Source of the DNA: Escherichia phage vB_EcoP-101114BS3 | Reading direction: 5' to 3' (one strand) | Length of the DNA: 64,000 nucleotides | Sequence record: MZ234015.1 | In this document: piece after piece, positions 1-64,000 of the stretch | Numbering within the stretch: position 1 is the first letter of the stretch | Layout: each line of letters starts with the position of its first letter | Made by a program: the position numbers and the translations under genes | The notes under the pieces: model-generated | Seen by the model: only the letters and a program-made list of their open reading frames with translations | What the model was told of the DNA's origin: nothing | Database searches by the model: none

Positions 1-2
1 TT

Positions 3-602
3 GAAGATAGGTTAGACCCTGCAAAGAATATTGACATGGGTGCTAGATATTTAAGAGATAACCTGAAAGCTTTTGACGGCGATGTGAGGAAGGCTTTGGT
101 GGGGTATTCAGAAGGGACTGGTGGTGCTAAGCAAATGTTTGCTGGTAAGAAAGGGTTTACACCTCAAGCTTTAGATTCAATGAATAATAAGCTGTTCCTA
201 CCATTCTTTGATAAGAACACAGCAGCGGCACAAGTGGCTAATCCTGTAGGTGCTTTGAAAGCAGTACAGCCTGTGGACCAGTTTGATTCTAATACGCTGA
301 CTAGAGAAGGTGCTGCAAATGCTCCCACTCAAGCAGAGATGGCTGCAAGCAAGGCTGGGGCTTTGGGTGGTCGTCCTGTAGAGTTTTACTCTGATGAACA
401 ACAGTCTGGAGAAGATCAAAAACCTCAACAGAACTTTGGTAATGCTGTGTTGGCAGCTGCTTCTATGCTTGCAGGAAAACAGCCTAACTCTCAAACTGTA
501 CAGAGAGCACACGCCCCTACTCAAGCAGGTTCTCGATATAGTCCACAAACACAAGCTGTGCTGAGACGTCTGTCTAGCATAGGTACTGACATTTACAGAT
601 AA
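3..602 (+). CDS. Virion protein, C-terminal part (5' partial) with lytic transglycosylase (SLT) domain
   Basis: Frame continues from window start; translation contains NIDMGARYLRDNL...ALVGYSEGTGG matching the SLT-domain C-terminal signature (NI..G..YL...AYNAG.G pattern). Confidence 0.7.
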   Translation, partial: EDRLDPAKNIDMGARYLRDNLKAFDGDVRKALVGYSEGTGGAKQMFAGKKGFTPQALDSMNNKLFLPFFDKNTAAAQVANPVGALKAVQPVDQFDSNTLTREGAANAPTQAEMAASKAGALGGRPVEFYSDEQQSGEDQKPQQNFGNAVLAAASMLAGKQPNSQTVQRAHAPTQAGSRYSPQTQAVLRRLSSIGTDIYR

Positions 603-611
603 GGAGGACTT

Positions 612-1664
612 ATGTCTCTTTTCGGTTCTGCTCCTAAATCTAAGACTACGGTAGCTCCGTCTTCTCAGGTTGATGCTCTTCTGAAACAGATTGTAGCAAA
701 TGCTCAGGCTATGAATCAAAACGATCAAGGTTTTATTAATCGTAACATAGCAGGTTTTAATGAAAATCAAACAGCAGCTCTTTCTAATTTAGCAAATTCT
801 AACACACTCAACCAACTCAGTCAGATGTACACCCCTAGAACTCAACAAGGGTTGGACCAGATGAATGAGTTGGCTCAGAAATATCAAAACCTAGTTAATA
901 AGGGTGGTATCTCCGCTCAAGATGTTAATAATTTTAGCTCTGGACTGAATAACTCTGCACTAGCTAAGTCTACAGGTAAAGCTGCTGCTAATATATCTCT
1001 TGGTAATGGCTCTGATTCAGGTTCTCTGAGACGTGCTGCTGCTCAAGGTGCTGCTCTCTCTTCAGCGAATACAAATCTTTCTCGTTCTATTCAAGGTAAG
1101 AATATGGGTGTTAACACTCTTCTGAATAACAACTCCTATCAGCAAGGTTTGCTCAATGCTCAGTCTGGTTTAGCAAATCAGAACCTGAATCTAGGAGCTG
1201 CTGGGGTACAAGCTGGTCAACAGGCAATACATAATCAGCTCACTGCCGGGAATCTTCAACAGCAGCAAGATCAACTCCAAGCTAACAACAATTGGGAGAA
1301 TGCTATTGGCAATCAGCAGTATGGTTGGAATCAGCTTAACAATCAGCTTAATGTATTAAACTCAGTAAGTCCAATGGCTGGGTACACTATTACTAATAGA
1401 GGTGCTGCCCCTAATGCTTCACAACAAATCCTTGGTGCTGGGGTTACTGGTCTTGGTATTGCTGGTCGTCTAGGTGCTTTTACCCCTAACCAGCAAACTA
1501 CTAATGCTTGGAATTCGTACAATGCTTCTGGAGGTCAAGCTGGGATGGCTGGTCCTATGATTGGTGGCTCAAACCTGTCTCAACAGAACGGTCAGAGCAA
1601 CTGGTTATCTACCGCAGGGAGTAATATCTTAGGTGGTGTTCTAGGAGCCTTTGGAGCAAATTAA
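612..1664 (+). CDS. Q/N/A/S-rich low-complexity virion-associated protein (paralog 1)
   Basis: 350-aa ORF with AAGGAGG Shine-Dalgarno just upstream; N-terminus and NQNQ..A(L)SNL motif shared with the next ORF. Confidence 0.7.
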   Translation: MSLFGSAPKSKTTVAPSSQVDALLKQIVANAQAMNQNDQGFINRNIAGFNENQTAALSNLANSNTLNQLSQMYTPRTQQGLDQMNELAQKYQNLVNKGGISAQDVNNFSSGLNNSALAKSTGKAAANISLGNGSDSGSLRRAAAQGAALSSANTNLSRSIQGKNMGVNTLLNNNSYQQGLLNAQSGLANQNLNLGAAGVQAGQQAIHNQLTAGNLQQQQDQLQANNNWENAIGNQQYGWNQLNNQLNVLNSVSPMAGYTITNRGAAPNASQQILGAGVTGLGIAGRLGAFTPNQQTTNAWNSYNASGGQAGMAGPMIGGSNLSQQNGQSNWLSTAGSNILGGVLGAFGAN

Positions 1665-1673
1665 GGAGGAGCT

Positions 1674-2642
1674 ATGGCTTTATTTGGTGGTGGGAGTAGC
1701 AAGACTACTTCTAAAATGACAAGACCTGACTACATTCAATCCTATATTGATCAGTTGGTCAATCAGGTTAATAACACTAGTTCAGGCGATTATGTGTATC
1801 GAGAAAATGTTGGACTTAATCAAAACCAGCAAGAAGCTCTGAATAATCTATCACAATCTGGTGCATTAGGTGCACTTTCTTCTCAGTATATGGATGCTGC
1901 TCAATCTGGCTTAGGTTATCTAGATAATGCATACTCTGGATATAACAACCTGTCTAACTCTGGTCAAATCACTGGGGAACAGATTGGTGCTCTTGCAGGC
2001 CAGCTCTATGACGATGAGGCTGTGCAAGCAGCTATTGCAGCGAATAATGAACAAACCCAACAGAGTTTGGCTAGGAATGCACTTCCTCAAATCTCTCAGC
2101 AGTTTGCTGGTCAGCAAGGTTCTGGTGCACGTATGGCTAAATCTTTTGCTCAGGGTGATGCTCTGAACCAGATGCAGAACACAGCAACTAATATTACTAA
2201 TAGTGCCTATGACTCCGCTCTAACTCAAGCACAGAACATTCTTTCTGGTAATAGACAAACACAAGCATCTGCTTTAGGTGGTTTATCTAACATTGGCTCC
2301 AATCTTGCTAATCTAGGAAACCAAGCTGGTCAGTTATCACAACAGCAAATGATGAATCAGTGGAATGCAGGACTGCAACAGCAGCAACAACAGCAGTCTG
2401 ATTTGAACAATGCTTATGAGAATGCTCAGAATGCTGCTAATTGGGGTTGGCAGGATATTAACAATCAACTAGGTGCTGCCGGGGTTCTTAATGGAGCTTT
2501 AGGGACAACCACAACTACTAAAACATCTGGTGGTAGTGGAGGCTTCCTAGGTGGTGCTGCGAGTGGTGCTGCTGCTGGTTCAGCTTTTGGCCCTTGGGGT
2601 GCTTTAGCTGGCGGTGTTATCGGTGGATTAGCTAGCTCTTAA
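1674..2642 (+). CDS. Q/N-rich virion-associated protein (paralog 2) with Gly-rich C-terminus
   Basis: 322-aa ORF, AAGGAGG SD; similar N-terminus (MALFGGGSSKTT vs MSLFGSAPKSKTT) and W.Q.NNQL motif to 612-1664. Confidence 0.7.
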   Translation: MALFGGGSSKTTSKMTRPDYIQSYIDQLVNQVNNTSSGDYVYRENVGLNQNQQEALNNLSQSGALGALSSQYMDAAQSGLGYLDNAYSGYNNLSNSGQITGEQIGALAGQLYDDEAVQAAIAANNEQTQQSLARNALPQISQQFAGQQGSGARMAKSFAQGDALNQMQNTATNITNSAYDSALTQAQNILSGNRQTQASALGGLSNIGSNLANLGNQAGQLSQQQMMNQWNAGLQQQQQQQSDLNNAYENAQNAANWGWQDINNQLGAAGVLNGALGTTTTTKTSGGSGGFLGGAASGAAAGSAFGPWGALAGGVIGGLASS

Positions 2643-2656
2643 TTAGGAGAATAATT

Positions 2657-4324
2657 ATGCAACAAACTTCTTATGCGTATCTTCGCAGTCAAGACCCAAG
2701 AAATCAGATTTATGGTGTTAAACAAGGGGCCGCTTCGGCCTCTCCATACATGGCAAGACCTGCTTATCCAGCTGCTGATGTTTCTATGTATAACCGGAGA
2801 CCTCCTGCTTCTCCTGTAGGTTTGTCTTCTCTTGTTGCCAATGCTCAAGAAGACCAAGAAGCTATGTTAAATCCGGGATTTAGACAGCGCCTTATGGAAG
2901 CAGAGAATCAAGGAACTCCTACAAGCCTTCAGGGTATTGATATTGGTGAACCAGCTCCTGCTATGAATAACCCAGATCTATCCTCTGATGAGGGTCTACA
3001 AGCTGCTGGGTTGATGCCTAGTGACCCACTTCCTGTTACTCCTCCTCGTAAACCTCTGGAAGAAACAGATAAAGAGTTCTCTCCAGTTCAGGTGGAACAG
3101 GCTCAGAATGTTATTAACACTTTAGCTAATAGTAATCCAGCTCCTGAAGGTATGGCTGGTGCAACTCGTGCTAAAGATCAAGAACGTATTAATAATGATA
3201 TTATGGAAGTAGCTAAAGCTAAAGACCCAGCACAAGCTTGGAATGAGCTTCAGAAGCAACCGTTCTATCAGAAGTCTAGTTTCTACACTGGCTTAATGGG
3301 TGTTGGTCTTTCTATCATGTCAGGTAAATCCCCTATTGAAGCTTTCCAGATTGGTTCTGGCTTAGCTGCTCAGGATGAAACTAAACAACAACTAGAAGCC
3401 AATCGCGATGCTCTGTTAGAACAAGGCTACTCTCAAGATTCAGTTGCTGCTGCAATTGCTTCGGGAGATCCTTCTCTTCTCAAGATGCGTCAGATGAGTC
3501 CTCAGGAGAAAATGGCTCTTGCTGCTCAGGATGAAGAACGTGCCAATCGTGAGTGGGATAGACGTCAACAGATTCAAGAGAATTCGATGCGGGAACGTGC
3601 TGCTGAAACTCGTCGTGCTGCTGAAGAACGTGCTAATGCTCAGTTCGAGAAACAGAAAGAACTTATTGGATATCGTGATCAAGTTAAAGCAGAGCGTGCA
3701 GAGAAAGCTGCTCAGAGCTTTACTTTCAACCCTAAAGAAGTTCGTCTGGCTCAGAATACAGCAGAAGGTACTGTTGCTAAACAGTGGGCAGAAAAAGCAG
3801 GTCTGTTTAATCAGTCTCACAAAGACTTGGATTTAGCTGACAAAGCTATTAAAGATAAGGATTATCAAACTGCTCGTTCTGCTTACATGCAGGCTATCAT
3901 GAACTCCGCAAGGGCAGAAATTGGTGCTAACCGCTCTCTCCAAGCTGATGACTTGGCTCACTTTGCAGAAGACCCGTCAATCTTTGTTAAGGTTGGTAAT
4001 ACTTGGTCCCTTAAAGCAGGCTATCGTCCTTCTGATGCTGCTCTGTCATATGCTCGTAAGCAGGCAACTGTTGGTGCTACTTCCGCTGAGAAAGGTGTGA
4101 AGGATGCTAAGAAAGCAACAATTGAGGCATATATCGGTTCTGGTATGGATAAGAAACGAGCGACAGCTCTTGTCAACCGTGCTATTCCTTCTGCTGGTTT
4201 CTATGACCCATTCGGTACGTTTGAGAGTGAAGCTGAAGCAGCTGTTGGTGGAGATGCTACAAATCCTCGATTAACAGGTGCTCTTTCTTCTTCAGCGGCA
4301 GATACGAGTTGGATGTTCCAGTAA
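2657..4324 (+). CDS. Hypothetical virion protein
   Basis: 555-aa ORF co-directional with neighbours; AGGAGA SD before ATG. Confidence 0.65.
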   Translation: MQQTSYAYLRSQDPRNQIYGVKQGAASASPYMARPAYPAADVSMYNRRPPASPVGLSSLVANAQEDQEAMLNPGFRQRLMEAENQGTPTSLQGIDIGEPAPAMNNPDLSSDEGLQAAGLMPSDPLPVTPPRKPLEETDKEFSPVQVEQAQNVINTLANSNPAPEGMAGATRAKDQERINNDIMEVAKAKDPAQAWNELQKQPFYQKSSFYTGLMGVGLSIMSGKSPIEAFQIGSGLAAQDETKQQLEANRDALLEQGYSQDSVAAAIASGDPSLLKMRQMSPQEKMALAAQDEERANREWDRRQQIQENSMRERAAETRRAAEERANAQFEKQKELIGYRDQVKAERAEKAAQSFTFNPKEVRLAQNTAEGTVAKQWAEKAGLFNQSHKDLDLADKAIKDKDYQTARSAYMQAIMNSARAEIGANRSLQADDLAHFAEDPSIFVKVGNTWSLKAGYRPSDAALSYARKQATVGATSAEKGVKDAKKATIEAYIGSGMDKKRATALVNRAIPSAGFYDPFGTFESEAEAAVGGDATNPRLTGALSSSAADTSWMFQ

Positions 4325-4349
4325 TCTAAGACCTAAGTCCTATCTCTTA

Positions 4350-4360
4350 TAATGTATATA
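4350..4360 (+). promoter_or_regulatory. TAATGTATATA motif, candidate phage promoter element
   Basis: TTATAATGTATATAGG lies ~45 nt upstream of ATG 4395; the same core recurs at 63122 (+) and 13480-13469 (-) at comparable distances from start codons. Confidence 0.35.
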
Positions 4361-4394
4361 GGAGGTAGGACATTTTTATTTATAAGGAGACGTT

Positions 4395-7300
4395 ATGGCT
4401 AATTTAAAATCGTGGGAAGAAGCTTCCAAAGCTCCTGCGTATCTGAACGCCTCTCCAGAGCAACAGGCTCAAATGAGAGAACAATACAAGGCAGCAGGGG
4501 GCACTATTCCTGAGACTCAACCACAAGAGCAACCACAACAAGAAGAACGAGGTGCTATTGGGGAGTTTGCTCAAGGTGTGTCTAACGCTCTTCAATCAGG
4601 TGGTGCTAACATTGCAGCTAGTGCTGCTAAAGGTTTAGGTGGGCTGGTAGAGATTGGTGAAAACTTAACTGGTTCGGAAACAAGCTATGGTAAGCGCATT
4701 CAAGAGAACTCTAAACAGTTGCTGGAAGAACGCTTATCTAAGATAGAAGATGGTTTTGGTAAAACAGCTGGTCAGTATGCTGGTGTTGCTGCTGATATTG
4801 GTTTGACAGTTGCAAACCCTGCTGTTGCTGCTGCTGTTATCGCAGCTCGTGAAACAGGTCGTGCTTATGCTGATCAAACTCCTAAAGAAGATGAAGATAA
4901 ATCAGTCTTAGATGCTGCTCTTGTTGGTGGTGCTAACTACGCTGCTCAGAAGATCCTTCCGGGCATGACTGGTACAGCTTCTACTACTCTTGGTCGTGTA
5001 GGACAAAGCGTAGCCTCTAACGCAGTTGCTGGTGCTAAGGGTGGTGCTATTGTTGGTGCTGCTGAAGCTCAGAACAAATATGGGGATGACACTACTCTAG
5101 CTAACGTATTAGAAGGGGCTATTGAAGAGGGTGCACTCGGTGCTGCTTATGGTGGGGCGATTGGTGGGGTTCATGGGTTAATAAGCCGTCCTAGCCCTCA
5201 AGTGTTTGATCGTACTCCTGAGCATGTTAAGACTGACATTGCTGCTGAAGATGAGGCTATTCGTAAAGCTGCTAACGCTGATGAACTTCGTGAAGCCTAT
5301 GCTAAAGCTGAGAATGCTAATGCTGCCTCTGCTTTAAACCTTCTGGATGAAAATGGTTTCCGAATCACAGATGCAGTTGCTATGGACTCTCCTGCTGTTC
5401 AGCGTATATTAAATACAGACCAAAGTCGTGCAGAGAAAGCTGCTACGGTTCAGAAAGATAGCTCTAATGTTCCCGGTCTCAATCCTCTCGCTTCTCCTAA
5501 GAAGACTCAAGGTAAAGCTTTTGCTGACAATGAGTACAACCAGAAACAAGCTGTGGCAATGAAAGATGCAATGGCTGACTACACTAAAGATAACACCAAA
5601 GCCCTTACTGATGTTCTAGACAACCTAGACCGAGAGTTAGTAGCTCTGAGAGCAAGTGGTGATTTTACTGGTAGTGCTATTGACATTAAAAACCGTACTC
5701 AAGCTGATCGTGATTTTATTGATGCTTATAAAACTTTTTACAGTGAAGCTAATCGTTTCAAAGCTCGTGATGGTGAAGACCTAAACAACTTCATTGATAA
5801 AGCTACTCAGTTGCAGAAGCTATCTGAAAATGTTTCTCCAGAAATGAAGAAGGCCATTGGTGGATTAAAGAAACTAAAAGGTATGCCTGAAGGTTTTAAC
5901 CCTATCCAAGATGCTTTCACTCTGAATAATACAGCTAAGTTCATGAGTAACCAAGACCGTGGTTGGACCTCTCTGACTGATGACGGTTTTCGTGAAGCTC
6001 CGGCTCCTGTGTTAGTTAAGAATCCTCTCGGTGCAGCCAAGTATGTACTTAACCGCTTTACTTCCGATCGTGCTCGTGCTCAACGTGAGAAGCAACAGTC
6101 AGCTAATAGTGAAGCTATCCGCTCTTTGGCTAGGGCTGATTTAGAAGTACAACGAGCTAGGACTCAGGCTGAAGAAGCAAGAGCAAAAATGGAAGAAGAA
6201 CCAACCACAGAAGACATCAAATTCCGTACTCAAAATGATGCACCTTCCGAACCGGTTCGTGAGGAGCCTTCTGCTACTACTGTGACGGAAGAAATTCCGT
6301 CCTCTCCAGCTCCAACTGAAACACCTCTTACTGCGAGGGATTTGGTTGCTCAAAGACGTGCTCTCCAACAAGCAGAGCTTAGACGTCAAGAAGCTGAAGC
6401 TGCTCAGGCTCAAGAAAGTGCTACACCAGAACCTGAACCACAGCAAGAAGCTCTTACAGCTAGAGAATTAGTAGCTCAGCGTAGGGCTGTAGCAGAGGCT
6501 AAGAAACGTCAAGAGGCAGAAGAAGCAGAACGTGCTAAAGAAGCTCCTGAGGAAGCCGTAGAAGAGCCTAAAGAGAAACCTGAGCCATTACCTGCTCGTG
6601 CTCCTAAAGCTCCTGAGAAGGCTCCTGAGCCTGTTAAACCGTCACTTGGTGTAGAGCGTCTAGCTTCTATGTCAACTGCTGCTCGTCAAGCAACGAAAGA
6701 CCGTGCTGATCGATTTGCTCGTTCTTTGTATTCGGCTGCTGCTAAAGCTAAAGCCACTGCGGAAAATTTCCTTTCTTACAAGGGAGATCCTAAAGAGCTT
6801 ATGCGTCGTATCCGTCAGGAAGACCAAGCAAACAACACACAGCGTCATGAAGAGATGGCTAGAAACCAACTAGCTTCACAGCAAGGCATTGCTTCTGCTA
6901 AATCTCAACATGTTCGTGCTTCTTTTGCTGATTGGGTGAAAGAACGTGGGTTGCCTTCTGATATTGCTACTAAGGCTTTACGGGCTGAAGAGAAAGGTTT
7001 AGGTGGGAACGTCACAAGTCTAGATTCACTGAAGCGAAGAGCTGAGCGTTTATATCAGAAACAAAGAGATGATGAGTTTGACCGTCTCTATCGAGAGGCT
7101 CTGGAAGAGAATAAAGCTTTTGATAAGAGAGATGCTCCTAAACTGGTAGACCAGAAGAAAGAGCTTCAGGATGAAATTGGTGCGTTGCTTGATGCTGAAC
7201 CGTTACGTCCTGCTCAGAAAGATGCTATGCGTAGGATTATGGAAGACTTCGTGGAGAGTAAGTTTAAATCTTCAGAGAAAGCTGGAAGGGTTGAGGCTTT

Positions 7301-8840
7301 GGAAGTTGGTCAGATGAAGGATGTGTGGGATGGGTTTATTAATACCTATAACCGAGAAGTTAACATGTTCAACAAGGCTAACAAGAATTCTCAATACGAA
7401 GCAGCAGCTAAACACTTGCAAGCACGTCAAGAACGTCTTGAGACGCTCCGTAACAGAGCTAAAGCTCGCAGTGATGCTAAGGCAGCCATGGAGGCTGAGA
7501 AGCAGTCCTTGGAGGCTATAGCGGCTCAGAAATCAGAGATAGAGAAGATGTTCAAAGAATTGCCTGAAAGTGTCAGAGAGGCTCAGGAAGGGCGTACTTT
7601 GAAACAGCTTGCTGCTCACCATGATAAGAACTCTCCAGTACCACCAGAGCGTTTCCGTAGTATCATTGAACGTATTCACAACGCTGAGAGTGATTACCTC
7701 GATCGCAAACGTCGTTTGACCGAAGCAGAGGAAGATGCTCGTGAAGCTAAGTGGAATAGGATGTATGAACAGGCTGAGGAAATGAACCGTAAGTTTGATA
7801 TCGATGCTAGAGTGAAGAGAGATAAGGCTCTGAAGGAAGCTCAAGAACGAGAGAATGACTTAATGGCAGTTCAACGTCAGCGTGACGACATTCATAAGCG
7901 TTTGGTCAATACTCTGGAAGAGAAGGGAGTTTCTAGAGAAGATGCTGAAGCATATGCTGGGTCTTATATGGATAATCGGTATGCTTTGTTAGAGAAACCA
8001 ATGACTCCAGTGGAACATCAGAATGCTCGTGCTCGTATCGAATCTGACGTAGAGAAGTTTGTTAAGAAATACGAAACAGCTACTCCAATCGAAAGAGAGA
8101 TTGCTAAAGCAACTGGTGATGCAGATGGGAAACCTTCTGACTTAGATGCAGAAACATTAAAAGCTATCGAAGATGCTCGTAAAGTTGATTCCGATTTTAA
8201 GAAACTCTTAGATGAAGAGAAGGAAATGGAGAAGATTCGTTCAGCTCTACCTGAAGATGAAAGATCTCAGGCGAACTCTGATATTCTGGAAAGTATTAAG
8301 AAACAGGAAGATGATTTTGCTAGCAAAGCAGAGAAAGCTTTTATTGAAGGGAAGGACTTGCAGGAGTTAGCGAGTGTTGCAGAAGTTCTAGATAGGGTTC
8401 ATGGTGCAGACAAGGCTGGTAACAACCGTCGATTTGTACGTGCTCTACAGACTGCTGCCGAGAACAAGAAACGTTATGGGGATAATCCAGTGGCTTGGTT
8501 TAGTGCTGATGATTACTCTGCTATTGCGAAACTTGGTGCTGCTTCGGCAGGTGGTAACAAATCTCGAGCACTTGAGAAAATCTTTGGTTCTACAGCAGAA
8601 CAAGCTAAAGGGAAACTTTTAGGGCGGGATGATGTAGCTAAGATTAGACGTGTGATTGAAGCGAATCCCAATGTTAAGATTCCTTCTTACAAGACAACTA
8701 CTCGACAAGAGTACATGCAGTTCTTGGAGAAGTATAATGACGAGGGAGAGTTGAAAGTCAAACGTGGTTCTCTGTCTGACAAGTTGGAGAGAGGTAAGCG
8801 TCAAGCTAAACTCCGTGTTAGAGTTCGAGCTAAGGAGTAA
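4395..8840 (+). CDS. Large (1481 aa) Ala/Glu/Lys-rich coiled-coil protein, putative internal virion/ejection protein
   Basis: Long uninterrupted ORF with AAGGAGA SD; Gly/Ala-rich N-terminal region, charged helical repeats (TAR[DE]LVAQRRA occurs twice); function inferred from size and position only. Confidence 0.8.
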   Translation: MANLKSWEEASKAPAYLNASPEQQAQMREQYKAAGGTIPETQPQEQPQQEERGAIGEFAQGVSNALQSGGANIAASAAKGLGGLVEIGENLTGSETSYGKRIQENSKQLLEERLSKIEDGFGKTAGQYAGVAADIGLTVANPAVAAAVIAARETGRAYADQTPKEDEDKSVLDAALVGGANYAAQKILPGMTGTASTTLGRVGQSVASNAVAGAKGGAIVGAAEAQNKYGDDTTLANVLEGAIEEGALGAAYGGAIGGVHGLISRPSPQVFDRTPEHVKTDIAAEDEAIRKAANADELREAYAKAENANAASALNLLDENGFRITDAVAMDSPAVQRILNTDQSRAEKAATVQKDSSNVPGLNPLASPKKTQGKAFADNEYNQKQAVAMKDAMADYTKDNTKALTDVLDNLDRELVALRASGDFTGSAIDIKNRTQADRDFIDAYKTFYSEANRFKARDGEDLNNFIDKATQLQKLSENVSPEMKKAIGGLKKLKGMPEGFNPIQDAFTLNNTAKFMSNQDRGWTSLTDDGFREAPAPVLVKNPLGAAKYVLNRFTSDRARAQREKQQSANSEAIRSLARADLEVQRARTQAEEARAKMEEEPTTEDIKFRTQNDAPSEPVREEPSATTVTEEIPSSPAPTETPLTARDLVAQRRALQQAELRRQEAEAAQAQESATPEPEPQQEALTARELVAQRRAVAEAKKRQEAEEAERAKEAPEEAVEEPKEKPEPLPARAPKAPEKAPEPVKPSLGVERLASMSTAARQATKDRADRFARSLYSAAAKAKATAENFLSYKGDPKELMRRIRQEDQANNTQRHEEMARNQLASQQGIASAKSQHVRASFADWVKERGLPSDIATKALRAEEKGLGGNVTSLDSLKRRAERLYQKQRDDEFDRLYREALEENKAFDKRDAPKLVDQKKELQDEIGALLDAEPLRPAQKDAMRRIMEDFVESKFKSSEKAGRVEALEVGQMKDVWDGFINTYNREVNMFNKANKNSQYEAAAKHLQARQERLETLRNRAKARSDAKAAMEAEKQSLEAIAAQKSEIEKMFKELPESVREAQEGRTLKQLAAHHDKNSPVPPERFRSIIERIHNAESDYLDRKRRLTEAEEDAREAKWNRMYEQAEEMNRKFDIDARVKRDKALKEAQERENDLMAVQRQRDDIHKRLVNTLEEKGVSREDAEAYAGSYMDNRYALLEKPMTPVEHQNARARIESDVEKFVKKYETATPIEREIAKATGDADGKPSDLDAETLKAIEDARKVDSDFKKLLDEEKEMEKIRSALPEDERSQANSDILESIKKQEDDFASKAEKAFIEGKDLQELASVAEVLDRVHGADKAGNNRRFVRALQTAAENKKRYGDNPVAWFSADDYSAIAKLGAASAGGNKSRALEKIFGSTAEQAKGKLLGRDDVAKIRRVIEANPNVKIPSYKTTTRQEYMQFLEKYNDEGELKVKRGSLSDKLERGKRQAKLRVRVRAKE

Positions 8841-8847
8841 ACAAGAA

Positions 8848-8890
8848 AAGCCCCCAACCTGTAAAAAGGAAGGGGGCTTCTTTATTTCTA
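8848..8890. terminator. Bidirectional intrinsic terminator-like hairpin between convergent genes
   Basis: AAGCCCCC...GGGGGCTT 8-bp GC stem with 16-nt loop followed by T-rich run, placed between the plus gene ending 8840 and the minus gene ending 8958. Confidence 0.5.
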
Positions 8891-8957
8891 GATGTTAGAA
8901 TCCATCAAATTCATCATACATCCCAATTTTCTTCTTCAAAGTCAATCATAAAACCTC

Positions 8958-9257
8958 CTAGATTAAATCGTAATACTTAATAATATCAGAGAGCTTAAAC
9001 TCTCTAATGTCATTCTTGTCATTATCCCAAGCAGTCATTATCCAACAAGGTTTGCCCCCATTATGATAAGGGGAAGAAGCAACTGAGGTTCGTATAGGAA
9101 TAACGGAGCGGTCTGCAATCTCGCCTCTCCAATTACGATAGCTAAAGCGAAGAATTTGTTTCGTAGATACTTGATCATTTGTGCTTTCCTTGTTCATTGA
9201 TTCAAAGACTTCTTTTTCTTCAGGAGTCTCTAGATTTTTTAAATTCACGTCTTGCAT
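8958..9257 (-). CDS. Hypothetical protein
   Basis: C-terminal part of ORF 8958-9380; internal ATG at 9257 is preceded by AGAGGAA SD; the longer ORF starts at TTG and overlaps the HNH gene. Confidence 0.45.
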   Translation of the reverse strand: MQDVNLKNLETPEEKEVFESMNKESTNDQVSTKQILRFSYRNWRGEIADRSVIPIRTSVASSPYHNGGKPCWIMTAWDNDKNDIREFKLSDIIKYYDLI

Positions 9258-9624
9258 CGTTTTCCTCTTTAGTTTTAATCTTATGGCATGGTTCTTTACA
9301 TAAGACCTGAAAGCCATCTTTCTCAACCAAAGCTCTCTCAATAATCTCATCCCAAGTAGCTTCATGGTCCACTGGAACAATAGGCTCGATGTGGTCGACA
9401 GCCACCTCTTTCAGAGGAGAGTCATTACCGCACATGGCACACTTGTAGTGCATTGCCAGCTTGCCAGTCTTAGGATTGATTTTACGTTCTGTCTGAGCTT
9501 CTTTGAGAGCATCAAACATAGGCTTCCACTTTCTAGTCAGAGAACGAATCCCTGACTTAATGAAGGAGTTGTAACGTGCTTCAGTCCACTGATTTGAACA
9601 TCTTGTCTTCTCAGCCTTCGCCAT
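9220..9624 (-). CDS. HNH endonuclease
   Basis: CAMCG...DHIEP...CKEPCH motifs (Cys pairs flanking the His-Asn-His core). Confidence 0.85.
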   Translation of the reverse strand: MAKAEKTRCSNQWTEARYNSFIKSGIRSLTRKWKPMFDALKEAQTERKINPKTGKLAMHYKCAMCGNDSPLKEVAVDHIEPIVPVDHEATWDEIIERALVEKDGFQVLCKEPCHKIKTKEENDARREFKKSRDS

Positions 9625-9802
9625 AACCTACATCCATATCAGCGTCTTCCCAAATGCGTTTATTGACTCGGTGTGATTCTTTATCAGCACGAGGGATACG
9701 ACCTGTGCGACGATCAAATGCTTGGTGCTTAATCTTTTGATCTTTACGAGATTCACGAGTAGAGAAGTTTTCATCATACGAACGATAGTCAAATTTACCC
9801 AT
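9611..9802 (-). CDS. Small basic hypothetical protein
   Basis: 63-aa ORF in operon context; no recognisable domain. Confidence 0.4.
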   Translation of the reverse strand: MGKFDYRSYDENFSTRESRKDQKIKHQAFDRRTGRIPRADKESHRVNKRIWEDADMDVGYGEG

Positions 9803-9812
9803 TATAATATCC

Positions 9813-10661
9813 TTATTCCCAAGTTTTATCTAACCATGACCAATCAAAGAGGTCACCTTCAGCTTGTCCAACGAAGAGCAATCGAGCGTTTTCTAACATC
9901 TTATCTTCTGCTTCTTCCTCGAACCTCTTATAGTATTCCATTCGTATAATATGATAAAGAGTCCACTTATCGAATACCTTCTCAATAAGTTTGATTGCAG
10001 CCTTGCTACCAATGCCTTTACGGCGCATAACCAAGTTGCCACCCCACATCATTTCAACCTTCTCACCACAACCGGGAATATTATCTGTATTATCCCCAAT
10101 CAACATTTGGTAGAAGAAATTCTGCCATGCTACTTCTTCTGATACATAATGAGGAGGTACTTCTTTCTGTCTTTCTCCACAAGCCCAACGATAATGCCAT
10201 CCGGGAGTGATTAACAAATCTTTATCACGAGTACAGATAATCGTATTCTTATCTCGTCTCTGTCTTTCAGCTAGGGCATCATCTGCCTCTCTCCCAAAGA
10301 CTTCTACATACTCGTAATTTTCTTTAATATAATCACTAACGTTCTGCCAGTGGTGGGGTCTTTCTCCCGGTGGGCGATTAGCTTTGTAGCCTTGCTGTTT
10401 AGCAATGTTAAATCGAAAGTTACCACCTTCACTGAAGTAAAAGATTGTTTTCTCACAACCTGACCTTGCAATGATTACATCAATTTTGTGTTGAAGTCGT
10501 TCAATCAAGAATCCATAATCAACTGGAACACGACCTGTGTCTAGAAAAGGATGCTCTTGTGTAAGAGCACCGACTTCATATCGCAGAACATCTGCATCCA
10601 CAATTGCTACTTCAGGATAGATTACATCAGACATAGAGTTCTCTCCGTGTCCGTACAACAA
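9813..10661 (-). CDS. 5'-3' exonuclease / flap endonuclease (FEN-like)
   Basis: Acidic PIN-like N-terminal region and H3TH-type GIGSKAAIKLIEK motif. Confidence 0.8.
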   Translation of the reverse strand: MLYGHGENSMSDVIYPEVAIVDADVLRYEVGALTQEHPFLDTGRVPVDYGFLIERLQHKIDVIIARSGCEKTIFYFSEGGNFRFNIAKQQGYKANRPPGERPHHWQNVSDYIKENYEYVEVFGREADDALAERQRRDKNTIICTRDKDLLITPGWHYRWACGERQKEVPPHYVSEEVAWQNFFYQMLIGDNTDNIPGCGEKVEMMWGGNLVMRRKGIGSKAAIKLIEKVFDKWTLYHIIRMEYYKRFEEEAEDKMLENARLLFVGQAEGDLFDWSWLDKTWE

Positions 10662-11223
10662 TCCAGTTTAAATAATCTACTGCATCTTCTACAGTAGAAT
10701 TATTCGCTAGGTAGTATGTATTTCTCTGACTACCTTCAATGTAGGAACGAGAATCTCCTTTAAAATCACAACCTTCACGAATCACCTGAATTACCTGAAC
10801 ATGGAAATGTTTCTCTAGTTCTTCAACTTCGGCTTTGAACCCACCATCAGAGAAGACGATAACATCATTCTGTGATGGGATACGTTGTTGAATACTGCTA
10901 ACAGCAAGTTTACCCATGCAGGTCTCACCAAACATAGGCTTCAGGTAATTCTCGCTAGTTGCAATCATCAAGTCTCGAACTGACTTACCGTCCCATTCAG
11001 GACGGCTATGTTCTTTCCACTCACGATCGTTGTACAGCTCCATGAACTCATAAAGAGGTAGACCTAATGCAGCAGCAGCCACTCGATACATAGGCTCCTT
11101 AAAAGCCTTTACATGAGGCCTAAACTCGGTGTTACCAAGTGTTTTCTCTAACCAAGAATTAGCGATTGTATCTTTACCACAACCCGGTGGTCCATTCAGA
11201 ATTACTACTAATGGTTTACTCAT
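10627..11223 (-). CDS. Deoxynucleoside monophosphate kinase (P-loop)
   Basis: N-terminal Walker A LNGPPGCGKDT typical of phage dNMP kinases. Confidence 0.7.
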   Translation of the reverse strand: MSKPLVVILNGPPGCGKDTIANSWLEKTLGNTEFRPHVKAFKEPMYRVAAAALGLPLYEFMELYNDREWKEHSRPEWDGKSVRDLMIATSENYLKPMFGETCMGKLAVSSIQQRIPSQNDVIVFSDGGFKAEVEELEKHFHVQVIQVIREGCDFKGDSRSYIEGSQRNTYYLANNSTVEDAVDYLNWIVVRTRRELYV

Positions 11224-11873
11224 TATTGAATCATCCCTTGAAGATCTTCTTTATCAAAGTGCTTCTCTACTACCGCTTCATACAGATCACGATTCTCTGA
11301 ATAACGACGATAGAAGGTTCCGTGTGAAATTCCCAACTCTTGCTGGATGTGATCATGTGGGATGCCGAGAAAGAGCATTGAGAACATGCTTGCCATCTTA
11401 CGGTTTTCCATAATGTCACTCAGGTCTTGGAAGAAGAAAAAGATTCTAGATTCCAAGAACGGGTCTCCAGTAGAATCATGCTTATCCATCGCAATCTCTA
11501 AAGGACTTTCCCATGAATTCATCTCAGGAGGTCTAAACATATCAGCCTCTGGAATAGAGTAGATACGTCGGTCTCCAACTGTCTGGCGATTAGAACGAAT
11601 CGACCAGATGATATTCTTGACACGATAAGTCATGTGCTCAATATCTTTTTCATCAGTGAGCAGAAGTTCTTCTTGCTTTGCAAACACAAAACGCCAAGCG
11701 TTCAGTAATACTTCCTGAGCAACATCCTCTGCCTCGTGATAGTCTTTAATGTCATACATAAAATACTTATGCACAACTTTCCAATTCTCTCGATAGAATT
11801 CATCGAAGGTTGGGTAGTACTTAATAGGTATGCCATGAATACGATAGCGTGTGGGTGTTGTCTTTTTCTTCAT
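11223..11873 (-). CDS. Sigma-70-family RNA polymerase sigma factor (phage-encoded)
   Basis: Region-2-like [17 protein letters not shown] and region-4-like [18 protein letters not shown]. Confidence 0.75.
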
Positions 11874-11897
11874 AAGTCATCCTTAACTTACTTTACA

Positions 11898-12122
11898 TTA
11901 AACTACACAGAATAAATACATTGCTGTTTCAGGGGAAGGTATGTGGTCACTAGGATATCTAACCCTAATCCACTCATCATCTTCTGCTACATAATAAGCC
12001 CAATAAGACCCATTTTCATTAATAAAGAACTTGAAGGTACAACCAAAGATTTGGTTATTGTGTTCCCATACTGCATGAAACTGAGTAACACCTTCTGGTA
12101 TTGTAAGTTCCGCTCTGATCAT
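11898..12122 (-). CDS. Hypothetical protein
   Basis: 74-aa ORF in operon context. Confidence 0.5.
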   Translation of the reverse strand: MIRAELTIPEGVTQFHAVWEHNNQIFGCTFKFFINENGSYWAYYVAEDDEWIRVRYPSDHIPSPETAMYLFCVV

Positions 12123-12379
12123 TGTATTCCTCTCTCCTTTAGAGCTTTAAGCAAACCGTTGTGGTTAGCGGCACAGGTTGTATAAGTGTCCTGATACCAC
12201 TCGAGTGTTGTTGCAAGTGCTACTCCCTGTCCACTCTGAAGTAAAGGGAGGTCTACATCACATTCAGCTTTTAGGTTTGTTGGTAAGGGCATTAGCTGCC
12301 TGCTGTTGTCGCTCGTTGAACAAGCTGACATACTCATCACTAGCACACACATTGTAAAAAACTGGCTTAGTCTTTTCAT
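12119..12379 (-). CDS. Outer-membrane lipoprotein, o-spanin (Rz1-like) candidate
   Basis: Signal peptide with lipobox-like MSMSAC and Pro-rich mature part; overlaps the 3' end of the upstream TM/coiled-coil gene in another frame. Confidence 0.5.
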   Translation of the reverse strand: MKRLSQFFTMCVLVMSMSACSTSDNSRQLMPLPTNLKAECDVDLPLLQSGQGVALATTLEWYQDTYTTCAANHNGLLKALKERGIQ

Positions 12380-12611
12380 AATGCATCTCTTTGTAAATAG
12401 TTTCCGTGTTCTTCTTCCAGTTAGATAAACCAGTCAGAACTTTCTGAGCCACTTCATCAGCAGCCTTAGCTCTCTCAACCTCAATCTCTTGCTGTTTCTT
12501 CTCATGGTCAAGAGCATTACTATCACTTCTGTATTGCTCAAACTTGACACCACCAAAGAAAATAATAGCTGTGAAAATAAGAAAGCCTATATTGTTTTGA
12601 AGCTTTTCCAT
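12264..12611 (-). CDS. i-spanin (Rz-like) candidate: N-terminal TM segment plus coiled coil
   Basis: ATG at 12611 preceded by GGAG; hydrophobic IGFLIFTAIIFFGG then charged helical region; the ORF-track start at 12635 is a GTG inside the upstream terminator. Confidence 0.5.
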   Translation of the reverse strand: MEKLQNNIGFLIFTAIIFFGGVKFEQYRSDSNALDHEKKQQEIEVERAKAADEVAQKVLTGLSNWKKNTETIYKEMHYEKTKPVFYNVCASDEYVSLFNERQQQAANALTNKPKS

Positions 12612-12624
12612 TTTAACTCCAACG

Positions 12625-12646
12625 AAAAAAGCCACCCGAAGGTGGC
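12625..12646 (-). terminator. Rho-independent terminator
   Basis: Minus-sense GCCACC-UUCG-GGUGGC hairpin followed by a U6 tract, immediately after the SSB stop codon. Confidence 0.65.
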
Positions 12647-12670
12647 TAAGCTATTACAAGGAGAGATTCA

Positions 12671-13411
12671 TTAGAAAGGGCTGTCATCTTCTTCAAAGGT
12701 AGACTGCGGCTCTTCGTTAATAGTAGGGATACTTGGAGTAGCATCTTTCTGTTCAGTATCAGAAGCTTTAGTAACTTCACGACCAGCCAGAGGGATGTTC
12801 TTAGCATCATTAGCTTGGGTCAGAAGATTACGTTGGAATGGGAAGATTGCTTGATAAGCAGCCAAGTTAGCATCAGTCTCAGCATACGGTTCGAAGAAGA
12901 TCAACTCACTACGAGGGGCACCTACAGCATCACGATATTTGGTAGGGATTGGAGTGATACTCTTAATGGAGTTTTTCTTCTCACCAGCTTTGTTTACATA
13001 GGAATTAACCAGAATGTTAACAGGCTGACCTAGCAGCATATCTTTAAACCAACCCAAATCACCTTTCAGTGCTTGAACACTTGGGTCGATCATTTTAATC
13101 AGATTCAGAATACCAGAGTTCTTAGCTCGTGGGTTTACGTCGAAAGTTTTAAACTGGCAAGCAGGACGAGGGTCCAGAGGTTTGCCTTCATTATCAGTCC
13201 CTGTTGCATCTACGCCAATCAGCTCAAAAGCTAAGTCCATACGGAAAGCTGGGTTCTTAGGGGTAACTGCTTTGGTCTTAGGGTCAATCCAAGGGTCACG
13301 ATTGTGAACACCTAAACCTACAACACGAACAATACGTGCTTCGTACTCACCATCAGGGATTACATCGTAGTTGGATTTACGGGATACAGACAGTTCAGGG
13401 ATCATAGACAT
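12671..13411 (-). CDS. Single-stranded DNA-binding protein
   Basis: Acidic C-terminal tail ending EEDDSPF (SSB-type tail with terminal Phe); replication-module context. Confidence 0.65.
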   Translation of the reverse strand: MSMIPELSVSRKSNYDVIPDGEYEARIVRVVGLGVHNRDPWIDPKTKAVTPKNPAFRMDLAFELIGVDATGTDNEGKPLDPRPACQFKTFDVNPRAKNSGILNLIKMIDPSVQALKGDLGWFKDMLLGQPVNILVNSYVNKAGEKKNSIKSITPIPTKYRDAVGAPRSELIFFEPYAETDANLAAYQAIFPFQRNLLTQANDAKNIPLAGREVTKASDTEQKDATPSIPTINEEPQSTFEEDDSPF

Positions 13412-13468
13412 ATTAATATTTCCTTATATAAATTTAAGATTGTTGCTCTCTTTGAGCGGTTTGTATAC

Positions 13469-13480
13469 TATATACATTAC
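13469..13480 (-). promoter_or_regulatory. TAATGTATATA motif (minus-strand copy) upstream of the SSB gene
   Basis: Minus-sense GTAATGTATATAG about 60-70 nt upstream of the SSB start codon. Confidence 0.35.
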
Positions 13481-13540
13481 ACTTATACAGATAAGGTTCT
13501 ATTATACTATAACCTTTTTGGTAGTAGATAATGACAAGTA

Positions 13541-13552
13541 GTAATGTATATA
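13541..13552 (+). promoter_or_regulatory. TAATGTATATA motif (plus-strand copy) in the same intergenic region
   Basis: GTAATGTATATATGG on the plus strand pointing into a ~270-bp region with no ORF. Confidence 0.3.
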
Positions 13553-13825
13553 TGGTATAGCTAGTAAAGCTATTGCAGGCTTGTATATTGGGCAATCATT
13601 GTAACCCTTGCAAGTACCGAAGGGCAGGAGACACCTGCGAGATAAAATAGAGAATTAAGGAAATCCTTGATTTAGGTTGTAGGGACTCCTAGGGACTTTG
13701 ATTCTCTATTTAAAAGAATATTAATTACTTACTACCTAAATAATTAACTAACTTACTTAAACCAAACTCAAGAATAATAGATAAAAAGATTATTCCTAAG
13801 AAAGCTAAAAAGTAAAGGATATAAG

Positions 13826-14446
13826 TTACCATTCAAGTAAACCTTTAAAGTTAGTTTGTTCTACTATCCTCTGATAAGGTAAGTTAGATTCTGCTTGTTT
13901 GCTTAACACCTCTTGTACTTTATCAGTAATTGAATAATCTTTTTGTAATAAAGAAGCTACCCACTCTTTCCTACTTTCCAGTTCTTTTCTAATCTCTTGC
14001 AGAGACACAGCTCTGTAATCAATTTGTTCCATAGAAGTACAGAAGTATCTCCAATCTCTGATAGTAGAATTATGAGTATGAGCATAGATATTATACTTTC
14101 CTCTCATTTCATCAGAGTGAATAGGAATATGAGTTACCCAAAACTCTTTGTACTTATAATCACCACTGATGTGTCTAAAGACTTTCATCATATCAGGGAG
14201 AAGTTCTAATCTGTCATGGTTTCCTAAGACAAGATGTTTCTCTCCTTTTACTTCAGCGATAATATCAAGTGCATATTTCTCAAACACCCAATCACCTGTA
14301 AAGAAAGTTTTATCACGTTTAGTAACATGGTCAAACGCTGCTAAGATAGCTTTGTCGTGTTCTTCAATACTACTAAACTTCTTCCTAAAGTTACAGATGT
14401 TACGATGGCCTAGGTGACCATCACCTGCAAAATAAACTTCAGCCAT
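13826..14446 (-). CDS. Calcineurin-like metallophosphoesterase (Ser/Thr phosphatase-like)
   Basis: GDGHLGH (GDxHG), LGNHD (GNHD) and later His motifs. Confidence 0.8.
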   Translation of the reverse strand: MAEVYFAGDGHLGHRNICNFRKKFSSIEEHDKAILAAFDHVTKRDKTFFTGDWVFEKYALDIIAEVKGEKHLVLGNHDRLELLPDMMKVFRHISGDYKYKEFWVTHIPIHSDEMRGKYNIYAHTHNSTIRDWRYFCTSMEQIDYRAVSLQEIRKELESRKEWVASLLQKDYSITDKVQEVLSKQAESNLPYQRIVEQTNFKGLLEW

Positions 14447-14675
14447 TCTCGTATGTGTCCTCGTAATATGAGTAGTTGAAGGATTCAGCTTTCGTTTCAG
14501 CCTCCTCCCTATCGTCTGTTTCTAAAATAACTCTCCAGCCAAAACCCTCAGGATACTCAGCCCCTTCGTCTAGCCAGACTTTATATCGTTTAGATAGTGC
14601 AACCATCGCAGATGTAATCTCCACTGAGTGACTCTTGTAGGAGGCGAGATTGTTCATCTGACACCAGTTTGTCAA
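14439..14675 (-). CDS. Hypothetical acidic protein (paralog of 15174-15389)
   Basis: KVWLDEGAEYPEGFGWRVILETDDREEAE aligns with YSVWFNEVEEGFDEVGGWVNILNTDDIEEAE; start uncertain. Confidence 0.5.
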   Translation of the reverse strand: MTNWCQMNNLASYKSHSVEITSAMVALSKRYKVWLDEGAEYPEGFGWRVILETDDREEAETKAESFNYSYYEDTYENG

Positions 14676-14793
14676 CCTCCTCTTTCAGAGCCATAAGGTC
14701 AACAAAGGTTAGTAGCTCATGCCGGTCAGCAATTATTTGGTATTTGTAATCACTGATGTGCCCTACGGTTTGTGCGACGTAAATATTAGACAT
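14590..14793 (-). CDS. Hypothetical protein
   Basis: 67-aa ORF; partly overlaps the over-extended neighbour. Confidence 0.4.
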   Translation of the reverse strand: MSNIYVAQTVGHISDYKYQIIADRHELLTFVDLMALKEEVDKLVSDEQSRLLQESLSGDYICDGCTI

Positions 14794-15017
14794 TATAAGA
14801 TCTCCCTTTGTTTAGCGTTAATGACTGACATTGCTGTGATTGGATTATTTGTTCCGAGATACTCTAGAACAGGTGGACTGCTAACTGGTTTATCAGCCTC
14901 CACATAATTCTTAACCTTGCCACCAAGAACCGCTAGAGAAGCCTGAGCTTCCGCTTCATCATAGTGAATTCGGTCAACTGTTTTCTTTCCAATCCTATAA
15001 GTGTGAACGTAAATCAT
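14793..15017 (-). CDS. Hypothetical protein
   Basis: 74-aa ORF abutting neighbours (stop/start overlap). Confidence 0.45.
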   Translation of the reverse strand: MIYVHTYRIGKKTVDRIHYDEAEAQASLAVLGGKVKNYVEADKPVSSPPVLEYLGTNNPITAMSVINAKQREIL

Positions 15018-15220
15018 TTAACTTCCTCAATATCAACTAATTCAAAACTTCCTATTTCTTCAAGCTTAATAATCTCTTTAACTTTCTCAACAGCTTTAAT
15101 AGGGTTTTCTTCTTCTACAACTTTACACCCTGATACTTCAAGACTGCCTGTTCCACGAAGGTATAAATTCAACTTATAAACTACTTTGTAGTATCTCATC
15201 GTGCTCCCAATTTCTTTCAT
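15014..15220 (-). CDS. Hypothetical protein
   Basis: 68-aa ORF with start/stop overlap typical of phage operons. Confidence 0.45.
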   Translation of the reverse strand: MKEIGSTMRYYKVVYKLNLYLRGTGSLEVSGCKVVEEENPIKAVEKVKEIIKLEEIGSFELVDIEEVK

Positions 15221-15389
15221 AATATCCAGAGTTGTAGTTTAGGGCGCATTTCTCGGCCTCTTCTATGTCGTCTGTGTTTAGGATATTAACCCAACCACCA
15301 ACTTCATCAAAACCCTCTTCTACCTCATTGAACCACACGCTGTATTTCTTCATCTTGATAAGACCCTTCCCCAATCCTTGATGTAACAT
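15174..15389 (-). CDS. Hypothetical acidic protein (paralog of 14439-14675)
   Basis: Shared motif with 14439-14675; start uncertain. Confidence 0.5.
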   Translation of the reverse strand: MLHQGLGKGLIKMKKYSVWFNEVEEGFDEVGGWVNILNTDDIEEAEKCALNYNSGYYERNWEHDEILQSSL

Positions 15390-15525
15390 CGACCATCAAC
15401 CCACTTGGTCTCTGATTTAAACTTTTGAGAGATTCTTGTTTCACAGTCTTCTTTACTGTAATCACCAAGAGCATCCATCACCCAAAGAAACAGAGCAATT
15501 ACAATAGACCAGATTAGAAACTTCT

Positions 15526-15918
15526 TCATCGTATCACCAGAGGCTCTTCAGAGTACACAGGAGAGGTTATTTCTACCGGAGGTGCTGCTCTAAGGTCATT
15601 AAGCCTTACGCCCTTCAGCATACCATCTAGGTGGTCCATTTTAGGGATACCTACAGGGAAGTCATCAATCCAAACATCCACAAAGAAACCCAAGCTCTGA
15701 GTGACGGAATCCTTCTGAACACCATTGCAAAAGATAACAGGAATATCTAGACTTGCTGCATCTGCTAGAAGCTCCTCATTTGAATACCCATTAGGTTGAG
15801 CAAAACGATAGGTGACAATACGTACATCATGTCCACGAGATTTCATAAGACCTACAATGTGGGTCCACATCTCTTTGTCCACTGTAAAAGTGTCATCATA
15901 ATCTAAACCAATATTCAT
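15526..15918 (-). CDS. HAD-superfamily phosphatase-like protein
   Basis: N-terminal MNIGLDYDDT fits the DxDxT motif; remainder not assessed. Confidence 0.45.
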   Translation of the reverse strand: MNIGLDYDDTFTVDKEMWTHIVGLMKSRGHDVRIVTYRFAQPNGYSNEELLADAASLDIPVIFCNGVQKDSVTQSLGFFVDVWIDDFPVGIPKMDHLDGMLKGVRLNDLRAAPPVEITSPVYSEEPLVIR

Positions 15919-15934
15919 ATTAGCCTCTTAGACA

Positions 15935-15956
15935 AGAAAAGCCACCCGAAGGTAGC
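15935..15956 (-). terminator. Rho-independent terminator
   Basis: Minus-sense GCUACC-UUCG-GGUGGC hairpin followed by a U-rich run, right after the stop of 15957-16202. Confidence 0.55.
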
Positions 15957-16202
15957 TTATTTATTCTGTGTTTCCAGTTCGCTGATACGAACTTTCAAAC
16001 CGTTAATCTCAGCCTGAGCAGCTTCTAGTTTAATTAGAGCTTCTTCAGCGTCAGCTTCTGTTTGAAGAACCGCAGTGGTTAGTTCGTATAAAGCTTGGCG
16101 GAGAGAATCTTTTCCCATAGCATGAATCTGTGCAACAAAGAATTGCTTACCTTCCGTGGTTTCCAAAGTCTCTTTTAATTCTTTAGATGTTAAAGTCATC
16201 AT
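15957..16202 (-). CDS. Hypothetical coiled-coil protein
   Basis: 81-aa ORF, heptad-like charged sequence. Confidence 0.5.
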   Translation of the reverse strand: MMTLTSKELKETLETTEGKQFFVAQIHAMGKDSLRQALYELTTAVLQTEADAEEALIKLEAAQAEINGLKVRISELETQNK

Positions 16203-16581
16203 TACTCCCTTTCATAAATTTTAAGAACTGTACCGCCATCTGCTTCAATCTGAGCAACTACTTCATCGCGCTCTTCATCAGAATAAACCAGTTGGTTGTG
16301 AAATTTGCCTGTACTATCTTGGAAATACACATTCCATTTTGGAGCAGGTTTACGAATCAAATCCATCATTGATCTTTCTCCTCTCGTTCAACCCATGTAT
16401 GGAAAAGCTCCCCATACACTTTGGCATCATCAAAACGTCCTTCTTCCTGTGCGAGTTTTTGTTGCTTCAAGCACCATTCAGAACTTTTTACTTCTTCCAC
16501 TTCCTTGTCTCCTTAAAAAGAACTAATCAATAAGACTAGTTCATTTCATAATACGATTCAGCTCTTCCACTGAACTAATCA

Positions 16582-16893
16582 CTACTTCTCCACCACAAAG
16601 AGGTTAACTTCAATGAAAGTTTCGTATTGTGTTGACTCCTGCTTACGGGTGTAGTAGAAATGACGACCTTCTAATGCACCTCCGTACTGAGTGGCACATC
16701 TTTTAACCATCTCTTTTATCACATCTACAACTGATTCGCCTTTCCACGGACGTAACCCCTGAGTTGGGACTTTTGCTGTACAGGTTACTTGTGTGTAACC
16801 TACATCTTGTAGAGATATCTCAAGAATCAGCTTTGCCCAAGCATCAAAATTAAGCTTGGGGTTATATTTAACTTCAGTTTTGATATCAATCAT
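16582..16893 (-). CDS. Hypothetical protein
   Basis: 103-aa ORF immediately downstream of the polymerase gene. Confidence 0.55.
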   Translation of the reverse strand: MIDIKTEVKYNPKLNFDAWAKLILEISLQDVGYTQVTCTAKVPTQGLRPWKGESVVDVIKEMVKRCATQYGGALEGRHFYYTRKQESTQYETFIEVNLFVVEK

Positions 16894-18740
16894 TAGTGAG
16901 TATGATTCCAGTTTAATCCAATCTTACAATCTGATGCAAGAGGACATTCCATCTTGAGGTATTCCCCTGCTTTACGAACACATTCTTCAGTGAGGGTACG
17001 AAGTTTGTTAACATCATCACGATGTACAGTGAACTGTCCTTCATCATGCATGTCAATAACCTTCGCACAACGAACACCATCCCGCTCAATCCATTTATTG
17101 AGGAATAGCATTGCATACTTCATAACAATCGCCCCAGCGCTCTGTAAGAGTGTATTTAAGGCTTTATGGACCATAACCTTTCCAGTTGCATCTCTTCTCA
17201 TTGTAATACGACGTCCATCCACACCGTAGATATATCCACTTTGCGCTTTCTCTGTCATACGTTCAATAAGGATTGCAATACAAGGGTTCTCTGCTAAGAA
17301 TCTTGCTCTCATGATAGCCCCTTCGTCAGAGCCACCACCTACAATACTTCCTAACTTAGCGTCACCTGCCCCATAGTTAAAGGCATAGATAAACGTTTTA
17401 GCATTATCACGAGTAGGAAGGCCAGCAAGTTTTTGGTTATGTGAGTGAATATCTCCTTCTAAAAGAATATCTCTATACATAACAGCAGAAGCTAGACCAC
17501 GTTCAGCTTCTCGTTTCTTAGCCGGGTTGTTTTCTCGCTCTGCTTCAGCGAGCATCTCACGACATTCTTTAATAAGGTAGTGAGCTAGCATCCTCAGCTC
17601 AAGACCAGAGCCATCGTAACCTAAGAAGATTTCACGACCAGCAGGAACATAGAACTTATAGGCACCTACGGGTTTGTCTTTCTTGCCCGGTTTTCCCACT
17701 TCGTAGATAATGTTAGTACCCTTTCGTACGTAACACCCATCAGGGATATGGTTGGTAATGATGAAAGGATGGTTATGACTATCGTCTGAGGAATAGTCAG
17801 ATTGAAAAAGACTGCGGCACTCGTGACCAAACAAACCGCGAGAAGGAATATTAACAACAATGCGATGTTTAAAACGAAATGTCGGAGTAGCGCAGCTATT
17901 AGCTTCGGCGGACAACTTACCATCTTTACGTTCCTTGTCGATAAGCCCGCTAATCAAACCTAGCCTGTGAGCCGCTACAACGCGTCTCTTAAGCAAACTT
18001 CCTACACCCCCTAGCTCACCCCCAAGCCCCTCTTCAAGAGTCTCCTCAAGGTTTGTAGGGGCTGTGGGCCACTTGTTTGATGTAGCCAAAGCTTTTTTGA
18101 TTTCATCAAAGGTTACAGGTTTCTTCCTATTCGGATTAAGACCTAAACCACTGACGTAGGCTTTCATGTAGTTGACAGTGTGATAACGGAAATGTTTATC
18201 CAAAAATCTTCGGATATCAGCATCTATCATCTCCGCTGTCTGTTTCTCTTTAGCATTACCTCGAATCCAAGCAGAATACCATGCAGAGTATGTACCATAC
18301 TTCTTCATAGCTCTACGGATTTCAAATGTATTCCAAGGTTTCTTAGAATAATTCCACTCTGGAGGTATGAAGCCCTCATCCATCAAGGCTTCTTTAATAC
18401 GTGCATCTTTCGATGGGTCGAAGTCTACATACTCAACGCAAGTAAACGCCCCACCGATATCTTCTCTTTTAAGACCAACCCTATCGCAATAGAGCTGAGG
18501 CCACTTCTGTAAAGCACCTGATTTCTTAAAAGGCTTAGCATAAGTTGAACCATCCACCCGCATTTTAGGGAGGAGAGGAATCAGTTCTTTATCAATATTG
18601 ACAATAATCTCTTTGAGAAGGTGAACAAACCACCGAGCGTTTCTTCTGTTGAAGTTGACTCCATGCTTCGCTTGTTTTGAGATTATATCAGCGACTGTCA
18701 TCTCCGTTATGAAAGGTAACTTATCAGGGTTATCCATCAC
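16893..18740 (-). CDS. DNA polymerase, family A (polymerase domain only)
   Basis: Motif A YDGSGLELRMLAH, motif B RDNAKTFIYAFNYGAG, motif C IDMHDEGQF; no 3'-5' exonuclease motifs in this ORF. Confidence 0.9.
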   Translation of the reverse strand: MMDNPDKLPFITEMTVADIISKQAKHGVNFNRRNARWFVHLLKEIIVNIDKELIPLLPKMRVDGSTYAKPFKKSGALQKWPQLYCDRVGLKREDIGGAFTCVEYVDFDPSKDARIKEALMDEGFIPPEWNYSKKPWNTFEIRRAMKKYGTYSAWYSAWIRGNAKEKQTAEMIDADIRRFLDKHFRYHTVNYMKAYVSGLGLNPNRKKPVTFDEIKKALATSNKWPTAPTNLEETLEEGLGGELGGVGSLLKRRVVAAHRLGLISGLIDKERKDGKLSAEANSCATPTFRFKHRIVVNIPSRGLFGHECRSLFQSDYSSDDSHNHPFIITNHIPDGCYVRKGTNIIYEVGKPGKKDKPVGAYKFYVPAGREIFLGYDGSGLELRMLAHYLIKECREMLAEAERENNPAKKREAERGLASAVMYRDILLEGDIHSHNQKLAGLPTRDNAKTFIYAFNYGAGDAKLGSIVGGGSDEGAIMRARFLAENPCIAILIERMTEKAQSGYIYGVDGRRITMRRDATGKVMVHKALNTLLQSAGAIVMKYAMLFLNKWIERDGVRCAKVIDMHDEGQFTVHRDDVNKLRTLTEECVRKAGEYLKMECPLASDCKIGLNWNHTH

Positions 18741-18753
18741 CCACTCCTTATAG

Positions 18754-19107
18754 TTATTGGTATATTAAGTCTGTGAATGCTTGGTTGTCTTCAACAATAT
18801 CTAAAGCTTCATATGAATCAGACAATTCATCCACATAAAAGACTGCTGGAATATCTTCTGCTCGCTGTCTACGAGATTCCCTTTGTTCATTGATATTTCT
18901 TTGAACCTGTGCAAGTTTCATACCCCACACCTGCTCATACAACTCTGGATATTTGTCACTAACCACTACATAATTTCGAGCTGGTTGGTTTCTATTAATC
19001 TTCGCTGTCAACTCAATAAACTGGCGAAACTCTTGAATAGAGAGGTTGTCATGAATATTATCCCATTTGAGAACGCAGTGACGTTCTAGGCATTGAGGTA
19101 CTGGCAT
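18754..19107 (-). CDS. Hypothetical protein
   Basis: 117-aa ORF in operon context. Confidence 0.55.
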   Translation of the reverse strand: MPVPQCLERHCVLKWDNIHDNLSIQEFRQFIELTAKINRNQPARNYVVVSDKYPELYEQVWGMKLAQVQRNINEQRESRRQRAEDIPAVFYVDELSDSYEALDIVEDNQAFTDLIYQ

Positions 19108-19110
19108 AAC

Positions 19111-19380
19111 TTACTCCACTGTCGGGAATGGTTTTAGGTTGTTCATGGCTGTACGAACATCAGCACAGATTTCAGGATCACGATAAGAGAGGAATTTACC
19201 ATCCTTACCACGAATCATTACATTAGTCCGTGATGTTTTATTAGGCAATAAAGAAATCCCTCCAATAAGATGGTTGGTAGGGTGTTGTCCTTGATTAACC
19301 TTGTAGTCATGAGTCTGAGCGTCACCATTAAAGAGATGATCACGAATTTGGATTAAGCTAATCTTCATATTATGCACCAA
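19111..19380 (-). CDS. Hypothetical protein (tandem paralog A)
   Basis: RTNVMIRGKDGKFLSYRD...NLKPFP matches the neighbour's RTNVALRGPDGKFISFRD...NLKPFP. Confidence 0.55.
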   Translation of the reverse strand: MVHNMKISLIQIRDHLFNGDAQTHDYKVNQGQHPTNHLIGGISLLPNKTSRTNVMIRGKDGKFLSYRDPEICADVRTAMNNLKPFPTVE

Positions 19381-19657
19381 AGTTAGGGAAAGGTTTCAGA
19401 TTTTCAATAGACTTAGCAATACGCTTAGGAACAGCCTTATCACGGAAGGAGATGAACTTTCCATCAGGACCACGAAGGGCTACATTAGTACGAGCTGTTG
19501 TTTTGTTAAACTGAATCATCTCAACAGAGCTTGTAACATTTTCTACAGGAAAAGTATAGCTCTCAGTTGTGTTCAGAGAAGGGAGGAAATCAGTTACAGT
19601 GATGTAAGTTACTTTAGACATATTTATTACCTTAGGTTCTATAAAAGAAAAGGCCAC
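19370..19657 (-). CDS. Hypothetical protein (tandem paralog B)
   Basis: See 19111-19380. Confidence 0.55.
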   Translation of the reverse strand: MAFSFIEPKVINMSKVTYITVTDFLPSLNTTESYTFPVENVTSSVEMIQFNKTTARTNVALRGPDGKFISFRDKAVPKRIAKSIENLKPFPNFGA

Positions 19658-19674
19658 CCGAAATGGGTAGCCTT
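19642..19674 (-). terminator. Terminator-like hairpin with U-rich tail
   Basis: 10-bp stem with one mismatch (AAGGCCACCC / GGGTAGCCTT), loop GAAAT, then a minus-sense U-rich run. Confidence 0.4.
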
Positions 19675-19688
19675 ATATCAACTTGAGC

Positions 19689-19973
19689 TTAAAGCTCCTT
19701 TGCGACCGCCTGCTGATTTTCCAGCACGATCTCCACTTTTGCCGCCGTTCGAGCGATTTCGAGAGACTGATTCAACACGTAAGTTACTTGACGCATTAGA
19801 ACCTCCCGACTTGATTGATCGTTTGTGTCCAACATCTTTACCTCGGACAGCAGCTTTTCCATCGCGCTTTTCAACGATGCGACGTGCACGGTGGCGCTGA
19901 GCATCTCCGCTCTTGCTACCAACGCCGGTCTCACCCCTTGCGATTGCAGTTCTTCGTTCTTGTGCATAATCAC
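19689..19973 (-). CDS. Hypothetical helical protein (an alternative-frame ORF 19678-19995 also exists)
   Basis: 94-aa ORF with a balanced helical sequence; the overlapping 105-aa ORF in another frame is Arg/Gly/Ser-biased; local GC looks raised. Confidence 0.4.
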   Translation of the reverse strand: MIMHKNEELQSQGVRPALVARAEMLSATVHVASLKSAMEKLLSEVKMLDTNDQSSREVLMRQVTYVLNQSLEIARTAAKVEIVLENQQAVAKEL

Positions 19974-20039
19974 GTTTCGCCTTATCGGTCATCATAACTC
20001 CTTAATATATCAGTGTACACTAAGGAGTATACATTATGT

Positions 20040-20777
20040 TTATGATTTTTCAGATTCCATTGCTTTAACAATAGCTTTACAGAAACCTGAACGAACAATA
20101 TCATCCGATTCGCCATCTACTAGAGCGGCAAATTCAAATAACTGGTGACGGTAGATGAAATCAGTAGCCCAATCAAGACCGCTCTCACCACGCATGTCGT
20201 GCTGGTTAGTGTCCCCCATGCAGAACATCTGAGAGGTTTCACCAAGACGTGTCATGATTGAATATGCTTCATCAGGAGTAGTGTTCTGGAACTCATCAAC
20301 AATCACGATAGCATCGTTGAACGAGCGACCACGTAGATATTCCAGAGGTACGAACTCAATATTACCATTACCTACTTGACATTCGTAGAAACCTTTACCG
20401 TAGCGCTGAGTAATAACATCAACGATTGGCATTAGGTATGGTTCAAACTTCTCACGAAGCCCACCGGGAAGTAATCCAAGACTATTACCCATACCAACAG
20501 CAGGTCGGCTTAGGATAATCTTCTCAATCTTCCCACTCTTCAGAGCATCAATCACTGTAGAAGTGATTACGAAGGTCTTACCACAACCAGCAGGAGCATC
20601 TGTGAATACAACCTGTTTGGTTTTAATTGCATCAAGCAGCTCACTCTGGAATTGGTTCTGAGGTACTACCGGCTTAGCAAGAACTACTTCTTCAAATTCC
20701 CGCTTTCCTTTCTTGGTGACGAGAGCTTCACGACGTAATTCTCTCCGTGATGCTTTCCGAGATTCTCTACGACTCAT
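20040..20777 (-). CDS. phoH: PhoH-like ATPase
   Basis: Walker A DAPAGCGKTF and PhoH-like layout. Confidence 0.8.
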   Translation of the reverse strand: MSRRESRKASRRELRREALVTKKGKREFEEVVLAKPVVPQNQFQSELLDAIKTKQVVFTDAPAGCGKTFVITSTVIDALKSGKIEKIILSRPAVGMGNSLGLLPGGLREKFEPYLMPIVDVITQRYGKGFYECQVGNGNIEFVPLEYLRGRSFNDAIVIVDEFQNTTPDEAYSIMTRLGETSQMFCMGDTNQHDMRGESGLDWATDFIYRHQLFEFAALVDGESDDIVRSGFCKAIVKAMESEKS

Positions 20778-20955
20778 TTCCTACCTCCGTGTTCTTCATA
20801 TAAGAAGCTACAGGATTTACACTCTGAGCAATGGATACCTATAACCTTAATTTCGACAAACTTCTTATTCTTCCCTTTAGTCGGGGAGCCTTTGGCAAGC
20901 TCCCGTATTACTTTCGAGTCCAAATGGAGAAGAGTTGATTCACATTTAAAACATT

Positions 20956-21276
20956 TCAGATTGATTTGTCCTTATGTAAACGGTATACTTCAGTAGCCAT
21001 ACAAGCTATACGCTCGTCATGTGGGAGATGCATACCAGTAGAGCCGTTCCATCCTTCGAACTCTGAATCAAAGAATCCAATAGGCTCGGGATACATCTCT
21101 TGCAAGGTGGTTAAGTCATCAGCCACTTGTTGCCACTTATCGTCAGACCAGATTGGGTCATCCAACCAATAATACAAATAGGAGTGGATAAGCATCTGTG
21201 TTCTATGTCGTTTAATCACTTCAGCAGGACTGATTTCATTTCCGTTACCAGTCCTAAATGTATTATTGTTGATCAT
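20956..21276 (-). CDS. Hypothetical protein
   Basis: 106-aa ORF in operon. Confidence 0.5.
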   Translation of the reverse strand: MINNNTFRTGNGNEISPAEVIKRHRTQMLIHSYLYYWLDDPIWSDDKWQQVADDLTTLQEMYPEPIGFFDSEFEGWNGSTGMHLPHDERIACMATEVYRLHKDKSI

Positions 21277-21752
21277 TCCAAAACCCTTTCTTCTAAATCA
21301 TAAAAGATTTGATTTGTCCCATTATTCTCAACAAGCACTGTTCCATTATCTAGCAGGGTAGCAACTTGGGAATAAGGAATGTTCTTTAACATCAGAGCAT
21401 TAATGGTCGGCTTGTTTTTGAAGTAAGCGACAGGCTCAACATAGAAGGAAATCCCACGACTTCCTTTAATTGGGGTGCTTGAAGATAGAACCCAAATTGT
21501 TTCTGGCTTGTCTATTTCCTTTTCAACACCAACCTCAACAAGAGAGTCAGCAGCGAAACCTACAGGACGCCTAGAAGAACCAAGCAACCGAACATATCCC
21601 GGTAATTTTGACATATTAGACCAACTACCAGTGTTTTCATTAAACACAGGTCTTACATCACCATATGCCCAAACCAGATTATCATAGTCACGGGCTATGT
21701 ATTTAACCCAATCAGGAACATCATACTCCCTTCCTTCAAAAATAGCTTTCAT
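21273..21752 (-). CDS. Hypothetical protein
   Basis: 159-aa ORF in operon. Confidence 0.55.
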   Translation of the reverse strand: MKAIFEGREYDVPDWVKYIARDYDNLVWAYGDVRPVFNENTGSWSNMSKLPGYVRLLGSSRRPVGFAADSLVEVGVEKEIDKPETIWVLSSSTPIKGSRGISFYVEPVAYFKNKPTINALMLKNIPYSQVATLLDNGTVLVENNGTNQIFYDLEERVLE

Positions 21753-22061
21753 TTAGATAACCTTGTGCTTATAGATGTTAGGGTTGTAGTAATGCAACCA
21801 GTTTATGTATTGTTTCTGTTCAAGGTAGTGTCTGCAATCATGACAAAAAGCATGACCCAAACCTGTTTCCTCGTTCAGCTTGAAGTTGATAAGAAGCTTC
21901 TGCTTTTGACAGAAGCTACATGCTTTAGTGGGCTTCACGTAATGCATCCCATGAGATTGGGAAAAGTTTACGAAGCTCTTCATCAACAGTTGATGCGAAC
22001 ACTCGTACTTCATACTGAGCATGGTCGGACAGTCGCTGACGACATAACTCTGACCAGCCAT
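21753..22061 (-). CDS. Small Cys/His-rich (zinc-finger-like) protein; start probably internal
   Basis: CSFCQK...CHDCRH pairs; the 5' part overlaps the ThyX 3' end, so the true start is likely an internal Met. Confidence 0.4.
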   Translation of the reverse strand: MAGQSYVVSDCPTMLSMKYECSHQLLMKSFVNFSQSHGMHYVKPTKACSFCQKQKLLINFKLNEETGLGHAFCHDCRHYLEQKQYINWLHYYNPNIYKHKVI

Positions 22062-22575
22062 ATAAAGAACCTGTCCACACCCACTCAGTGATCATACCTT
22101 GAGGTAGAACGAATCGGGCTTGCTCTGGAGCAATAAACTTAATCAACTCATCATATGACTCAAGAGCTGTTTCATATGCCCGATTAATCAGAACTAGTGC
22201 AGAGTTTTGCGCTCCCGTGGTGAGGAGATTCCCCGCACCTGCATGGAGGTCCGAAGGTCTTTCAAAAATCTCTTTAGGGATGAAGAGTTCAACTGCTCCA
22301 TCTTTATACCGCCGGGACATTTCGTTCCACGAGAATCCAACTTGATGCTTGCCCAGCTGTCTCGCAATTGCGATTGGCGCTTTGCATCGGAAGCTAATTG
22401 TCGGATGGCGGAATGGTGTGACATGCTTTTCTCTGGCAAGGAACTTGATAAGGCGTTCATCTCGTTCATTTAACTCTCCTTCACGAGTAACCCCAAAGGA
22501 AACTCGAGCTGCATTAACAACAGATTTATCAGAACCCATTGCTTCAATTAGTGTTGCTTGTAATTGTTCGTTCAT
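21925..22575 (-). CDS. thyX: Flavin-dependent thymidylate synthase (ThyX)
   Basis: ThyX-like signature (FRHPTISF ... SWNEMSRRY). Confidence 0.8.
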   Translation of the reverse strand: MNEQLQATLIEAMGSDKSVVNAARVSFGVTREGELNERDERLIKFLAREKHVTPFRHPTISFRCKAPIAIARQLGKHQVGFSWNEMSRRYKDGAVELFIPKEIFERPSDLHAGAGNLLTTGAQNSALVLINRAYETALESYDELIKFIAPEQARFVLPQGMITEWVWTGSLYGWSELCRQRLSDHAQYEVRVFASTVDEELRKLFPISWDALREAH

Positions 22576-22589
22576 CCTTGAATTCTTCC

Positions 22590-22805
22590 TTAGTAATGAA
22601 TCTTTTTATAAATCAGGTTGCTTCCACTTTCTGTTTCAATCCCTTTCTGGATTGTAATCTTAGAAGCACCGGTATTAGCAATTTTTAAAGCTCGTTTAAA
22701 GCGGCGAGCCTCTCTCCGTGTTGTGTATGAGGAGAAGCTAGGGATTGTACTATCAAAATTAAACCACTTAACTACCCAAAAAGTAATCCAAGGTTTCTTT
22801 TCCAT
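22590..22805 (-). CDS. Small basic protein, paralog family A (1 of 3)
   Basis: Shares W.V..W...T.QEAR..K...KI.I.K...Y pattern with 24670-24885 and 24885-25097. Confidence 0.5.
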   Translation of the reverse strand: MEKKPWITFWVVKWFNFDSTIPSFSSYTTRREARRFKRALKIANTGASKITIQKGIETESGSNLIYKKIHY

Positions 22806-22806
22806 A

Positions 22807-23082
22807 TTAAATACCTTTCAGAGCTGTATCTAAAAACGCACGGAGGTTTGATTCAGTTTGCATACCGGACAAGCTGTAGTGAGCACCACTGTTCATGTTA
22901 GGAACCACAAAGGCTGGGATACTGCGAACACCATATTCAATGGCTCGCTCTCGACCATTACCTTCAGAGATATTTACTTCTTCAACTTCTACGTTGTAAT
23001 CAGCTACAACTTTCTTAAACACAGGAGCCATAGCTGCACACGGAGCACAGGAATTACTATAAAACTTAATTACTTTACTCAT
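22807..23082 (-). CDS. Thioredoxin-like protein
   Basis: CAPC active-site motif (CxxC); ATG at 23082 preceded by AAGGA. Confidence 0.7.
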   Translation of the reverse strand: MSKVIKFYSNSCAPCAAMAPVFKKVVADYNVEVEEVNISEGNGRERAIEYGVRSIPAFVVPNMNSGAHYSLSGMQTESNLRAFLDTALKGI

Positions 23083-23272
23083 TTTATTCCTTGTTAATAA
23101 ACAGATTGATATGACGTTGGGTAGCAGGAACAACAATAAAAGATTTATACTGACCTTTTGCTAAGTCATGAGCAATCTTCTTTGTCTGACTAAGACCCAT
23201 TACACAGCCACTAACAATAATAGCATGTGCTTGTAGCTCTTCAGGTAGGTTTAGTTTCACTCTTTGGGTTCC

Positions 23273-23458
23273 TTATAGCATACAAAGAATAATAACAAGA
23301 GGTAGTGTTATAGCAAAATGTACCAGAACAACACTACCTAGCTTGATAGCTTTAACATCCTCTTCTGCTGGGTTTTCTTTAATTGCTAAATTTCGAGCTT
23401 TATATATAACAGTACCAACTATTAACGACCACACGGCCCACACAATCAGTGAAATCAT
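23273..23458 (-). CDS. Small two-TM membrane protein (tandem paralog)
   Basis: Shares VWSVW...KENP...IK.GS pattern with 23468-23689. Confidence 0.5.
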   Translation of the reverse strand: MISLIVWAVWSLIVGTVIYKARNLAIKENPAEEDVKAIKLGSVVLVHFAITLPLVIILCML

Positions 23459-23467
23459 ATCAAACCC

Positions 23468-23689
23468 TTATGCAGTCAACAGGTGGAGAAGGAAAGGAAT
23501 GACAACAGAGAAGACTACCAGAGCAATGCTGCCATGTTTAATGGGTTTAGCGTCATTCGGGTTCTCTTTAAGCATCTGTTTCTGAGCTACATAAACGATA
23601 CCGCCAACAAAAATTGCCCATACAGACCATACGATTGCTGAAAACATACTCATATCCTTATAAAGAAGTTCGCCCCACCTCTTGAACAA
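23468..23689 (-). CDS. Small two-TM membrane protein (tandem paralog)
   Basis: See 23273-23458. Confidence 0.5.
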   Translation of the reverse strand: MFKRWGELLYKDMSMFSAIVWSVWAIFVGGIVYVAQKQMLKENPNDAKPIKHGSIALVVFSVVIPFLLHLLTA

Positions 23690-23710
23690 AGAGACAGGGC
23701 GGAGGTTTGA

Positions 23711-24286
23711 TTAGTAAGACACATCACCACTGGAGTGGGACATGTTGCTCTTGACGAAGTAACAGAACTTGCCAAGACCTTCATTAATTTCTTGAAGCAT
23801 ACTCTGGTCCACTGGATAGGTGCACAAGTCTGAATCAAACTCATCCATCTTCTCAATGATACACATAAGAGTCATGCACATGTCGGAAAGCATACCGTCC
23901 ATGTCAAGATCAGCGTTACCTTCTCGGAACCAAGCATGACCTAAATAATTACTAGCAGTAGCATCCACTTTAACACAATGAAAGCGCATACGCTCTGCTA
24001 TTCGGTCGCCTGCCTCACGAGCATAATCTTCTAGTTCATCGAACATACCATGAACACCTTGGAAACCAGCTCCAGAGACGTTCCAGTGGTAGTTCTTTGC
24101 TTTGATGTGTAGAAGTTCAAGGTTAGCTTGCACACCACACAAGATGTGTTCTAAGCTGTTACCGCTAATCAGTTTATTCATTCCCTCAAGACGAGAGATA
24201 GAAGAGTCAGTAGCAGAGAATGGGTTGCTAGAACCCACTCGTGTTAGTTCTGGTAAGTCGAAGACATTATTATGCATTAGGTGCAT
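23711..24286 (-). CDS. Dps/ferritin-like protein
   Basis: YHWNVSGAGFQGVHGMFDELEDY...IAERM resembles the Dps ferroxidase-site region. Confidence 0.55.
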   Translation of the reverse strand: MHLMHNNVFDLPELTRVGSSNPFSATDSSISRLEGMNKLISGNSLEHILCGVQANLELLHIKAKNYHWNVSGAGFQGVHGMFDELEDYAREAGDRIAERMRFHCVKVDATASNYLGHAWFREGNADLDMDGMLSDMCMTLMCIIEKMDEFDSDLCTYPVDQSMLQEINEGLGKFCYFVKSNMSHSSGDVSY

Positions 24287-24617
24287 CCCCTTCTAAGTTA
24301 GTTGAATTAGCTACATTACGAGCAATGTTATCCATGACCTGCTGTGTAATAACAATGCAATTCTGAGGGTCTACTGATTTAGAACGCCCCATCTCAGGGT
24401 CATAGACTTTGACTCGCTTGGCTGTTGAGCCAGTAACTTGCAACACTTTGAGAAGATAGCCTTGGTTTCCAATAGACCATGCAACAACATCACGATTCTT
24501 GATATAACGACCAAGCATGTCACGATGATAGAACTGCTGCATAACTTTAGCTTTGCTAATCTCTTCAGATGGCGGGGCCACTTTACTCAAATCTAACATA
24601 ACTCTCTCCTGTTTCAT
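24270..24617 (-). CDS. Hypothetical protein
   Basis: 115-aa ORF in operon. Confidence 0.5.
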   Translation of the reverse strand: MKQERVMLDLSKVAPPSEEISKAKVMQQFYHRDMLGRYIKNRDVVAWSIGNQGYLLKVLQVTGSTAKRVKVYDPEMGRSKSVDPQNCIVITQQVMDNIARNVANSTNLEGDAPNA

Positions 24618-24669
24618 ACAATATTCTTATACTGTATATACATTTGAGAGTTATCATATCTACTACCAA

Positions 24670-24885
24670 CTAGTAATAAACCTTGCTGGATATGAATCCA
24701 GCACTGTTATGGATATTTTCAATCCAACGATGAATCTCCACCTTTTCAGCGATTCCTAAAGCTTTTGTAGCTTTTATAGTTTTCTTAGCAAGACGAGCCT
24801 CTTGTCTTGTGTTGAATAATTGAATACAATCACCACCAAGAGCTTTGTTAGCCCATTTAGTACGAACTGCCCATAATTTATCCAT
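24670..24885 (-). CDS. Small basic protein, paralog family A (2 of 3)
   Basis: See 22590-22805. Confidence 0.5.
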   Translation of the reverse strand: MDKLWAVRTKWANKALGGDCIQLFNTRQEARLAKKTIKATKALGIAEKVEIHRWIENIHNSAGFISSKVYY

Positions 24886-25097
24886 TAGTAATGTACCTTT
24901 CCGCTGATATAGAAACGACCTGATTTAAAGTCTTGAGCTTTGTGGATAGTGATCTTATTAATTGTGCTTTCACAACTTAATAAGAACTTCTTATGAGCGC
25001 GAGCTTCTTGACGGGTATTCCTAATACCCATTGACTCTGTACCACTGCTCCAGTGAATACGAACTACCCAACGTCTTTTCATTGTTCCAAACTCCAC
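24885..25097 (-). CDS. Small basic protein, paralog family A (3 of 3)
   Basis: See 22590-22805; tandem with the previous copy. Confidence 0.5.
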   Translation of the reverse strand: MEFGTMKRRWVVRIHWSSGTESMGIRNTRQEARAHKKFLLSCESTINKITIHKAQDFKSGRFYISGKVHY

Positions 25098-25288
25098 TAT
25101 CTGTCAACCGATTTAGGGACAAACTGCATTACACAGACCTGACTACGAGGGAGATTTATTTCACAAGCGGCTCTTCTCGTCTCAATCTTAACGCTAGAAT
25201 CTGGACCAACGTTAGATATAAATACTCCCATAGCAAATGCCCCAACTACAAAACCTATAGCTAAGTAAGTAGCTTTTTCTTCTTTCAT
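25097..25288 (-). CDS. Small membrane protein
   Basis: 63-aa ORF with one hydrophobic segment. Confidence 0.4.
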   Translation of the reverse strand: MKEEKATYLAIGFVVGAFAMGVFISNVGPDSSVKIETRRAACEINLPRSQVCVMQFVPKSVDR

Positions 25289-25293
25289 CTTGG

Positions 25294-25827
25294 TTATACA
25301 CCCTTAGATGCAACTACACCATTACTGCCGTTGTATCGACCCTTCACTGCATAAGAGTCATCACCAGCGTGAGAGTGTTCGAACATAACCATTTGACCAA
25401 CACGCATCCCAGCACGAACTCGTAAGCTATGATTATGGGTAACGTTATGAAATTCAAAGGTTAGTTTACTGCTGTTAAACCCTGCATCAGCCCAACCAGC
25501 ATGGAGGTGGTTTAAACCACAACGAGCCATTGAGGAGCGAAGTACAAACAGGCTTGAGATGTTATCTGGAAGGTTAAACTCTTCCATTGAGTGCGCTAAG
25601 AAGAATTGCCCCGGAGTGATAACAATACCATCTTCAGGGATTTTTACTTCTTTCCACTTGAGGTTTTCTTTAGCATCAATGTCAACAATTCCGTCAGCCT
25701 GTTCTTCAACAAGGATAGTATCACCAATACGGATATCCACGCTAGCAGCGTTAACATATTTATGCTCCGCATCTAAAAAGCCATTATCAATAACGCTGTG
25801 TAATTCTTGAGAACCTAAAAGACTCAT
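25294..25827 (-). CDS. dcd: dCTP deaminase family protein
   Basis: FVLRSSMARCGLNHLHAGWADAGFNS...GMRVGQMVMFE matches the dCTP deaminase/dUTPase-fold signature. Confidence 0.75.
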   Translation of the reverse strand: MSLLGSQELHSVIDNGFLDAEHKYVNAASVDIRIGDTILVEEQADGIVDIDAKENLKWKEVKIPEDGIVITPGQFFLAHSMEEFNLPDNISSLFVLRSSMARCGLNHLHAGWADAGFNSSKLTFEFHNVTHNHSLRVRAGMRVGQMVMFEHSHAGDDSYAVKGRYNGSNGVVASKGV

Positions 25828-27287
25828 GAGTTTCTGTTTCCTTGTACAGATGATGCCAAATTATTAATCATGTTACGAGCTGTTTCACGAGATAGTGTAA
25901 CACCTGCTAAGTTGTTATGAAGCTCACCAGATAGCTCACGAGCAGCAGCTCGAAGTTCTGTACCAAGTGTAGTATCGGAGTGAGCCAAACCATTACGACG
26001 ACTATAAGGTCGAGGAGCTTCGTTAGCGTCATTAGCCAATGATGCAAAACCAATATGAGCAGCTTCACGAGACGCTATAGTTGACACTCGATCTTCCGTA
26101 GGGGTTGGCAAATCACCAACTTCTACACGTTCTATATCACCAGCACGTAGACCCTGAACGACTGAGCTTACTGTTTCCCATGAACGACGAGAACGCTGTA
26201 AATCACCCATTGACGGAGAAGAAGCAGGTCGAACAGTTACTCCACCTGTATCATGAGTGACATGCCATGTACGAGTATCCATTCCAGAAGAGCGTGCACT
26301 ACCAAAACTGCCAGTGAAAGTGTCACGAGGTGCCATTGTAGGAGGAACTGCGAATCTTTCCTGTTGCCAAGAATCGCGTCTGTTAGTTCCCGGAGTCCAA
26401 GGCTGCGTGATTGCTTCAGCACCTATAGTGGTTAATCCGCTAGACCATTCTGTCTGTAGGTTAACTTCCTCGTCCAGATAACTACGACCCCTTTCCTGAG
26501 GAATGTTTAATATAGTTTCCATCATCTTCAGGGTATAATGACGACGCTGATTCTGATATAAATTTACACCAGCCATAGGTCCAACTAAATCACTAATCAG
26601 GTGAACTTCTGGCTCACCGAAAGCTCCCATTGCAAGGTGCATATATTCGGTAGAACTGCTATAAACTGCAACAGTTGCTTCAGGCCACTTCTTGTGAACA
26701 TACTTCATTTCACGACCAGATACCACAGGAATGTCACGAGTGTATGACATTGCAAACAAACCTTCGTTTGACACATACATGTCATCAAGAGACATGAACC
26801 CCTGACAGATCATAGGAAAGCGACGGCTTAAAGTATCCATATCCAAAGGTAGATTAATCATCATCTGGATTTTAACTTGATCAATCTCAATTTCCAGAAT
26901 CTCTTGGAAAGTGAAAAGTGCTTCAGCGTAAGTTGTCCCACTAACAGGCTGAACTAGGCGAGATGTAGTTTGAAGCCCTTTACTCTCTGTCCAAGACAAG
27001 AAGTTGTCAAGGAACAGTGCAGCATTCATCACGTTAGCAGGGTTGTTTTCCTGACGGGTGTTCCAACGAAACCCTCCTTGGACTAGGAAGATATCCACAT
27101 CATTCGGAGTTCGGTTCTGGAAGAACGTATCACGGATAGCACCACCTGCAATAACAGGGTAGATACCATCAGGAACTACGTTGTCTCTGATCAGATTGCG
27201 AATCAGATCAAGCCCTACGCTGAGGGCTTCTCCTTCTTGAAGGTTTAATTCAGACAATGGAATCTTAATCATTTCTACATTTTCCAA
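25824..27287 (-). CDS. Nucleotidyltransferase (Pol-beta superfamily; CCA-adding / poly(A)-polymerase-like head) with long low-complexity C-terminus
   Basis: [14 protein letters not shown]...NDVDIFL matches the GGxVRD...DxD head-domain motif. Confidence 0.6.
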
Positions 27288-27823
27288 TTTAGAGATGGGG
27301 GATTCTTATAATCAAATCCAGCCATTTGGCAAAGACACATGTAAACCTTAACTGTCAAGTTAACGTCTTGCTCACAATACGTGAACATGTCTTCAGTGAA
27401 TGCATCCCATGCTTCTTCCTGTTCACCATAATCACCCTTCAGCTCTCCCAGAAATTCGCCCCATTGCTTGAGGCCATGACCGCGAGGGCCATGTCTAGGG
27501 TCGCCTTTGGGGTATTCTGGACTATCACCAATACGGTCAGGCTTGAGATATCTACTCAGGCACAAAGTATCGAAGACGTTAAAGCGAAAAGGTATCACAT
27601 GAGAATAAAACTTAAACAAAGCAGGAAGGTCAAAATCAATAATATTGTGACCTATTACTACATCAGCTTCTTTCAGTTTGTGTAGTGCTTCTTCAATTTG
27701 GTGAGGGCGATACCCCCACCGCTCTCCAGATAATACATCAAATATCCAGATACACCAGACATTCTGAATACCATCATAGAGATTATCACCCTCGATATCA
27801 AACGCATACAGTTTCTTTACCAC
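27275..27823 (-). CDS. 3'-5' proofreading exonuclease (DnaQ-like), encoded separately from the polymerase
   Basis: Exo I FDIEGD, Exo [14 protein letters not shown], Exo III YCEQD motifs in a stand-alone 182-aa ORF. Confidence 0.8.
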
Positions 27824-29607
27824 GGACGTGCCTCCCCTTCCTGTGCAAGTAAGGAAGCTGCATCCTCTCCATTGGTAACGGTAAAAGGATGCTCTTCATC
27901 AACTTCATGATCTTCTCGTTCTACAAGACGACCTGTTTCGTTAATGTATTTGGTATAGCAAACCCCTGTCTGTCCATAGTTACGCTCTTTGAGCAGTCGT
28001 ATGATTGACAAGTTTTTACCTAACCCATCCGCTTGTTTGTTACGTTCAAAACCAATAATACACTGACACCAGCGCATCAATGAACGTGAACCAGTAAACT
28101 GTACTTCTTTAACCTGACCACCTTCTTCGTGAGGTGCACCACCTGCCGGAGCGTTCAAGTGAGATAATACAAAAGCAGTGAAGTCTAATTCCTTACACAT
28201 ACCAGCAAGCTCTGAAGCAATCTTGCTGATTTCTGTGTTTACCTCAGATGGGGTTAAGTGAGATACCAATGCAGTGATGTTATCAAGAATGATAAATTTA
28301 CACTGATTCTCAACTACCCAAAAGCGAATACACTGCTTAATGTCTTCCCACTCGTTCTGCCCAAAGTTGTCATACAAGAAAAACTTATCAGCGTATCGAA
28401 GTGCTTCATCTCGTAGCTGGCTTTCTTCGTACTCAACATCTGGTCGGTGGAATGGAATAGATGCAGATTTACCTGCAATGTTCTTAACAGACATGCCTAC
28501 CTTCTCTTCCAAGAAGAAGCCACCACCATTAAAACCATGCTCAAGGCAAAGCCATGCTACTAGTTCGTGTGCGATTAAGGTTTTACCTGAACCAACACCA
28601 CCGCCGATTGCAACCATCTCTCCCCAACGAATACCAAAGGTCATGTCGTTAAGAGTTTTCCACGGATAAGGAATACCCCATTCCGCTTTCTTCAGAGCAT
28701 CTTCGAGGCAATCAAAAACTGTAACAGCTCCAGCAGGAGATTCCCGCTTAGCTGAATATTTCAGATTGTTGAAAAGCTCTTGACCTCTCCCTGCAAGTAA
28801 CATGTCGTTTGCATCTTTGATTTCCTTTTCTTGTCCGTTATAAGTGAACGTACCTTTTGGAATCCTTGCAAACTTAACATGCGGGTACAGAGAACGACCC
28901 TTAGTTAAAGCAATCTCACCTGCATCATCATTGTCCATGCAGAGTACAATCTCCTCGAAACCATTAATAAAATCACGGTTTCTTGATAATACAGAAGAGA
29001 TTGAACCTGCACCGAACGGAAGAGAGACGCAAGCAGGTTTGATGTTAGTTGCGTTTGTAAACGCGGTAAGTACGTGGAACCCAGACATACAAGAGAGAGG
29101 ATCTTCAAAGATGAAGAGTTTCTTGTTGTATACGTCACCACGTTGTGCTTGAGCCATACCAAACAAGTCGGCTTCTTTCACATTACCTACATAATAGAAC
29201 TTCTTGCTGTCTAGAAGTTTTACTTCATATCCAACAATGTTCCCATCACGTTCACGAGGGAAGAAGTAGCTGTCAGGAGTTTGACCATCTGTTTGGCTTA
29301 AACCGATACGGCATCCATAACGTTCAGATACAGCTTTAGGAATTAAGCGACGAGTCAACTCTCCCTGAGGAAGCTCTAAGCAATCGTCTAAGACTTCTCG
29401 GAGTTCTTCAGGGGACAGCTCTTTCTTTTCATTAGGAGTGGGCGTCGTTCCTTTCTCGAAGATTTCATACGCACCACATCTGTTACATGAACCCCACTCC
29501 TCACCGGACTCTTCATTTCGGAAGAGAATCATGTGATTGCGGGTCTTATCACGACCATGAGAGATACACTCTTTACAGCCTGTGTCTCCCAAAATGATCT
29601 TTGACAT
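27817..29607 (-). CDS. Primase-helicase (T7 gp4-like)
   Basis: N-terminal Cys4 zinc-binding region (CKEC...CNRC), central primase region, C-terminal Walker [11 protein letters not shown]. Confidence 0.85.
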
Positions 29608-29642
29608 GCTCTATCCTCCTTGGAATTCCTTGAGCAATCTTC

Positions 29643-29849
29643 TTAGTAAAACGATCGTATTTCTTCCCACACATCATCTTGCAAGTTTCTAAAACCCTGC
29701 AAGGTTTGCTTTGTTCTGTGAATAAATTCTTCAGAGTGCTTATCAGGTGTGAGCATACTGACAAACTTTTCATAGCGATTAATCTTCCACCGCATCTTCA
29801 AGTAGTCAGATTCCAGCTTTCTTAACTTCTGCCTGTCAGTTACTGTCAT
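29643..29849 (-). CDS. Hypothetical protein
   Basis: Internal ATG at 29849 preceded by AGGTGAG; the longer ORF-track version (to 29945) overlaps the GGCT-like gene. Confidence 0.4.
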   Translation of the reverse strand: MTVTDRQKLRKLESDYLKMRWKINRYEKFVSMLTPDKHSEEFIHRTKQTLQGFRNLQDDVWEEIRSFY

Positions 29850-30267
29850 CCTTCTCACCTGCCAGATATGCTGTCCAGTCACCAGATTCAACCAGAACAT
29901 CTTGTTCTTCGTCGATGTGATAAATCCACGCTTCCACAGTTTCACCGCTGTCCAATAATACTGGAATCAGTGTACGCTTGTAAAAGGTGTATGGGTTATC
30001 ATTACCACGATGACCTTCCAGACCGTCATACGGACCTTCCAGACCAGCTTGGGTTGTTTCAAAGACTTCTACACGAACAGGCTTACCATTGCTGTCATGC
30101 TCCAAAGATACACTTGGGAAGTATGCTGTGCAATACTGATACAGGTTACAGTTGTTTACTGTCCACCCTTCACCAATAGACACACCACCTGCACGAGCAT
30201 TGATAGCGTGGTTGTGTTGACCTTTACGAAGAGAACCATACGTTGCAACTAATACTTTATCAGACAT
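29836..30267 (-). CDS. Gamma-glutamyl cyclotransferase-like (AIG2/GGCT fold) protein
   Basis: N-terminal VATYGSLRKGQHNH matches the YG[ST]L signature of GGCT-like proteins. Confidence 0.7.
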   Translation of the reverse strand: MSDKVLVATYGSLRKGQHNHAINARAGGVSIGEGWTVNNCNLYQYCTAYFPSVSLEHDSNGKPVRVEVFETTQAGLEGPYDGLEGHRGNDNPYTFYKRTLIPVLLDSGETVEAWIYHIDEEQDVLVESGDWTAYLAGEKDDSN

Positions 30268-30271
30268 TACA

Positions 30272-30469
30272 TTACCTTTTGTTTAAAATTTCTTTTGTAC
30301 AAGAAGTCCCGTTACACACGAGAACTGTTTGAGTTATAGAATCGACAACTGTTACATGGCTGCCGCATTGAGTTATGATTTGACCTCTCCCTGAATCTTT
30401 AGAGATGCATTCATCAGCGGCGATCGCTGACACACTGAATAAGGAGAGGAAAAATAGAATCTTTTTCAT
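30272..30469 (-). CDS. Small secreted Cys-rich protein
   Basis: Signal peptide MKKILFFLSLFSVSAIAA followed by 6 Cys in ~45 residues. Confidence 0.5.
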   Translation of the reverse strand: MKKILFFLSLFSVSAIAADECISKDSGRGQIITQCGSHVTVVDSITQTVLVCNGTSCTKEILNKR

Positions 30470-30475
30470 GGCTGC

Positions 30476-30892
30476 TTACCAATCATGTTGGAAACCAGAA
30501 TATCCAGAGAAGATGATTGATCGGATTGGCTTTTCAGGGAATCCTTCAAAACATCCCTTAATGGCTTTCTTGGTTTCATCAGAAATTGACTCTTTTTCAC
30601 CAAACCAATATTCTTCAAAAATATCAGAGAAGATATAAGTTCGGTATCTTTCCAAGTCATAAAAACCTTCCACTGCACTTGTAACAGCTCTACTAATTAC
30701 ACTTGAAGCTACAGGAAATAAGTCACCGTGTTCCAGAAACAAGCACCAACGATCAAAGAGAGGAATCTCTTCATCTTTCAGAAGACTTTCTAACTCTTCC
30801 TTTGCCTCTTTCTTGTGCTTCTCAAAGAGGTTTTTGGAATACTCTACATCTAAGATACGACTTTTAAACATATCCAGTTTATTATTAACCAT
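30476..30892 (-). CDS. Hypothetical protein
   Basis: 138-aa ORF in the cassette operon. Confidence 0.55.
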   Translation of the reverse strand: MVNNKLDMFKSRILDVEYSKNLFEKHKKEAKEELESLLKDEEIPLFDRWCLFLEHGDLFPVASSVISRAVTSAVEGFYDLERYRTYIFSDIFEEYWFGEKESISDETKKAIKGCFEGFPEKPIRSIIFSGYSGFQHDW

Positions 30893-30949
30893 TTTACAAC
30901 CTCTAGTTAAATTCGAACTAGCCTCCTCTTTCGAAGAGGCTAAAGCAAA

Positions 30950-31135
30950 TTATTCTACTTCGAAGTGTTTGATCACACCAGTCAGTACATCAGATTGGAA
31001 TGTACCCACTAGCTCTGTACCTCGGAAAAAGTTAACACTTGTTCCAAGTGATTCAAAGCGATCTGCTTGAATGTCCAGAGATTGAATATTTCCTTCTGCT
31101 GACATTGTACGAAACATGATTGTGTATTTATTCAC
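30950..31135 (-). CDS. Hypothetical protein
   Basis: 61-aa ORF. Confidence 0.4.
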   Translation of the reverse strand: MNKYTIMFRTMSAEGNIQSLDIQADRFESLGTSVNFFRGTELVGTFQSDVLTGVIKHFEVE

Positions 31136-31374
31136 AGACTCGTTACTCCCTTATCTGCTTGTGCAATTGCGATGATACGCTCAGCACATTCCATTGAATA
31201 CTTATCACCTCGTTTGAGGAAGGTGATGATTGCAGAGAACTGATTACCAATCATTCTCTTATTTGTGATACCAAACTCTTCACAGAGTTGGTTGATAGCT
31301 TTACGAGAGCCTACAATCAGAGGCTCTTTTTCTTCGGTCATTCCACGGCTGATCAAATCTTCGATAGACAACAT
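31132..31374 (-). CDS. Hypothetical protein
   Basis: 80-aa ORF with start/stop overlap to its neighbour. Confidence 0.45.
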   Translation of the reverse strand: MLSIEDLISRGMTEEKEPLIVGSRKAINQLCEEFGITNKRMIGNQFSAIITFLKRGDKYSMECAERIIAIAQADKGVTSL

Positions 31375-31400
31375 TACAAATTCCTTTTTGTTTAATTTAA

Positions 31401-32636
31401 TTACAGAGTTACTGCTACTTCGCTACCTTCAACATTGACAGACTCTAACTTGCGAGGGTTATGAATCTGGACTGGATTGACCGGAACGTTCCAACCACTG
31501 CGGTAGAAGTTACGACCATCACAGAACAAAATGACATTGGCAGACATTGCATTCGGTTGAAGGTTGTTGTGGACGTGACGGATATCTGCAATCCAGTAAC
31601 CACGAGACAAAGTGTAACCAGTAGGTGCATTACGAATAGTTTGAGTATTCATCTGACCTTCTAGCTGCATTTCTTCAGGAACTACATCTACCGAATCAAC
31701 CGGCTGTGCTACTTGTCCTTCCAGTGCAAAGTTTTCATCATCAGCACTTTCAATATCATCCACTAACTCACCGTCTCCATCTTCAATCGGAGTCTGGTAA
31801 ACCACTTTATACTGAGGAGTATAGAGAGGGTTCTGAGCTTTAACAAACTCAAGAATGTTATGACGGTAGGTATCCAGAGTTGTACCAGTCAGGCCCGGTG
31901 CTGTATTAACTTCCAGTACCCACGCTTCTTGACCTTTGGTGATAATATCAACTGCACCGAAATCCAGACCCATTGATTCAACAGCTTTCACTGCATTGAT
32001 CAGAGAGGCGTCATTCGGAGCATCTGTGAAGGAGCTTGAGTAAACCCAGCCAGTGTGGTGATTACGAATATCTTCACGATAGTTAGGGTCTTCGCGATAA
32101 CCATTGCGACGAATCTTCTTCTGAACATAGGTGATTACACCTTTGAACACATGGACACGCCACTCACGACGTGGGCCTTGAATGCCTTTAGTGTACAGTT
32201 CAGCTCGACCAAGACCATCACCCGGTTCTACAACAACAATGCCCGAACCAGAGTGACCAGTCAGCTCATGGCGCTCATACACAATATTACCAGTGTTTGA
32301 CCACTCTTGAGCAGTCTCTTGAACATCTGTGTATTCCACAGTTTTAACACCTGCTTGGTCCATCACGCTGAAAGCACGACGTTTGTTCGCTGCCATATGT
32401 AAGGCTGCGGTACGGTTAAGGACGGTTGCAGAACCAAAGAATGATTCAGGATAGCGACGGTTCCCGTAGTTAACAACCACATCACCTTCACGAGAACGCC
32501 AGCGGCTATTCTCTGAAAGAAGACCCATCACGTTAGCATTGATGCGTTCATCACGGATAGTATCACTGATAGCAGATACTAGAGCGTTAACAGAATCAGA
32601 CGGGCCATACGGAAGAACACGGATACGAGTAGTCAT
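31401..32636 (-). CDS. ATP-grasp ligase (RimK-like)
   Basis: GHSGSGIVVV (ATP-binding loop) and WVLEVNTAPGL motifs. Confidence 0.75.
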   Translation of the reverse strand: MTTRIRVLPYGPSDSVNALVSAISDTIRDERINANVMGLLSENSRWRSREGDVVVNYGNRRYPESFFGSATVLNRTAALHMAANKRRAFSVMDQAGVKTVEYTDVQETAQEWSNTGNIVYERHELTGHSGSGIVVVEPGDGLGRAELYTKGIQGPRREWRVHVFKGVITYVQKKIRRNGYREDPNYREDIRNHHTGWVYSSSFTDAPNDASLINAVKAVESMGLDFGAVDIITKGQEAWVLEVNTAPGLTGTTLDTYRHNILEFVKAQNPLYTPQYKVVYQTPIEDGDGELVDDIESADDENFALEGQVAQPVDSVDVVPEEMQLEGQMNTQTIRNAPTGYTLSRGYWIADIRHVHNNLQPNAMSANVILFCDGRNFYRSGWNVPVNPVQIHNPRKLESVNVEGSEVAVTL

Positions 32637-32638
32637 TT

Positions 32639-32869
32639 TTAGATACCTTTTAGTTTAAGAATTTCGTTACGACAGGATTGAATTTTAGCTTCGATTGCCC
32701 AATACTCAGCGAACATTTCGTCTTCTTGGGCATCGCTTGGAGAGTCGATTAAGTTAAAAGCAAACGGATACAGCTTTCGCTGCTCCGTTACCAGTTGTTG
32801 AAGTCGGAGTTGTTGATACTCCAGCATTGTCAGGTGAGGCTTAGCTCCCTTGCTTGACATGAGGCTCAA
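32639..32869 (-). CDS. Hypothetical protein
   Basis: 76-aa ORF. Confidence 0.45.
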   Translation of the reverse strand: MSLMSSKGAKPHLTMLEYQQLRLQQLVTEQRKLYPFAFNLIDSPSDAQEDEMFAEYWAIEAKIQSCRNEILKLKGI

Positions 32870-33074
32870 CTTTAATCCCCTTCATTTTAACATAGTCAGC
32901 CAACACGTTATTGATAACGGTTGGAAAAGGGATTTCTACTGGAGAGTCAACCAGCTTCCCAATACCTTCTTGCATCCACTTCTGGATTGCTCGGAGGTTA
33001 TCACATCCTGTGCTTGTCATCGGAATACGGCGGGTAGTTACCACGTTATCCAACATCAGTTTACGAACTTCCAT
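32841..33074 (-). CDS. Hypothetical protein
   Basis: 77-aa ORF. Confidence 0.45.
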   Translation of the reverse strand: MEVRKLMLDNVVTTRRIPMTSTGCDNLRAIQKWMQEGIGKLVDSPVEIPFPTVINNVLADYVKMKGIKVEPHVKQGS

Positions 33075-33085
33075 AACTATACCTC

Positions 33086-35089
33086 TTAGTGTTTACCTTT
33101 ACAGTAATCTGAATTACAGATCACCCTGTTTTCTTTGTTCAGTGAGCAAGTTTCTGCATCACGCCACGGAATTTGTTTATAACAGACTGCACAAAACCCA
33201 ATTGAAGTCCAGAGGGCTTTTGTAAACTCAGCTGTTCGTTGTCCATCGTAACTGACAACTGTTTTTCGGAGAGAGGTTGACTTTTCTGGAAATGTCTCCG
33301 CTTTCTCAGCGGGTACCTCCTTTGGGGCATTCTTTGGACCATAAACAGAGATGGCATAAGTATCACCACCACGTTTTTCCAAATACGAATTAGGAACATC
33401 TGCAAGTGTGATGTCCCCTGAACGTTTTGCTGAGCTGACCATTACAATCATACGGCTAAGCATACGTTCATCAACACGAACAGCTACTTCAGGACGACGT
33501 GGGTTGGTTGTGTCTACTGCTTTAGTCCAAATATAACCTTCAGATAGAGTAACATTCTTTACTTTATCTTTGATTTCTTTGGAGCAGATATAACAAACGT
33601 CTTCACCACGAAGTTTACTCATTTCGTTGTCAAACTCGAAATCAGTCTTGACTTCACCACAGATAGCACATACACCCAAAGGCACATCTTCTTCCTCTTC
33701 AGAGGTTTTAGATAACGCTTCGAAGCATTCTGGATGCCAGTATGCCTGATAAGCAAACACAGCCTTACGAGCATCTTTCCAGTCAATGTGCTTATCACAA
33801 CCACCACAGTCACCATGAGAGTGAGATTCCCAGAACTTACGAGTGACTTCTACACCATTCTTAGTGATGAAGGAGTCCTCTGCATCAAAAGGGATATCAT
33901 CATCAAAATCAGCAGTAGTGCTTTGAGGCTCCTTATCTGTAGCATCAACAAACAGCCCTGAAGTTAGTACGAGGCGAATCATACTGTCCACTTCGGAGAT
34001 ACAAGCAATCGTCCCGCGATATACTACCTTTGGGTTTTCAAGAGCCTTAAGATATTCATCTTTGGCTACGTTGTGAACATCCCCTTCGACATACTCTTGA
34101 GCTTTATCATCGTAGATGTAACCAACCATCTTACCACGATCTGTGTTGTTATAAGCATGGAACTCGTGAGGAATAATATCCACACGACCATCACGACGAT
34201 AAGGAAGACCGCGATCGGCAGCCAGTTTGTTCTGGTCTTCAATCGCTTTACGACGACGAATGTCTCCGCTTGTCACGCCGGGCTTGTCGTCTTTGTTTCC
34301 GTAAATGTCGCTTGTGCTGCTGCTTGATTTGTTTGTCTGTTGGTTCTGATAAAGAGAGGAGTTCGAGTAATAGCCGCCCCAGCGACTCGTTACCGTAAAA
34401 ACCGGAAGCGTGTGCTCCACCTCTTGAACCAGAGTCATACGACTGTTAGACACATCAAAGATATACTCAGTTCCCACTTTACATTCGAAGTGGTCATTGA
34501 TATGGTTCTTATGGGACTTAGAACGCTCTAAAATCCACATAAGCATAGCTTCTTCAGAAGCTCCAAACCAATCCAAACCACAGCGGGCTAGGTGGAAAGG
34601 ACGCTCATCATTACGGATAATGTGAAGTGTGTTGTCTTTAGCATCATGCCAAATCAAAGTGAATGCACCATCCAGTTTTTGGATAGTCTCTGCTGCTCCA
34701 ATGGTGTTAATTGAGTGGCAGATGTTTTCACTATCAACTTCGAAACGCTTACTGTCAGGAAGGAGATCTTGATCTAACAGGGTTCCATTATGAACCAGAG
34801 TAATATCCCCGTGAGTAAATGGGTGAGCATTTCGAGCATTGACAGCCCCACGAGTGGCATGTCGGCTGTGACCAACAATCCACGAAGGAGGAACTACGTA
34901 GTTCGTAAGCCCTTTGGTAATATTTGTATATTCTGTCTGGAGCATAAAAGCATAAGAAGGAAGAGCTTCTTTATAAGAGAAGACTTGCTTTTCACCTTTA
35001 CGCTGACCAAACACACCAGTTGAGTGCTGTCCACGGAAAACACCAGCATACAGAAGTTGGTTGAAAATGTCCAAATCTGCTGAGGTCAT
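33086..35089 (-). CDS. Class-II glutamine amidotransferase-like (Ntn-hydrolase) domain protein with C-terminal multi-CxxC zinc-ribbon region
   Basis: GHSRHATRGAVNARNAHPF and LVHNGTL match GATase-II motifs; C-terminus has CGGC, CAIC, CYIC, CAVC pairs; predicted N-terminus MTSADLD lacks the usual Cys2. Confidence 0.65.
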   Translation of the reverse strand: MTSADLDIFNQLLYAGVFRGQHSTGVFGQRKGEKQVFSYKEALPSYAFMLQTEYTNITKGLTNYVVPPSWIVGHSRHATRGAVNARNAHPFTHGDITLVHNGTLLDQDLLPDSKRFEVDSENICHSINTIGAAETIQKLDGAFTLIWHDAKDNTLHIIRNDERPFHLARCGLDWFGASEEAMLMWILERSKSHKNHINDHFECKVGTEYIFDVSNSRMTLVQEVEHTLPVFTVTSRWGGYYSNSSLYQNQQTNKSSSSTSDIYGNKDDKPGVTSGDIRRRKAIEDQNKLAADRGLPYRRDGRVDIIPHEFHAYNNTDRGKMVGYIYDDKAQEYVEGDVHNVAKDEYLKALENPKVVYRGTIACISEVDSMIRLVLTSGLFVDATDKEPQSTTADFDDDIPFDAEDSFITKNGVEVTRKFWESHSHGDCGGCDKHIDWKDARKAVFAYQAYWHPECFEALSKTSEEEEDVPLGVCAICGEVKTDFEFDNEMSKLRGEDVCYICSKEIKDKVKNVTLSEGYIWTKAVDTTNPRRPEVAVRVDERMLSRMIVMVSSAKRSGDITLADVPNSYLEKRGGDTYAISVYGPKNAPKEVPAEKAETFPEKSTSLRKTVVSYDGQRTAEFTKALWTSIGFCAVCYKQIPWRDAETCSLNKENRVICNSDYCKGKH

Positions 35090-35196
35090 GTTGCCGCCAG
35101 CTAATACGATACCACAAATTTTCTAATCCACCTGAAGGGTAAACCCTTTCATCTAATTAACCTTTAAATGCGCCCTGTATAAGAGCGCCCGTTGTG

Positions 35197-36297
35197 TTAC
35201 AGCAGTCGTTCTAATTGCATTTCCAGATGGTCTGGAATATAACCAGTGACGTTATCATCACTGCTACCTGATTCACGCATCAATGCAAACATGTGACGAA
35301 TTTCACGAACCGTTGCGATTCGAGTGCTTTCAATCTGAGGGGTGTAGTAGGTCATGATCTCTTCGTAGACACTGTTGGCATTACCGCGCACATATCCCAA
35401 GAAACCATAGAAGTCATTCATATCACGTAAGTTGATAAGGACTTCACCATCAGGGCCAGTCTGTTGCACACGAACACGACCAACCAAAGTTACAGATTGC
35501 TCACGACAGAAGAGAATATCACGAGCAAGACGATACCCTTCAGTGAGATCACTGTCTCTTGGAGTATAGTCTAGGGGTAGATGTTGAATCATAGGAGCGA
35601 AGCGCAGCTCATTCAACTTCTCAACATAAGCTTCATTGTCTAAATCTGCATATTCAACAGCCAGTTTCTTGAGAACCAAGAAGCGGTTGACCAGATTCAG
35701 AAGTTGGCTCTTTTTCCACTTCGGCTCTGAGATACGGAACTCAACAGAACCAAATTGAGATAGAGGCAAAAGATTAAGGGAGGTGTATTTATCCCAGCTA
35801 TTAACAAGAGAGTGGAAGAAAGCTTCCCCGTCTCGGTTGAACGCTGACGAAGCATTCATAACTTGTGCTTGAACGACAGCAAAAGCTGGACAGAAGTTGC
35901 TACGATAGCGATGGTATCCAGAACATTTGAACATCATCTTTTCATAGAACGTCCATCCAAGAATAACTTTCTTAAGGATATTACTATCAGCGTCACGCAT
36001 ATCCATATGAACGTGAGTGGAGCAGCGCCAAGTTCCCTCGGCTCCAGAATCCTGTACTGCTTCACTCAGATTGTTAATAGCACGAAGTAATTCTTCACCG
36101 TTGTAAGGTCGTGCACATACTAATTCACAACCATCACGAAGAGAGCCATCTTCAGTACAAACCCACATATCAGCGTCAATGTCAGTTGTACCTTCGACTT
36201 CTAACTCAATACCAACACCACACTGAAAAGCAATACTTGGATGCGGTTCAGATAAGCGAGGGTTACGGTATCCAAAAACTTGTGCTACGGTTGTCAT
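35197..36297 (-). CDS. Amidoligase-like (carboxylate-amine ligase, GCS2/glutamine-synthetase-like fold) protein
   Basis: GVGIELEVEG near the N-terminus and GSVEFRISEP later resemble amidoligase motifs. Confidence 0.55.
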   Translation of the reverse strand: MTTVAQVFGYRNPRLSEPHPSIAFQCGVGIELEVEGTTDIDADMWVCTEDGSLRDGCELVCARPYNGEELLRAINNLSEAVQDSGAEGTWRCSTHVHMDMRDADSNILKKVILGWTFYEKMMFKCSGYHRYRSNFCPAFAVVQAQVMNASSAFNRDGEAFFHSLVNSWDKYTSLNLLPLSQFGSVEFRISEPKWKKSQLLNLVNRFLVLKKLAVEYADLDNEAYVEKLNELRFAPMIQHLPLDYTPRDSDLTEGYRLARDILFCREQSVTLVGRVRVQQTGPDGEVLINLRDMNDFYGFLGYVRGNANSVYEEIMTYYTPQIESTRIATVREIRHMFALMRESGSSDDNVTGYIPDHLEMQLERLL

Positions 36298-36920
36298 AAT
36301 GATTCCACCAACTCTACATTATATGATGACAGGTCTGAAGAAATATGCTTGAACTTCTCCAGAAGGTTTAAAGATTGACGACCATTGTCGCCATAACCAG
36401 CTTCAAGAAGCACGTTTCCAACGTAAGCCCCTTTGTAATAAACTTTTCCATCGACAGGATTGATATAGATGAAACGAGTAACCAACCCTTCAAACTCTGG
36501 ATTAAACAGGTTATACACCAAATCACCCGGAATCGAACGTCCGAGAGAAGGTGGAGTACCACGAAGTTTATTCCCCATCAAGCCTTTAGCTCGCTGACGA
36601 ACAGGGTTGATATGGGTCCAGCTCACCACGTTATTACCATGCTGAAGGTATCCTACATCTGGAGACTCCAGAATGAGGCTGTGATCAAACACTGGGATAT
36701 TACTAACAATCTGACGTTCAAACTGACCTTCGGAGTTTTTAGTCCAGCGTTCCGCCTCAAACACTAAAGACATTTCAGCGTCGTGTGAGTAGTCGTCGAT
36801 ATCAAAGTTACCTTGCTGACGAACATCAAGCACATATAGAGGGAGGTTTTTACCATCAGGTGATCGCTGAGCAATCCATGTTCCACAATAATAGTGTTGA
36901 AAATCTCTTAACAAGCTCAC
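36294..36920 (-). CDS. Hypothetical protein (cassette member)
   Basis: 208-aa ORF, start/stop overlap with the amidoligase gene. Confidence 0.55.
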   Translation of the reverse strand: MSLLRDFQHYYCGTWIAQRSPDGKNLPLYVLDVRQQGNFDIDDYSHDAEMSLVFEAERWTKNSEGQFERQIVSNIPVFDHSLILESPDVGYLQHGNNVVSWTHINPVRQRAKGLMGNKLRGTPPSLGRSIPGDLVYNLFNPEFEGLVTRFIYINPVDGKVYYKGAYVGNVLLEAGYGDNGRQSLNLLEKFKHISSDLSSYNVELVESL

Positions 36921-36929
36921 AATATCACC

Positions 36930-37781
36930 TTATACAATCTGGAGTTTAGAGGAGAATTTATCTGCTTCTTTAACATCGTTACTGTTGATGATGTTGTGAA
37001 GCTTTTCAATTGGAAGGCGAGAGTGAAGTGACATCAATACTTCCATATCACAGCCTTGAACAACCTTATCAACTTGCTCATAAACAAACTTGCGGGTTGA
37101 CTTCTCGCCAATCCAGAAGTTAGAAAGAGAACGATATTCAATACCGTAATCCTTGTAACGAATGGCAGAAGCCTTTCCGTATAACTCTTTACGACGAGTG
37201 TCTTTATCCATGATTACAGCTGGCAAGGACAGGAAATAATCACACAACACACCCAACATCATTTGAGTTTGTCGAGTAATCTCTAAAGTCCCGGAGACAC
37301 CAAGGTGCACATGACCCCCAGCAGTACGCAAACCCTTATTAGTTGCGACCGGTGAAGGGTTCTTTTGTCCAGTGAAGGCATTGAAATCAGGAGTACAACC
37401 AAATACAAAGGCTGACGGATGGAAAGATTCAAGCTCTTCTGAAGTGAACACATGAGAGCTAATCCCAAGTGCTGCCTCCATGCCACGTTCATTGAGAACT
37501 TTGTTAGTCAGATCAATACCACGCTGAATGTTATCATCAAACGCTTCAAACCCTTCCTGTGGGTTAATATCAAACTCGGCCAGAACGTTGTCTTCTTGAA
37601 GACGAACATCAGGAGCCAGATCAATTTTATTGTCTTTAGAACAGCCCAGCTTACCAGCCACAGAGGTGATAATACCGGAAGCAGTACGAACAAACATTTC
37701 AGGGTCAGAGCCAATAAGGAAAGCGCGCTTAGTCATTGTAATACTCCACGAGTTCATCAAAAAGGGAAACAACACGAGCAC
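36930..37781 (-). CDS. Hypothetical protein (cassette member)
   Basis: 283-aa ORF; conserved-looking FLIGSDPEMF and GGHVHLG segments, function unknown. Confidence 0.55.
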   Translation of the reverse strand: MLVLFPFLMNSWSITMTKRAFLIGSDPEMFVRTASGIITSVAGKLGCSKDNKIDLAPDVRLQEDNVLAEFDINPQEGFEAFDDNIQRGIDLTNKVLNERGMEAALGISSHVFTSEELESFHPSAFVFGCTPDFNAFTGQKNPSPVATNKGLRTAGGHVHLGVSGTLEITRQTQMMLGVLCDYFLSLPAVIMDKDTRRKELYGKASAIRYKDYGIEYRSLSNFWIGEKSTRKFVYEQVDKVVQGCDMEVLMSLHSRLPIEKLHNIINSNDVKEADKFSSKLQIV

Positions 37782-38679
37782 CAGCTTCTTCTGGTGTCAT
37801 TGAGGAAGGTACTGCTTGCATCAGACGTTCGATAAAACTTTGAACAGTAATTCTGTCCATACGCTGATCTAATACTTCTCGCTTGTGACCTGCACAAGTT
37901 GACCAGAGACGTAACCACTCACTCATACTCTCATAATGGTCAGGGTCTTGGTCACGACGACGTGCCATACGACGGAGAACTCCATCATTATGGTTTCGTA
38001 CATAACCATCTCGGTTGTCATCAACACCGAATACATTCTGAACCCATACGTTTTCAGAAAATTCATCAGTGGTGCAAATTAATGGCAGAAATGCAATTGC
38101 ACTCATGTCGCCATCAAAATAAGTCGCTGCTGACTCATCGGTTGAGTCTACGTCATTACTATAACACCAGCGACCAAAGAAGTTACGACTTAAACCAGCT
38201 AAGCGTAGAGCTAAACCGATTCGTTGTCGCTTAAGCAACTCTTCCTTGTCTTGTACGCCTTCCTGAAGGAACTCCATTCCATTAAAATCACCATCCAAAT
38301 AGCTACGGATGGTCATTAGTCCAGTAAACACCTTGTCTGCTGGATGGTTTCGAAGGTTCACGGCAATAGAGTTCACCGAAGTGACAGAGAACATATCTTT
38401 ATAGCAAGACATTGAGTTAAAAATGTCTGTTGCTTCAACTAAAGCTCTTTCGATATCTTTAGCTGGTACGCCATAAAAATTGTGAGGCCAGAAGTTAATA
38501 ACTTCAATTTCTGAAGTTCTGTCACGAAGGCTTGTTCGGTTACGACTTTCACCGTTAATGTCTGTAACAGAATACATGTGCATACAGTTAAAAGTACCAA
38601 AGCAAGCTCTTCCTTTGAACACTGACTCACCGAAATCCTCTGCCGGTGTTACCGGAGCAATCGATGCGGAGATTGACAT
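37729..38679 (-). CDS. Hypothetical protein (cassette member)
   Basis: 316-aa ORF. Confidence 0.55.
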   Translation of the reverse strand: MSISASIAPVTPAEDFGESVFKGRACFGTFNCMHMYSVTDINGESRNRTSLRDRTSEIEVINFWPHNFYGVPAKDIERALVEATDIFNSMSCYKDMFSVTSVNSIAVNLRNHPADKVFTGLMTIRSYLDGDFNGMEFLQEGVQDKEELLKRQRIGLALRLAGLSRNFFGRWCYSNDVDSTDESAATYFDGDMSAIAFLPLICTTDEFSENVWVQNVFGVDDNRDGYVRNHNDGVLRRMARRRDQDPDHYESMSEWLRLWSTCAGHKREVLDQRMDRITVQSFIERLMQAVPSSMTPEEAGARVVSLFDELVEYYND

Positions 38680-38687
38680 ATTCGCCT

Positions 38688-39905
38688 CTATTTATTAAAG
38701 AATAATTTTTCCATAATGGTTTCCCACTCTTCTGAGGGGAGGGTTGAGAACCCGTTTCCGTGAAGCCTGTTTGTCATGCAACTAATAATATTGTACATGT
38801 TGTAGCTTCGGGTGGATTCTGTTCCATTGTTCCAGTTATAACCGAAAACAATTTTATCGAAGGAGGTTTTATCCGTAGTTACTTCTCGGATGAACTCAAC
38901 CAAGAGCGATTTCTCTGTGATGACCGCACGTTCACCATCTGGCAGATTACAATACTGAGGAAGAAGAATTGGTAAGAACATCGAATTGTTCACTCGACAA
39001 TCACGAACATCTTCACTGCGATAGATTAGGCTTGAGAAGTCTTCATCACGCAGGTGTCCTTCACCTTCAGTGTATTCACACTGTCGCCATTTGGTCTGAC
39101 GAGGTTCAATCATTGTACTACCAACGCCTACTGTATACAGAGACGCTTGGAAGATACACGAGTCGTAATCATTCCCTGTTAAAGCAACTTGCTCATTGCC
39201 GAACACATCCACTGAAGAGTTAATCAGTCGGCTGAATGCAAGAGAGGCTAGTGGAGACCAACCTTTCTTATACATCTTGTTCAGCATTTCATACACAGCA
39301 GATTTTTCATCATCTGTATAGAATGTACGATTCAGCATCAGATAGAACAGAGCGCGATCAGCAGGACAACCATCAGTACAAACACCCATGAATCCTACTT
39401 CATGCCATACCAGACATGAGTCAGAATCTTTATCCATGAATGCTTCAAAGGCTTCCATTACAGCCCTGTCAGTAACATCAGGACGGTTGTTTTCTTCTGC
39501 CCATGTTTCTACATGAGAAGGAGGACGAGGGTCTCCATTCTCCACCCCTTCGCGGAAATATTGAGTGGTAATAGGCTTTTTATCACCATAACGTTTTACA
39601 CCATAAGCGGGAAGGTGTGTACCAGAGTTCCAGATGTACTTAATTTCGGACATAGGCATCATGTTTTCGAGAACGTTCTCTTCAGCAGTGCCTTGACGAA
39701 CCATCATATTTTCACTCCACACCTTAATGCGGATATTCCAGCCGTAGTTGCTGTCATACGTGTTATAATAATCAGGATCACCATCTTCATCTTCATCATA
39801 ATCACCACCCTGATAGTAACCTGCTTTCAGGAAACCATAACAAGGAGGCCAGACGGTTACAACATCATCTGATTCTTTCCAGCTTTGAAGTGTTACAGGG
39901 AACAT
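38688..39905 (-). CDS. Hypothetical protein (cassette member)
   Basis: 405-aa ORF with acidic Asp/Tyr-rich N-terminal segment. Confidence 0.55.
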   Translation of the reverse strand: MFPVTLQSWKESDDVVTVWPPCYGFLKAGYYQGGDYDEDEDGDPDYYNTYDSNYGWNIRIKVWSENMMVRQGTAEENVLENMMPMSEIKYIWNSGTHLPAYGVKRYGDKKPITTQYFREGVENGDPRPPSHVETWAEENNRPDVTDRAVMEAFEAFMDKDSDSCLVWHEVGFMGVCTDGCPADRALFYLMLNRTFYTDDEKSAVYEMLNKMYKKGWSPLASLAFSRLINSSVDVFGNEQVALTGNDYDSCIFQASLYTVGVGSTMIEPRQTKWRQCEYTEGEGHLRDEDFSSLIYRSEDVRDCRVNNSMFLPILLPQYCNLPDGERAVITEKSLLVEFIREVTTDKTSFDKIVFGYNWNNGTESTRSYNMYNIISCMTNRLHGNGFSTLPSEEWETIMEKLFFNK

Positions 39906-39916
39906 CTTTTACCTCT

Positions 39917-40279
39917 TTACTCTGCTACCAAAAGGCTCAGAGATTTGCGAATGTAGTCAATACTACGGAAGTTTCGATAGTTCTCTTGGAAGCGCATTTT
40001 TTCAAACTCTGCTTCCTGAAGCTCTACCTCTGCTGCTTTATATCCTGATAAAGCTAAACTTACCACATCCTGAGGTAAGGTATTACGACGGCGAATAAGA
40101 TATTTATTCGCTTTTAGTTTACCTTGTGCACGAGCCATTTTGGCCTTTGCCGCCTTGATACCATGAGAAATCCAAAGCAGTTGCTGTTTCAGATCTTCCT
40201 CATCCATACCACCTAAATCATTTGCTACTTTATGCAGCGTAGACAGGTTCACATGGCCTTTAATGGGGCGTAGGTTCAT
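39917..40279 (-). CDS. Hypothetical basic protein
   Basis: 120-aa ORF, first gene after the 40280-40684 gap. Confidence 0.5.
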   Translation of the reverse strand: MNLRPIKGHVNLSTLHKVANDLGGMDEEDLKQQLLWISHGIKAAKAKMARAQGKLKANKYLIRRRNTLPQDVVSLALSGYKAAEVELQEAEFEKMRFQENYRNFRSIDYIRKSLSLLVAE

Positions 40280-40443
40280 AACTTCTCCTGTTTGTCACAT
40301 TGATTGGTTAGCCAGTTGTAAGACCCACTGTTGTTCTTGCTTAACTCGCAAGATGCAAAAGAGTACATCCTGACAAACCCCACAGTGGCTAAGCAAATAA
40401 AGATTGCTGCCAATAAGAATTTAGCTTTCAACTTATTATCCAT
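40276..40443 (-). CDS. Unlisted small membrane protein (~55 aa)
   Basis: ATG at 40443 preceded by GAGG; translation MDNKLKAKFLLAAIFICLATVGF...; its stop overlaps the start of 39917-40279 (ATGA junction). Below the 60-aa cut-off of the ORF track. Confidence 0.35.
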   Translation of the reverse strand: MDNKLKAKFLLAAIFICLATVGFVRMYSFASCELSKNNSGSYNWLTNQCDKQEKL

Positions 40444-40560
40444 ACAACCTCTTCTTTGAGCTTAAAAAAGGACTCTCCTAAGAGAGCCAAGCTTTAAGGC
40501 CAATTAAATAGATATCACCCAATATCTGTGGATAACCTGCTCTTAAAATATTCTATCCGA

Positions 40561-47927: not shown

Positions 47928-48371
47928 TTACTTAACTCTTGCTGTTTTGAGTGGGTCAATATATTTTTCAACTCCCCACTTATGTTTACTATCAGCGTAG
48001 AAAACATCTGGTGCACATTGGCTAGTAGTAGGAAATGCTTTCGGTGGCTTAGTGCTACCTTTATTCTTCTGCTTACCTTTAGTGCGACCATTACAAAAGA
48101 TTTCTAAACGTTTTTCTTGTTCTGTTTTTGCTGCACCATTGGTTAACAGAGAACGCTTGTGATCAGCAAGAAGAAGCGCATCAGCACGATGAACACGACG
48201 ACCTAACACCTTCGCTACGGTAGAAGGTTTATGTTCTTGAGCGGCTTGTTTGATAGCTCTTCGTTTAAGGCTACGTTTGCTAATATGGTTAACAGCGGCT
48301 GGCTTTTCTTTTTCCAGCTCATTCATAGAGAACACTCGTCCGCCTTTCATGCTGATTTTAGATTTAGCCAT
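47928..48371 (-). CDS. Basic (Lys/Arg-rich) hypothetical protein
   Basis: 147-aa ORF preceded by a GGA-type SD and an extended -10-like element. Confidence 0.6.
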   Translation of the reverse strand: MAKSKISMKGGRVFSMNELEKEKPAAVNHISKRSLKRRAIKQAAQEHKPSTVAKVLGRRVHRADALLLADHKRSLLTNGAAKTEQEKRLEIFCNGRTKGKQKNKGSTKPPKAFPTTSQCAPDVFYADSKHKWGVEKYIDPLKTARVK

Positions 48372-48392
48372 TGTTTTATTCCTTTCGCTGAT

Positions 48393-48401
48393 AAATTATA
48401 T
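48393..48401 (-). promoter_or_regulatory. Extended -10-like element (TGATATAAT)
   Basis: Minus-sense GCATGATATAAT about 30 nt upstream of the ATG of 47928-48371 and just after a 7-bp hairpin. Confidence 0.35.
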
Positions 48402-48441
48402 CATGCAAGCCTTACCACATAGCAAGGCTTAACCAAATAAC

Positions 48442-48651
48442 TTAATCAATTAAACTAAACGATTTCCAACTACGTGTAATTGCTACCTTTTCGCCATCAA
48501 AGAGAACACTTACAGAGATCAGTTTACCGCGACAACTGGATACCGTGGTAATACGTCCGGTTAATGCCTTACCTTTATTCAGGTAGTGATAGCGGACACG
48601 ACGTCCTAACAAACGAGTAGCTTTCTTCTCTAACGTGCTTAAGCTGGTCAT
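48442..48651 (-). CDS. Hypothetical protein
   Basis: 69-aa ORF. Confidence 0.45.
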   Translation of the reverse strand: MTSLSTLEKKATRLLGRRVRYHYLNKGKALTGRITTVSSCRGKLISVSVLFDGEKVAITRSWKSFSLID

Positions 48652-48872
48652 TAAATAGCCCCTTTATGTTGGAGTGATCTTACACGACGATACATAACAG
48701 TTGATGCACTAATCGCCGCTTGTTTTCTTTCGTGCTCATGCTGATTCTTTCGAATCTTATCCATCTCGGCATCATTACGACGACGTTGTAAGATTCTGCT
48801 ACATTTGCGATGGTTGTTATTAGCACGTGCTTTCTTACAGATAGGGCAAAGGTGGGATTGAGTTAAAATCAT
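48651..48872 (-). CDS. Hypothetical basic protein with CPIC motif
   Basis: 73-aa ORF. Confidence 0.45.
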   Translation of the reverse strand: MILTQSHLCPICKKARANNNHRKCSRILQRRRNDAEMDKIRKNQHEHERKQAAISASTVMYRRVRSLQHKGAI

Positions 48873-49093
48873 TTGCGAAGCCCTAACTTACGAAGGAATC
48901 GGCCTAGCTTAGTTTCCTGCGTGATAGTGTAAGTAACAGAGTTTTCAATCAATGCTTGTTCTTGAATCGGCGACGGATACCACTCGCCAGTAAGAATGCA
49001 TTTGCATTCGATTCCGTATTTATCGGTTTTACGATATGTCATGTTGTTGAGAATGTTACGATACATCTTAACTTCTGTTTTCAGTTTTGGCAT
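48869..49093 (-). CDS. Hypothetical protein
   Basis: 74-aa ORF. Confidence 0.45.
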   Translation of the reverse strand: MPKLKTEVKMYRNILNNMTYRKTDKYGIECKCILTGEWYPSPIQEQALIENSVTYTITQETKLGRFLRKLGLRK

Positions 49094-49201
49094 GGTGTTT
49101 ATCTCTTTTTAGTTTCTTTGATTAGTACACTGAATCAATGCACTAGTAAAAGAAAAGGCGCTACCCTTTCGAATAGCGCCTTATGTGTTCTTTATTGTTG
49201 G

Positions 49202-50113
49202 TTATGCTGCCTGTTGGCGTGCTGCCATGATTTCGGCAGCTTTGCGCAACACTTCTTCTTCTTCCTGCGCAGCTTTCTCGTTCGCTTTGATAGTTGAAGC
49301 ATTTGAGATGCGACCACGAAGGTTAGACAATTTTTCAGTCATTTCGTTGATCGCTTTTTCCATTTCATCAGCGTATGAGTCCAGAGATTCAAGCTCTTTA
49401 GTCGAGGCATTAATCAGGTAGTCGTCGCTGATAGATACAGTTGATGCGGTCACTTTCTTAAGGAGTGAATCGAAAGTTTTCTTAACTTTGCCTACTTCTT
49501 CACTCAATGCGATAGTATTGTCAGAAGATGCGCCGTTGCGTTCATCTGCCAGTAGTGCCGCTTCAATACGGATTGCAGCCAGACGGTCAACCAGTGCATA
49601 AATATCCTGATTAAAGTTTTCGTTAACCTTCTGGTTGATTTGATTTGCTACCGGAACATTGTCGTTGCAACCTTTGTAGAATGCTGGGTTATCAACCTGC
49701 ACGTCTTCACCTTTAGCAAAGCGTTCAAAGGAATTAGACCAGCGGGCGCGGTTTTGTTCCATTTTGGCCTTAACTTGTTCCGGTTTAGCATCCTCTTTCG
49801 CTTTCGCTTCACCTTCCAGATTAATCCATTTCTTTTTACCGTTCGCCCCGTCAGTGTTATATTTGATAGGAGTAAGGAAAGAGATTGCAACCGAAATTAC
49901 ATCTAAATCACGATAACGCTCAGTTAACAAGAAATCAACCGCCGCCTGCAATACATCCAGTTTCTTACCGTTGGTGCGGAAGTGCTGCAAATGGCCTAAC
50001 AGGAAGTTAGAAACATCTTGTTTGATTGCCGCGTTGTTGCTACGAATGTTGTTAGCCAGTGCATTAAAGCCGGATTCGTTAACCAGATTAAAAACTTTAG
50101 CCATGATATTCAC
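49202..50113 (-). CDS. Hypothetical protein (303 aa), first gene of the minus-strand block
   Basis: Long ORF with helical charged C-terminus; upstream region has a perfect 12-bp inverted repeat and a GAGCGGGGCA hairpin motif. Confidence 0.65.
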   Translation of the reverse strand: MNIMAKVFNLVNESGFNALANNIRSNNAAIKQDVSNFLLGHLQHFRTNGKKLDVLQAAVDFLLTERYRDLDVISVAISFLTPIKYNTDGANGKKKWINLEGEAKAKEDAKPEQVKAKMEQNRARWSNSFERFAKGEDVQVDNPAFYKGCNDNVPVANQINQKVNENFNQDIYALVDRLAAIRIEAALLADERNGASSDNTIALSEEVGKVKKTFDSLLKKVTASTVSISDDYLINASTKELESLDSYADEMEKAINEMTEKLSNLRGRISNASTIKANEKAAQEEEEVLRKAAEIMAARQQAA

Positions 50114-50171
50114 CTTTCAATTGTAAGGGCACTATGCCCCGCTCTCTATGAGCTTTTTAAGTCACTATTGA

Positions 50172-50211
50172 CTTATCAATAATCACTCAATATCAAGTAA
50201 TTATTGATAAG
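50172..50211. repeat. Perfect 12-bp inverted repeat (CTTATCAATAAT ... ATTATTGATAAG) with 16-bp spacer; operator-like
   Basis: Read directly from sequence; lies 60-100 bp upstream of the start of 49202-50113. Confidence 0.6.
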
Positions 50212-50920
50212 CGAGGCGGTCTTATCAGGAGTTAACCTTGCCGCCTCCTTATCCGTGATGTTTCATCTGGTATCTTTAATTAGTCGCTATAAATAAAGCC
50301 GACCTGATAGCGATGATCAATCATCACAATAAGGCAGTGCGTCCGACTCTATTTAATTACTTTATCGTAACCGTCGGCAATATCGTCTACTTTGCTTTCG
50401 CTCCCGCCTATCCTTTTGTACTAACTCTCAATCGCTAACCATCGCCCACTACGGGAGGTTATTGCGAAAGAGTCATTAGCCGTCTAATACATTGACGTTT
50501 TATATCTTTCAGCAGGTTTACTACATAAACTGATTATGTACGCCATCAATAGTGGCCTCAAATCATTCACATCGTAAACGTTCACACTAAACCTTATTGT
50601 TAAATAGCAATTTGCCACTTTTTAACCATTCACCGCCGCCCCCAATTGGGCGTTAATTCGTCGGATTTGCCTACCCTGATAAACTTCTTTCACTGTAGCA
50701 CCTTGTTAGCGATGGCCGCCGCTACCCTTTAACCGTGGGCGATTAGTTTAGGCCGTTGCGTGTACTCAATGAATCCGTTTTATCAGTGGTGACGTTTCCA
50801 GTTAAGGGATTGTAAAAACTGTTTACCCTGATAATTTAGGGAGTCTTACGCCGTTTTATCTGGTATGTTTTCCGATGGTTATTATCATCCAACATATTCA
50901 ACCGATATAGGAGAATGTTT

Positions 50921-50937
50921 AAATTGTTAAAGAGCGG
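50921..50937 (+). repeat. AAATTGTTAAAGAGCGG exact 17-mer (copy 1)
   Basis: Identical 17-mer at 51288-51304; related TTAAAGAGCGGTG at ~51158 and TTAAGCGGT at ~50997 and ~51124; inverted GAGCGGGGCA variant at 50127-50150. Confidence 0.55.
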
Positions 50938-51287
50938 TAAATCTATCAGTGTGCTTTCTCACACTATGCAACTGTTAGCCGTTGTTACGCTTTTCTTAAG
51001 CGGTGAATTGCTTAAGTGTGCTCATTATGAATCATGCTGTTTTAGCTGTCAACCGCTTTTTTAATCTTTTTCGTCGTTCCCTTTATTGGGAGGATATATC
51101 AATCAGCTATATTTGATTGAAGATTAAGCGGTAAGGCTTAACTCACGATTCATATTTTTAAAGAGCGGTGTTTCTTACTGCTTGGTGAACATTCTATCAG
51201 AGTATTTCACCTTGTCAACTCTTTTTATCATCTTCTTTTATTCTATTCCCTTATCTCGCTTGAATCTATGCGAAAGGGCAAGATGAT

Positions 51288-51304
51288 AAATTGTTAAAGA
51301 GCGG
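51288..51304 (+). repeat. AAATTGTTAAAGAGCGG exact 17-mer (copy 2), followed by GGCAC-TAA-GTGCC hairpin
   Basis: See 50921-50937. Confidence 0.55.
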
Positions 51305-51439
51305 GGCACTAAGTGCCGGATGTTTCAAGTCATCGCTGACCGTGTGAACATCTTATCATAATGATTCGATGTGTCAACAACTATTTTTCGATTAATGCAT
51401 CTTGATAAACTAGCGACCGTTAAGGCCGCTAACCTTACC

Positions 51440-51679
51440 TTAGTTCATACGTTTAAAGGTTAAATCTTTATCTGTACTTACCAGCGATAACACCGCAATA
51501 GCTTTGCCTTTATCGGCATCGGCTACCATCTCTTTTGCCTGCTGTAATGTACTACCGACTATTCTCATAATCATGTTAGTAACGTTAATGCTAGTGCAAG
51601 TGATTTGCGTGTCTTTGCTTGAGAAGGTGTAGATGTTCATTGATAAATCCTCGTTATGGCATGGTTGAGAGTTTATCAA
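51440..51679 (-). CDS. Hypothetical protein
   Basis: 79-aa ORF; start uncertain. Confidence 0.4.
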   Translation of the reverse strand: MINSQPCHNEDLSMNIYTFSSKDTQITCTSINVTNMIMRIVGSTLQQAKEMVADADKGKAIAVLSLVSTDKDLTFKRMN

Positions 51680-51952
51680 GATACACTAATCGAATTATTA
51701 AAGAGCAAGGCTAAACATCTAGCCTATCAGGAGGTAACTTACTGCATCACGTCCTGATAAGATTCAATATACACTATCCTAAAACCGTTGCAAGTCTTTT
51801 TCTAAAATAATTTCACTTTCTTTTAGGCATAAAGGAACGAACACACGAATAACATCAAGGGAGGAAGAAAACAAGCTCTATAATCGAAATCTAGGCACAT
51901 AGGAAGCATCCTAGCGAGCTAAACAGGGGCAAGATGTGCAATCACCTTAGAA

Positions 51953-51980
51953 ATGAAAAAAGCGCCTCAAAAGGGCGCTT
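51953..51980 (-). terminator. Rho-independent terminator
   Basis: Minus-sense AGCGCC...GGCGCU hairpin followed by U5, after the stop of 52000-52371. Confidence 0.55.
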
Positions 51981-51999
51981 AGAGAGTCTTACGGATTGG

Positions 52000-52371
52000 T
52001 TACGGATTGGTGCAAGTGCCGTTACCGGATGATATTTCGTTCATCGACTCATCGAACAACGTCATGCTAGACCGCATCATGTGATCTATAGTGATTTGCT
52101 TTCCGGTAATTTCGTTAACAAGCATTGCAGACTTACTATCAACTATCTTGCTGTCGTAGTCGTTCAGGTCAATCAATACTACCTTGCTGGACTTCTTGCC
52201 AGTGTCGTAGTTTTCCATAAGATAGGTGCATTGCAGACCATCTAAACTAGCCTCGTTGAATACGGCAGCATAGGACACGGAAGAAATAGCGAACAAAGCA
52301 GAACATACAGCTAATTTAATTTTCATGATCCAACCCTTAAGCGGAACGTGCAACAAAGAAAAACAAGTCAT
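52000..52371 (-). CDS. Secreted protein (signal peptide)
   Basis: MKIKLAVCSALFAISSVSYAAVF signal-peptide-like N-terminus. Confidence 0.5.
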   Translation of the reverse strand: MTCFSLLHVPLKGWIMKIKLAVCSALFAISSVSYAAVFNEASLDGLQCTYLMENYDTGKKSSKVVLIDLNDYDSKIVDSKSAMLVNEITGKQITIDHMMRSSMTLFDESMNEISSGNGTCTNP

Positions 52372-52418
52372 AGATAAATGCTATGATACAGAGAACTAAC
52401 AGACAATGCAAAAAATAC

Positions 52419-52691
52419 TTATGTAACATTACTCACCACTTTATCTAGATGATCATCGAACGTTTCACAAATGGATTGCACTTCGTCAATATCTAGTAAC
52501 AGACCGTGACGGGCAAAGAATTGAGCTAACTCAAGATAATCCGCACCAATAAGCATGACACCATTGAAAGGGGCGATCTTAACATCTTGAGATGTTACCA
52601 ATAATAAATTACCAATATCAGCAATAGCGTCATAATTCAGCGTAACGCCTACACCGTAATTGTGTGTTTCAATAATGGCAATAGTTTCCAT
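52419..52691 (-). CDS. Hypothetical protein
   Basis: 90-aa ORF; N-terminus resembles that of 52694-52942. Confidence 0.45.
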   Translation of the reverse strand: METIAIIETHNYGVGVTLNYDAIADIGNLLLVTSQDVKIAPFNGVMLIGADYLELAQFFARHGLLLDIDEVQSICETFDDHLDKVVSNVT

Positions 52692-52693
52692 CG

Positions 52694-52942
52694 TTAATTA
52701 TCCTCGACGGTTAGTAGTTCTTCCAGTGACAAACCGGATTTAACCAGCAAATCACGATATTCGTTAGCATCCATCGGATCGAGGCCGGATAATCGGGCAA
52801 CGGTCATGCGTGCATGTGCTGAAGACAAGGAAGCTAAAGCACGGATAGGGATCAATACAAGCCCATATTTACCGCTGATAACTAAATCACCGTGCTGGAT
52901 GCACATATGAGCATTTACTACGATTGCAAATGATTCATTCAC
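52694..52942 (-). CDS. Hypothetical protein
   Basis: 82-aa ORF. Confidence 0.45.
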   Translation of the reverse strand: MNESFAIVVNAHMCIQHGDLVISGKYGLVLIPIRALASLSSAHARMTVARLSGLDPMDANEYRDLLVKSGLSLEELLTVEDN

Positions 52943-53499
52943 TGGATAGCCTCACAATTAGCAAAGTTAATAAAGGTTGTATAAACTGCTACACCGTCAT
53001 GATATGCAGTCGTAGCGAGTATGGTTTCACTTACATCACCATAGCTAACGAGATTAGTTACAAACTGTAATTTCTCTTTCTCAACCTTCTGATACAGAGA
53101 ATACGTCACCATATCGTGATCACTATCAGCACGTTTCAATTTAATGACTGACTGAGTGCCGGATTTCTCGCCCAATGGGGTAAGAGTGACACGCACATTA
53201 GCGGTAGTGACTTCATTGAAGTGAACACGCCAGAATGCATCATTGCCATCACTTCCAACGTCACGGCAAGCCATATCAGGAGCGTTCTTAAATGTGCTAA
53301 CAAAAGATTGCAGACCAGTAGGAGCGGATAACCTCTTATCATCTTTAGCCTGCACATTGGTAGCGATAGCACTAACACCGATAGCTGCAACCAGTGCATA
53401 AGACGCTAGATTGATAGCCTGCATTGCTTTGATAGCCATTATTACTACTCCTGATAGATGAAAGATTGTTTGTCGTGTGTAGTTACTTAGGCTGATCAA
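52939..53499 (-). CDS. Secreted protein (signal peptide)
   Basis: Hydrophobic signal-like segment LASYALVAAIGVSAIATNVQA after an N-terminal extension; start uncertain. Confidence 0.5.
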   Translation of the reverse strand: MISLSNYTRQTIFHLSGVVIMAIKAMQAINLASYALVAAIGVSAIATNVQAKDDKRLSAPTGLQSFVSTFKNAPDMACRDVGSDGNDAFWRVHFNEVTTANVRVTLTPLGEKSGTQSVIKLKRADSDHDMVTYSLYQKVEKEKLQFVTNLVSYGDVSETILATTAYHDGVAVYTTFINFANCEAIQ

Positions 53500-53720
53500 C
53501 CTTCACTACTCACTATCACCGCTAACTACTTTACATCACTGCTTCATTAACGATAATTCAAACTACGATTGCAACTATATATTAAAGGAAAAACATGTCA
53601 ACCACTTATTTTCAAACTCTTTCATAACTCACTGAATATAAAAGGAATTTAATTTACTAAACTTTCTTACTCAGAGATACAGCTTACCAAATAGATGTTA
53701 TTTTATAACACTTACAGAAC

Positions 53721-53815
53721 GGGTAGCAGACCAACGGGATAGATAGATGGGTAAGACGTGCCGCATAGGTTAGCCAATGGGTAAGAAGCCTAACGAGGAA
53801 GGGGAAACGGGTAGG
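53721..53815 (+). repeat. ATGGGT(A/G)-type direct-repeat cluster I
   Basis: ACGGGTAGC, ATGGGTAAG (twice), ACGGGTAGG within 95 bp, all on the plus strand. Confidence 0.5.
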
Positions 53816-53884
53816 ATATAATGTAAGTTAGTTACAGGTAACAGGTCAGACCATGCGGTAATAAATTACCAGTCAAATTCCTAC

Positions 53885-53960
53885 TCATCAAAAGAAAAAA
53901 GAAACGCTGAAAAAAGAAAAGAATAAAAGAAAGAATAAAAATAATAACTAAAGTAAACAA
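53885..53960 (+). other. A-rich polypurine tract (AAAAGA-type reiterations)
   Basis: ~70 bp almost purely A/G on the plus strand between repeat clusters I and II. Confidence 0.5.
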
Positions 53961-54180
53961 CTACCAGTCTAATGATACATACATCAATAATCCACTCATG
54001 AAACATTAACATAGGTTATTACTATTAAACTTGGGGTAGTGTGAGGATTGTTATAATTGCATGGTGTTACCATTACTAACCTCACTATGATAGCCCTTAC
54101 TATTAGCCCTCTTATTATCACCCCTTAACAGTACATCAGAGTCTAGCCTTTCATCCTTCCTTAACATGAGTAGAAGAAAT

Positions 54181-54265
54181 ACGGGTGGGATATTACTGGT
54201 TAGATATACATGGGTAAATAATGCATGTGTAATATCAATGGGTAGGGTATTTATGGGTAGGGATA
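54181..54265 (+). repeat. ATGGGT(A/G)-type direct-repeat cluster II
   Basis: ACGGGTGGGATA, CATGGGTAAATA, AATGGGTAGGGTAT, TATGGGTAGGGATA in 85 bp. Confidence 0.55.
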
Positions 54266-54453
54266 CCACTGGTAGCAGGTAGGGCAAGGCTTAGAGCTTA
54301 AAGGCTGATTGATTTCCTAAAGGCAATTGCATTGGTAATAACCCTTTTTTAAATGAGGACTCCCCCTTTTTAGGAAACGCGCTCGGAGAGGCTAGGTCCA
54401 TCCGGTCAAATTGAAATTTTAAACTGTTATATATAAGCATAAGGAATAACTTA

Positions 54454-54618
54454 ATGTGGAAATTGAAGATGATTATTCGTCAGATCAAATGTCAACATGA
54501 ATACTACCCGATACGAATATCAAGAGGTGATGAACGATTACACGCTTATTACAAGAGTACATGGAGATGTGCAGACTGTGGTAAGGTGAGGAATAGTAAA
54601 TGGGTGGATAGGCCTTAA
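54454..54618 (+). CDS. Unlisted small zinc-ribbon protein (54 aa)
   Basis: ATG at 54454 preceded by AAGGAA; translation MWKLKMIIRQIKCQHEYYPIRISRGDERLHAYYKSTWRCADCGKVRNSKWVDRP with C..H ... C..C pairs. Confidence 0.4.
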   Translation: MWKLKMIIRQIKCQHEYYPIRISRGDERLHAYYKSTWRCADCGKVRNSKWVDRP

Positions 54619-54740
54619 CATGACATGGCCTTTATGGGTATGCCTTAATGTGGGGTAGCCTTTATGAAGTCCCCTTTACTTCAGCGTACATGGGTTTATA
54701 CATGGGTGGGCCTTTAGATGAGTACGCCTTTATGGGTTGA
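54598..54740 (+). repeat. ATGGGT(A/G/T)-type direct-repeat cluster III with GCCTTTA/GCCTTAA words
   Basis: AAATGGGTGGATAGGCC, TATGGGTATGCC, AATGTGGGGTAGCC, CATGGGTTTATA, CATGGGTGGGCC, TATGGGTTGA in ~140 bp directly upstream of the first gene of the head module. Confidence 0.55.
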
Positions 54741-54769
54741 TCACTCTCGTTTATCAGAGGAGAACAAAT

Positions 54770-55018
54770 ATGTTTCTAGACTTTTTATCAGAGGTACTTC
54801 CCTACTTCCGCACTGAGAAATGTGCATTTGTATTTGATGAAGGGGAGGAGTCAATGACTTGTTTGGGTAGATTAGTAGACCTAGACGATGATGAAGATTT
54901 TGATGCTACGATGGACATTAGTTCATTGGGCTGGTTGTACATGAGATGCTTTGTAAGTTACAAGGCTGAAACGTTTAAAGATTATCGCTATAGCGCTGAA
55001 GGAGAGAATGATGAATAA
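54770..55018 (+). CDS. Hypothetical protein (first gene of head-module operon)
   Basis: ATG at 54770 preceded by GAGGAG; the ORF track extends to a TTG at 54737. Confidence 0.5.
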   Translation: MFLDFLSEVLPYFRTEKCAFVFDEGEESMTCLGRLVDLDDDEDFDATMDISSLGWLYMRCFVSYKAETFKDYRYSAEGENDE

Positions 55019-55664
55019 TATGACAGGAACTAATACACTGAATGCAATCTATGAGAACATGGGATGTAAAGGCGAGGTTGCTTACAATGGCTCACTCCGT
55101 CCTTTATCAGAGGACACTTTCTATCTGAATCGTGTTCATGAAACTACTGGAGGTAAATCCCGAGTTGAGATGGTAAAACAACTGGCTCATGGTTCTGTGT
55201 ACGGTTATGCTCCTTCAACCCGTGAAATATGGGAAGGTTTGATTCCTCGTACAGAAGCTAAAGATGTGAAAGACTATTTCACTGTAGCAAAAGAAGTTAA
55301 ACGTAAGTGTCCATCCAATTTAGAAGTTGTTCCGTATGTAGCTGACAAACATGCACACCTACCGGACTATGCCCGTGAGATGATTGAGATGATTGAAGAA
55401 GCCGAGTATGAAGCTCTGAATAATTATTTAAATTCAAAAGATCAATGGTCACGTAATGTAGTAATTGATGAAGAAGGTAATGAAGTTGTAACGTGGGTGC
55501 ATGTTAGTGAACAAGCTCTGGACCCCGAGCTTGAAGAATACAAAAAATTTTTGGCGTCCTCTTCTTTTGAGGTAGAGAATGACAAATCTATTCCAGTTGG
55601 CTGGGAAGGTGAAACTGTAGCTCTCCAGACTTTGTTCAACCTACACGTAGGTGATGTAGATTAA
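55008..55664 (+). CDS. Hypothetical protein
   Basis: 218-aa ORF overlapping the previous stop (ATGA-type coupling). Confidence 0.6.
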   Translation: MMNNMTGTNTLNAIYENMGCKGEVAYNGSLRPLSEDTFYLNRVHETTGGKSRVEMVKQLAHGSVYGYAPSTREIWEGLIPRTEAKDVKDYFTVAKEVKRKCPSNLEVVPYVADKHAHLPDYAREMIEMIEEAEYEALNNYLNSKDQWSRNVVIDEEGNEVVTWVHVSEQALDPELEEYKKFLASSSFEVENDKSIPVGWEGETVALQTLFNLHVGDVD

Positions 55665-55675
55665 TAAAAGGCGTT

Positions 55676-55700
55676 GCCTCCTCTCGTGGGAGGCTTTTTG
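55676..55700 (+). terminator. Terminator-like hairpin with T5
   Basis: GCCTCC-TCTCGTG-GGAGGC then TTTTT; followed by TTATAATG, so possibly an attenuator/terminator-promoter pair. Confidence 0.5.
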
Positions 55701-55729
55701 TTATAATGATAATGTAGAAGGAGTATAAG

Positions 55730-56197
55730 ATGTTTGGAGAAAAAGGAGAACTCACGCCTGCACAGGTAGCTGAGATTACAGGAAGACTGCCCGGAGTAAC
55801 GGAAGAACTTGAATCCAAGGGCATGGAACCAAGCACAGGGAAGTTCACTAAAGGTAATAAATTTGGACGTCCCAAAGGTAGTAGAGGTAAATTGACACAG
55901 CTCATGCTCGATCGTGTTGCTGCTAGTCATCTGTCTCCCGATGAAGTGTTGATTCAGATTTATGAAGATCCAAATATTCCACCCGATCTTAGATTCAAGG
56001 CTGCAAGTAAAGTCGCTGATCTGGTATATCCTAAGGCAGCTTCTGTTGAGGTTAAGATTGAGGAAGAGAATGTAATCAATGAAGAATCACTGAACGCACA
56101 GATTCGAGACTTCTTGACTGGTGCACTGAAAGTGGATGTGCTACCTCCAGAGGACTCTGAGGACGCTGAAAAGGAGGAGGAAGCGGACGAGAGTTAA
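55730..56197 (+). CDS. Putative terminase small subunit (positional)
   Basis: 155-aa protein with basic N-terminal half and acidic tail, immediately upstream of the large terminase gene; no motif confirmation. Confidence 0.4.
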   Translation: MFGEKGELTPAQVAEITGRLPGVTEELESKGMEPSTGKFTKGNKFGRPKGSRGKLTQLMLDRVAASHLSPDEVLIQIYEDPNIPPDLRFKAASKVADLVYPKAASVEVKIEEENVINEESLNAQIRDFLTGALKVDVLPPEDSEDAEKEEEADES

Positions 56198-56263
56198 TAG
56201 GAATAGAGGGGAGGGTTCTTTTCGCGAGGGATCTCTCCCTTTTTTATTTTATTGGAGGAATAT

Positions 56264-57805
56264 ATGTCGTTAGATAAAGAAATCTATGAAGCTCTAACTG
56301 GAGACAAGTTGAGTATAGAGGAAAAGAAAGCTTTGCTCAATATGTTAAAAGAAAGGGACCAGTGGAGAAAATATAACAAGATGTTGGCTTTTAAAGCTTA
56401 CGACTTTCAGAAGAAATTCTATGCAGCAGGGTTGAAGCATCGCTTTCGATTCCTGTGCGCAGCTAACCGTGTTGGTAAATCTTACAGCGAGGCATACGAG
56501 TTTGCTTGTCATGTCACAGGTCGCTATCCAACTTGGTGGACAGGTTACAGATTTAATCGACCTATATTGGCTTGGGCAGTAGGGATTACAGGGGACTCTA
56601 CAAGAAAGGTATTGCAAAAGGAGTTGTTTGGAACACCTATCGGAAAGGATATGAATCTAATAGGAACAGGTGTTATTCCTCGTGATGCTATCGTATTGGA
56701 CACGATAGAACGAGATGGGAACAAATTACAGATTGTACAAATTAAGCATCAAAACGCGAGAGGCGAGTTTGACGGTTTAAGTACATTAGAGTTCCGTTCT
56801 ACCCAACAGGGTGAACATACATTGATGGGTGCTACAGTTGATTATATTTGGCTGGACGAAGAAGATCCATATGAATCTATGGCAATCTTCTCTCAGTGCG
56901 TAACACGTACACTTACAACTAAAGGTTTAGTTACTATTACAGCTACACCAGAGAACGGTTTAACAGAGCTGGTGGATAAGTTTATGAAAGGTGAAGGAGA
57001 TGAGAACACAGGTTCTCTGTATTTCCAGAATGCTTCTTGGTGGGATGCTCATGTAGATTTAGGTGGACATATCACTGACCAAGATATTAAAGACATGACT
57101 GAAGGTATTCCAACATGGCAGTTAGAGATGCGTTCAAAAGGTATGCCGTTGCTTGGTTCTGGTTTGATTTATGATGTATCAGATGACATGATTAAGTGTG
57201 ATCCCTTTGAGATACCTGATACGTGGAAACGTGTTTGTGCTATTGATATTGGTATCGATCACCCGACAGCCGCTGTTTGGACAGCATATGATGCTAACAC
57301 TGATACGATTTATGTTTATGACTGCTATAAAGAAGGTGGGTTTACTCCGGTGTACCATGCACCAGCTATTAATGGTCGTGGTCAGTGGATTCCAGTTATT
57401 CTTCCTCACGATGCCGATAATATTGAGAAGGGAAGTGGTTCGTCTGTTGCTCAATTCTATAAGAATGCAGGGGTTAATGTACAGAGTGAGACCTTCTACA
57501 ACAAGATTGGAATGGATGGTAAGAAGAACTTCTTTGTAGAGCCGGGAATTACTGATATTCGTGAACGTATGATGTCAGGTCGTTTTAAAATCTTTAACAT
57601 TGCTTCGTGTGCTAAACTCTTTGAAGAGAAAGCTCGCTATCACCGTAAGGTTGGCAAGATTGTTAAGGAACATGATGACTTGATGGATGCTATGCGATAT
57701 TCAGCTTGTTCTGTAACACATCGTGGACGTAGTAAGCATGATGCTAGTTATGGTAGTTCATCGCTTTATCAAGACAATATTAACAGATGGAATCAGACCT
57801 ACTAA
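56264..57805 (+). CDS. Terminase large subunit
   Basis: ATG at 56264 with GGAGG SD; Walker A-like LCAANRVGKSY in the N-terminal ATPase region; gene order terminase-portal-scaffold-capsid. Confidence 0.7.
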   Translation: MSLDKEIYEALTGDKLSIEEKKALLNMLKERDQWRKYNKMLAFKAYDFQKKFYAAGLKHRFRFLCAANRVGKSYSEAYEFACHVTGRYPTWWTGYRFNRPILAWAVGITGDSTRKVLQKELFGTPIGKDMNLIGTGVIPRDAIVLDTIERDGNKLQIVQIKHQNARGEFDGLSTLEFRSTQQGEHTLMGATVDYIWLDEEDPYESMAIFSQCVTRTLTTKGLVTITATPENGLTELVDKFMKGEGDENTGSLYFQNASWWDAHVDLGGHITDQDIKDMTEGIPTWQLEMRSKGMPLLGSGLIYDVSDDMIKCDPFEIPDTWKRVCAIDIGIDHPTAAVWTAYDANTDTIYVYDCYKEGGFTPVYHAPAINGRGQWIPVILPHDADNIEKGSGSSVAQFYKNAGVNVQSETFYNKIGMDGKKNFFVEPGITDIRERMMSGRFKIFNIASCAKLFEEKARYHRKVGKIVKEHDDLMDAMRYSACSVTHRGRSKHDASYGSSSLYQDNINRWNQTY

Positions 57806-57870
57806 AAATAGGGGAGGCTTTGTCCTCCCTTTAGTAGTTCCTTCCAAGCTATCACCGAGGGAGAGATTAG

Positions 57871-60114
57871 ATGGCTAAGAAGAAATTTAGTGAAGATGTT
57901 TTGGATGAATTACGCGTTGACCTTCAACGTCGATTCAATTATGCTCAAGGTTATGTAGACTTAGCTGTAAAAGGCTATGCTCGTGAGGCTTGGGAATACT
58001 TCTATGGGAACCTTCCTGCTCCAGTTACTGCTGGTAGCTCTAGTTGGGTAGACCGTACAGTATGGGAATCAGTGAATGGTACGCTCCAAGATATCATTAA
58101 CGTGTTCTGTTCTGGTGACGAAGCGGTAACTTTCGTAGCCGATAACCAAGAAGATAGTGATGCTGCTGACGTAGCCACTAAACTTGTCAACCAAATTTTG
58201 TTACGTGATAATCCGGGATACAATATTATCTCTTCAGCGGCACAAGAGTGTCTGGTTACACGTAACTCTTTTATTAAATATTATTGGGATGAACAAACTT
58301 CTACCCAAACAGAAGAAGCAGAGGGTGTTCCTCCGGAAGCTTTGGCTGCATATGTCCAAGGTTTAGAAGCTGGTGGGCTTCAAGATTTAGAAATCTTTAC
58401 CACTGACAACGAAGATGGTACAGTGGATGTTAAAGTAACTTACAAACAAACAGTAAAACGCGTTAAAGTAGAATATGTTCCTTCAGAACAGATTTTTGTT
58501 GACGAACATGCTACCTCTTTTGCAGATGCTCAGTATTTCTGTCATCGCACACGTAAATCTAAAGAAGATCTGGTTGCTATGGGCTTCCCTAAAGATGAAA
58601 TTGAAGCTTTTAATGACTGGACTGATACAATGGACACCACTCAATCTACTGTTGCATGGTCACGTACTGACTGGCGTCAGGATATAGATTCAGATATCGG
58701 TGTAGACACTGATGATATCGCTTCTATGGTTTGGGTTTACGAGCATTACATCCGTACTGGTGTACTGGATAAGAATAAAGAAGCAAAACTCTATCAAGTT
58801 ATTCAAGCAGGTGAGCATATTCTCAGTTGTGAAGAAGTAACTAGCATTCCTTTTGTAACATTCTGCCCTTATCCTATTCCGGGTTCATTCTATGGACAAT
58901 CTGTTTATGATATCACCAAAGATATTCAGGATTTGCGTACCGCTTTGGTTCGTGGTTATATCGATAACGTAAACAATGCTAACTATGGTCGATATAAGGC
59001 GCTTGTAGGCGCGTATGACCGTCGTTCTTTGCTAGACAACCGTCCGGGCGGTGTAGTAGAAATGGAGCGTCAGGATGCGATTGATCTCTTCCCTTACCAC
59101 AATCTACCTCAGGGTATTGATGGCTTACTAGGAATGTCAGATGAGTTGAAAGAGACTCGTACTGGTGTTACTAAGCTTGGTATGGGCATTAACCCTGATG
59201 TGTTTAAGAATGATAACGCATATGCAACTGTTGGATTGATGATGAATGCTGCTCAGAACCGTCTCCGTATGGTCTGTCGTAACATTGCTCACAACGGTAT
59301 GGTTGAATTGATGCGTGGTATTTATAATTTAGTCCGAGAAAATGGTGAGGTTCCTTTACAAGTACAAACCCCTCGTGGTATGGTTCAGGTTCATCCTAAA
59401 CAACTGCCTGCTCGTCACAATCTACAAGTTGTTGTAGCTATCTCTCCTAGCGAGAAATCAGAACGTGCACAGAAACTCATTAGTCTGAAGCAATTAATTG
59501 CTGCTGATGCTCAGTTAGCACCTCTGTTTACTCTGGAGCAAGATCGTTACATGACTGCACAGATCTTCGAGTTGATGGGAATTAAAGACACTCACAAATA
59601 CTTAATGCCTCTGGAACAGTATCAACCGCCAGAACCTTCTCCGATGGAAATCCTCCAGCTTGAGATGACTAAAGCACAGGTTGAGAACGTACAGGCTTCT
59701 TCTCAGAAGATGATTGCTGATGCATTCGACCAGCGTGAACGTACTACGTTTGAACAGCAGAAAGCTGCGGACGAGTTCAGCTTACGTCAAGAAGAACTGC
59801 AATTTAAGCAAGAGAATGCTGCTGATCAGATGACTTTGGAGAATCGTAAAGAAGACAACAGTGCTACACTTGAACAGGCTAAGCACAAGTTGGCTCTGCT
59901 CCAGCAACAGGTCCGTCAGTATGAATCTGTACTTAAAGAATTGCAGATGACTCTTAACCATCAGGTTGATGTTGAGAAAGTTGCAAATCAGGCTAAAATT
60001 CAAGATAAGACTTTGGAACTCCAAAAGAAAGAAGCAAATGAAACTAAGAAAGAACAGCAAAGTTCAATCAAAGATTCACGGATTCCTAACCGTCGTCTTG
60101 GTAGTAGAAAATAA
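57871..60114 (+). CDS. Portal protein (with C-terminal coiled-coil extension)
   Basis: 747-aa ORF in the canonical position between terminase and scaffold; assignment is positional. Confidence 0.55.
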   Translation: MAKKKFSEDVLDELRVDLQRRFNYAQGYVDLAVKGYAREAWEYFYGNLPAPVTAGSSSWVDRTVWESVNGTLQDIINVFCSGDEAVTFVADNQEDSDAADVATKLVNQILLRDNPGYNIISSAAQECLVTRNSFIKYYWDEQTSTQTEEAEGVPPEALAAYVQGLEAGGLQDLEIFTTDNEDGTVDVKVTYKQTVKRVKVEYVPSEQIFVDEHATSFADAQYFCHRTRKSKEDLVAMGFPKDEIEAFNDWTDTMDTTQSTVAWSRTDWRQDIDSDIGVDTDDIASMVWVYEHYIRTGVLDKNKEAKLYQVIQAGEHILSCEEVTSIPFVTFCPYPIPGSFYGQSVYDITKDIQDLRTALVRGYIDNVNNANYGRYKALVGAYDRRSLLDNRPGGVVEMERQDAIDLFPYHNLPQGIDGLLGMSDELKETRTGVTKLGMGINPDVFKNDNAYATVGLMMNAAQNRLRMVCRNIAHNGMVELMRGIYNLVRENGEVPLQVQTPRGMVQVHPKQLPARHNLQVVVAISPSEKSERAQKLISLKQLIAADAQLAPLFTLEQDRYMTAQIFELMGIKDTHKYLMPLEQYQPPEPSPMEILQLEMTKAQVENVQASSQKMIADAFDQRERTTFEQQKAADEFSLRQEELQFKQENAADQMTLENRKEDNSATLEQAKHKLALLQQQVRQYESVLKELQMTLNHQVDVEKVANQAKIQDKTLELQKKEANETKKEQQSSIKDSRIPNRRLGSRK

Positions 60115-60123
60115 GGATACTGA

Positions 60124-60360
60124 ATGAATACAAGACAGCAATTCAATAAAGAGCACGCCGCCGCTTTGGCGGCTCTCAATCACAACGGCATTCTTGACGC
60201 AGCATTAGAGGCATTAAAAGAAACCCTCATGAGAGATATTGTATTAACCGAGGCTCATGAGAATAAGAAACGCGAAGAGTGTTATCAAAAGTATAAAATG
60301 GTTGGTAGCTTAAAAGAGGTCATAAAAGCTGCTATCAATAATGCAGGAGATAATTCCTAA
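60124..60360 (+). CDS. Hypothetical protein
   Basis: 78-aa ORF between portal and scaffold. Confidence 0.45.
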   Translation: MNTRQQFNKEHAAALAALNHNGILDAALEALKETLMRDIVLTEAHENKKREECYQKYKMVGSLKEVIKAAINNAGDNS

Positions 60361-61442
60361 TGGCAAATGATTATATTGACCCGAACGATTTTAAATCTTT
60401 CCTCCAACTAGACGACTTAAAAGGCTCCTTCAAAGAAGAGCTTAGTCAATTAGAATCAGAACGTGAACCAGAAGTGAACATTGATGATGAATTCCCAGAA
60501 CAGTCTGAGACTTTTGATCTTGATGCTTCCGACCTTCTCGGTGATGACGATACGTTAGCGTTCGAAGATGAAGATGGTTGGGAAGATCGTGAAGAGGAAG
60601 GCGAAGAAGAAGAGGAAGAGTCTGAGTTCTCTGATGAAGACGATGAAGAAGATGATTCCGGTGAAGCAGATCACGATGAAGCTGCTAACAGTGATGAAGA
60701 TGGCGAAGAAGGTGAAGTCTTTGACGTAGATTATGAAACTGTTATCACCCTTCCTGATGGTCGTGAGATGACTATTGAAGAGTTGTCTAATGGCTATTTG
60801 ACTGGTGCAGAAATGTCCGAACGTGAGACTACTTTGCAGCGTCATGTTGAAGCTTTTGAAGAACGTGTTTCTGGCTTGGGTGATGTATTAGAACTAGCTG
60901 CCCTAGAAGCAGACCGAGTAATTGAAGATTACAACGGTTTTGATTGGGACAAACTCGCACAAGAAGATCCTCAAGCTTATGTAGAAAATAAACGTTTCTT
61001 AGAAAAATATACAGCTCGTCGCCAACAGCTTGAACAAGCTCAGCTTAAAATCAAGCAAGAAGCACTAGCAAAAGAACAACAGCTCTTCCAAGCTAAATGT
61101 ACTGAGTGTGTAAGCGTACTTAAACGTGAGATTCCTAATTGGGATGACAACTTGTATCAGAACCTGATGCAGTATGCAATCGACTTAGGTGCTACAGAAG
61201 AAGAAGTGCTGAAAGAGAACCGTCCGTCAATCTTCCTAGCTCTACACAAAGCATACCAGTTTGATAAAGGTAAGCAGCAGGTGATGGCTAAGATTAAACG
61301 TCCCGGCTCTCCACGCAAGGTTGTGAAGTCCGATGCTTCTAAGTCTCGTTCTTCCAATACGCCAGACAACGCTAAGGTTGCCAAGGCATTCTCAGAGGGT
61401 CGTATTCGTCACGAAGATGCATTTAAGTATCTCGTAGATTAA
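60360..61442 (+). CDS. Scaffolding protein (putative)
   Basis: Highly acidic N-terminal half (long D/E runs) and helical C-terminal half, directly upstream of the capsid gene. Confidence 0.55.
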   Translation: MANDYIDPNDFKSFLQLDDLKGSFKEELSQLESEREPEVNIDDEFPEQSETFDLDASDLLGDDDTLAFEDEDGWEDREEEGEEEEEESEFSDEDDEEDDSGEADHDEAANSDEDGEEGEVFDVDYETVITLPDGREMTIEELSNGYLTGAEMSERETTLQRHVEAFEERVSGLGDVLELAALEADRVIEDYNGFDWDKLAQEDPQAYVENKRFLEKYTARRQQLEQAQLKIKQEALAKEQQLFQAKCTECVSVLKREIPNWDDNLYQNLMQYAIDLGATEEEVLKENRPSIFLALHKAYQFDKGKQQVMAKIKRPGSPRKVVKSDASKSRSSNTPDNAKVAKAFSEGRIRHEDAFKYLVD

Positions 61443-61482
61443 TCGACAAATTTATTTTTAATAGTATAGGAGCTAATATAAC

Positions 61483-62538
61483 ATGGCAAATCCAACTTTA
61501 TTTGTATCTTACGACCAGAATGGTAAAAAACTTTCTTTTGCTAACTGGATTTCTGTCCTGTCTCCGCAAGACACTCCGTTTGTGTCTATGACTGGTAAAG
61601 AGTCTATCAATCAGACTATTTTCAGCTGGCAGACCGATGCTCTGGCGAGCGTAGATGCTAACAACGCCCACGTCGAAGGCTCTCGTGCTGAAGACGGCGA
61701 AATGAAACCGACTGTAATTAAGTCCAACGTTACTCAGATCCTGCGTAAAGTTGTTCGTGTTTCTGATACTGCTAACACCACCGCTAACTACGGTCGTGGT
61801 CGTGAACTGATGTATCAGCTGGAGAAGAAAGGTAAAGAGATTAAACGTGACCTCGAGAAAATCTTGCTGTCCGGTCAGGCTCGTACCGATATTCTGGCAG
61901 ACCAGTATCTGACCAACTCTGCAACTGATCCTGCTGTTGTAGGTCAGAATGATACCTCAGCTGCTCGTAAGACTGGTGCTTTCCAGTTCCTGTGTGCACA
62001 CAATGGTGTTGCTGGTGGTGTTGTTAAGAAAGAAGATGGTCCTGCTGACCCGGATACTGGTGCAGTAACTGTTAAAGTTGCACAGAATGCTTCTAACCCG
62101 ACTACTAACATCGGTTTTGATGAAGCTGATATCTTTGATATGACTCTGCAATTATATACCGCTGGTTCTGAAGCAGACATCATCATGATTAACCCTGCTC
62201 ACGCTAGCATCTTTGCTAAGCTTCAGGAAAACTCTGTTGGCTCTCGTCAGCGTATCTTTGAGAACACCAAACAGTTCATCTATGAAGTTAACAGCATCAC
62301 TGACCCGCTGGGCCAGAGCTATAAAATCATCGTTAACCGTTGGATGCCTGCTGATGCAGTTTACTTCTTCCGCAGCTCTGACTGGACTCAGATGGTTCTT
62401 CGTGCTCCGAAACGTACTGAACTGGCGAAAGATGGTTCTTACGAGAAATGGATGATCGAAATGGAAGTTGGTCTGCGTCACCGCAACCCGTATGCCTCCG
62501 GCGTTCTGTTCACTGCTGCGGGAAAGGTGGCGGCGTAA
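61483..62538 (+). CDS. Major capsid protein (zero-frame product)
   Basis: 351-aa ORF with GGAG SD, after the scaffold gene and before a strong terminator; assignment positional plus frameshift architecture. Confidence 0.65.
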   Translation: MANPTLFVSYDQNGKKLSFANWISVLSPQDTPFVSMTGKESINQTIFSWQTDALASVDANNAHVEGSRAEDGEMKPTVIKSNVTQILRKVVRVSDTANTTANYGRGRELMYQLEKKGKEIKRDLEKILLSGQARTDILADQYLTNSATDPAVVGQNDTSAARKTGAFQFLCAHNGVAGGVVKKEDGPADPDTGAVTVKVAQNASNPTTNIGFDEADIFDMTLQLYTAGSEADIIMINPAHASIFAKLQENSVGSRQRIFENTKQFIYEVNSITDPLGQSYKIIVNRWMPADAVYFFRSSDWTQMVLRAPKRTELAKDGSYEKWMIEMEVGLRHRNPYASGVLFTAAGKVAA

Positions 62539-63062
62539 CAGTAGACAGTGTGACTGTTAGCCCTGCGTCTTTAGCAAGTCTAGAGACAGGGGCTACTCGG
62601 CAGTTCACTGCAAGCGCGGAGAAAAGTGATGGTTCTACCGAAACAACTGGCTTTACTTGGTCAGTGACAGGAGGTGGTTCTATCACTCAGTCGGGTTTGT
62701 ATACTGCTCCGAGTGCGTCTCAATCCACTGATGTATCCATTACTGCAACTTTAGAAGGTGTTTCTGGAACAGCAACCATTTCTGAAATTGTTGCTCCTGC
62801 TCCTACTATTGTAGCTAAGGGTCCAATTACGGGTAAAACTGGTGGTTCCTCCACTAATTTCACTACCATGTTTACTGTAACTAATTCTGCTGCTGCGGAT
62901 TACACGTTTGTTGTAACTCCTACAGAAGCTGGTACAGTAAGTGCAGCTGGTGCGTTAACCTTAGATGCTGCTGCAAGTGGCGAAGTTACTGTTCAAGCAA
63001 GTTTGACAGCTGATCCGTCCATCAATGCAACATGCACTTTTACTGGTGTAACACCTGCTTAA
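61483..63062 (+). CDS. Predicted capsid-Ig-like-domain fusion (join 61483-62526 and 62526-63062 by -1 frameshift)
   Basis: The -1 frame after the heptamer encodes GGGVTVDSVTVSPASLASLETGATRQFTA..., a bacterial Ig-like (BIG2-type) sequence, ending at TAA 63060-63062 just before a terminator. Confidence 0.55.
62520..62526 (+). promoter_or_regulatory. -1 programmed ribosomal frameshift slippery heptamer G_GGA_AAG
   Basis: X_XXY_YYZ heptamer in the capsid zero frame, 4 codons before its stop; the -1 frame stays open for a further 178 codons. Confidence 0.6.
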
Positions 63063-63069
63063 AACTAGA

Positions 63070-63094
63070 CCCTGCCTTCGGGCGGGGTTTTTTC
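63070..63094 (+). terminator. Rho-independent terminator
   Basis: CCCTGCC-TTCG-GGCGGGG hairpin followed by TTTTTT, 8 nt after the stop of the -1 frame ORF. Confidence 0.75.
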
Positions 63095-63121
63095 GTTTTA
63101 AGACCTATACAAGCCAGTGTG

Positions 63122-63132
63122 TAATGTATATT
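63122..63132 (+). promoter_or_regulatory. TAATGTATATT motif, candidate phage promoter element
   Basis: GTGTAATGTATATTC about 42 nt upstream of ATG 63164, directly after the terminator. Confidence 0.35.
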
Positions 63133-63163
63133 CTTTGTCTACATACAACTAGGAGGACAATCT

Positions 63164-63916
63164 ATGGCGATGCCAGACGTTCAAAACCCAATTAATACCT
63201 ACGGATGGCTTAAGAAGGCTGTGTCCCTCTGGGCTGACCGTGATGACCCTGAATTTGTTAATCAAATTCCAAACTTTATTAACTTTGCAGAAAAGGAAAT
63301 CTACCGTAATTTACGCATTCCTCCTCTGGAAAAAGAAGTCTATTTAGATATTAAAGATGGAGTAGCTTATATTCCTCCTGATTACTTAGAAGCTCAATGG
63401 ATGATGAGAGCTAAAGATGGTACAATCTTCCAAGTAACATCTCCGGAAGAGATTAGCTATCGTAGACAGCATGGAACAATTAACCCATCTCATTGGAATA
63501 ATCAACCTGTTAATTTTGCTCGTTTCGGTAGTCGTTTCATTTTCTATCCTAGTATTGAAGCAGATACTCCGTACTACCCTGATGATGGAAGCCCTTTGAT
63601 TCCAGCAGAAAACTCAGTGATTCTTAGCTATTATGCAGACCCACCGGAATTCCATGAAGATACAGATACTAGTACTATTCTTACTATAGCACCGGAACTT
63701 CTTCTGTACTTCACCCTACGTCATGCTTGTCTCTTTGTTCAAGATGATAATGGTGTTCAGAAATGGTCAGCATTAGGAAAAGCTATCCTTGATGAAATGG
63801 TAGAACAGAATAAGAAACAAGAGTACTCAGGTTCACCTATCGCAATTCCGAATAACATGACTCGACTTCAGAGCAGCTTGCCTGATATTTATGGTATTCG
63901 TACTTCTCGTGTATAA
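63164..63916 (+). CDS. Hypothetical virion protein
   Basis: 250-aa ORF with AGGAGG SD, downstream of the capsid gene. Confidence 0.6.
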   Translation: MAMPDVQNPINTYGWLKKAVSLWADRDDPEFVNQIPNFINFAEKEIYRNLRIPPLEKEVYLDIKDGVAYIPPDYLEAQWMMRAKDGTIFQVTSPEEISYRRQHGTINPSHWNNQPVNFARFGSRFIFYPSIEADTPYYPDDGSPLIPAENSVILSYYADPPEFHEDTDTSTILTIAPELLLYFTLRHACLFVQDDNGVQKWSALGKAILDEMVEQNKKQEYSGSPIAIPNNMTRLQSSLPDIYGIRTSRV

Positions 63917-63925
63917 GGAGATAAT

Positions 63926-64000
63926 ATGATCGTTTATAATAACCAAGCACCTGATGCAGTGAATAACGTTGGGCAGTTTGGTGCTACTGAAGGCTCTATC
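63926..64000 (+). CDS. Hypothetical protein (3' partial; runs off the window end)
   Basis: ATG at 63926 preceded by AAGGAG; translation MIVYNNQAPDAVNNVGQFGATEGSI continues past position 64000. Confidence 0.5.
   Translation, partial: MIVYNNQAPDAVNNVGQFGATEGSI

Follow-up and report, generated by a model that had tools for sequence, protein, structure and literature searches.

We consider it very likely that the sigma factor encoded in the window (the whole stretch of 64,000 nucleotides of Escherichia phage vB_EcoP-101114BS3 analysed here), an ortholog of phiEco32 gp36, replaces sigma70 on the host core RNA polymerase (RNAP) and reads middle and late promoters of the form tAATGTAtA, assisted by a homolog of phiEco32 gp79. 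That this motif is a promoter of the phage sigma factor is already known, as it has been established experimentally and structurally for the ortholog. The preliminary description of this DNA had drawn the same link between sigma factor and motif by inference; the link is borne out by the experiments on gp36, and six sites syntenic with phiEco32 promoters are found in the window. Our own results concern homology, residue conservation, motif enrichment, the synteny of the six sites and the presence of a gp79 homolog. For RNAP binding, for the use of the promoters and their start sites, and for the structure we rely on published phiEco32 experiments, and we infer by analogy that the window phage behaves like phiEco32 in its use of sigma factor and promoters.

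The phage is a phiEco32-like podovirus of the genus Suseptimavirus within the Gordonclarkvirinae. A 6-kb stretch around the sigma gene is 100% identical to Escherichia phage vB_EcoP-101114UKE3 (MZ234017 / NC_070982.1) and shows 80-96% identity to about 100 phiEco32-like coliphages. Window positions 1-54200 correspond to positions 21548-75747 of the record NC_070982.1/MZ234017, and positions 54201-64000 to 56-9855 of the same record; the window therefore crosses the record ends. The annotated gene order agrees with that of phiEco32. The annotated gene products also include a polymerase of family A and a primase-helicase, both T7-like.

Two genes are central to the proposed system:

11223-11873, minus strand: sigma factor gene, ortholog of phiEco32 gp36 (ORF of 216 aa, 80% identity, PQC43_gp034)
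31132-31374, minus strand: gp79 homolog (PQC43_gp083; 76% identity over 80 aa, E 2e-47; PHROG 8339 at 1e-48)

The ORF which had been described at 11223-11873 is present, with the strand and length given above, and is labelled 'hypothetical protein' in the RefSeq record. Its product is 80% identical to phiEco32 gp36 over 215 aa (E 6e-135), matches chain F of PDB 9m7y, which is phiEco32 gp36 (E 9.7e-118), and is matched over residues 1-215 by PHROG 1740 'RNA polymerase sigma factor' at 1e-43. By these sequence matches the window protein is a gp36-type sigma factor of PHROG 1740. The generic sigma models stay below their thresholds: Pfam Sigma70_r2 reaches 19.1 bits with a cut-off of 24 bits, NCBIfam TIGR02937 (sigma70-ECF) 20.6 bits with a cut-off of 42.9, and the region 4 models in Pfam (Sigma70_r4/r4_2) give zero matches to the protein, the Pfam search finding only weak helix-turn-helix matches at residues 148-201. 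The sigma assignment therefore depends on the homology with a single characterised protein, and the earlier statement that regions 2 and 4 are recognisable is half true at the sequence level, region 2 being sub-threshold and region 4 unmatched. On the level of the fold, the resemblance of gp36 to sigma2 and sigma4 is known from the cryo-EM structure of the ortholog (PMC12276001).

The same structure names the residues through which gp36 contacts RNAP and promoter (Xu et al. 2025, PMC12276001). D44, E47, E49, D50 and E54 form an acidic interface with the clamp helices; E79, H80, Y83, R84, W90, S91, S94 and N95 read the -10 element; Y186 and R187 read the -35 region; and M138, I142, F166, L167 and F204 line the groove for the flap-tip helix. 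All 13 clamp and -10 contact residues are identical in the window sigma with unchanged numbering. Compared with phiEco32 gp36, the window protein has a 2-residue insertion in the linker, and Y186/R187 correspond to Y188/R189, both conserved, which makes 15 of 15 identical residues for the clamp, -10 and -35 contacts. Four out of five groove residues are identical as well, the exception being M138, which is replaced by L140.

The 98 phage records in which a full-length gp36-type sigma factor was found belong exclusively to Escherichia or Shigella phages of the phiEco32 group, whereas in the Salmonella and Cronobacter relatives the match is confined to the region 2 part. The partner of gp36, gp79, also has a homolog in the same genome as the window sigma, likewise labelled 'hypothetical protein' in the phage's records. 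In phiEco32, gp79 is an inhibitor of the sigma70 holoenzyme and a co-activator of the gp36 holoenzyme (PMC12276001).

Experiments on phiEco32 have located six gp36-dependent promoters, the late ones upstream of genes 6, 13 and 26 and the middle ones upstream of genes 40, 58 and 68. They share the consensus tAATGTAtA, and transcription starts 6-8 nt downstream (PMC8948821, PMC4281155, PMC4331800). We take this list from the SU10 paper and from subsequent publications of the same group, which summarise the primary mapping (Pavlova 2012). In vitro, the gp36 holoenzyme has been shown to transcribe from P26. The 9-mers of Table S3 are TAATGTAgA for P6, TAATGTATA for P13, P26, P40 and P58, and aAATGTATA for P68 (PMC8948821). 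At the syntenic positions of the window all six published 9-mers are present, identical between the two phages:

4350-4358, plus strand: P26 homolog, predicted late promoter (exact TAATGTATA; 30 nt from transcription start site (TSS) to the start codon of the 1481-aa gene; phiEco32 26014 is the syntenic position)
63122-63130, plus strand: P13 homolog, predicted late promoter (TAATGTATA; P13 is listed in Table S3 of PMC8948821)
55710-55718, plus strand: P6 homolog, predicted late promoter (TAATGTAGA; 9-mer and context as at phiEco32 1677)
13471-13479, minus strand: P40 homolog, predicted middle promoter (TAATGTATA; predicted TSS 13464; invariant in 18 of 18 relatives)
20028-20036, minus strand: P58 homolog, predicted middle promoter (exact TAATGTATA; 29 nt from TSS to the ATG of gp057; predicted TSS 20021)
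24637-24645, minus strand: P68 homolog, predicted middle promoter (AAATGTATA; predicted TSS 24630)

The motif is strongly enriched in the window. Exact copies of the 10-mer TAATGTATAT lie at 4350-4359 (+), 13470-13479 (-), 13542-13551 (+) and 63122-63131 (+); these four copies compare with 0.14 expected, and none of 100 dinucleotide-preserving shuffles contained at least four. The 9-mer TAATGTATA occurs five times (0.63 expected), a number matched in 0 of 100 shuffles. The four motif positions of the preliminary description are thus all exact, and so are its distances to start codons, namely 45 nt to the ATG at 4395 (1481-aa gene), 42 nt to the ATG at 63164 and 68 nt to the ATG at 13411. Its promoter list, however, was incomplete, comprising three of the six syntenic sites; the P58, P68 and P6 homologs were absent from it.

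Not every related sequence was accepted as a promoter. Three matches on the minus strand to the degenerate form WAATGTAKA (27274, 36313 and 45102) were rejected, being intragenic, unconserved in phiEco32 and set against 3.2 expected by chance. Two AATGTA cores at 11894-11899 and 11917-11922 (both -) were considered as a promoter for autoregulation of the sigma gene and likewise discarded: they lack the T/A after the core and have no phiEco32 counterpart, and for the core at 11894-11899 the G at -34 also counts against it.

With -11 set on the G of the motif, the predicted 5' UTRs are 27-53 nt long at five of the six promoters. The predicted TSS are 4365 for the P26 homolog and 63137 for the P13 homolog, whose upstream element follows an intrinsic-terminator-like hairpin. 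The P6 homolog is the exception: its predicted TSS (55725) is only 5 nt ahead of the ATG at 55730 and downstream of the Shine-Dalgarno sequence, which fits poorly with simple expression of its gene. For the P58 homolog the downstream sequence is identical to that at phiEco32 42937. A transcript from the P40 homolog would, if a terminator is absent, cover gp038, the spanin gene and also the sigma gene. With this promoter upstream of its own gene, the sigma factor probably reinforces its expression.

How such promoters are read is known from the cryo-EM structure of RNAP-gp36-gp79 on P68. The N-terminal domain of gp36 reads AATGTA at -14 to -9, and the bubble opens at -11G, the first single-stranded base, which is held by E79 and H80; gp36 consists of this domain, a linker and a C-terminal domain and has no sigma3 domain (PMC12276001). 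Upstream, R187 and Y186 contact -37G and -34A in the P68 open complex (PMC12276001). The preliminary description had assumed little -35 contact. This agrees with an older view of gp36 promoters (PMC8948821), which summaries of the older literature treat as single-element promoters, but was overturned by the 2025 structure and mutagenesis, according to which the contacts of R187 with -37G and of Y186 with the T opposite -34A are required (PMC12276001). In our data -34 is an A in all seven window sites (the six listed above and one at 13542-13550) and in 14 of 14 sites across window phage and phiEco32, and -37 is a purine in 13 of these 14.

Further upstream similarity is restricted to pairs of sites. 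The P13 and P26 homologs have TAAGACCTA in common at one fixed spacing (-38 to -30; 63099-63107 and 4327-4335, respectively), and the P68 homolog (24657-24668) shares TGGTAGTAGATA with the 13542-13550 site, again at one fixed spacing (-38 to -27). These shared elements suggest that sequence in the -35 region may help to separate promoter classes. The upstream sequences (-38 to -30) of phiEco32 P40 and P58 differ from those of their window homologs.

One could also explain the motif sites as host sigma70 promoters, with an extended -10 or nnTAAT hexamers, in which the phage sigma plays no specific part. The motif of the P26 homolog does overlap a perfect TATAAT (cttaTAATgtata), four other motif sites have 5/6 matches to the -10 hexamer (TGTAAT, GATAAT, CATAAT), and the SU10 genome paper suggests that middle promoters might serve both holoenzymes. 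Nevertheless we regard this explanation as highly improbable overall, although some of the sites might be read by sigma70. The best -35 hexamers at the motif sites match in just 3-4 of 6 positions, and a sigma70 consensus scan passed over both sites in 13300-13900. The TGnTATATA-like extended -10 seen in the motif earlier is not there, as in TAATGTATATA the TG directly adjoins TATATA and the spacer base required for an extended -10 is missing. Moreover, the phiEco32 promoters were defined with the gp36 holoenzyme, gp36 reads AATGTA in the structure (PMC12276001, PMC8948821), and gp79 turns off sigma70 transcription when the middle and late genes are expressed (PMC12276001). Reading of the TG by a sigma region 3.0 is not supported either, since its G is the -11 position in the ortholog complex and gp36 lacks the sigma3 domain.

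In the scheme which we propose instead, the window protein would act as a highly diverged two-domain sigma factor that takes the place of sigma70 on the host RNAP core. Its sigma2-like N-terminal domain would bind the clamp helices, read AATGTA from -14 to -9 and unwind the DNA from -11G, and its sigma4-like C-terminal domain would sit on the flap-tip helix and touch positions around -37 and -34. The gp79 homolog would displace region 4 of sigma70, by which host and early transcription would be shut off, and would in addition stabilise the C-terminal domain of the gp36-type sigma. The three minus-strand sites (13471-13479, 20028-20036, 24637-24645) would then serve as middle promoters and the three plus-strand sites (55710-55718, 63122-63130, 4350-4358) as late promoters.

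The remaining copy of the motif lies within the replication gene block, on the plus strand, whereas all genes of this block lie on the minus strand. It is followed by a conserved non-coding stretch:

13519-13550, plus strand: candidate seventh gp36-type promoter (TGGTAGTAGATA at 13519-13530, i.e. -38 to -27, a spacer, and TAATGTATA at 13542-13550)
13557-13716, plus strand: conserved non-coding stretch following the seventh site, about 160 nt long and a candidate for a structured RNA (fold and conservation)

The preliminary description had rightly noted this fourth copy, given there as 13541-13552, but had overlooked that no gene lies downstream of it. The predicted TSS is A13557, and the site is divergent from the P40 homolog with the predicted starts 93 bp apart. 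Exact copies of the 12-mer TGGTAGTAGATA exist in the window only at the P68 homolog and at this site, with equal spacing to the motif. An alignment of 18 phages from several genera shows it unchanged in all 18, and it is kept in phiEco32 at 36704; among five further metagenome or viral contigs of the same phage group it is kept in four. Enlarging the set of relatives barely widened the diversity: a search with the gene-40 homolog yielded five loci, a scan of viral contigs for ATCCTTGATTTAGGTTG six, and a metagenome scan for CCTGCGAGA-N15-30-CCTTGATTTAGG seven matches, two of them by chance. It is probable that the seventh site is a gp36 promoter.

This site is not among the six promoters given in the later papers that summarise the primary mapping, including Table S3 of PMC8948821. 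Published motif searches scanned intergenic regions solely on the strand in gene direction, a restriction that would account for its omission. For SU7, which is 99.8% identical and has annotated regulatory features, the record lists only sigma70-style predicted promoters, none of them on the plus strand in this region.

Tentatively, and with somewhat less than even confidence, we propose that the seventh gp36-dependent promoter drives a structured non-coding RNA of about 160-190 nt (13557-13716) which is conserved across the sampled Gordonclarkvirinae. The stretch 13557-13716 contains no ORF of at least 40 aa and no ATG, and its sole ORF with a TTG start, 25 aa long, is unconserved. On the plus strand its fold energy is -45.4 kcal/mol (z -2.7), on the minus strand -35.7 kcal/mol (z -1.9). 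In the predicted fold a central module is flanked by a 5' hairpin (13558-13572) and by a long 3' hairpin (13645-13711); the module exists in a short and a long version, both with the same three-domain fold. The 5' hairpin starts at the predicted +1 and shows compensatory changes at two of its five pairs (C-G, U-A and A-U at one, U-A and G-C at another) as well as G-U pairs in four of 11 sequences, the latter fitting an RNA of the plus strand. Covariation was judged for this hairpin only, as the remainder of the candidate RNA does not vary and so gives no information on pairing, the block 13618-13715 being almost invariant across genera. Rfam searches of both strands of 13300-14000 gave no match at E values up to 1. 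Comparison of 13520-13720 with complete E. coli genomes found no similarity, so that at the DNA level the region neither copies nor mimics a host element. A literature search, partly with a loose query, found no relevant transcriptome, ncRNA or origin reports for the phage group.

Two other readings of this region have to be considered. The seventh site might be a by-product that is not used as a promoter: it could have arisen by inverted duplication of P40, or it could be a palindrome to which a protein binds. In that case the block 13618-13715 would act on the minus strand, for instance by terminating transcription between gene 41 and P40. The motifs of P40 and the seventh site are indeed the two arms of a perfect 12-nt inverted repeat, 60 nt apart; on the minus strand TTTTATCTC (TTTTTATCTC in most relatives) comes after the long stem, and the site reads AATATA in the fifth of the additional contigs (L030). 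An inverted copy of P40 would, however, lack the P68-type 12-mer which the seventh site possesses at the exact spacing. Site and upstream element also persist in myPSH1131 and one IMG/VR contig despite an insertion of about 120 nt between them and P40. As the G-U pairs of the 5' hairpin would be C-A mismatches on the minus strand, and the scan for canonical terminators near the candidate RNA found none on either strand, we judge this reading unlikely.

Alternatively, the seventh site could work as a gp36 promoter whose transcript primes or activates replication at a T7-like origin and is not a stable RNA. Its position inside the replication block of a phage with a T7-like polymerase and primase-helicase would suit such a role. 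The conserved block is followed by an AT-rich stretch (13700-13799), which at 20% GC exceeds any other 100 nt nearby in AT content, and TAGGGACT is repeated in tandem at 13680-13697, in the manner of an iteron pair. Yet the AT-rich part is unconserved among the relatives, where it occurs in three versions, no skew inflection was seen at the site at 2-kb resolution, and the compensatory changes and G-U pairs suggest that the 5' hairpin is under selection as RNA. An origin function of this kind thus seems distinctly improbable.

If the seventh promoter does drive a structured non-coding RNA, the phiEco32 group would gain its first described non-coding transcript, be it a regulatory RNA or a replication primer. 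Should the seventh site fire, the gp36 regulon would include a conserved non-coding transcript, and an RNA or origin component would have gone unrecognised in a system which already serves as a structural model and has been proposed for synthetic biology. There is also a gain for annotation: the sigma gene and the gp79 homolog are labelled as hypothetical and the gp36 promoters are unannotated, gaps which can be filled by transfer from phiEco32. Such a transfer also yields early, middle and late gene classes for a phage group relevant to therapy.

Comparison with other sigma systems places the window phage next to phiEco32. Salmonella phage 7-11, a related podovirus with an elongated head, likewise encodes a sigma factor (SaPh711_gp47) and has promoters at similar genome positions (PMC8948821). 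However, SaPh711_gp47 is only about 15% identical to gp36, with a tblastn match limited to residues of about 2-62, and the late promoters of phage 7-11 are bipartite (GTAAtg-(16)-aCTA), unlike tAATGTAtA; this phage has neither a gp79 homolog nor a middle class (PMC8948821).

Group 4 (ECF) bacterial sigma factors resemble the gp36 type in having sigma2-like and sigma4-like domains on a linker, but gp36 differs by a rotated first helix and by a shorter helix 4 in the C-terminal domain (PMC12276001). The best generic matches of the window sigma are ECF models, far under the family cut-offs. In place of the AAC...CGT-type bipartite promoter of this group we find tAATGTAtA together with a weak R(-37)nnA(-34), and no anti-sigma factor is found among the annotated product names in the window region.

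The T4 proteins gp55 and AsiA/MotA likewise redirect the host RNAP to a short AT-rich element near -10. For gp55, the late sigma factor, this element is TATAAATA; gp55 needs gp33 and the sliding clamp and is not known to make a -35 contact, and MotA is an activator, not a sigma factor. No sequence relationship is known between these T4 proteins and the gp36 system. The analogy between AsiA/MotA and gp79, a small protein which disables region 4 of sigma70 and co-activates phage promoters, has been drawn before (PMC12276001).

The closest known system is that of phiEco32 itself, with gp36, tAATGTAtA and gp79 (Savalia 2008; Pavlova 2012; Xu 2025, PDB 9m7y). Although phiEco32 is a member of the genus Kuravirus and the window phage of Suseptimavirus, both have a common genome layout, and the window phage possesses the sigma ortholog as well as the gp79 homolog.

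Besides the sites syntenic with the six published phiEco32 promoters of the sigma factor gp36, the window carries a further copy of the motif, which is absent from the published six-promoter lists:

13519-13716, + strand: seventh TAATGTATA site with its upstream element, and downstream stretch

The neighbouring genes all lie on the opposite strand, and the site is oriented into 160 nt of non-coding, structured and conserved sequence. It shows no variation in 18 of 18 relatives and shares TGGTAGTAGATA at -38..-27, relative to the predicted start, with the homolog of the middle promoter P68. Two late promoters have an upstream element as well:

4327-4335 and 63099-63107, + strand: TAAGACCTA of the P26 and P13 homologs, respectively, exactly at -38..-30

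These two late promoters have TAAGACCTA in common at this position, also in phiEco32, while the 12-mer common to the P68 homolog and the seventh site differs from it at the same spacing. Because the two pairs carry different elements at one spacing, there are hints that the -35-region elements of gp36-type promoters are class-specific. According to older papers these promoters are single-element.

At the position of the seventh site, a metagenome contig (L030, ERZ1034915) has TATAATATATATA in place of TATAATGTATATA, a G-to-A change at the predicted -11. Either the seventh promoter was lost naturally here, or the base change is an assembly artefact.

Two features lie on the other strand in this region:

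13434-13595, - strand: PQC43_gp039, a RefSeq CDS of 53 aa with a TTG start
13420-13463, - strand: 5' UTR of gp038 (homolog of gene 40), with the + strand sequence AAGATTGTTGCTCTCTTTGAGCGGTT

PQC43_gp039 spans both divergent promoters (the P40 homolog and the seventh site) plus the intervening spacer, and is probably a spurious call. In SU7, a close relative 99.8% identical in this interval, no CDS is annotated there, nor is one found across the interval in the annotation of most other relatives retrieved. The gp038 leader shows almost no variation among 18 relatives, and an autoregulatory role is conceivable. The protein belongs to PHROG 6599, which has no assigned function; its C-terminal end is an acidic FEEDDSPF tail resembling that of SSB proteins, and its counterpart in one relative's record is labelled ssDNA-binding protein.

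Within and next to the conserved non-coding stretch the following features were found:

13575-13617: central part, with homologous positions in the relatives' loci L007, L009, L015 and L019
13680-13697, + strand: tandem TAGGGACT repeat with 10-nt spacing, inside the conserved block
13724-13740: imperfect match to the TGGTAGTAGATA element in inverted orientation

The central part exists in two unrelated versions of ~43 nt and ~70 nt, the longer of which has its own hairpin (TCTCTCA...TGAGAGA). Their patchy distribution among relatives suggests module exchange. Five relatives lack one G of the TAGGGACT repeat in both copies together.

Two features elsewhere in the window can be compared directly with phiEco32:

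55710-55730, + strand: P6 homolog and annotated ATG, predicted start 55725
43941-44016, - strand: single tRNA-Arg (anticodon TCT), early region

The predicted start at the P6 homolog lies only 5 nt 5' of the ATG, and the GAAGGAG Shine-Dalgarno of this gene is upstream of it. This leaves a nearly leaderless mRNA or a promoter that serves genes further downstream; the layout at phiEco32 1677-1697 is identical. At window 54200/54201 the linear GenBank record is joined end to end (record 75747 to record 56, the first 55 nt being left out), and the window was therefore taken from a circularised or re-started genome version. phiEco32 likewise has a single tRNA-Arg (TCT) in its early region.

Follow-up and report, generated by a model that had tools for sequence, protein, structure and literature searches.

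The 64,000-nucleotide stretch of phage DNA analysed here (the window) encodes a T7-type family A DNA polymerase in two parts: the exonuclease domain and the polymerase domain are separate polypeptides from separate genes, and the split lies where the two domains meet. The two open reading frames lie 8,537 bp apart, both on the minus strand, in agreement with an earlier note on this DNA that had described a family A polymerase split into two genes about 8.5 kb apart. The window phage is a phiEco32-like podophage (Suseptimavirus, Gordonclarkvirinae), and the region with both genes matches Escherichia phage vB_EcoP-101114UKE3 (NC_070982) with 100% identity. The two genes, each identified by Pfam, PHROG, PDB and fold matches, are:

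27275..27823, minus strand: stand-alone PolA/T7 gp5-type 3'-5' proofreading exonuclease, DEDDy, 182 aa
16893..18737, minus strand: family A DNA polymerase without an exonuclease domain, 614 aa from the ATG at 18737

Identity of the two halves

The product of 27275-27823 contains all acidic motifs of a PolA-type DEDDy exonuclease (DxE, Nx(2-4)D and Yx3D), with D9, E11, D65, Y149 and D153 as catalytic residues. The earlier note had placed Exo I-III in this separate 182-aa reading frame adjoining the primase-helicase gene, and we found Exo I (D9, E11), Exo II (H59, N60, D65), H116 and Exo III (Y149, D153) to be invariant in 23 stand-alone homologues; the C-terminal tail past Exo III is also conserved (F170, P175, P176). 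RefSeq lists the protein as gp076, labelled 'DNA polymerase'. The Pfam family DNA_pol_A_exo1 (PF01612) matches it barely above the cut-off (E 3.2e-5, 24.2 bits; cut-off 23.6), and two PHROG families annotated as 'DNA polymerase exonuclease subunit' match it as well (PHROG 38876, 2.6e-67; PHROG 403, 3.1e-37). Residues 4-142 of T7 gp5 gave the sole PDB sequence matches (4e-8). Searching with the AF2 model (pLDDT 92), the best 27 Foldseek matches were all T7 gp5 (3e-10 to 1.6e-7), followed by family B polymerase exonuclease domains, NrnC and RNase T at 5e-5 or worse, with the fold scores of RNase T and NrnC about five orders of magnitude behind T7 gp5. The earlier note had itself raised the possibility that the small reading frame encodes an unrelated RNase-type DEDD nuclease; this is ruled out by PDB sequence and fold matches specific to T7 gp5. 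All 36 exonuclease homologues that we found are stand-alone proteins of 105-208 aa, none of them fused to a polymerase; 35 have 163-208 aa and the remaining one is a probable fragment.

The polymerase probably starts with the ATG at position 18737 rather than with the GTG one codon further out at 18740, because AAGGAG lies 6 nt upstream of this ATG and RefSeq uses it. Its product matches Pfam DNA_pol_A (PF00476; 4.5e-24, 85.5 bits against a cut-off of 34.3) and, in the PDB sequences, T7 gp5 (5e-33). Polymerase motifs A, B and C, which the earlier note had located in 16893-18740, correspond to GYDGSGLELR with D375 and E380 (motif A), R443, K447 and Y451 (motif B), and H564-D565-E566 (motif C), and all eight residues are invariant in 56 homologues. 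An N-terminal peptide of the polymerase is conserved among homologues too. The AF2 model (pLDDT 91), whose N-terminus is mostly helical, predicts a right-hand, T7 gp5/Klenow-like polymerase fold and retrieved T7 gp5 at 7.5e-27 and Bst/Klenow-type polymerases at about 1e-16 in Foldseek.

Exonuclease motifs hidden in the polymerase N-terminus, a further possibility that the note had named against its own reading, were not found: hhalign of residues 1-362 against the exonuclease-family profile gave a probability of 0.35%, and no Pfam exonuclease match was obtained in the polymerase. Exonuclease-less polymerases of this kind, about 490-618 aa in length, make up more than 100 clusters.

Break point and collinearity with T7 gp5

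For each half, T7 gp5 is the top match in sequence and in fold, and it has the same catalytic motifs as the two halves. When the exonuclease and polymerase sequences are concatenated, giving the domain alignment that had been proposed as a check, they are collinear with both T7 gp5 and the polymerase of Vibrio phage JSF11, and the junction is located near T7 residue 200, in the interdomain linker. Eight natural fused relatives show 42-48% identity to the concatenate and lack only a 15-residue junction stretch and three insertions of the split polymerases (residues 133-224, 313-370 and 389-420), which are also absent from T7. The polymerase of Pseudomonas phage LUZ24 aligns through all three insertions, the third being much shorter. 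Polymerase residues ~57-105 align with T7 262-337, where T7 has its thioredoxin-binding domain, and this segment is about 19 aa shorter in the window polymerase. T7 gp5 is one 704-aa chain that works with host thioredoxin, whereas the window phage has two chains, a thioredoxin gene of its own, a shorter segment at the place of the T7 thioredoxin-binding domain and three extra insertions.

Phage polymerase genes often carry mobile elements, as in SU7 and LUZ24, and we therefore considered a split intein that would splice the two halves together after translation, and also the possibility that the split reflects a pseudogene or an error of sequencing or annotation. We found no support for any of these. 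A split intein is ruled out, since both ends are fully gp5-homologous, the T7 gp5 alignment covering the exonuclease and the polymerase N-terminus completely, with no intein-sized extra segment and no Pfam intein match. Moreover, the split is kept in 98 related phage records and dozens of metagenomic clusters, and we assign this group of explanations a negligible probability. As for the mobile elements, the LUZ24 polymerase gene, unlike that of the window, is also interrupted at motif B by an element carrying an endonuclease gene, and SU7 has extra HNH genes that the window lacks; no Rfam match to a group I intron was obtained at the gathering threshold in the HNH-interrupted SU7 polymerase gene.

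Neighbouring genes and the intervening block

The features surrounding the two genes are:

27817..29607, minus strand: T7 gp4-like primase-helicase (Pfam DnaB_C and Toprim; PHROG 239 at 5.9e-175)
27831..27835, minus strand: GGAGG Shine-Dalgarno sequence, 7 nt 5' of the exonuclease GTG start and within the 3' end of the helicase gene (sequence reading)
18738..27274, minus strand: block of 22 genes between the exonuclease and polymerase genes, 8,537 bp (RefSeq CDS annotation)
25824-27272, minus strand: 482-aa 'nucleotidyltransferase' (annotation)
25294-25827, minus strand: dCTP deaminase (family match)
23711-24286, minus strand: ferritin/Dps-like protein, in the intervening block
22807..23082, minus strand: phage thioredoxin with a CAPC motif (Pfam Thioredoxin, 3.9e-12)
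21925-22575, minus strand: ThyX (family match)
20040-20777, minus strand: PhoH (family match)
19650..19674, minus strand: terminator-like hairpin, 10 pairs then a T run (consensus scan only)
9813..10661, minus strand: separate 5'-3' exonuclease, as T7 gene 6 (PHROG 107 'exonuclease', 4e-61)

The helicase stop codon TAA (27819-27817) falls within the start of the exonuclease gene, giving a 7-nt overlap, and the position of GGAGG inside the helicase gene suggests that translation of the exonuclease is coupled to that of the helicase. The two genes also overlap in LUZ24 (17 nt) and in the metagenomic contigs L006 (32 nt) and L007 (56 nt); in Privateer, the exonuclease gene begins 9 nt past the helicase gene, with no overlap. 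These overlaps could be taken to mean that the main partner of the exonuclease is the primase-helicase, with which it would be made in step through translational coupling. Helicase followed by polymerase is, however, the ancestral T7 gene order, in which gene 5, like the exonuclease gene of the window, lies downstream of a gp4-type primase-helicase gene, so the adjacency is explained by inheritance. We know of no exonuclease-helicase contact of such a kind, and regard a primary role as helicase partner as very improbable.

Between the halves, the earlier note had counted nine or more genes, which is correct but low given the 22 coding sequences in RefSeq, and the dCTP deaminase, ThyX and PhoH genes that it had placed there are confirmed by their family matches. 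By analogy, the phage thioredoxin encoded in this block is a candidate processivity subunit of the polymerase, and the same hypothesis has been put forward for the Privateer thioredoxin (PMC7881722). The 482-aa 'nucleotidyltransferase', for which no Pfam or PDB sequence match was obtained, was considered as a third polymerase component and rejected: it is not a conserved partner, since the layouts of LUZ24, L007 and Privateer lack it. Owing to the hairpin at 19650..19674, the exonuclease and polymerase genes may belong to different transcription units; in SU7, a terminator is annotated in the equivalent stretch between genes. The separate 5'-3' exonuclease also has a weak Pfam 5_3_exonuc_N match (2.7e-6), below the cut-off.

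Conservation, origin and assembly in trans

Annotations and publications already cover the split throughout the phiEco32-like and LUZ24-like phages, which the earlier note had not mentioned, and the arrangement is ordinary there. RefSeq (with 'DNA polymerase' for both genes), Swiss-Prot and PHROGs (with 'DNA polymerase exonuclease subunit' families) all record it. The same split was described in 2012 (PMC3517423, where it is noted for LUZ24-like phages) and again in 2023 (PMC9965538); the former cites the phiEco32 genome paper (Savalia 2008) for it. The phiEco32 gp74 exonuclease and DNA polymerase (Swiss-Prot EXO74_BPE32 and DPOL_BPE32), which the annotation of Privateer cites, show the same genes, order and split as the window, and Gordonclarkvirinae/Kuravirus-like phages all have the phiEco32-type split, with only the content of the intervening block varying.

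In the window, LUZ24, Privateer, L006 and L007, the exonuclease gene directly follows the primase-helicase gene, with an exonuclease-less polymerase gene downstream on the same strand. LUZ24, Privateer and the two metagenomic contigs share with the window a common layout of amidoligase, GATase, ATP-grasp, GGACT, primase-helicase and exonuclease genes, then polymerase, then 5'-3' exonuclease, and the gene block between the halves varies. In the LUZ24-like Pseudomonas phages (Bruynoghevirus), the products are named DNA polymerase parts I, II and III, the exonuclease being 'part I'. LUZ24 resembles the window in its helicase-exonuclease overlap, in its downstream exonuclease-less polymerase with the same insertions, and in its flanking genes (amidoligase, GATase, RimK and GGACT upstream, 5'-3' exonuclease downstream); it differs in having only 8 small genes (~2.3 kb) between the halves, and its proteins are ~32% (exonuclease) and 40-45% (polymerase) identical to those of the window.

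Neither product has lost any catalytic residue, and a wide clade of phages conserves the two as separate proteins. Our data are consistent with a phiEco32-like replication module that arose by fission of a T7-type polymerase gene and whose two halves are joined non-covalently, a reading that we hold to be likely. An ancestral gene for exonuclease and polymerase, downstream of the primase-helicase gene, would have been broken in the interdomain linker. The exonuclease half would have stayed at the ancestral site, overlapping the helicase stop codon and with its own GGAGG ribosome-binding site, and the polymerase half would have turned into a gene in its own right, starting from a separate AAGGAG-ATG; nucleotide-metabolism and small genes would later have gathered between them (22 genes and 8.5 kb here). 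Since the exonuclease shares slightly more sequence with the fused T7-like polymerase of JSF11 (39% identity) than with its LUZ24 counterpart (32%), a single ancestral fission is suggested by shared gene order and shared insertions rather than by a phylogenetic tree. As the most likely mechanism, we infer a non-covalent association of the 182-aa exonuclease with the 614-aa polymerase; this would give a gp5-like proofreading enzyme, which would work with the gp4-like primase-helicase and possibly with the phage thioredoxin as processivity factor.

Such assembly in trans, which the earlier note had presumed, is plausible. In the E. coli Pol III core, the alpha polymerase and the epsilon exonuclease are separate polypeptides that assemble non-covalently. 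The likeness to the window is one of principle, an analogy and not membership, as alpha is a family C polymerase without homology to the window polymerase, and epsilon is DEDDh whereas the window exonuclease is DEDDy (Y149).

Alternatively, the exonuclease could work autonomously, with no stable attachment to the polymerase, in extrinsic proofreading of released 3' ends, or in recombination or end processing. Such independence would fit with the 8.5 kb that separate the two genes, with the terminator-like site in this interval, and with the ability of the domains of PolA enzymes to work separately; Freemont and colleagues are said to have shown in 1986 that the Klenow polymerase domain polymerises alone. 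Furthermore, the literature searched yielded no biochemical study of an exonuclease-polymerase complex and no data on an interaction between the two. Nevertheless, we consider an autonomous role improbable: the protein is an orthologue of the gp5 exonuclease domain and not of a free-standing nuclease family, a stand-alone exonuclease co-occurs with an exonuclease-less polymerase in every genome examined (LUZ24, L006, L007 and Privateer), and the conserved exonuclease tail (F170, P175, P176) together with the conserved N-terminal peptide of the polymerase fits a retained interface.

Returning to the non-covalently joined enzyme, the split may not have been neutral, in that the three polymerase insertions (133-224, 313-370 and 389-420) and the C-terminal tail of the exonuclease could form a new docking platform, a speculative idea that we put forward with low confidence. 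If it were true, the holoenzyme would have three parts, namely the polymerase, a detachable exonuclease and the phage thioredoxin, and proofreading would be tunable through subunit stoichiometry or the timing of expression.

With the split in print since Savalia 2008, as cited in PMC3517423, its presence in the window carries little weight as a discovery. Because this T7-type polymerase has been split naturally and for a long time, it offers a convenient system for studying proofreading by an untethered exonuclease, and the design of biochemical work on the putative complex may be aided by the break point, the conserved residues and the insertions particular to this lineage that were mapped here.

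Exonuclease and polymerase genes

The sequence analysis rests on two genes:

16893–18740, minus strand: exonuclease-less polymerase (Pfam DNA_pol_A, 4.5e-24)
27275–27823, minus strand: stand-alone exonuclease, 182 aa

The exonuclease scored 24.2 bits against Pfam DNA_pol_A_exo1, barely over the 23.6-bit cut-off, and gave strong matches to PHROG 38876 and PHROG 403, both titled "DNA polymerase exonuclease subunit". Its sole PDB sequence match was residues 4–142 of T7 DNA polymerase (4e-8), and Foldseek searches with its AF2 model (pLDDT 92) returned chains of T7 gp5, the single-chain T7 polymerase, as the best 27 hits (3e-10 to 1.6e-7), followed by family B polymerase exonuclease domains, NrnC, diDNase and RNase T at E values of 5e-5 or worse. 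These gp5-specific sequence and structure matches rule out an unrelated DEDD RNase. Across 23 stand-alone homologues (35–80% identity), D9, E11, H59, N60, D65, H116, Y149 and D153 were invariant; by alignment, these residues make up the Exo I–III motifs of a DEDDy nuclease, which, with the Pfam, PHROG and gp5 matches, bears out the separate exonuclease proposed in the earlier note.

The polymerase probably starts at the ATG at 18737, which lies 6 nt downstream of AAGGAG and is also the RefSeq start, giving a protein of 614 aa. T7 gp5 was again the best match, both in PDB sequence (5e-33) and by Foldseek with the AF2 model (pLDDT 91; 7.5e-27). As the same note had stated, the protein carries polymerase motifs A (GYDGSGLELR, D375), B (R443, K447, Y451) and C (H564-D565-E566), all invariant in 56 homologues, and is devoid of exonuclease motifs: hhalign of the exonuclease-family profile against residues 1–362 gave no match (probability 0.35%). 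On the full-length polymerase family PHROG 17, the exonuclease aligns to columns 670–826 and the polymerase to columns 837–1233, directly after. Taken together, the alignments show two intact, conserved halves of a gp5-like enzyme, each with its full set of catalytic residues.

Break point and history of the split

Joined end to end, the two proteins are collinear with both T7 gp5 and the polymerase of Vibrio phage JSF11, itself a fused protein; this places the junction at about T7 residue 200, within the linker between exonuclease and polymerase domains. Eight natural fused relatives (597–637 aa) are 42–48% identical to this concatenate, of which they lack only a 15-residue stretch at the junction and three insertions in the polymerase:

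Polymerase residues 133–224, 313–370 and 389–420, minus strand: insertions missing from fused relatives and T7

The LUZ24 polymerase aligns across all three positions, the third being much shorter there; in the AF2 model the first and third insertions are helical and the second is rich in beta-strands. Since the alignment showed no intein-sized extra sequence at either end of the break, protein trans-splicing is excluded.

In a set of 5.8 billion proteins we found 36 exonuclease homologues, whose lengths (105–208 aa) show that none is a polymerase fusion; apart from one of 105 aa, probably a fragment, they measure 163–208 aa. Exonuclease-less polymerases formed more than 100 clusters of about 490–618 aa, including the LUZ24-type "DNA polymerase part II". 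The window, LUZ24, two metagenomic contigs (L007, 44 kb; L006, 100 kb) and Proteus phage Privateer (Grimontviridae) share the order amidoligase, GATase, ATP-grasp, GGACT, primase-helicase, exonuclease, variable block, polymerase and 5'-3' exonuclease. Helicase and exonuclease genes overlap by 17 nt in LUZ24, with eight genes between the halves, whereas in Privateer the exonuclease starts 9 nt past the helicase and the polymerase lies 5.6 kb downstream. In T7 and JSF11, an undivided polymerase gene follows the primase-helicase gene, so the simplest history we infer is that a T7-type gene was split in place and that the intervening block would have grown afterwards. The exonuclease shares 39% identity with the fused JSF11 polymerase, slightly more than the 32% it shares with its LUZ24 counterpart.

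Other interruptions occur in related polymerases. In phage SU7, closely related to the window (L002, 2157–2763), a clean 607-bp insertion with an HNH endonuclease ORF separates the H564 and D565 codons of motif C exactly (window 17046|17045); the flanking sequence matches the window at 99.3% identity, where the polymerase gene has no such interruption, and the interrupted SU7 gene gave no Rfam group I intron match at the gathering threshold. The distant Vp_R1 polymerase (P0094) breaks off at this 'MH|' position too. Many relatives have ORFs of about 450 aa ending within motif B (…AKTF|IY…, window residues ~447–451), the site at which part II of the LUZ24 polymerase also terminates (LUZ24 locus L004, 11827–14133):

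P0050–P0053, P0114, P0117, P0123, P0137: motif B-truncated polymerase ORFs

From these breaks and ORF ends, motifs B and C look like recurrent mobile-element insertion sites in this polymerase clade.

Gene neighbourhood

The 12.7-kb region 16893–29607, with every gene on the minus strand, is 100% identical to vB_EcoP-101114UKE3 (NC_070982 / MZ234017), a phiEco32-like podophage (Suseptimavirus, Gordonclarkvirinae), and is matched by 98 related records. Window position 1 corresponds to position 21548 of the matched linear record (75,747 bp); the 64-kb window extends beyond the record end, so it must be either a copy of that record, wrapped or permuted, or a genome nearly identical to it.

9813–10661: 5'-3' exonuclease, own gene
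19674–19650: terminator-like hairpin between exonuclease and polymerase genes
22807–23082, minus strand: thioredoxin with CAPC motif, between the two genes
23711–24277, minus strand: RefSeq gp069 'integrase' (Pfam Ferritin-like, 7.3e-8; PHROG 3636 'DNA binding protein', 1e-52)
25824–27272, minus strand: "nucleotidyltransferase", 482 aa (PHROG 12715, 2e-165), directly downstream of the exonuclease gene
29836–36297, minus strand: amidoligase, glutamine amidotransferase, ATP-grasp (RimK-like) and gamma-glutamyl cyclotransferase, upstream of the primase-helicase
43941–44016, minus strand: single tRNA-Arg, anticodon TCT

The exonuclease GTG (27823–27821), 7 nt from an upstream GGAGG, precedes the primase-helicase stop codon (27819–27817), so that the genes overlap. 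Between the halves lie 8,537 bp and 22 RefSeq CDS, in keeping with the nine or more genes noted earlier, and dCTP deaminase, ThyX and PhoH are indeed among them, with a ferritin/Dps-like protein, thioredoxin and the "nucleotidyltransferase". The last had no Pfam or PDB sequence match, and its gene is missing from the corresponding position in LUZ24, L007 and Privateer. The 'integrase' label of gp069 is probably wrong, judging from its matches; equivalents in SU7 and Privateer are labelled DNA-binding or Dps-like proteins. The 29836–36297 cluster is collinear with LUZ24, L006, L007 and Privateer.

A proposed two-protein polymerase

The split is a feature already known and annotated: RefSeq labels both genes "DNA polymerase", and in the annotation of Privateer the Swiss-Prot entries EXO74_BPE32 and DPOL_BPE32 are referred to. 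A literature search turned up no biochemical work on the two proteins as an enzyme. Our analysis confirms the split and supports the interpretation as separate halves. Conservation of the exonuclease C-terminus beyond the catalytic core (F170, P175, P176) and of the polymerase N-terminus hints at non-covalent association, and we consider it reasonably likely that the halves form a proofreading polymerase in this way. The phage thioredoxin may serve as a processivity factor, a role proposed for thioredoxin in Privateer (PMC7881722). The polymerase segment that aligns with the thioredoxin-binding domain of T7 gp5 is ~19 aa shorter than its T7 counterpart.

Follow-up and report, generated by a model that had tools for sequence, protein, structure and literature searches.

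A Dps-family mini-ferritin encoded in the second gene of a two-gene middle unit of a phiEco32-like Escherichia podophage

INTRODUCTION

Dps-family proteins have been reported on several occasions among the podophages related to phiEco32. RefSeq describes the product of gene 67 of phiEco32 (gp67) as a "DNA binding protein, member of the Dps family," while the description of phage SU10 (2014) placed CDS67, which harbors a DPS domain, and CDS68 among the eight middle genes common to the five C3 phages sequenced at that time, with CDS68 being the gene which opens the middle genes. Mass spectrometry (MS) performed as part of the same study detected CDS67 (6 peptides, 35.8% coverage) in a PEG-precipitated lysate, in which the DNA polymerase and thioredoxin were also present. 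Because the sample was only PEG precipitated and contained these two proteins, its detection shows expression, i.e., that the SU10 orthologue is made during infection, rather than virion association. In the available portions of the main text and supplements of a cryo-electron microscopy (cryo-EM)/MS study of SU10, in which major gel bands only were analyzed, the Dps protein is unmentioned. In the case of Proteus phage Privateer (2021), a Dps-family protein was identified in CsCl-purified particles, and its function was stated to be unverified.

The identification of these phage proteins as Dps is thus already present in the literature and databases, and a literature search found no phage Dps characterized by biochemical or genetic means. 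The present analysis adds the correction of an "integrase" label and of an unsupported "DNA-binding" label, the delineation of a two-gene unit extending from promoter to terminator, and the description of a coupled basic neighbor, nonconserved pore residues, and a lineage-specific N-terminal extension.

RESULTS AND DISCUSSION

Coding sequence and source of the Dps gene

The window, i.e., the whole stretch of DNA analyzed here (64,000 nt), spans the ends of the linear record NC_070982.1, and the region of interest is 100% identical to that of Escherichia phage vB_EcoP-101114UKE3 (NC_070982.1), a prolate C3-morphotype podophage of the genus Suseptimavirus (Gordonclarkvirinae) and a relative of phiEco32. 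An initial sequence-only reading of positions 23711 to 24286 had given no strand; the strand is minus, on which the open reading frame (ORF) list contains an unbroken ORF of 191 aa across this interval. Sequence inspection located a Shine-Dalgarno element, GAAGGGG, immediately adjacent to the ATG at 24286, and a second ATG, at 24277, follows this element at a distance of 9 nt and corresponds to the RefSeq start. On the basis of this spacing and the RefSeq start, 24277 was taken as the start of the gene, and its probable product is a protein of 188 aa encoded by positions 24277 to 23711. Residues are numbered from this start throughout, and the addition of 3 gives the numbering of the 191-aa ORF. 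The ORF corresponds to PQC43_gp069 of NC_070982.1, whose product is there named "integrase."

23711..24277, minus strand: phage mini-ferritin gene of the Dps family, 188 codons and a stop, as defined by the ORF list, ribosome-binding site spacing, RefSeq coordinates, and Pfam, PHROG, and PDB matches.

Sequence profiles and predicted fold identify a Dps-family protein

The sequence-only reading had proposed a Dps/ferritin-like protein on the basis of a HWNV.G..F...H..FDE...IAER motif, which is present in the ORF as ...NYHWNVSGAGFQGVHGMFDELEDYAREAGDRIAERM..., and had put forward an HMM search and a four-helix-bundle prediction as means to verify this identity. Significant Dps/ferritin profile matches were obtained. 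Pfam PF00210 (Ferritin) was matched above its cutoff in a Pfam search (E value of 7e-8; 32.9 bits against a gathering cutoff of 24.5), this single-sequence match spanning residues 59 to 102 only, while PHROG 3636 was matched with an E value of 1e-52 and a phmmer search against solved proteins retrieved more than 50 solved Dps proteins (best E value of 7e-10). A phage-family profile, built from 26 phage homologues and run against the PDB, matched Bacillus anthracis Dlp-2 across the whole domain (E value of 5e-19; profile positions of about 31 to 175), as well as Staphylococcus aureus Dps, MrgA, Mycobacterium smegmatis Dps2, and Escherichia coli Dps (1e-8).

The AlphaFold2 (AF2) monomer model (mean pLDDT of 83, with a core above 90) is a four-helix bundle with a short BC helix, the helices being located at residues 42 to 66 (A), 72 to 99 (B), 108 to 113 (BC), 126 to 151 (C), and 155 to 178 (D). 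The best 50 matches in a Foldseek comparison of this model with the PDB were all Dps, with TM scores to target of 0.8 to 0.9. The proposed identity is thus upheld by sequence profiles, by the predicted fold, and by the complete conservation of the ferroxidase ligands detailed below, which together confirm, at the level of sequence and structural model, that the ORF encodes a Dps-family mini-ferritin with the Dps subunit fold.

Two other assignments were discarded. The designation "integrase," which is carried by RefSeq record NC_070982.1 and many related records, derives from the product name in GenBank/RefSeq records only; no integrase or recombinase Pfam match was obtained even at an E value of ≤1, Ferritin being the sole significant Pfam match, the fold is that of a Dps four-helix bundle, and the phages are virulent. 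In the absence of a recombinase domain and in view of the wrong fold, this label is rejected outright as a propagated annotation error. A 24-mer ferritin or bacterioferritin was likewise rejected, as the sole E-x-x-H of the protein is at position 54, helix C being devoid of one, and its model has no fifth C-terminal helix. The 50 best Foldseek matches belong to the Dps family and not to the 24-mer ferritins.

The NCBIfam Dps equivalog models NF006975, NF041388, and NF052461 were missed by a wide margin (34.7 versus 114, 31.1 versus 170, and 17.4 versus 300 bits, respectively). Since these scores lie far under the cutoffs, the phage Dps is not an equivalog of the cellular Dps proteins which the models describe, and it represents a separate phage lineage. 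When a set holding one genome for each bacterial species was scanned, no close bacterial relatives turned up, and the best match in this set, at 43%, was to a 568-bp scaffold which is probably phage contamination. Recent capture of a host dps gene is rejected, since E. coli Dps is about 19% identical to the phage protein and close bacterial relatives are lacking in this one-genome-per-species set; judged from these sequence comparisons, the phage Dps is an old, phage-specific lineage.

A conserved ferroxidase center and nonconserved pore residues

The residues predicted to form the ferroxidase center are located between the end of helix A and helix B.

23984..24088, minus strand: ferroxidase-ligand segment, residues 64 to 98 (end of helix A to helix B), with H64, W65, H76, D80, D91, and E95.

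These six residues align one to one with H51, W52, H63, D67, D78, and E82 of E. coli Dps and with H31, W32, H43, D47, D58, and E62 of Listeria innocua Dps, the two reference sequences having been checked as identical to PDB entries 1f30 and 1qgh. All 26 phage homologues, down to 39% identity, retain the five ligands and the neighboring Trp unchanged, as do the homologues of Salmonella phage 7-11, Proteus phage Privateer, and Aeromonas phage LAh_6. By homology, H64, H76, and D80 would be contributed by one subunit and D91 and E95 by its two-fold partner, and the conservation of both halves of this shared site implies that at least a two-fold Dps dimer would be formed.

The acidic residues of the three-fold iron-entry pore are not conserved in the phage Dps: the positions equivalent to D121, D126, and D130 of L. 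innocua Dps are, respectively, variable (Asp in 9 of the 26 clade members), Pro (25 of 26), and Ser or Asn (26 of 26). Because of these replacements, iron entry in the phage protein may be different or impaired. A neighboring Asp within a P-V-D-Q motif is common in the phage clade, and a modified pore is possible. The loss of these residues does not exclude the protein from the Dps family, as bona fide Dps proteins differ in this respect.

Comparison with the phiEco32 gene gave a dN/dS ratio of 0.056 overall and 0.037 for the core, showing the core to be under strong purifying selection at the sequence level.

Charge and N-terminal extension

The phage Dps is acidic, with a pI of 4.79 and a net charge of -14. 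Residues 1 to 45 of the 191-aa ORF include one Lys and two Arg, the C-terminus (...SNMSHSSGDVSY) contains zero basic residues, and the Lys/Arg-rich N- or C-terminal tail of the DNA-binding Dps subclass (E. coli Dps type) was sought in the sequence and not found. Because the protein is acidic and both of its tails are nonbasic, the label "DNA-binding" is unsupported by the sequence, and database labels to this effect are inherited from the family name. The suggestion of the sequence-only reading that a phage-borne Dps could alter the nucleoid state, like a DNA-binding reading in general, is weakened by the net charge of -14 and the lack of a basic tail.

The helical core is preceded by an N-terminal extension.

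24152..24277, minus strand: N-terminal extension, residues 1 to 42, nonbasic and specific to the Gordonclarkvirinae-like lineage.

This extension was modeled by AF2 at a pLDDT of 41 to 58 with a single predicted helix (residues 26 to 38), carries a semiconserved R-L-[ED]-x-M motif, in which R29 and M33 are at least 90% conserved, and is absent from the homologues of 7-11, Privateer, and LAh_6. Relative to phiEco32, its dN value is 0.37 against 0.065 for the core, i.e., it evolves about six times faster. The full protein contains 6 Cys and 12 Met. The clade is unusually Cys rich (3 to 10 residues, with 2 in its most divergent member) and Met rich (9 to 15 residues, with 4 in that same member), and the Dps proteins of E. 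coli and L. innocua have zero Cys.

Gene neighborhood and the two-gene unit

The sequence-only reading had located the gene in a replication module, and this was correct: the gene lies within a leftward block of middle genes, among genes for replication and nucleotide metabolism, the assignment as middle genes being made by homology to the work on SU10 and phiEco32. Within this block, genes encoding a primase/helicase, an exonuclease subunit, a nucleotidyltransferase, and a dCTP deaminase (DCD) are located upstream of the Dps gene, and those encoding thioredoxin, ThyX, PhoH, and the DNA polymerase are located downstream. A setting among nucleotide-metabolism genes (thioredoxin, ThyX, DCD, PhoH, or NrdD/NrdG) was apparent in every lineage examined. 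Searches of the defense and antidefense libraries returned zero matches, and an Rfam search across the window returned one tRNA elsewhere and nothing else.

The gene directly upstream of that encoding Dps is the orthologue of phi32_68, and the two genes are flanked by a promoter element and a terminator-like hairpin.

24637..24645, minus strand: AAATGTATA, a match to P68, a middle promoter dependent on the phiEco32 sigma factor (gp36), in the intergenic spacer 5' of the two-gene unit.

24270..24599, minus strand: phi32_68 orthologue, 109 aa, PHROG 10984, with an 8-nt overlap between its stop and the Dps start.

23671..23701, minus strand: intrinsic-terminator-like hairpin with a 13-bp stem, 7 of whose pairs are G-C, and a T-rich tract after it, starting 10 nt past the Dps stop.

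The P68 element is part of a 35-nt block, TTGGTAGTAGATATGATAACTCTCAAATGTATATA, which recurs unchanged ahead of gene 68 in phiEco32; the element is listed as "aAATGTATA = P68" in Table S3 of PMC8948821, which also names gene 68 among the genes downstream of gp36-dependent promoters. The hairpin has a predicted RNA folding energy of -17.8 kcal/mol (z = -2.0), and its stem is kept in phiEco32, where the loop differs. Dps is shown to be the second cistron of a unit composed of a P68-type promoter, the gene for a small basic protein predicted to form a beta-barrel, the Dps gene, and a terminator.

PHROG 10984 has no known function assigned, and no Pfam, NCBIfam, or PADLOC match was obtained for the phi32_68-like protein. 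It is basic in all lineages (pI of 8.8 to 9.7), as opposed to the acidic Dps, and 53 of its 109 positions are invariant, a level of conservation which exceeds that of Dps. Its AF2 model (pLDDT of 66) consists of a helix, a small five-stranded beta-barrel, and a second helix, and resembles Tudor/SH3/KOW-like structures with matches that are nonsignificant (best E value of 2.6e-3). The phi32_68-like gene is found directly 5' of the Dps gene, with overlapping stop and start, in Gordonclarkvirinae, Privateer, LAh_6, and a 100-kb metagenomic phage contig; the tblastn matches to the two proteins are less than 110 bp apart in Cronobacter phages and other Aeromonas phages, and the two genes are separated by 1.35 kb in 7-11 and SE131. 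Their distributions mirror each other in the phage database, with 130 records of the phi32_68-like protein against 134 of the Dps clade.

A profile search of 1.84 billion representatives retrieved 32 small stand-alone relatives or clusters of the phi32_68-like protein and, within that set, no informative fusions. Some of the distant relatives carry DUF7205 and adjoin genes for a dCTP deaminase/dUTPase, a ribonucleotide reductase (RNR)-like ATP-cone protein, or PhoH, with no adjacent Dps gene, from which it follows that the protein is not exclusively a partner of Dps. It is treated here as a protein of the nucleotide-metabolism module whose translation in these phages is coupled to that of Dps, and not as a proven partner.

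Proposed role of the phage Dps and alternative explanations

We propose that the phage Dps probably acts in the detoxification of Fe2+ and H2O2 during phage dNTP synthesis and replication, affording chemical protection as a cage. This proposal fits the predicted intact catalytic site and is in keeping with the protection from oxidative damage, or altered host iron state, suggested by the sequence-only reading. Subunits would pair such that H64, H76, and D80 of one and D91 and E95 of the other form di-iron sites, and the resulting dimers would probably build a 12-mer cage which oxidizes Fe2+, preferably with H2O2, and stores Fe3+. Both Fenton reactants would in this manner be removed while the phage machinery for dNTP synthesis and replication is running, which comprises ThyX, thioredoxin, dCTP deaminase, and the DNA polymerase, with an anaerobic RNR in relatives. 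ThyX-type flavoenzymes can leak H2O2. The presence of thioredoxin/glutaredoxin, ThyX, and dCTP deaminase genes beside Dps is consistent across lineages, to which relatives add an anaerobic RNR and its Fe-S activase. Protection would be chemical, as opposed to the coating of DNA, given the strong acidity of the protein and its lack of a basic tail, as is the case for Dps of the L. innocua type.

Why such a phage would carry its own copy may relate to host shutoff. The gp79 protein of phiEco32 inhibits transcription by the sigma70 holoenzyme in vitro and "may be responsible for" host shutoff (PMC8948821); on this basis, a phage dps copy is plausible in phiEco32-type phages, as gp79 may shut off host transcription, in which event host dps would not be induced and the phage copy would be useful. 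The rationale is weakened by phage 7-11, which is without gp79 and host shutoff, yet has a Dps gene (PMC8948821). The presence of the Privateer orthologue in CsCl-purified virions also counts against a purely cytoplasmic antioxidant role, which would not predict it.

That same finding is an argument for the protein being a structural or internal part of the prolate capsid, packaged in it or bound to it, possibly with the N-terminal extension as a targeting segment. The conservation of the gene across all C3-morphotype podophage lineages searched, and the occurrence of Dps-fold domains inside larger proteins of uncultured phages that are named "prohead protease," point in the same direction. 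However, an abundant iron-loaded cage could co-band with phage in CsCl, the Privateer protein itself is without the extension, and the gene is a middle gene of the replication module and not a late gene. The SU10 detection came from the merely PEG-precipitated sample with its DNA polymerase and thioredoxin, and the available portions of the SU10 cryo-EM/MS study are silent on the protein, though that study was confined to major gel bands. Virion association is, on balance, improbable. It is quite unlikely, too, that the cage, in place of an antioxidant role, acts mainly as an iron buffer or reservoir for iron-dependent enzymes (host or phage ribonucleotide reductases or the NrdG Fe-S activase) while dNTP synthesis surges. 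The Dps gene is consistently found amid dNTP-synthesis genes, adjoining NrdG/NrdD/NrdR-like genes in LAh_6 and an NrdD-like fragment in Privateer and lying 2.6 kb upstream of NrdD in the 100-kb metagenomic phage, and the ferroxidase site is intact; on the other hand, the window phage has no RNR gene within the 32 kb of annotated sequence that surround the locus, and cellular Dps proteins are primarily detoxifiers with small iron cores. Iron supply and detoxification are not mutually exclusive.

A role in which the cage binds phage or host DNA, possibly via the basic upstream protein or the N-terminal extension, and either condenses it, shields it (for instance from nucleases and restriction enzymes), or remodels the host nucleoid is considered unlikely. 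The labels that read "DNA-binding protein" would favor it, but they come from the family name and not from tests, and the window Dps itself carries a net charge of -14 and two nonbasic tails, even though short Arg/Lys-containing N-termini are present in the 7-11 and Privateer homologues. The contrast between the basic neighbor (pI of 8.8 to 9.7) and the acidic Dps, whose genes overlap, is suggestive, as, weakly, is the Tudor/SH3/KOW-like barrel of that neighbor, a fold which often binds nucleic acids; against this, the fold match is nonsignificant (best E value of 2.6e-3; pLDDT of 66), and distant relatives of the neighbor adjoin DCD, RNR, or PhoH genes without Dps. E. coli Dps is known to block restriction endonucleases and not RNA polymerase (review PMC8632087), and the resistance of Gordonclarkvirinae to restriction-modification (RM) systems is unexplained (PMC11990801), but the product of a middle gene would be made too late for incoming DNA. 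A combined scheme, whereby a DNA- or capsid-associated cage acts together with the coupled basic beta-barrel protein to shield the phage genome, could aid the RM resistance of Gordonclarkvirinae and explain the detection in Privateer virions, and is deemed highly improbable. Detoxification of Fe2+ and H2O2 remains the role which we favor.

Significance

A mini-ferritin which is, by sequence, catalytically intact and under strong purifying selection is retained, as part of a two-gene middle unit of its own, by all of the prolate C3-morphotype podophage lineages searched. The family is an ordinary one in a mildly intriguing setting, and the system is experimentally tractable: they are candidate therapeutic phages, and infection of E. 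coli K-12 derivatives by some of them has been known since 2025 (BASEL collection), such that a knockout is now easy and would tell whether lytic phages must keep iron and peroxide chemistry under control inside the cells they infect. Correction of the widespread "integrase" label is also of practical value, as this name could cause virulent phages to be misflagged as temperate during therapy screening.

Comparison with known systems

The direct orthologues of the gene are those encoding phiEco32 gp67 (phi32_67) and SU10 CDS67, with 84% amino acid identity between the window copy and phi32_67. The likeness extends to the position after the gene 68 orthologue, the P68 element, and the terminator stem; nothing substantive differs, the window copy being a Suseptimavirus gene with the wrong name "integrase."

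Among solved structures, the closest are M. smegmatis Dps2 (2Z90/4M35) and B. anthracis Dlp-2 (1JIG), which share identical ferroxidase ligands with the phage protein and superimpose with TM scores to target of 0.83 to 0.91 and a root mean square deviation of 1.2 to 2.4 Å over about 140 residues. Sequence identity is 24 to 26%, and the phage protein differs in its 42-residue nonbasic extension, its Cys and Met richness, and its lack of acidic pore residues. E. coli Dps (1DPS/1F30) resembles the phage protein in family, fold, and catalytic ligands, but shares about 19% identity with it in a structural alignment and binds DNA via a Lys-rich N-terminus (K5, K8, and K10) which the phage Dps does not possess. 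L. innocua Dps (1QGH), which does not bind DNA, has the same ligands, a comparable pI (4.87 versus 4.79) and net charge (-12 versus -14), and no Lys-rich tail; it differs in that the equivalents of its D121, D126, and D130 are variable, Pro, and Ser or Asn in the phage clade, and in that the phage protein additionally carries the N-terminal extension. L. innocua Dps is the best model for the probable action of the phage Dps, namely, chemical protection with no coating of DNA.

Product name of the phage Dps gene

The gene encoding the phage Dps mini-ferritin (23711..24277, minus strand) carries the product name "integrase" in RefSeq/GenBank (PQC43_gp069 of NC_070982.1, the RefSeq record of Escherichia phage vB_EcoP-101114UKE3), and among the listed relatives about half use this name as well, including IME267, MLP3, ES17, and EcoN5. 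The name is a propagated error, which could cause virulent phages that are candidates for therapy to be wrongly marked as temperate.

Gene neighborhood and genome ends

The genes considered alongside the Dps gene are as follows.

22590..22805, 24670..24885, and 24885..25097, all minus strand: three paralogous genes, ~70 aa, PHROG 4939
23273..23458 and 23468..23689, minus strand: two tandem paralogous genes, ~60 aa, both PHROG 9296
24270..24599, minus strand: small basic protein of 109 aa, phi32_68 family, PHROG 10984
25294..27287: nucleotidyltransferase and dCTP deaminase (DCD) genes
About 29836..39905, minus strand: gamma-glutamyl cyclotransferase, aminotransferase, and COOH-NH2 ligase genes (RefSeq names)
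43941..44016, minus strand: single tRNA-Arg gene, anticodon TCT (Rfam, 70.8 bits, and ARAGORN)

The phi32_68-family gene is translationally coupled to the Dps gene, and its product, for which structural modeling predicts a small beta-barrel with helices on either side, is more conserved than Dps itself. Across the phage database, the occurrence of this family mirrors that of the phage Dps clade, while its remote relatives, in which DUF7205 is present, are located beside DCD, RNR, or PhoH instead. A thioredoxin gene is a further conserved neighbor of the phage Dps gene.

Immediately downstream of the Dps terminator lies the PHROG 9296 gene pair, whose products are putative small membrane proteins because each contains two hydrophobic stretches. 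The PHROG 4939 paralogues, which flank the Dps unit at dispersed positions to its left and right, share 32 to 40% identity, a common T-R-x-E-A-R-x-x-K motif, and a C-terminal end of the form K-[VI]-[HY]-Y.

The nucleotidyltransferase and DCD genes are suspected in the BASEL paper of specifying an unknown DNA modification behind the restriction-modification resistance of this group. The genes listed at about 29836..39905 are positioned upstream of the replication genes. At about 54146..54200, the window passes from the right terminus of NC_070982.1, a linear record, into its left terminus; position 1 of that record corresponds to window position 54146, whereas joining the two ends directly would place it about 55 bp later. 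This offset suggests that a terminal duplication was collapsed or that the source assembly was circularly permuted.

Dps-fold domains and composition of the phage Dps clade

Outside the window, a Foldseek search against BFVD placed Dps-fold domains within much longer proteins from uncultured Caudovirales, which are annotated either as "prohead protease" (lengths of 333, 432, and 763 aa) or as "DNA-binding protein Dps" (290 to 679 aa), and also identified the fold in Gp346 of Bacillus phage G and in Lactobacillus phages LP65 and Semele. A prohead protease-Dps fusion would suggest that Dps is capsid internal in some phages. In a scan of one genome per bacterial species, the sole "bacterial" sequence encoding a Dps of the phage type, with 43% identity across residues 46 to 178, was NZ_JANLCJ010000643.1, a 568-bp orphan scaffold of Herbiconiux daphne, which probably represents phage contamination of the assembly.

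In the alignment of 26 phage homologues, members of the clade are unusually rich in both Met (9 to 15 per protein; 4 in the most divergent member) and Cys (3 to 10; 2 in the most divergent member), with M97, M129, M133, and M160 being invariant or nearly so. In contrast to this Cys-rich phage clade, the Dps proteins of E. coli and L. innocua contain no Cys.

Follow-up and report, generated by a model that had tools for sequence, protein, structure and literature searches.

Background

The closest described counterpart of the locus analyzed here is the operon that spans gp77-gp88 of phage phiEco32 and gp14-gp22 of LUZ24 (Iyer et al. 2009, Mol Biosyst 5:1636; Hardies et al. 2013; Pfam families PF14395 and PF12224). 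Descriptions of this cassette based on sequence were published within the period 2008-2013: the operon was described by Iyer et al. 2009, as related in later articles (PMC10580990, PMC11318856, PMC11706807), and also by Hardies et al. 2013, as related in PMC4819975 and PMC5498523, which matches the remark in the first-pass annotation of this DNA that comparable phage neighborhoods had been noted computationally. The cassette is thus already known as a kind, with a deposited and annotated phage genome and a Pfam family of its own, PF14395, named after the phiEco32-type operon; in the literature searched, we found no experimental identification of its product.

Several cellular pathways offer further points of comparison. 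In butirosin biosynthesis, gamma-glutamylation by the ATP-grasp enzyme BtrJ is followed by the action of the AIG2-type cyclotransferase BtrG, with the protecting group leaving as 5-oxoproline; in ergothioneine biosynthesis, the GCS-type ligase EgtA makes gamma-Glu-X, from which the class-II-GATase-like hydrolase EgtC strips gamma-Glu; and the glutathione cycle includes GshA, the ATP-grasp enzyme GshB, an Ntn hydrolase, and a GGCT releasing 5-oxoproline. Ligases of the GCS2/GS fold also include PafA and Dop, and a RimK-type ATP-grasp enzyme polyglutamylates ribosomal protein S6.

Organization and conservation of the operon

The window, that is, the whole analyzed stretch of 64,000 nucleotides, contains at positions 29836-39905 a block of minus-strand genes that is 100% identical to positions 51383-61452 of NC_070982.1 (phage vB_EcoP-101114UKE3, Gordonclarkvirinae). 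The ORF map of the window bears out the close packing, the common direction and the coordinates of the genes as they had been given in the first-pass annotation. The block is a "phiEco32-type" amidoligase operon of a lytic podovirus, transcribed along with the replication genes (Table 1); as a set of genes for making and cutting amide and gamma-glutamyl bonds, it is real and strongly conserved. The reading frames overlap or closely abut, which points to co-translation of the cassette ORFs from one operon. At the upstream end lie homologs of phiEco32 gp89 (39917-40279, E = 1.5e-47) and gp90 (40276-40443, E = 1.7e-6; both BLASTP), preceded by a terminator-like hairpin (40488-40471) that was detected in a consensus scan; in SU7, a terminator is annotated at the equivalent site. 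Genes of nucleotide metabolism, namely those for ThyX, dCTP deaminase and dNMP kinase, are neighbors of the cassette.

Table 1. Features of the operon and its upstream flank, in coordinates of the window
Feature	Coordinates	Strand	Family or other details
GGACT/AIG2-type gamma-glutamyl(amine) cyclotransferase, phiEco32 gp77 homolog	29836-30267	-	PF06094, PHROG 2520
Accessory insert, outside the conserved core	30272-30892	-	65-aa protein (30272-30469) and DUF7020 protein (30476-30892)
Small, subfamily-specific phiEco32 gp78 homolog	30950-31135	-	BLASTP E = 9e-10
phiEco32 gp79 homolog inside the operon	31132-31374	-	76% identity, E = 5.7e-45
RimK/MptN-like ATP-grasp carboxylate-amine ligase	31401-32636	-	PHROG 2599, NCBIfam MptN, Pfam RimK (weak)
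Small phiEco32 gp81 homolog	32639-32860	-	BLASTP E = 3.7e-27
DUF7195 small protein	32841-33074	-	PF23825, E = 3.3e-19
Class-II (Ntn, Cys1) glutamine amidotransferase-like protein (GATase)	33086-35119	-	GATase_6, PHROG 4736, GlmS model
GATase leader	35120-35196	-	Hairpin 35188-35170; mini-ORF 35152-35123; Shine-Dalgarno 35133-35127
Amidoligase_2, GCS2/glutamine-synthetase-like carboxylate-amine ligase, type 1	35197-36297	-	PF12224, PHROG 7469
X3, conserved partner	36294-36920	-	phrog_4877; directly upstream of Amidoligase_2, 4-nt overlap
COOH-NH2 ligase type 2 ("phiEco32-like" family), second GCS2-type ligase	36930-37736	-	PF14395, PHROG 3815
X2, many invariant polar residues	37729-38679	-	phrog_13102
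X1, probable distant X2 paralog	38688-39905	-	phrog_13063
Upstream end of the transcription unit	39917-40488	-	phiEco32 gp89 and gp90 homologs, then terminator-like hairpin further upstream

Seven families, the five enzymes, X3 and DUF7195, are kept from phiEco32 and 7-11 to LUZ24, and the RIO-1 locus contains the five enzymes together with a weak match to X3. The primase/helicase gene always follows immediately downstream of the conserved block; phiEco32, 7-11 and LUZ24 share the order ligase 2, X3, ligase 1, GATase, DUF7195, ATP-grasp, other genes, GGACT, primase/helicase. In families, order and site, the operon in the window shows no essential difference from that of phiEco32 and LUZ24; its proteins are 42-84% identical to those of phiEco32, a phage of the same subfamily. 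The window phage differs in the addition of the DUF7020 and signal-peptide genes and in a deposited annotation that truncates the amidotransferase N-terminus. What the present analysis adds is the corrected start of this gene, additional conserved members, and evidence against DNA modification.

Ligases, cyclotransferase and their partners

Profile searches supported all four enzyme calls of the first-pass annotation (ATP-grasp, GATase, amidoligase and GGCT). The cyclotransferase matches GGACT with E = 8.9e-16, over the curated cut-off, and its PHROG with E = 4e-41; all five phage lineages (the window phage, phiEco32, 7-11, LUZ24 and RIO-1) keep the previously noted YGSL motif (Y10, G11, L13) and the catalytic Glu84 unchanged. 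The ATP-grasp ligase matches PHROG 2599 (E = 8.7e-170), MptN (E = 2.5e-9; 36.6 bits versus a cut-off of 350) and, weakly, Pfam RimK (E = 7e-4, under the curated cut-off), with scores so far under the curated cut-offs of every characterized family that any substrate class is a guess. Its closest solved structure is RimK (5zct, E = 2e-3). Across the lineages, 46 alignment columns are invariant, among them the Mg/ATP residues D230, E242 and N244, and the protein contains an additional C-terminal domain (residues about 336-402).

The amidoligase-like protein indeed matches PF12224 (E = 3.1e-8) and PHROG 7469 (E = 4e-142), with an invariant E31/E33/E35 cluster, H95/H97 and E186/R188. Five further proteins had been listed as uncharacterized; four are truly unassigned, but the product of 36930-37736 is a ligase that matches PF14395 (COOH-NH2_lig, E = 2e-8) and PHROG 3815 (E = 2.4e-112) and is 52% identical to the 7-11 protein and 42% identical to LUZ24 gp16.

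The predicted structure of X3 is mostly beta, with tandem SH3-like (SH3/Tudor/KOW-like) barrels. X1 and X2, which are limited to some of the lineages that carry the cassette, have in common the colinear motifs PAD[RK]..LM..R and W.Q...G..R[DN] and are probably distant paralogs of each other; the X1 profile matches both genes upstream of the ligase in 7-11 (1.6e-4 and 1.5e-3). No Pfam family was found for X1 among 40 homologs, and no match to a solved structure for either X1 or X2.

The amidotransferase and its leader

The class-II amidotransferase call for 33086-35089 stands, with a GATase_6 match (E = 2.6e-14) and three zinc ribbons, but the start at 35089 does not: this ATG, also chosen in RefSeq, is internal, and the catalytic Cys is cut off. 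The codons in frame ahead of it read TAG AAA ATT TGT GGT ATC GTA, so that the true start is the ATT codon at 35119 and the product begins (f)Met-Cys-Gly-Ile-Val. With this start, the PHROG 4736 and GlmS models align position 2 to position 2, and Cys1, Arg26, Arg73, Thr76, Asn98, Gly99 and Asp123 are invariant in the alignment with E. coli GlmS. The GATase domain is followed by a low-complexity linker, a small beta domain and the three zinc ribbons, whose CxxC pairs are found in all five lineages. Apart from the small beta domain and the zinc ribbons, no synthase or acceptor domain is recognizable in any lineage; the protein must therefore partner separate proteins or act as a hydrolase. The EgtC model gives a weak match (E = 6e-3). 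Cys1 is retained, as are the oxyanion hole (Asn98, Gly99) and every residue with which GlmS binds L-glutamine at its free alpha-amino and alpha-carboxyl groups (Arg73, Asp123), which implies that the ligand is L-Gln or L-gamma-glutamyl-X with a free alpha-amine; by the established enzymology of their family, GGACT/GGCT enzymes need the same kind of substrate, an L-gamma-glutamyl compound with a free alpha-amine.

In the leader, the mini-ORF consists of 9 codons in the same frame as the GATase ORF, and the Shine-Dalgarno sequence, AGGTGGA, lies 7 nt ahead of the ATT. About 50 nt of the leader are 100% identical in seven phages of three genera, compared with about 75% identity in the flanking coding DNA. 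The arms of the hairpin vary among the phages, and each version can be paired by eye; in a fold of the alignment, the stem was not recovered.

A putative gamma-glutamyl cycle and the alternatives

Every search agrees with the first-pass reading, essentially the published view, of an enzyme set for building or trimming amide or gamma-glutamyl links. The sequences show the family assignments, the intact active sites, the conserved gene order and the operon structure, and from these we infer a reaction order, a gamma-glutamyl chemistry, what X1, X2 and X3 do, and what kind of acceptor is used: the cassette may encode a pathway in the cytoplasm by which gamma-glutamyl groups are attached to an amine or peptide acceptor, extended and taken off again, which could equally be called a viral "gamma-glutamyl cycle", a proposal to which we give an even chance of being correct. 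Amidoligase_2 and the COOH-NH2 ligase would use ATP to link an acceptor amine to a carboxylate, for which the gamma-carboxylate of L-glutamate is the most plausible candidate, and the RimK/MptN-like enzyme would attach one more, alpha-linked amino acid. The Cys1 Ntn-hydrolase might either pass glutamine-derived ammonia to a ligase, so that a carboxylate is amidated, or hydrolyze the gamma-glutamyl amide in the manner of EgtC, and the cyclotransferase would take off an N-terminal gamma-L-glutamyl group as 5-oxoproline. Non-catalytic roles, in recognizing the substrate or holding a complex together, are most likely for X3, which is always beside Amidoligase_2, for X1 and X2, and for the zinc-ribbon tail of the GATase. 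The best guess for the acceptor is a small amine or peptide (polyamine, amino acid, glutathione-like peptide) rather than DNA. The earlier statement that product and target cannot be deduced agrees with the searches, and no substrate, carrier protein or transporter is identifiable in the cassette. X1, X2 and X3, to which no function can be assigned, could overturn this picture completely, and a genuine glutaminase plus a salvage enzyme would look the same as the two "degradative" enzymes.

Both the butirosin pathway and the phage cassette combine an ATP-grasp ligase with an enzyme of the GGACT family; however, the cassette lacks acyl-carrier protein, decarboxylase and aminoglycoside genes, its ATP-grasp enzyme is RimK/MptN-like rather than BtrJ-like, and it has, in addition, two GCS2-type ligases and the Ntn hydrolase. 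With EgtA/EgtC and the glutathione cycle, it has in common the mix of GCS-type ligase, ATP-grasp, GATase-like/Ntn hydrolase and GGCT, but all phage scores are far under the curated equivalog cut-offs, EgtB/EgtD, 5-oxoprolinase and dipeptidase are missing, and the phage encodes no glutathione-requiring ribonucleotide reductase.

The gamma-glutamyl cycle competes with several other readings. In one, glutamate or a short peptide would be attached, in the style of pupylation or RimK, to a protein of the host or phage (one of the ribosome, RNA polymerase or the replication machinery, for instance); X1/X2/X3 would recognize the substrate, and the hydrolase and cyclotransferase would trim or reverse the tag. 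Such tagging would fit RimK as the closest solved structure, the operon-borne regulator of host RNA polymerase in Gordonclarkvirinae, and the barrels of X3 and zinc ribbons of the GATase, which are typical macromolecule-binding modules and would favor a protein or nucleic acid target over a small molecule. PafA/Dop and RimK likewise are ATP ligases of related folds that put the glutamate gamma-carboxylate or poly-alpha-glutamate on proteins, but the phage ligases are members of different families (PF12224, PF14395), and the cassette has neither a Pup-like tag gene nor a conserved LysW-like small protein; gp082, the sole small protein with a C-terminal Glu, is restricted to the subfamily. To our knowledge, GGACT enzymes work on free, not protein-bound, gamma-glutamyl amines, and we consider protein tagging rather unlikely. 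Unlikely, too, is the modification of a cell-wall precursor, in which amidation or an extra amino acid, for example, would alter the stem peptide (in UDP-MurNAc-peptide or lipid II), with a superinfection block or lysis tuning as the outcome. It is the prediction for which Iyer et al. 2009 and Hardies et al. 2013 are usually cited, as quoted in PMC5498523, PMC10580990 and PMC11318856. The stem peptide has a gamma-glutamyl link and a D-Ala-D-Ala unit of ATP-grasp origin, and the operon is co-expressed with early/middle genes. AsnB-type class-II GATases amidate mDAP in some bacteria, which also speaks for this target. The GATase and GGACT sites, however, suit L-gamma-glutamyl with a free alpha-amine, whereas peptidoglycan contains D-isoglutamate with its amine blocked by L-Ala, and searches of Pfam, PHROGs and NCBIfam linked no cassette protein to a Mur-ligase, transpeptidase or envelope family.

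That the cassette is a plain metabolic booster, drawing ammonia, glutamate or cysteine from host glutamine, glutamate and glutathione pools for nucleotide and protein synthesis with no dedicated product, appears very unlikely: the intact glutaminase site of the GATase, the adjacent ThyX, dCTP deaminase and dNMP kinase genes, and the breakdown of glutathione by GGCT/ChaC-type enzymes are in line with it, but simple catabolism hardly explains why there should be three ligases that consume ATP and as many as four conserved partners that are not enzymes, and the strict gene order in four phage lineages points to one coupled pathway. DNA base hypermodification, a candidate role in the first-pass annotation, now ranks as the least likely and is highly improbable. 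Phage DNA carrying an amino-acid or amide adduct would account for the restriction-modification resistance of Gordonclarkvirinae, the primase/helicase and exonuclease genes always adjoin the cassette, and the window shows no avoidance of EcoRV and EcoKI sites. Nevertheless, in phage tf, which has genes for the amidoligase and the amidotransferase at least, virion DNA is digested by RsaI, HpaI, EcoRV, SmaI and HaeIII, and it could be cloned directly (PMC3517423). Other restriction sites are strongly avoided in the window (observed versus expected: CCWGG, 0 versus 90; PstI, 0 versus 19; BamHI, 0 versus 11; GATC, 128 versus 293), a pattern to be expected only of DNA that is open to restriction. 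Both observations disfavor hypermodification, and no cassette protein matched a known DNA-modification enzyme family in the Pfam, PHROG and NCBIfam searches.

Small and accessory genes

Between the cyclotransferase and ATP-grasp genes, the 65-aa protein has an N-terminus resembling a signal peptide and its neighbor matches DUF7020 (PF22885, E = 1.4e-19); BLASTP found no homologs of either in the phiEco32, 7-11, LUZ24 and RIO-1 loci. Given the absence of DUF7020 from phiEco32, this pair is an accessory insert. The gp79 homolog is missing from 7-11 and, like DUF7020, is a lineage-specific insert; in phiEco32, gp79 is a regulator that binds host RNA polymerase (PMC8948821, PMC12276001). The gp78-type proteins end in a C-terminal Glu (..HFEVE and ..IFITE), and the gp81 homolog has no Pfam family. 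In phiEco32, 7-11 and LUZ24, the GATase gene is immediately followed by the DUF7195 gene; LUZ24 gp20 matches PF23825 with E = 5.2e-19 and the 7-11 homolog was detected with E = 9e-16 (BLASTP). Two small ORFs on the earlier list, 31132-31374 and 32841-33074, can thus be named as the gp79 homolog and DUF7195, respectively.

A known kind of gene cassette with a conserved core

The region 29836-39905 of Escherichia phage vB_EcoP-101114BS3 is 100% identical to positions 51383-61452 of NC_070982.1 (Escherichia phage vB_EcoP-101114UKE3; Gordonclarkvirinae, genus Suseptimavirus), 95-99% identical to the corresponding region of about 15 further deposited phages and 74-89% identical to that of the remaining members of the subfamily, phiEco32 included; the window is the circularised genome, with 54146-64000 corresponding to record positions 1-9855. 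As the first-pass annotation had it, the genes of this region all run in one direction on the minus strand with little or no space between them, and comparable phage neighbourhoods have indeed been noted computationally, with a published interpretation that agrees with the one proposed there. The cassette belongs to an already known kind, given that it was first reported in 2008-2009 for phiEco32 and LUZ24, with a further description for RIO-1 following in 2013, that dedicated Pfam and PHROG families exist for it, and that it is annotated in several deposited relatives. A search of the searchable literature for an experimental function or product turned up nothing beyond annotations and papers citing the 2009 prediction (the description of the amidoligase operon by Iyer et al.); 17 years after the first description, no paper identifying the product was found. 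The finding does not amount to a discovery, but the cassette represents a genuine unsolved biological problem, and identification of its product would reveal a new way in which the metabolism, proteins or envelope of the host are remodelled by phages. What is new here is the corrected ATT/Cys1 start and the fully conserved leader of the amidotransferase (GATase) gene, the inclusion of X3 and DUF7195 among the core members, the probable paralogy of X1 and X2, which have no match among solved structures, the zinc-ribbon architecture common to the amidotransferases, and the arguments that place DNA modification as the least likely role.

Features of the cassette and its surroundings (positions in the window)
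Feature	Position	Strand	Evidence or remark
Terminator-like hairpin	40488-40471
X1 (phrog_13063)	38688-39905	minus
X2 (phrog_13102)	37729-38679	minus
COOH-NH2 ligase type 2	36930-37736	minus	PF14395, E 2e-8, 34.2 bits vs cut-off 25; PHROG 3815, E 2.4e-112
X3 (phrog_4877)	36294-36920	minus
Amidoligase_2	35197-36297	minus	PF12224, E 3.1e-8, 34.2 bits vs cut-off 22
Leader hairpin	35188-35170
Leader mini-ORF	35152-35123		9 codons
Shine-Dalgarno	35133-35127		AGGTGGA
Candidate GATase start codon	35119		ATT
Class-II GATase	33086-35089 (RefSeq model)	minus	GATase_6, E 2.6e-14
DUF7195 small protein	32841-33074	minus
ATP-grasp ligase		minus	NCBIfam MptN, E 2.5e-9; PHROG 2599, E 8.7e-170; Pfam RimK, E 7e-4, below cut-off
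phiEco32 gp79 homologue	31132-31374	minus	76% identity
gp082	30950-31135	minus	homologue of phiEco32 gp78
DUF7020 gene	30476-30892
GGACT		minus	PF06094, E 8.9e-16, 59 bits vs Pfam gathering threshold 22.8
487-aa "nucleotidyltransferase"	25824-27287	minus	TTG start

The order of the genes is alike in phiEco32 (gp88 to gp75), Salmonella phage 7-11 and Pseudomonas phage LUZ24 (gp14 to gp25), namely X1, X2, COOH-NH2 ligase, X3, Amidoligase_2, GATase, DUF7195 and ATP-grasp ligase, followed further along by GGACT, a small gene, the primase/helicase and the exonuclease; this order and the position upstream of the primase/helicase are seen in the annotations of loci L002, L004 and L005 and are backed by BLASTP and HMM matches. 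In Pseudoalteromonas phage RIO-1, the five enzymes are present in a shuffled order, likewise upstream of the primase/helicase gene. Amidoligase homologues were detected in 293 phage records of the searched collection, 120 of them from Pseudomonas and 92 from Escherichia phages, with the remainder spread over other hosts including Aeromonas, Vibrio, Proteus, Salmonella, Cronobacter and Pseudoalteromonas, and marine phages among them. Several of the amidoligase-carrying phages are candidates for phage therapy. Five intact enzymes and their conserved partners stay together even though the cassette proteins are only about 25-50% identical between lineages.

Profile comparisons indicate that X3 is a true core member: the profile built from 30 homologues matches the gene immediately preceding Amidoligase_2 in phiEco32 (8.5e-88), 7-11 (1.4e-14), RIO-1 (4e-4) and LUZ24 (5e-4), and LUZ24 gp17 falls into the same PHROG (phrog_4877, E 1.5e-72). 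DUF7195 is common to the phage studied here, LUZ24 (gp20, 5.2e-19) and 7-11. The distribution of X1 and X2 is narrower than that of X3 and DUF7195; when X2 was searched against 1.84 billion representative proteins, just 21 clusters matched. X1 and X2 are probably old paralogues, given that they share two colinear motifs, PAD[RK]..LM..R and W.Q...G..R[DN], that the X1 profile matches both 7-11 genes at the equivalent positions (1.6e-4 and 1.5e-3), and that the X2 profile yields a marginal match to the same gene pair; by hhalign alone, X1 and X2 align with an E-value of 0.085 and low probability. When the X1 family (32 members) was scanned in full against Pfam, the matches were single and scattered. 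LUZ24 gp14 and gp15 and RIO-1_7 were considered as X1/X2 homologues and set aside, being equivalent by position only, with no demonstrable homology.

Predicted enzymes

All four enzyme assignments of the first-pass annotation hold up in profile searches (the amidoligase through PF12224, the GGCT-like protein with the YGSL motif through PF06094, the GATase-II/Ntn-hydrolase through GATase_6, and the ATP-grasp ligase through MptN, PHROG 2599 and the RimK structure, although weakly against Pfam RimK), and the genes for GATase, ATP-grasp and AIG2/GGCT all lie on the minus strand within 29836-35119, in the same operon as both ligases. The annotation had also listed five uncharacterized proteins; one of these (36930-37736) can no longer be so described because it is a second, phiEco32-type GCS2 ligase (PF14395). 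In the GGACT protein, Y10, G11 and L13 of the YG(S/T)L motif and the catalytic E84 are invariant in the compared phage proteins, and motif, catalytic glutamate and score together support membership in the GGACT/AIG2 gamma-glutamylamine cyclotransferase family. The ATP-grasp ligase has RimK as its nearest solved structure and is covered by the MptN model over residues 71-251, with scores under the curated cut-offs (MptN, 36.6 vs 350 bits; rimK_fam, 27.8 vs 143; Pfam RimK, 19.6 vs 21); the Mg/ATP-binding residues D230, E242 and N244 are invariant, as is a K/R/E/H/Q set. A sequence search against solved structures gave no match for GATase, Amidoligase_2 or COOH-NH2_lig, for the two ligases even at E 10. 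Since the catalytic residues are retained in all five enzymes across deep divergence, the pathway is predicted to be functional.

Start site, leader and architecture of the amidotransferase

The RefSeq model of the GATase gene begins with MTSADLD and lacks the N-terminal cysteine by which class-II amidotransferases are defined. Upstream of 35089, the codons in frame are TAG AAA ATT TGT GGT ATC GTA (stop-K-I-C-G-I-V), and several lines of evidence point to the ATT as the start codon, such that the RefSeq start would lie 30 nt too late: a strong Shine-Dalgarno sequence is located 7 nt upstream; with the ATT start, position 2 of the protein aligns with profile position 2 of the PHROG and GlmS models; E. 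coli GlmS Cys1, Arg26, Arg73, Thr76, Asn98, Gly99 and Asp123 are invariant in the phage proteins; and the phiEco32 GATase is annotated as beginning with ATT and offers no ATG further downstream. Only with this start does the catalytic cysteine directly follow the initiator methionine. The glutamine-binding and oxyanion residues (GlmS Arg73, Asn98, Gly99 and Asp123) are invariant when this protein is aligned with E. coli GlmS and four further phage homologues. The correction has practical weight: cloning by the RefSeq coordinates would yield a protein without the catalytic cysteine, which should be inactive.

Seven phages of three genera share a leader stretch of about 50 nt, ATT included, at 100% identity, against only about 75% identity in the flanking coding DNA; the GATase genes of 7-11, LUZ24 and RIO-1 have ATG-TGT at this point. 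The leader contains a mini-ORF that encompasses the Shine-Dalgarno sequence, shares the GATase frame and stops 3 nt short of the ATT, and, upstream of it, a hairpin whose arms vary between genera and, by eye, still pair in every version; folding of the leader alignment did not recover this hairpin and yielded no covarying pairs. The simplest reading is translational coupling of the mini-ORF to the weak GATase start codon; alternatively, rare read-through of the TAG would produce a 12-residue propeptide that is removed autocatalytically.

The zinc ribbons that had been noticed in this protein turn out to be shared by all five lineages, in which the GATase domain is followed by a low-complexity linker, a small beta domain, an acidic linker and 1-3 CxxC...CxxC zinc ribbons. 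The sole match of the C-terminal 447 residues is a weak LIM/zinc-finger model, and a synthase (ammonia-acceptor) domain is not recognizable in any of the five lineages; there may be a partner encoded as a separate protein.

Proposed chemistry and alternative roles

GGACT-family enzymes require an L-gamma-glutamyl substrate with free alpha-amino and alpha-carboxyl groups, ligases of the GCS2/glutamine synthetase type typically form gamma-glutamyl amides or amidate carboxylates with ammonia, and ATP-grasp enzymes of the RimK/MptN/CofF type add alpha-linked glutamate. The GATase site, as judged from its residues, would accommodate L-glutamine or an L-gamma-glutamyl-X with free alpha-amino and alpha-carboxyl groups. 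Given these properties, the most economical reading is a cytoplasmic pathway in which gamma-glutamyl groups would be added to, extended on and removed from an amine or peptide acceptor, with the amidotransferase either supplying ammonia to a ligase or working as an EgtC-like hydrolase. This scheme resembles BtrJ/BtrG in butirosin synthesis, EgtA/EgtC in ergothioneine synthesis and the glutathione cycle. A link to glutathione and ribonucleotide reductase was discarded, as no gene for the latter enzyme is present in the phage.

A role in cell wall modification, for which the 2009 paper is usually cited, is possible, but the D-isoglutamate of peptidoglycan, with its blocked amine, suits the two trimming enzymes poorly. 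Tagging of proteins by the cassette ligases is favoured by the presence of binding-type modules, namely the X3 barrels and the zinc ribbons, whereas a conserved tag or carrier protein was not found: in a search for a small tag with a conserved C-terminal Gln or Glu encoded beside the ligase, only gp082 and its phiEco32 counterpart gp78 (L002 12080-12265) proved to end in Glu (..HFEVE and ..IFITE), with no homologue in 7-11, LUZ24 or RIO-1. The terminal glutamates of these two proteins recall ligase substrates of the LysW, Pup or S6 type, although the protein is not conserved beyond the subfamily.

DNA base hypermodification, a candidate role in the first-pass annotation, now ranks as the least likely one. 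Phage tf carries genes for the amidoligase and the amidotransferase at the least, and its virion DNA is cut by RsaI, HpaI, EcoRV, SmaI and HaeIII (PMC3517423), and the cassette proteins show no resemblance to known DNA-modifying enzymes: families such as hmU/hmC synthase with DNA kinase or pyrophosphorylase, DpdA and Mom are absent from their Pfam, PHROG, NCBIfam and PADLOC matches, and no PADLOC defence model matches them. Relatives have been reported to resist EcoRI, EcoRV and EcoKI-type systems. A further argument against hypermodification is the extreme avoidance of several restriction sites in this genome (observed vs expected in 1-64000: CCWGG, 0/90; PstI, 0/19; BamHI, 0/11; GATC, 128/293); HindIII (30 vs 56) and EcoRI (10 vs 24) sites are avoided as well, and EcoRV (28 vs 18) and EcoKI (8 vs 7) sites are not. 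It also seems rather improbable that X1/X2, the SH3-like X3 and the zinc-ribbon tail form a multi-subunit machine that would steer the three ligases to a host or phage protein or to replicating DNA, producing a reversible gamma-glutamyl or peptide adduct that aids the restriction-modification resistance of Gordonclarkvirinae. Given the existence of the BASEL phages Bas86-Bas93, close relatives that infect E. coli K-12, the cassette is open to genetics; Bas86 and Bas87 show 98% identity to this phage over the cassette.

Accessory genes and operon edges

Two of the small ORFs left unnamed in the first-pass annotation can now be named as the gp79 homologue and DUF7195. The former, located between the ATP-grasp and GGACT genes inside the amidoligase operon, is absent from 7-11; phiEco32 gp79 inhibits sigma-70 transcription and activates the phage sigma factor (PMC8948821, PMC12276001). 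The DUF7020 gene and the adjacent gene for a 65-aa protein whose N-terminus resembles a signal peptide are accessory because both are absent from phiEco32 and more distant relatives. Outside the cassette, the protein annotated as a nucleotidyltransferase, whose gene lies between those for the exonuclease and the dCTP deaminase, matches nothing in Pfam or PADLOC; the BASEL authors suspect it and the dCTP deaminase of a role in DNA modification.

An Rfam scan of 29000-41000 gave no significant match. No exact copy of the phiEco32 gp36-type promoter TAATGTATA is present within or just upstream of the cassette; exact copies elsewhere are at 13471-13479 and 20028-20036 on the minus strand and at 4350, 13542 and 63122 on the plus strand. 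The terminator-like hairpin marks the upstream edge of the cassette's transcription unit. An HNH homing endonuclease gene, which this phage lacks, is inserted between the X2 and COOH-NH2 ligase genes in some close relatives (SU7, EK010, and Bas86 and Bas87 at 94% coverage); in SU7, it occupies L003 5095-5565, equivalent to about position 37730 of the window.

Follow-up and report, generated by a model that had tools for sequence, protein, structure and literature searches.

A phage class-II glutamine amidotransferase that probably starts at a conserved AUU codon and carries a C-terminal OB fold and predicted zinc modules

The amidotransferase gene on the minus strand of the window, the whole 64,000-nucleotide stretch of Escherichia phage vB_EcoP-101114BS3 DNA analysed here (MZ234015.1), most likely encodes a complete class-II (Ntn) glutamine amidotransferase of 677 codons that is translated from an AUU codon (Table 1). 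The phage of the window, Suseptimavirus 101114UKE3, belongs to the phiEco32-like coliphages. The original prediction described an amidotransferase-like ORF at 33086..35089 whose product seemed to be devoid of the N-terminal Cys nucleophile and to carry a zinc-ribbon tail with at least five CxxC pairs. The ORF, the amidotransferase motifs and the zinc-ribbon tail withstood our analysis, while the missing Cys and the CxxC count did not.

Table 1. Positions of the features in the window
Feature	Position	Strand	Basis or remark
Corrected amidotransferase CDS (putative)	33086..35119	-	677 codons + stop; in-frame TAG AAA ATT TGT GGT, homolog starts, two annotated records
ATT initiator (putative)	35119..35117	-	homologs have ATG/TTG/ATT at the same codon
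Cys codon	35116..35114	-	directly after ATT
Internal ATG (Met11), probably not the real start	35087..35089	-	no good SD; Leu in most relatives
Class-II (Ntn) glutaminase domain, residues 2-243	34391..35116	-	Pfam, NCBIfam GlmS, AlphaFold2, Foldseek, invariant residues
Helix + OB-fold barrel, residues 284-394	33938..34270	-	
Zinc module 1 (predicted), residues 415-475: C438, C441, H462, C465	33695..33877	-	conserved columns, model
Zinc module 2 (predicted), residues 476-524: C484, C487, C509, C512	33548..33694	-	conserved columns, model
Alpha/beta insert domain, residues 525-595	33335..33547	-	alignment gaps in more distant homologs; pLDDT about 90
Zinc module 3 (predicted), residues 617-677: C643, C646, C668, C673	33089..33271	-	shared pattern, model
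SD-like GGTGGA	35127..35132	-	7 nt upstream of ATT; invariant in 14 distinct Gordonclarkvirinae sequences
Small hairpin UGAA(A)GGG-UUUA-CCCUUCA	35133..35151	-	folding; ends right at the SD
Conservation island (AU-rich box, hairpin, SD, ATT, first codons)	35100..35159	-	14 distinct sequences
AU-rich box TTAAAGGTTAATTAG	35153..35167	-	single copy per locus
Terminator-like hairpin GCGCTCT-N5-AGGGCGC	35170..35188	-	folding; downstream of the amidoligase gene
Amidoligase_2 (GS/GCS-like), upstream neighbour	35197..36297	-	Pfam 3.1e-8, PHROG 7469
COOH-NH2 ligase type 2 (phiEco32-like)	36930..37736	-	PF14395 2e-8; PHROG 3815 from residue 16 of the listed ORF
RimK/MptN-like alpha-L-glutamate-ligase-type ATP-grasp, downstream neighbour	31401..32636	-	Pfam; NCBIfam MptN 2.5e-9, rimK_fam
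GGACT (gamma-glutamyl(amine) cyclotransferase), last recognisable cluster member	29836..30267	-	Pfam 8.9e-16

An upstream AUU codon places a cysteine at residue 2

The listed minus-strand ORF encodes 667 amino acids with the N-terminus MTSADLD and is the longest one opening with a canonical start when only ATG, GTG or TTG is allowed. Upstream of it, the in-frame DNA reads TAG AAA ATT TGT GGT ATC GTA, that is (stop) K I C G I V, which continues into the listed ORF as * K I C G I V L A G G N M. The ATT lies ten codons upstream of the listed start and one codon past the in-frame TAG, and was missed because standard ORF calling admits only ATG, GTG and TTG. The apparent Cys anomaly is thus due to start placement, one of the explanations that the original prediction had offered; an upstream in-frame start giving Cys as residue 2, which it had named as the finding that would contradict it, was searched for and found in the form of this ATT, followed by Cys-Gly-Ile-Val.

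The start in the original prediction reproduces a public mis-annotation. The same shortened 667-aa protein is annotated in the phage's own RefSeq record (NC_070982), the SU7 annotation likewise starts at the internal ATG, and automated gene calls in a large protein database give the identical 667-aa product (P0001). The ATT start is already annotated in the phiEco32 RefSeq (phi32_83) and Bas87 (Bas87_0079) records. Across this phage group, most public records and all automated calls shorten the protein by 10-110 residues and lose the catalytic Cys, which invites false 'pseudoenzyme' readings.

Homologs point to the same codon. The N-terminus MCG[IL]V was found in about 85% of 120 homologs, and most of the others have I or L right before the Cys. 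The codon preceding Cys-Gly was ATG at 67, ATT at 11 and TTG at 1 of 80 IMG/VR loci, the remaining locus reading ATG TGC TGT GG; in the ATT loci the frame is closed by a stop 0-10 codons upstream, and no canonical start intervenes. Public sequencing-run assemblies supplied eight more distinct relatives (nine loci, as one gene is shared by L010 and L011), of which three had ATT, three TTG and two ATG. On a neighbour-joining tree, non-ATG starts were scattered across at least six lineages. ATG is the codon at this position in most distant homologs, as would be expected if the ATT were a sequencing error, or if an ATG had recently mutated and left an inactive pseudogene here. Against this, 14 distinct Gordonclarkvirinae sequences, drawn from independent isolates and from metagenomes, share the identical ATT, it recurs in unrelated lineages (L040, L041, L078, L085, L090 and L092), and the reading frame of 677 codons is unbroken and conserved. 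By these comparative data the error or pseudogene reading appears effectively refuted, and we give it next to no credence.

The codons between the ATT and the listed start behave as coding sequence. Among codons 2-10, the third position was variable in nine of nine codons, the first in two and the second in one; at the peptide level CGIVLAGG (residues 2-9) never changes, and residue 10 is either Asn or Ser. Since third positions vary while the peptide is fixed, these codons are under protein-level selection. Initiation at the ATG at 35089 would instead give a protein without Cys1, either a non-catalytic module that binds glutamine or a gamma-glutamyl group or an enzyme with a Thr or Ser nucleophile, both of which the original prediction had proposed. 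This ATG opens the longest canonical-start ORF and is the start used in the public records described above, but it would drop residues 1-10, and with them the first beta-strand of the Ntn fold, and would leave nine upstream codons conserved as peptide outside the protein. Met11 is also unconserved: most relatives have Leu instead, and KBNP1711 lacks an ATG at that site; no SD lies ahead of Met11, whereas a strong SD lies ahead of the ATT. The lack of a Cys nucleophile, the Thr or Ser nucleophile and the non-catalytic module are all unsupported, given that a Met11 start would delete both the first beta-strand and Cys1, that position 11 is mostly Leu and that the upstream codons are under selection. 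We therefore regard initiation at Met11 as very unlikely.

The ATT is in frame and has a well-spaced SD and no canonical start beside it, and the codons upstream of Met11 are conserved as protein. In the favoured reading, initiation would take place at the AUU, 7 nt past the GGUGGA SD and one codon past the in-frame UAG, and removal of the initiator Met would then expose the Cys as the catalytic N-terminal nucleophile. From these sequence comparisons we infer that the ATT is used in vivo, which would make Cys the first residue of the mature protein.

The leader of the gene is conserved and forms a small hairpin

A strong SD with equal spacing precedes the start in other ATT- or TTG-starting relatives, and hairpins analogous to that in the window, ending at -14..-16, were found in 13 of 14 distinct non-ATG leaders. 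The window hairpin alone is weak (-6.5 kcal/mol, z -0.2), and compared with shuffles the leader hairpins are individually unremarkable (z -0.2 to -2.6). As a group they are tied to non-ATG starts, with a mean of -6.6 versus -2.6 kcal/mol (Mann-Whitney p 7e-5, an ancestry-blind statistic). Double compensatory changes are present in L009 (GGGC/GCCC) and L012 (AGAG/CUCU), among few distinct sequences.

The stem overlaps a mini-ORF, MKGFTLQVD, whose ATG (35152..35150) could be the true start if the UAG were passed by readthrough or re-initiation and the resulting propeptide autocatalytically removed to expose Cys1, as in B. subtilis PurF. Three relatives (L009, L010 and L012) have UAU (Tyr) for the UAG, their ORF is unbroken from that ATG (MKG[FL][TA]LQVDY[KS][IL]-CGIV) and gene callers use it; a UAG just one codon ahead of the AUU could also suit termination-reinitiation. 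However, the UAG is kept in all Gordonclarkvirinae sequences, and the window contains no suppressor tRNA for it, its sole tRNA being tRNA-Arg(UCU). L013 and L014 lack the mini-ORF yet have the hairpin, the SD and an ATT/TTG start, and the mini-ORF ATG is partly within the stem and has no SD in relatives. Changes in the encoded 'peptide' are paired changes that preserve the stem (GGGU/ACCC to GGGC/GCCC or AGAGU/ACUCU), pointing to selection on the RNA rather than on the peptide. On the basis of these compensating changes and the absence of the ORF from L013 and L014, the mini-ORF was rejected as a conserved peptide or propeptide, and a start at its ATG seems quite improbable.

Conservation peaks in the leader. 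Among the 14 distinct Gordonclarkvirinae sequences, variable columns numbered 0/40 at -40..-1 and 2/20 at 0..+19, compared with 5-18/20 in flanking coding DNA, indicating that the leader in this group is more conserved than its gene. A signal acting at the DNA level, for instance a promoter or a site for protein binding, could be the cause of this extreme conservation instead of translation control. In place of the AU-rich box, relatives carry TTAAATGT(W)AA(W)TAG. We rejected the box as a phiEco32 gp36 promoter on account of its mismatch to the consensus tAATGTAtA (PMC8948821); the mapped phiEco32 promoters lie upstream of genes 6, 13, 26, 40, 58 and 68, not gene 83 (PMC8948821). The terminator-like hairpin occurs in a compensatory version (GTGCCTC..GGGGCAC) in KBNP1711/phiEco32 and is labelled a terminator in the phage 4E8 record. 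No Rfam family came near threshold in the leader, which occurs once in the window, with no second copy; pattern scans of viral and metagenome sequences for further leader variants that might show covariation returned only identical leaders or chance matches.

AUU mRNAs are translated more poorly, are weak competitors and respond to IF3, ppGpp and nutrient state (PMC5499595). The weak AUU, the invariant leader and the small hairpin next to the SD may jointly act as a translational throttle or control element governing the amount of enzyme, as we infer from their arrangement and conservation. Two features appear to be new: the SD-abutting small hairpin in ATT- and TTG-starting relatives of at least six lineages, and the conservation of the Gordonclarkvirinae leader beyond that of the gene itself. 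The rare ATT start is found in about 15% of the distinct leaders of one enzyme family, in several distant lineages, where it is accompanied by a small hairpin and a strong SD. This combination offers a compact case in which selection for translation control through a weak start could be tested in phages.

The N-terminal domain resembles class-II glutaminases

The class-II motifs noted in the original prediction proved genuine. Pfam GATase_6 matched residues 65-164 (E 2.6e-14), with weaker matches to GATase_7 and GATase_4, and the motifs GHSRHATRG, NAHPF, LVHNG and VDSE align to Arg73/Thr76/His86/Asn98-Gly99/Asp123 of E. coli GlmS. The corresponding R86, T89, H99, N111, G112 and D129 are invariant in 66 homologs, together with C2, R29 and G30, so the alignment to GATase-II families, proposed at the outset as a check, places the catalytic residues in register and the motif match is not spurious. 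By sequence comparison, the oxyanion-hole and glutamine-binding residues all appear to be present. AlphaFold2 modelled residues 1-243 with pLDDT >90, and the model is predicted to adopt the four-layer alpha-beta-beta-alpha Ntn fold. Foldseek matched it to GlmS, PurF, ASNS and EgtC (E 8e-13 to 1e-8, target TM about 0.7), including the GlmS glutaminase domain 1xff (E 8e-13, TM 0.69) and EgtC (TM 0.70-0.72); the sequence match to the EgtC model was marginal (E 0.006).

Two class-II hallmarks are missing. In place of the RGxDxxG expected after the first helix the protein has RGQHSTG, in which His32 is invariant in the family, and this RGxH is a family-specific deviation of a kind that is usually not disqualifying. 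No synthase or acceptor domain is fused in cis, the C-terminal 390 residues matching no synthase, and the acceptor is possibly supplied in trans. Many records label this protein GlmS (glutamine-fructose-6-phosphate aminotransferase). The NCBIfam GlmS model (NF001484) aligns from residue 2 and covers residues 2-194 only, scoring 41.5 bits where the cut-off is 381, and the two SIS domains are lacking; we therefore rejected this identity and consider the database GlmS names to be over-annotations.

The C-terminal region contains an OB fold and three predicted zinc modules

The glutaminase domain is followed by a disordered linker, an OB-fold barrel and three four-ligand zinc modules, in that order. 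The modules are predicted from conserved columns and the structural model to be of Cys4/Cys3His type, two knuckles each; their twelve ligands are 90-100% conserved and lie in confidently modelled small domains. Module 1 gave a weak LIM match (E 0.007), and module 3 is a repeat of it, with the common pattern T.K.W....C..C...IP[FW]..A. The alpha/beta insert domain is confined to the phiEco32-like subgroup. Strict CxxC pairs number four (beginning at C438, C484, C509 and C643), not the five or more first counted, alongside one HxxC (H462-C465) and one Cx4C (C668-C673).

With pI values of 4.5-5.7, the OB and zinc domains range from acidic to neutral, module 3 (8.9) being the exception, and nucleic-acid binding, one of the roles suggested for the tail, is therefore not favoured. 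A search of 1.84 billion representatives for relatives of the OB-zinc region beyond the family returned, besides orthologs, only two weak matches, P0121 (a repeat protein of 1287 aa, E 4e-8) and P0123 (a fragment of 52 residues). The OB fold and zinc modules may dock the enzyme to partner enzymes or to a macromolecular substrate.

The gene lies in an amidoligase operon

The operon runs in the order COOH-NH2 ligase, a 208-aa protein, Amidoligase_2, the amidotransferase, DUF7195, a 76-aa protein, the ATP-grasp protein and, further on, GGACT, and this gene order was kept in all relatives examined. In this setting the amidotransferase would be the glutamine-hydrolysing subunit of the operon, acting as an ammonia donor or as a gamma-glutamyl-cleaving enzyme. 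Searches of ten operon proteins against a defence-system library gave no match, and the 208-, 316- and 405-aa neighbours gave no functional lead in Pfam, NCBIfam, PHROG or PDB.

A phage amidoligase/GATase cluster was reportedly predicted by Iyer et al. in 2009. The cluster has been proposed to modify the cell wall or to block superinfection (PMC10580990), and Gordonclarkvirinae resist restriction-modification systems for reasons that are unexplained (PMC11990801). A bolder reading, which we consider unlikely, is that the hairpin-SD-AUU leader is an ancient dedicated control device, for example an IF3- or ppGpp-sensitive throttle, and that the GATase-OB-zinc protein, with the amidoligase, ATP-grasp and GGACT proteins, forms a macromolecule-directed (DNA, RNA or protein) glutamyl or amide modification pathway, possibly behind this restriction-modification resistance. 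If true, such a throttle would couple production of the enzyme to the condition of the infected cell. The enzyme belongs to a widespread phage amidoligase operon, here in phages that resist restriction-modification systems.

Comparison with known systems

Like GlmS (1xff), PurF and AsnB/ASNS, the phage protein has a Cys directly after the initiator, the Arg/Thr/His/Asn-Gly/Asp glutamine-binding and oxyanion residues and a predicted four-layer Ntn fold; unlike them, it has no fused acceptor domain (SIS, PRTase or synthetase), has RGxH for RGxD and carries an OB fold and three predicted zinc modules at its C-terminus. The stand-alone EgtC/YafJ proteins (GATase_4/6 type) likewise have one glutaminase-type domain with no fused synthase. 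EgtC gave the best TM-scores, and its substrate is a gamma-glutamyl compound, in a pathway that also includes the GCS-like ligase EgtA, paralleling the amidoligase neighbours in the phage, but it lacks the OB and zinc tail and its pathway genes differ.

For the start codon, the nearest bacterial parallels are the AUU/ATT-initiated genes infC of E. coli (IF3 autoregulation) and ebpA of Enterococcus faecalis (PMC5499595, PMC4447247). As in the phage gene, a conserved rare ATT was mis-annotated to a downstream ATG, and in those genes it lowers or regulates expression (PMC5499595, PMC4447247); the present case differs in being a phage gene, in the recurrence of ATT across distant lineages of one enzyme family and in the hairpin that abuts a strong SD. 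With respect to the B. subtilis PurF propeptide, a 12-residue extension ahead of Cys1 is conceivable in L009, L010 and L012. In the window phage the UAG breaks this extension, and direct AUU initiation is better supported than a propeptide. An ortholog with 68% identity, phi32_83 of phiEco32 (PHROG 4736), lies in an equivalent operon and is already annotated from the corresponding ATT; the window gene is another member of this family, with no difference in kind.

The start codon of the amidotransferase gene

The region is 100% identical to that of Escherichia phage vB_EcoP-101114UKE3 (Gordonclarkvirinae, Suseptimavirus) and 68–99% identical to other phiEco32-like podophages. The 667-aa ORF of the original prediction (33086..35089, minus strand, starting MTSADLD) was found in the ORF list, which admits ATG, GTG and TTG starts only, and its assignment to the class-II glutamine amidotransferases (GATases) was confirmed by Pfam GATase_6 (residues 65–164, E 2.6e-14), with weaker GATase_7 and GATase_4 matches. 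The proposed lack of an N-terminal Cys nucleophile did not hold. Upstream, the frame reads TAG AAA ATT TGT GGT ATC GTA TTA GCT GGC GGC AAC ATG, or (stop) K I C G I V L A G G N M, so the canonical class-II N-terminus Cys-Gly-Ile-Val is present, with Cys as residue 2 after a predicted non-canonical ATT start; the nucleophile appeared to be lacking because the start was called at the canonical ATG. Judged from the sequence, this ATT is the sole candidate initiator that keeps the Cys, and a longer protein would be impossible.

Relatives were consistent with this start. Among 120 homologs, ~85% begin MCG[IL]V, and the others mostly carry I or L right before the Cys, from gene-caller extension or truncation. 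In the nucleotide sequences of 80 IMG/VR loci, Cys-Gly is preceded by ATG (67), ATT (11) or TTG (1); the remaining locus reads ATG TGC TGT GG, where the preceding codon is itself Cys. Where the codon is ATT, a stop closes the frame 0–10 codons further up and no canonical start intervenes. Eight other distinct relatives (nine loci, since L010 and L011 share one gene) had ATT (3), TTG (3) or ATG (2). In 15 relatives, codons 2–10 varied at 9/9 third, 2/9 first and 1/9 second positions; CGIVLAGG (residues 2–9) was invariant, and residue 10 was Asn or Ser. Most relatives have Leu in place of the window's Met11.

Existing records annotate the start inconsistently: from ATT in the phiEco32 reference record (phi32_83) and the curated Bas87 record, and from a downstream ATG or GTG in other records and every automated call. 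The downstream-start products, of 667, 627 or 563 aa, exclude the catalytic Cys (NC_070982, MZ342906 (SU7) and NC_023593 (KBNP1711); database proteins P0001, P0002 and P0006). The 667-aa CDS is exactly what the window's own RefSeq record (NC_070982) annotates, as 'aminotransferase', while KBNP1711 has no ATG at the Met11 position and its RefSeq CDS begins at a still later GTG.

Positions of features in the window or in the corrected protein
Feature	Position	Strand	Remarks
ATT initiator	35119..35117	-	GGTGGA 7 nt upstream; in-frame stop one codon further up
AU-rich box	35153-35167	-	window form TTAAAGGTTAATTAG; once per locus
Leader and first codons	35100-35159	-	
Conservation island			AU-rich box; hairpin UGAA(A)GGG-UUUA-CCCUUCA ending at Shine-Dalgarno (SD); SD; UAG; AUU
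Linker	residues 244-282		disordered
Zinc module 1	C438/C441/H462/C465		conserved ligands
Zinc module 2	C484/C487/C509/C512		conserved ligands
Zinc module 3	C643/C646/C668/C673		conserved ligands
Alpha/beta insert	residues 525-595		specific to phiEco32-like subgroup
COOH-NH2 ligase ORF	36930-37781	-	listed from GTG
DUF7195 and 76-aa protein	32639-33074	-	
dCTP deaminase and nucleotidyltransferase	25294-27287	-	
ProQ/FinO-like protein	41195-41608	-	137 aa
tRNA-Arg (UCU)	43941-44016	-	single phage tRNA gene
gp36 promoter-element matches	4351, 13543, 63123	+	TAATGTATA
gp36 promoter-element matches	13478, 20035	-	TAATGTATA

Glutaminase domain and C-terminal tail

The alignment of the corrected protein to the NCBIfam GlmS model begins at residue 2. 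The GATase-II alignment upheld the motif match, placing R86, T89, H99, N111-G112 and D129 opposite GlmS R73, T76, H86, N98-G99 and D123; these residues, along with C2 and G3, are invariant in 66 homologs. The AlphaFold2 model, with pLDDT above 90 over residues 1–243, resembled the GlmS glutaminase domain (E 8e-13, TM 0.69) as well as PurF, asparagine synthetase and EgtC (TM 0.70–0.72 for EgtC).

The predicted zinc-rich tail is real and contains three small putative zinc modules, of which 1 and 3 are mutual repeats; the claim of at least five CxxC pairs was too high, strict pairs numbering four. With pI values of 4.5–5.7, the OB (residues 284–394), Zn1 and Zn2 domains are acidic, so their charge does not favour nucleic-acid binding, and protein docking by the tail is at least as likely. 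The C-terminal module has essentially no relatives outside the family, the only matches beyond orthologs being two weak ones, P0121 (E 4e-8) and the 52-residue fragment P0123.

A conserved leader with a recurrent hairpin

Across 14 distinct Gordonclarkvirinae sequences, counting from ATT as 0, variable columns numbered 0/40 at -40..-1 and 2/20 at 0..+19, compared with 5–18/20 (25–90%) per 20-nt block of flanking coding DNA. The non-coding leader is better kept than the gene in these phiEco32-like sequences. In more distant relatives the stem is altered by paired substitutions (GGGC/GCCC in locus L009, AGAG/CUCU in L012), and L013 and L014 have a different hairpin substituted at the same place.

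ATT lies right before the Cys codon in distant phage genes from IMG/VR (L040, L041, L078, L085, L090, L092) and in L009, L012 and L013. ATT-start genes almost always carry a small hairpin ending 0–2 nt before a strong SD, and the TTG-start variants L010, L014 and L093 look the same. The unrelated ATT-starting lineages L040, L041, L085, L090 and L092 share this layout: their hairpin ends at -14..-16, and the strong SD that comes next (GGAGGA or similar) is separated from the ATT by 7 nt. Structure upstream of the SD was stronger in 14 distinct non-ATG leaders than in 52 ATG leaders (-6.6 vs -2.6 kcal/mol; Mann-Whitney p 7e-5, ignoring shared ancestry), and a neighbour-joining tree placed non-ATG starts in six or more scattered lineages. 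Taken singly, the hairpins are weak (z -0.2 to -2.6). The recurrence of this hairpin-SD-ATT leader, together with its extreme conservation, makes a modest observation that seems not to have been described.

Pattern scans yielded no further leader variants, the leader matched no Rfam family, and the window contained no suppressor tRNA. An upstream 'mini-ORF', MKGFTLQVD, was rejected as a conserved peptide, since it looks like a side effect of the stem sequence. In L016, an HNH homing-endonuclease gene (5582–5992) sits between the amidoligase and amidotransferase genes and the leader is replaced; its amidotransferase copy has a TTG start and no hairpin.

The AU-rich box TTAAATGT(W)AA(W)TAG just upstream of the gene is conserved in divergent phages (L009, L010, L012, L022, L023, L026) and could be a promoter or operator. 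Matches to the promoter element of the phiEco32 sigma factor (gp36) include a divergent pair near 13.5 kb.

Operon context and possible function

The gene belongs to a minus-strand operon, conserved and tightly packed, directly upstream of the replication module (primase/helicase, exonuclease, nucleotidyltransferase, dCTP deaminase). The order is COOH-NH2 ligase type 2, a 208-aa protein, Amidoligase_2, GATase, DUF7195, a 76-aa protein and a RimK/MptN-like glutamate-ligase-type ATP-grasp, with a gamma-glutamyl(amine) cyclotransferase further downstream. The PHROG profile matches the COOH-NH2 ligase from residue 16; translation of this gene probably begins at the ATG at 37736, where it overlaps the 3' end of its upstream neighbour. 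DUF7195 (77 aa) and the 76-aa protein are small and conserved; their genes always separate that of the amidotransferase from that of the ATP-grasp ligase, and they could serve the pathway as carriers, tags or substrates. Our best inference is that the GATase-OB-zinc protein would be the pathway's glutamine-hydrolysing subunit, ammonia-donating or gamma-glutamyl-cleaving, which the OB and zinc modules would tether.

Iyer et al. 2009, as relayed in PMC10580990, proposed that the phiEco32 amidoligase/GATase genes alter the cell wall, blocking superinfection. The BASEL paper notes a marked resistance of Gordonclarkvirinae to restriction-modification systems, with no DNA-modification pathway known in these phages (PMC11990801); linking the operon to this resistance is pure speculation. 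The dCTP deaminase and the 487-aa nucleotidyltransferase, adjoining the replication genes, are that paper's pointers for a speculated DNA modification in these phages (PMC11990801).

Elsewhere in the window, a 137-aa protein matched the ProQ/FinO family just below the Pfam cut-off (E 1.1e-5; 25.8 bits, cut-off 27) and is possibly a phage RNA-hairpin-binding protein.

Comparison with known systems

The gene belongs to a known phage family, in which it is nothing out of the ordinary, and the ATT start is already annotated in the type phage. Class-II amidotransferases usually have RGxD, whereas this family has RGxH, with His32 (~35024–35026) invariant in 66 homologs. GlmS carries two SIS domains, but the phage protein has neither SIS nor another acceptor domain and scores 41 bits on the NCBIfam GlmS model, whose cut-off is 381; the many records that call it 'GlmS' are therefore over-annotated, as are those with 'aminotransferase'. 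AUU-initiated mRNAs are translated less efficiently and respond to IF3, ppGpp and nutrient state; rare starts that are conserved are regarded as regulatory (PMC5499595). A precedent is ebpA of E. faecalis, in which an ATT start was mis-annotated to a downstream ATG (PMC4447247).
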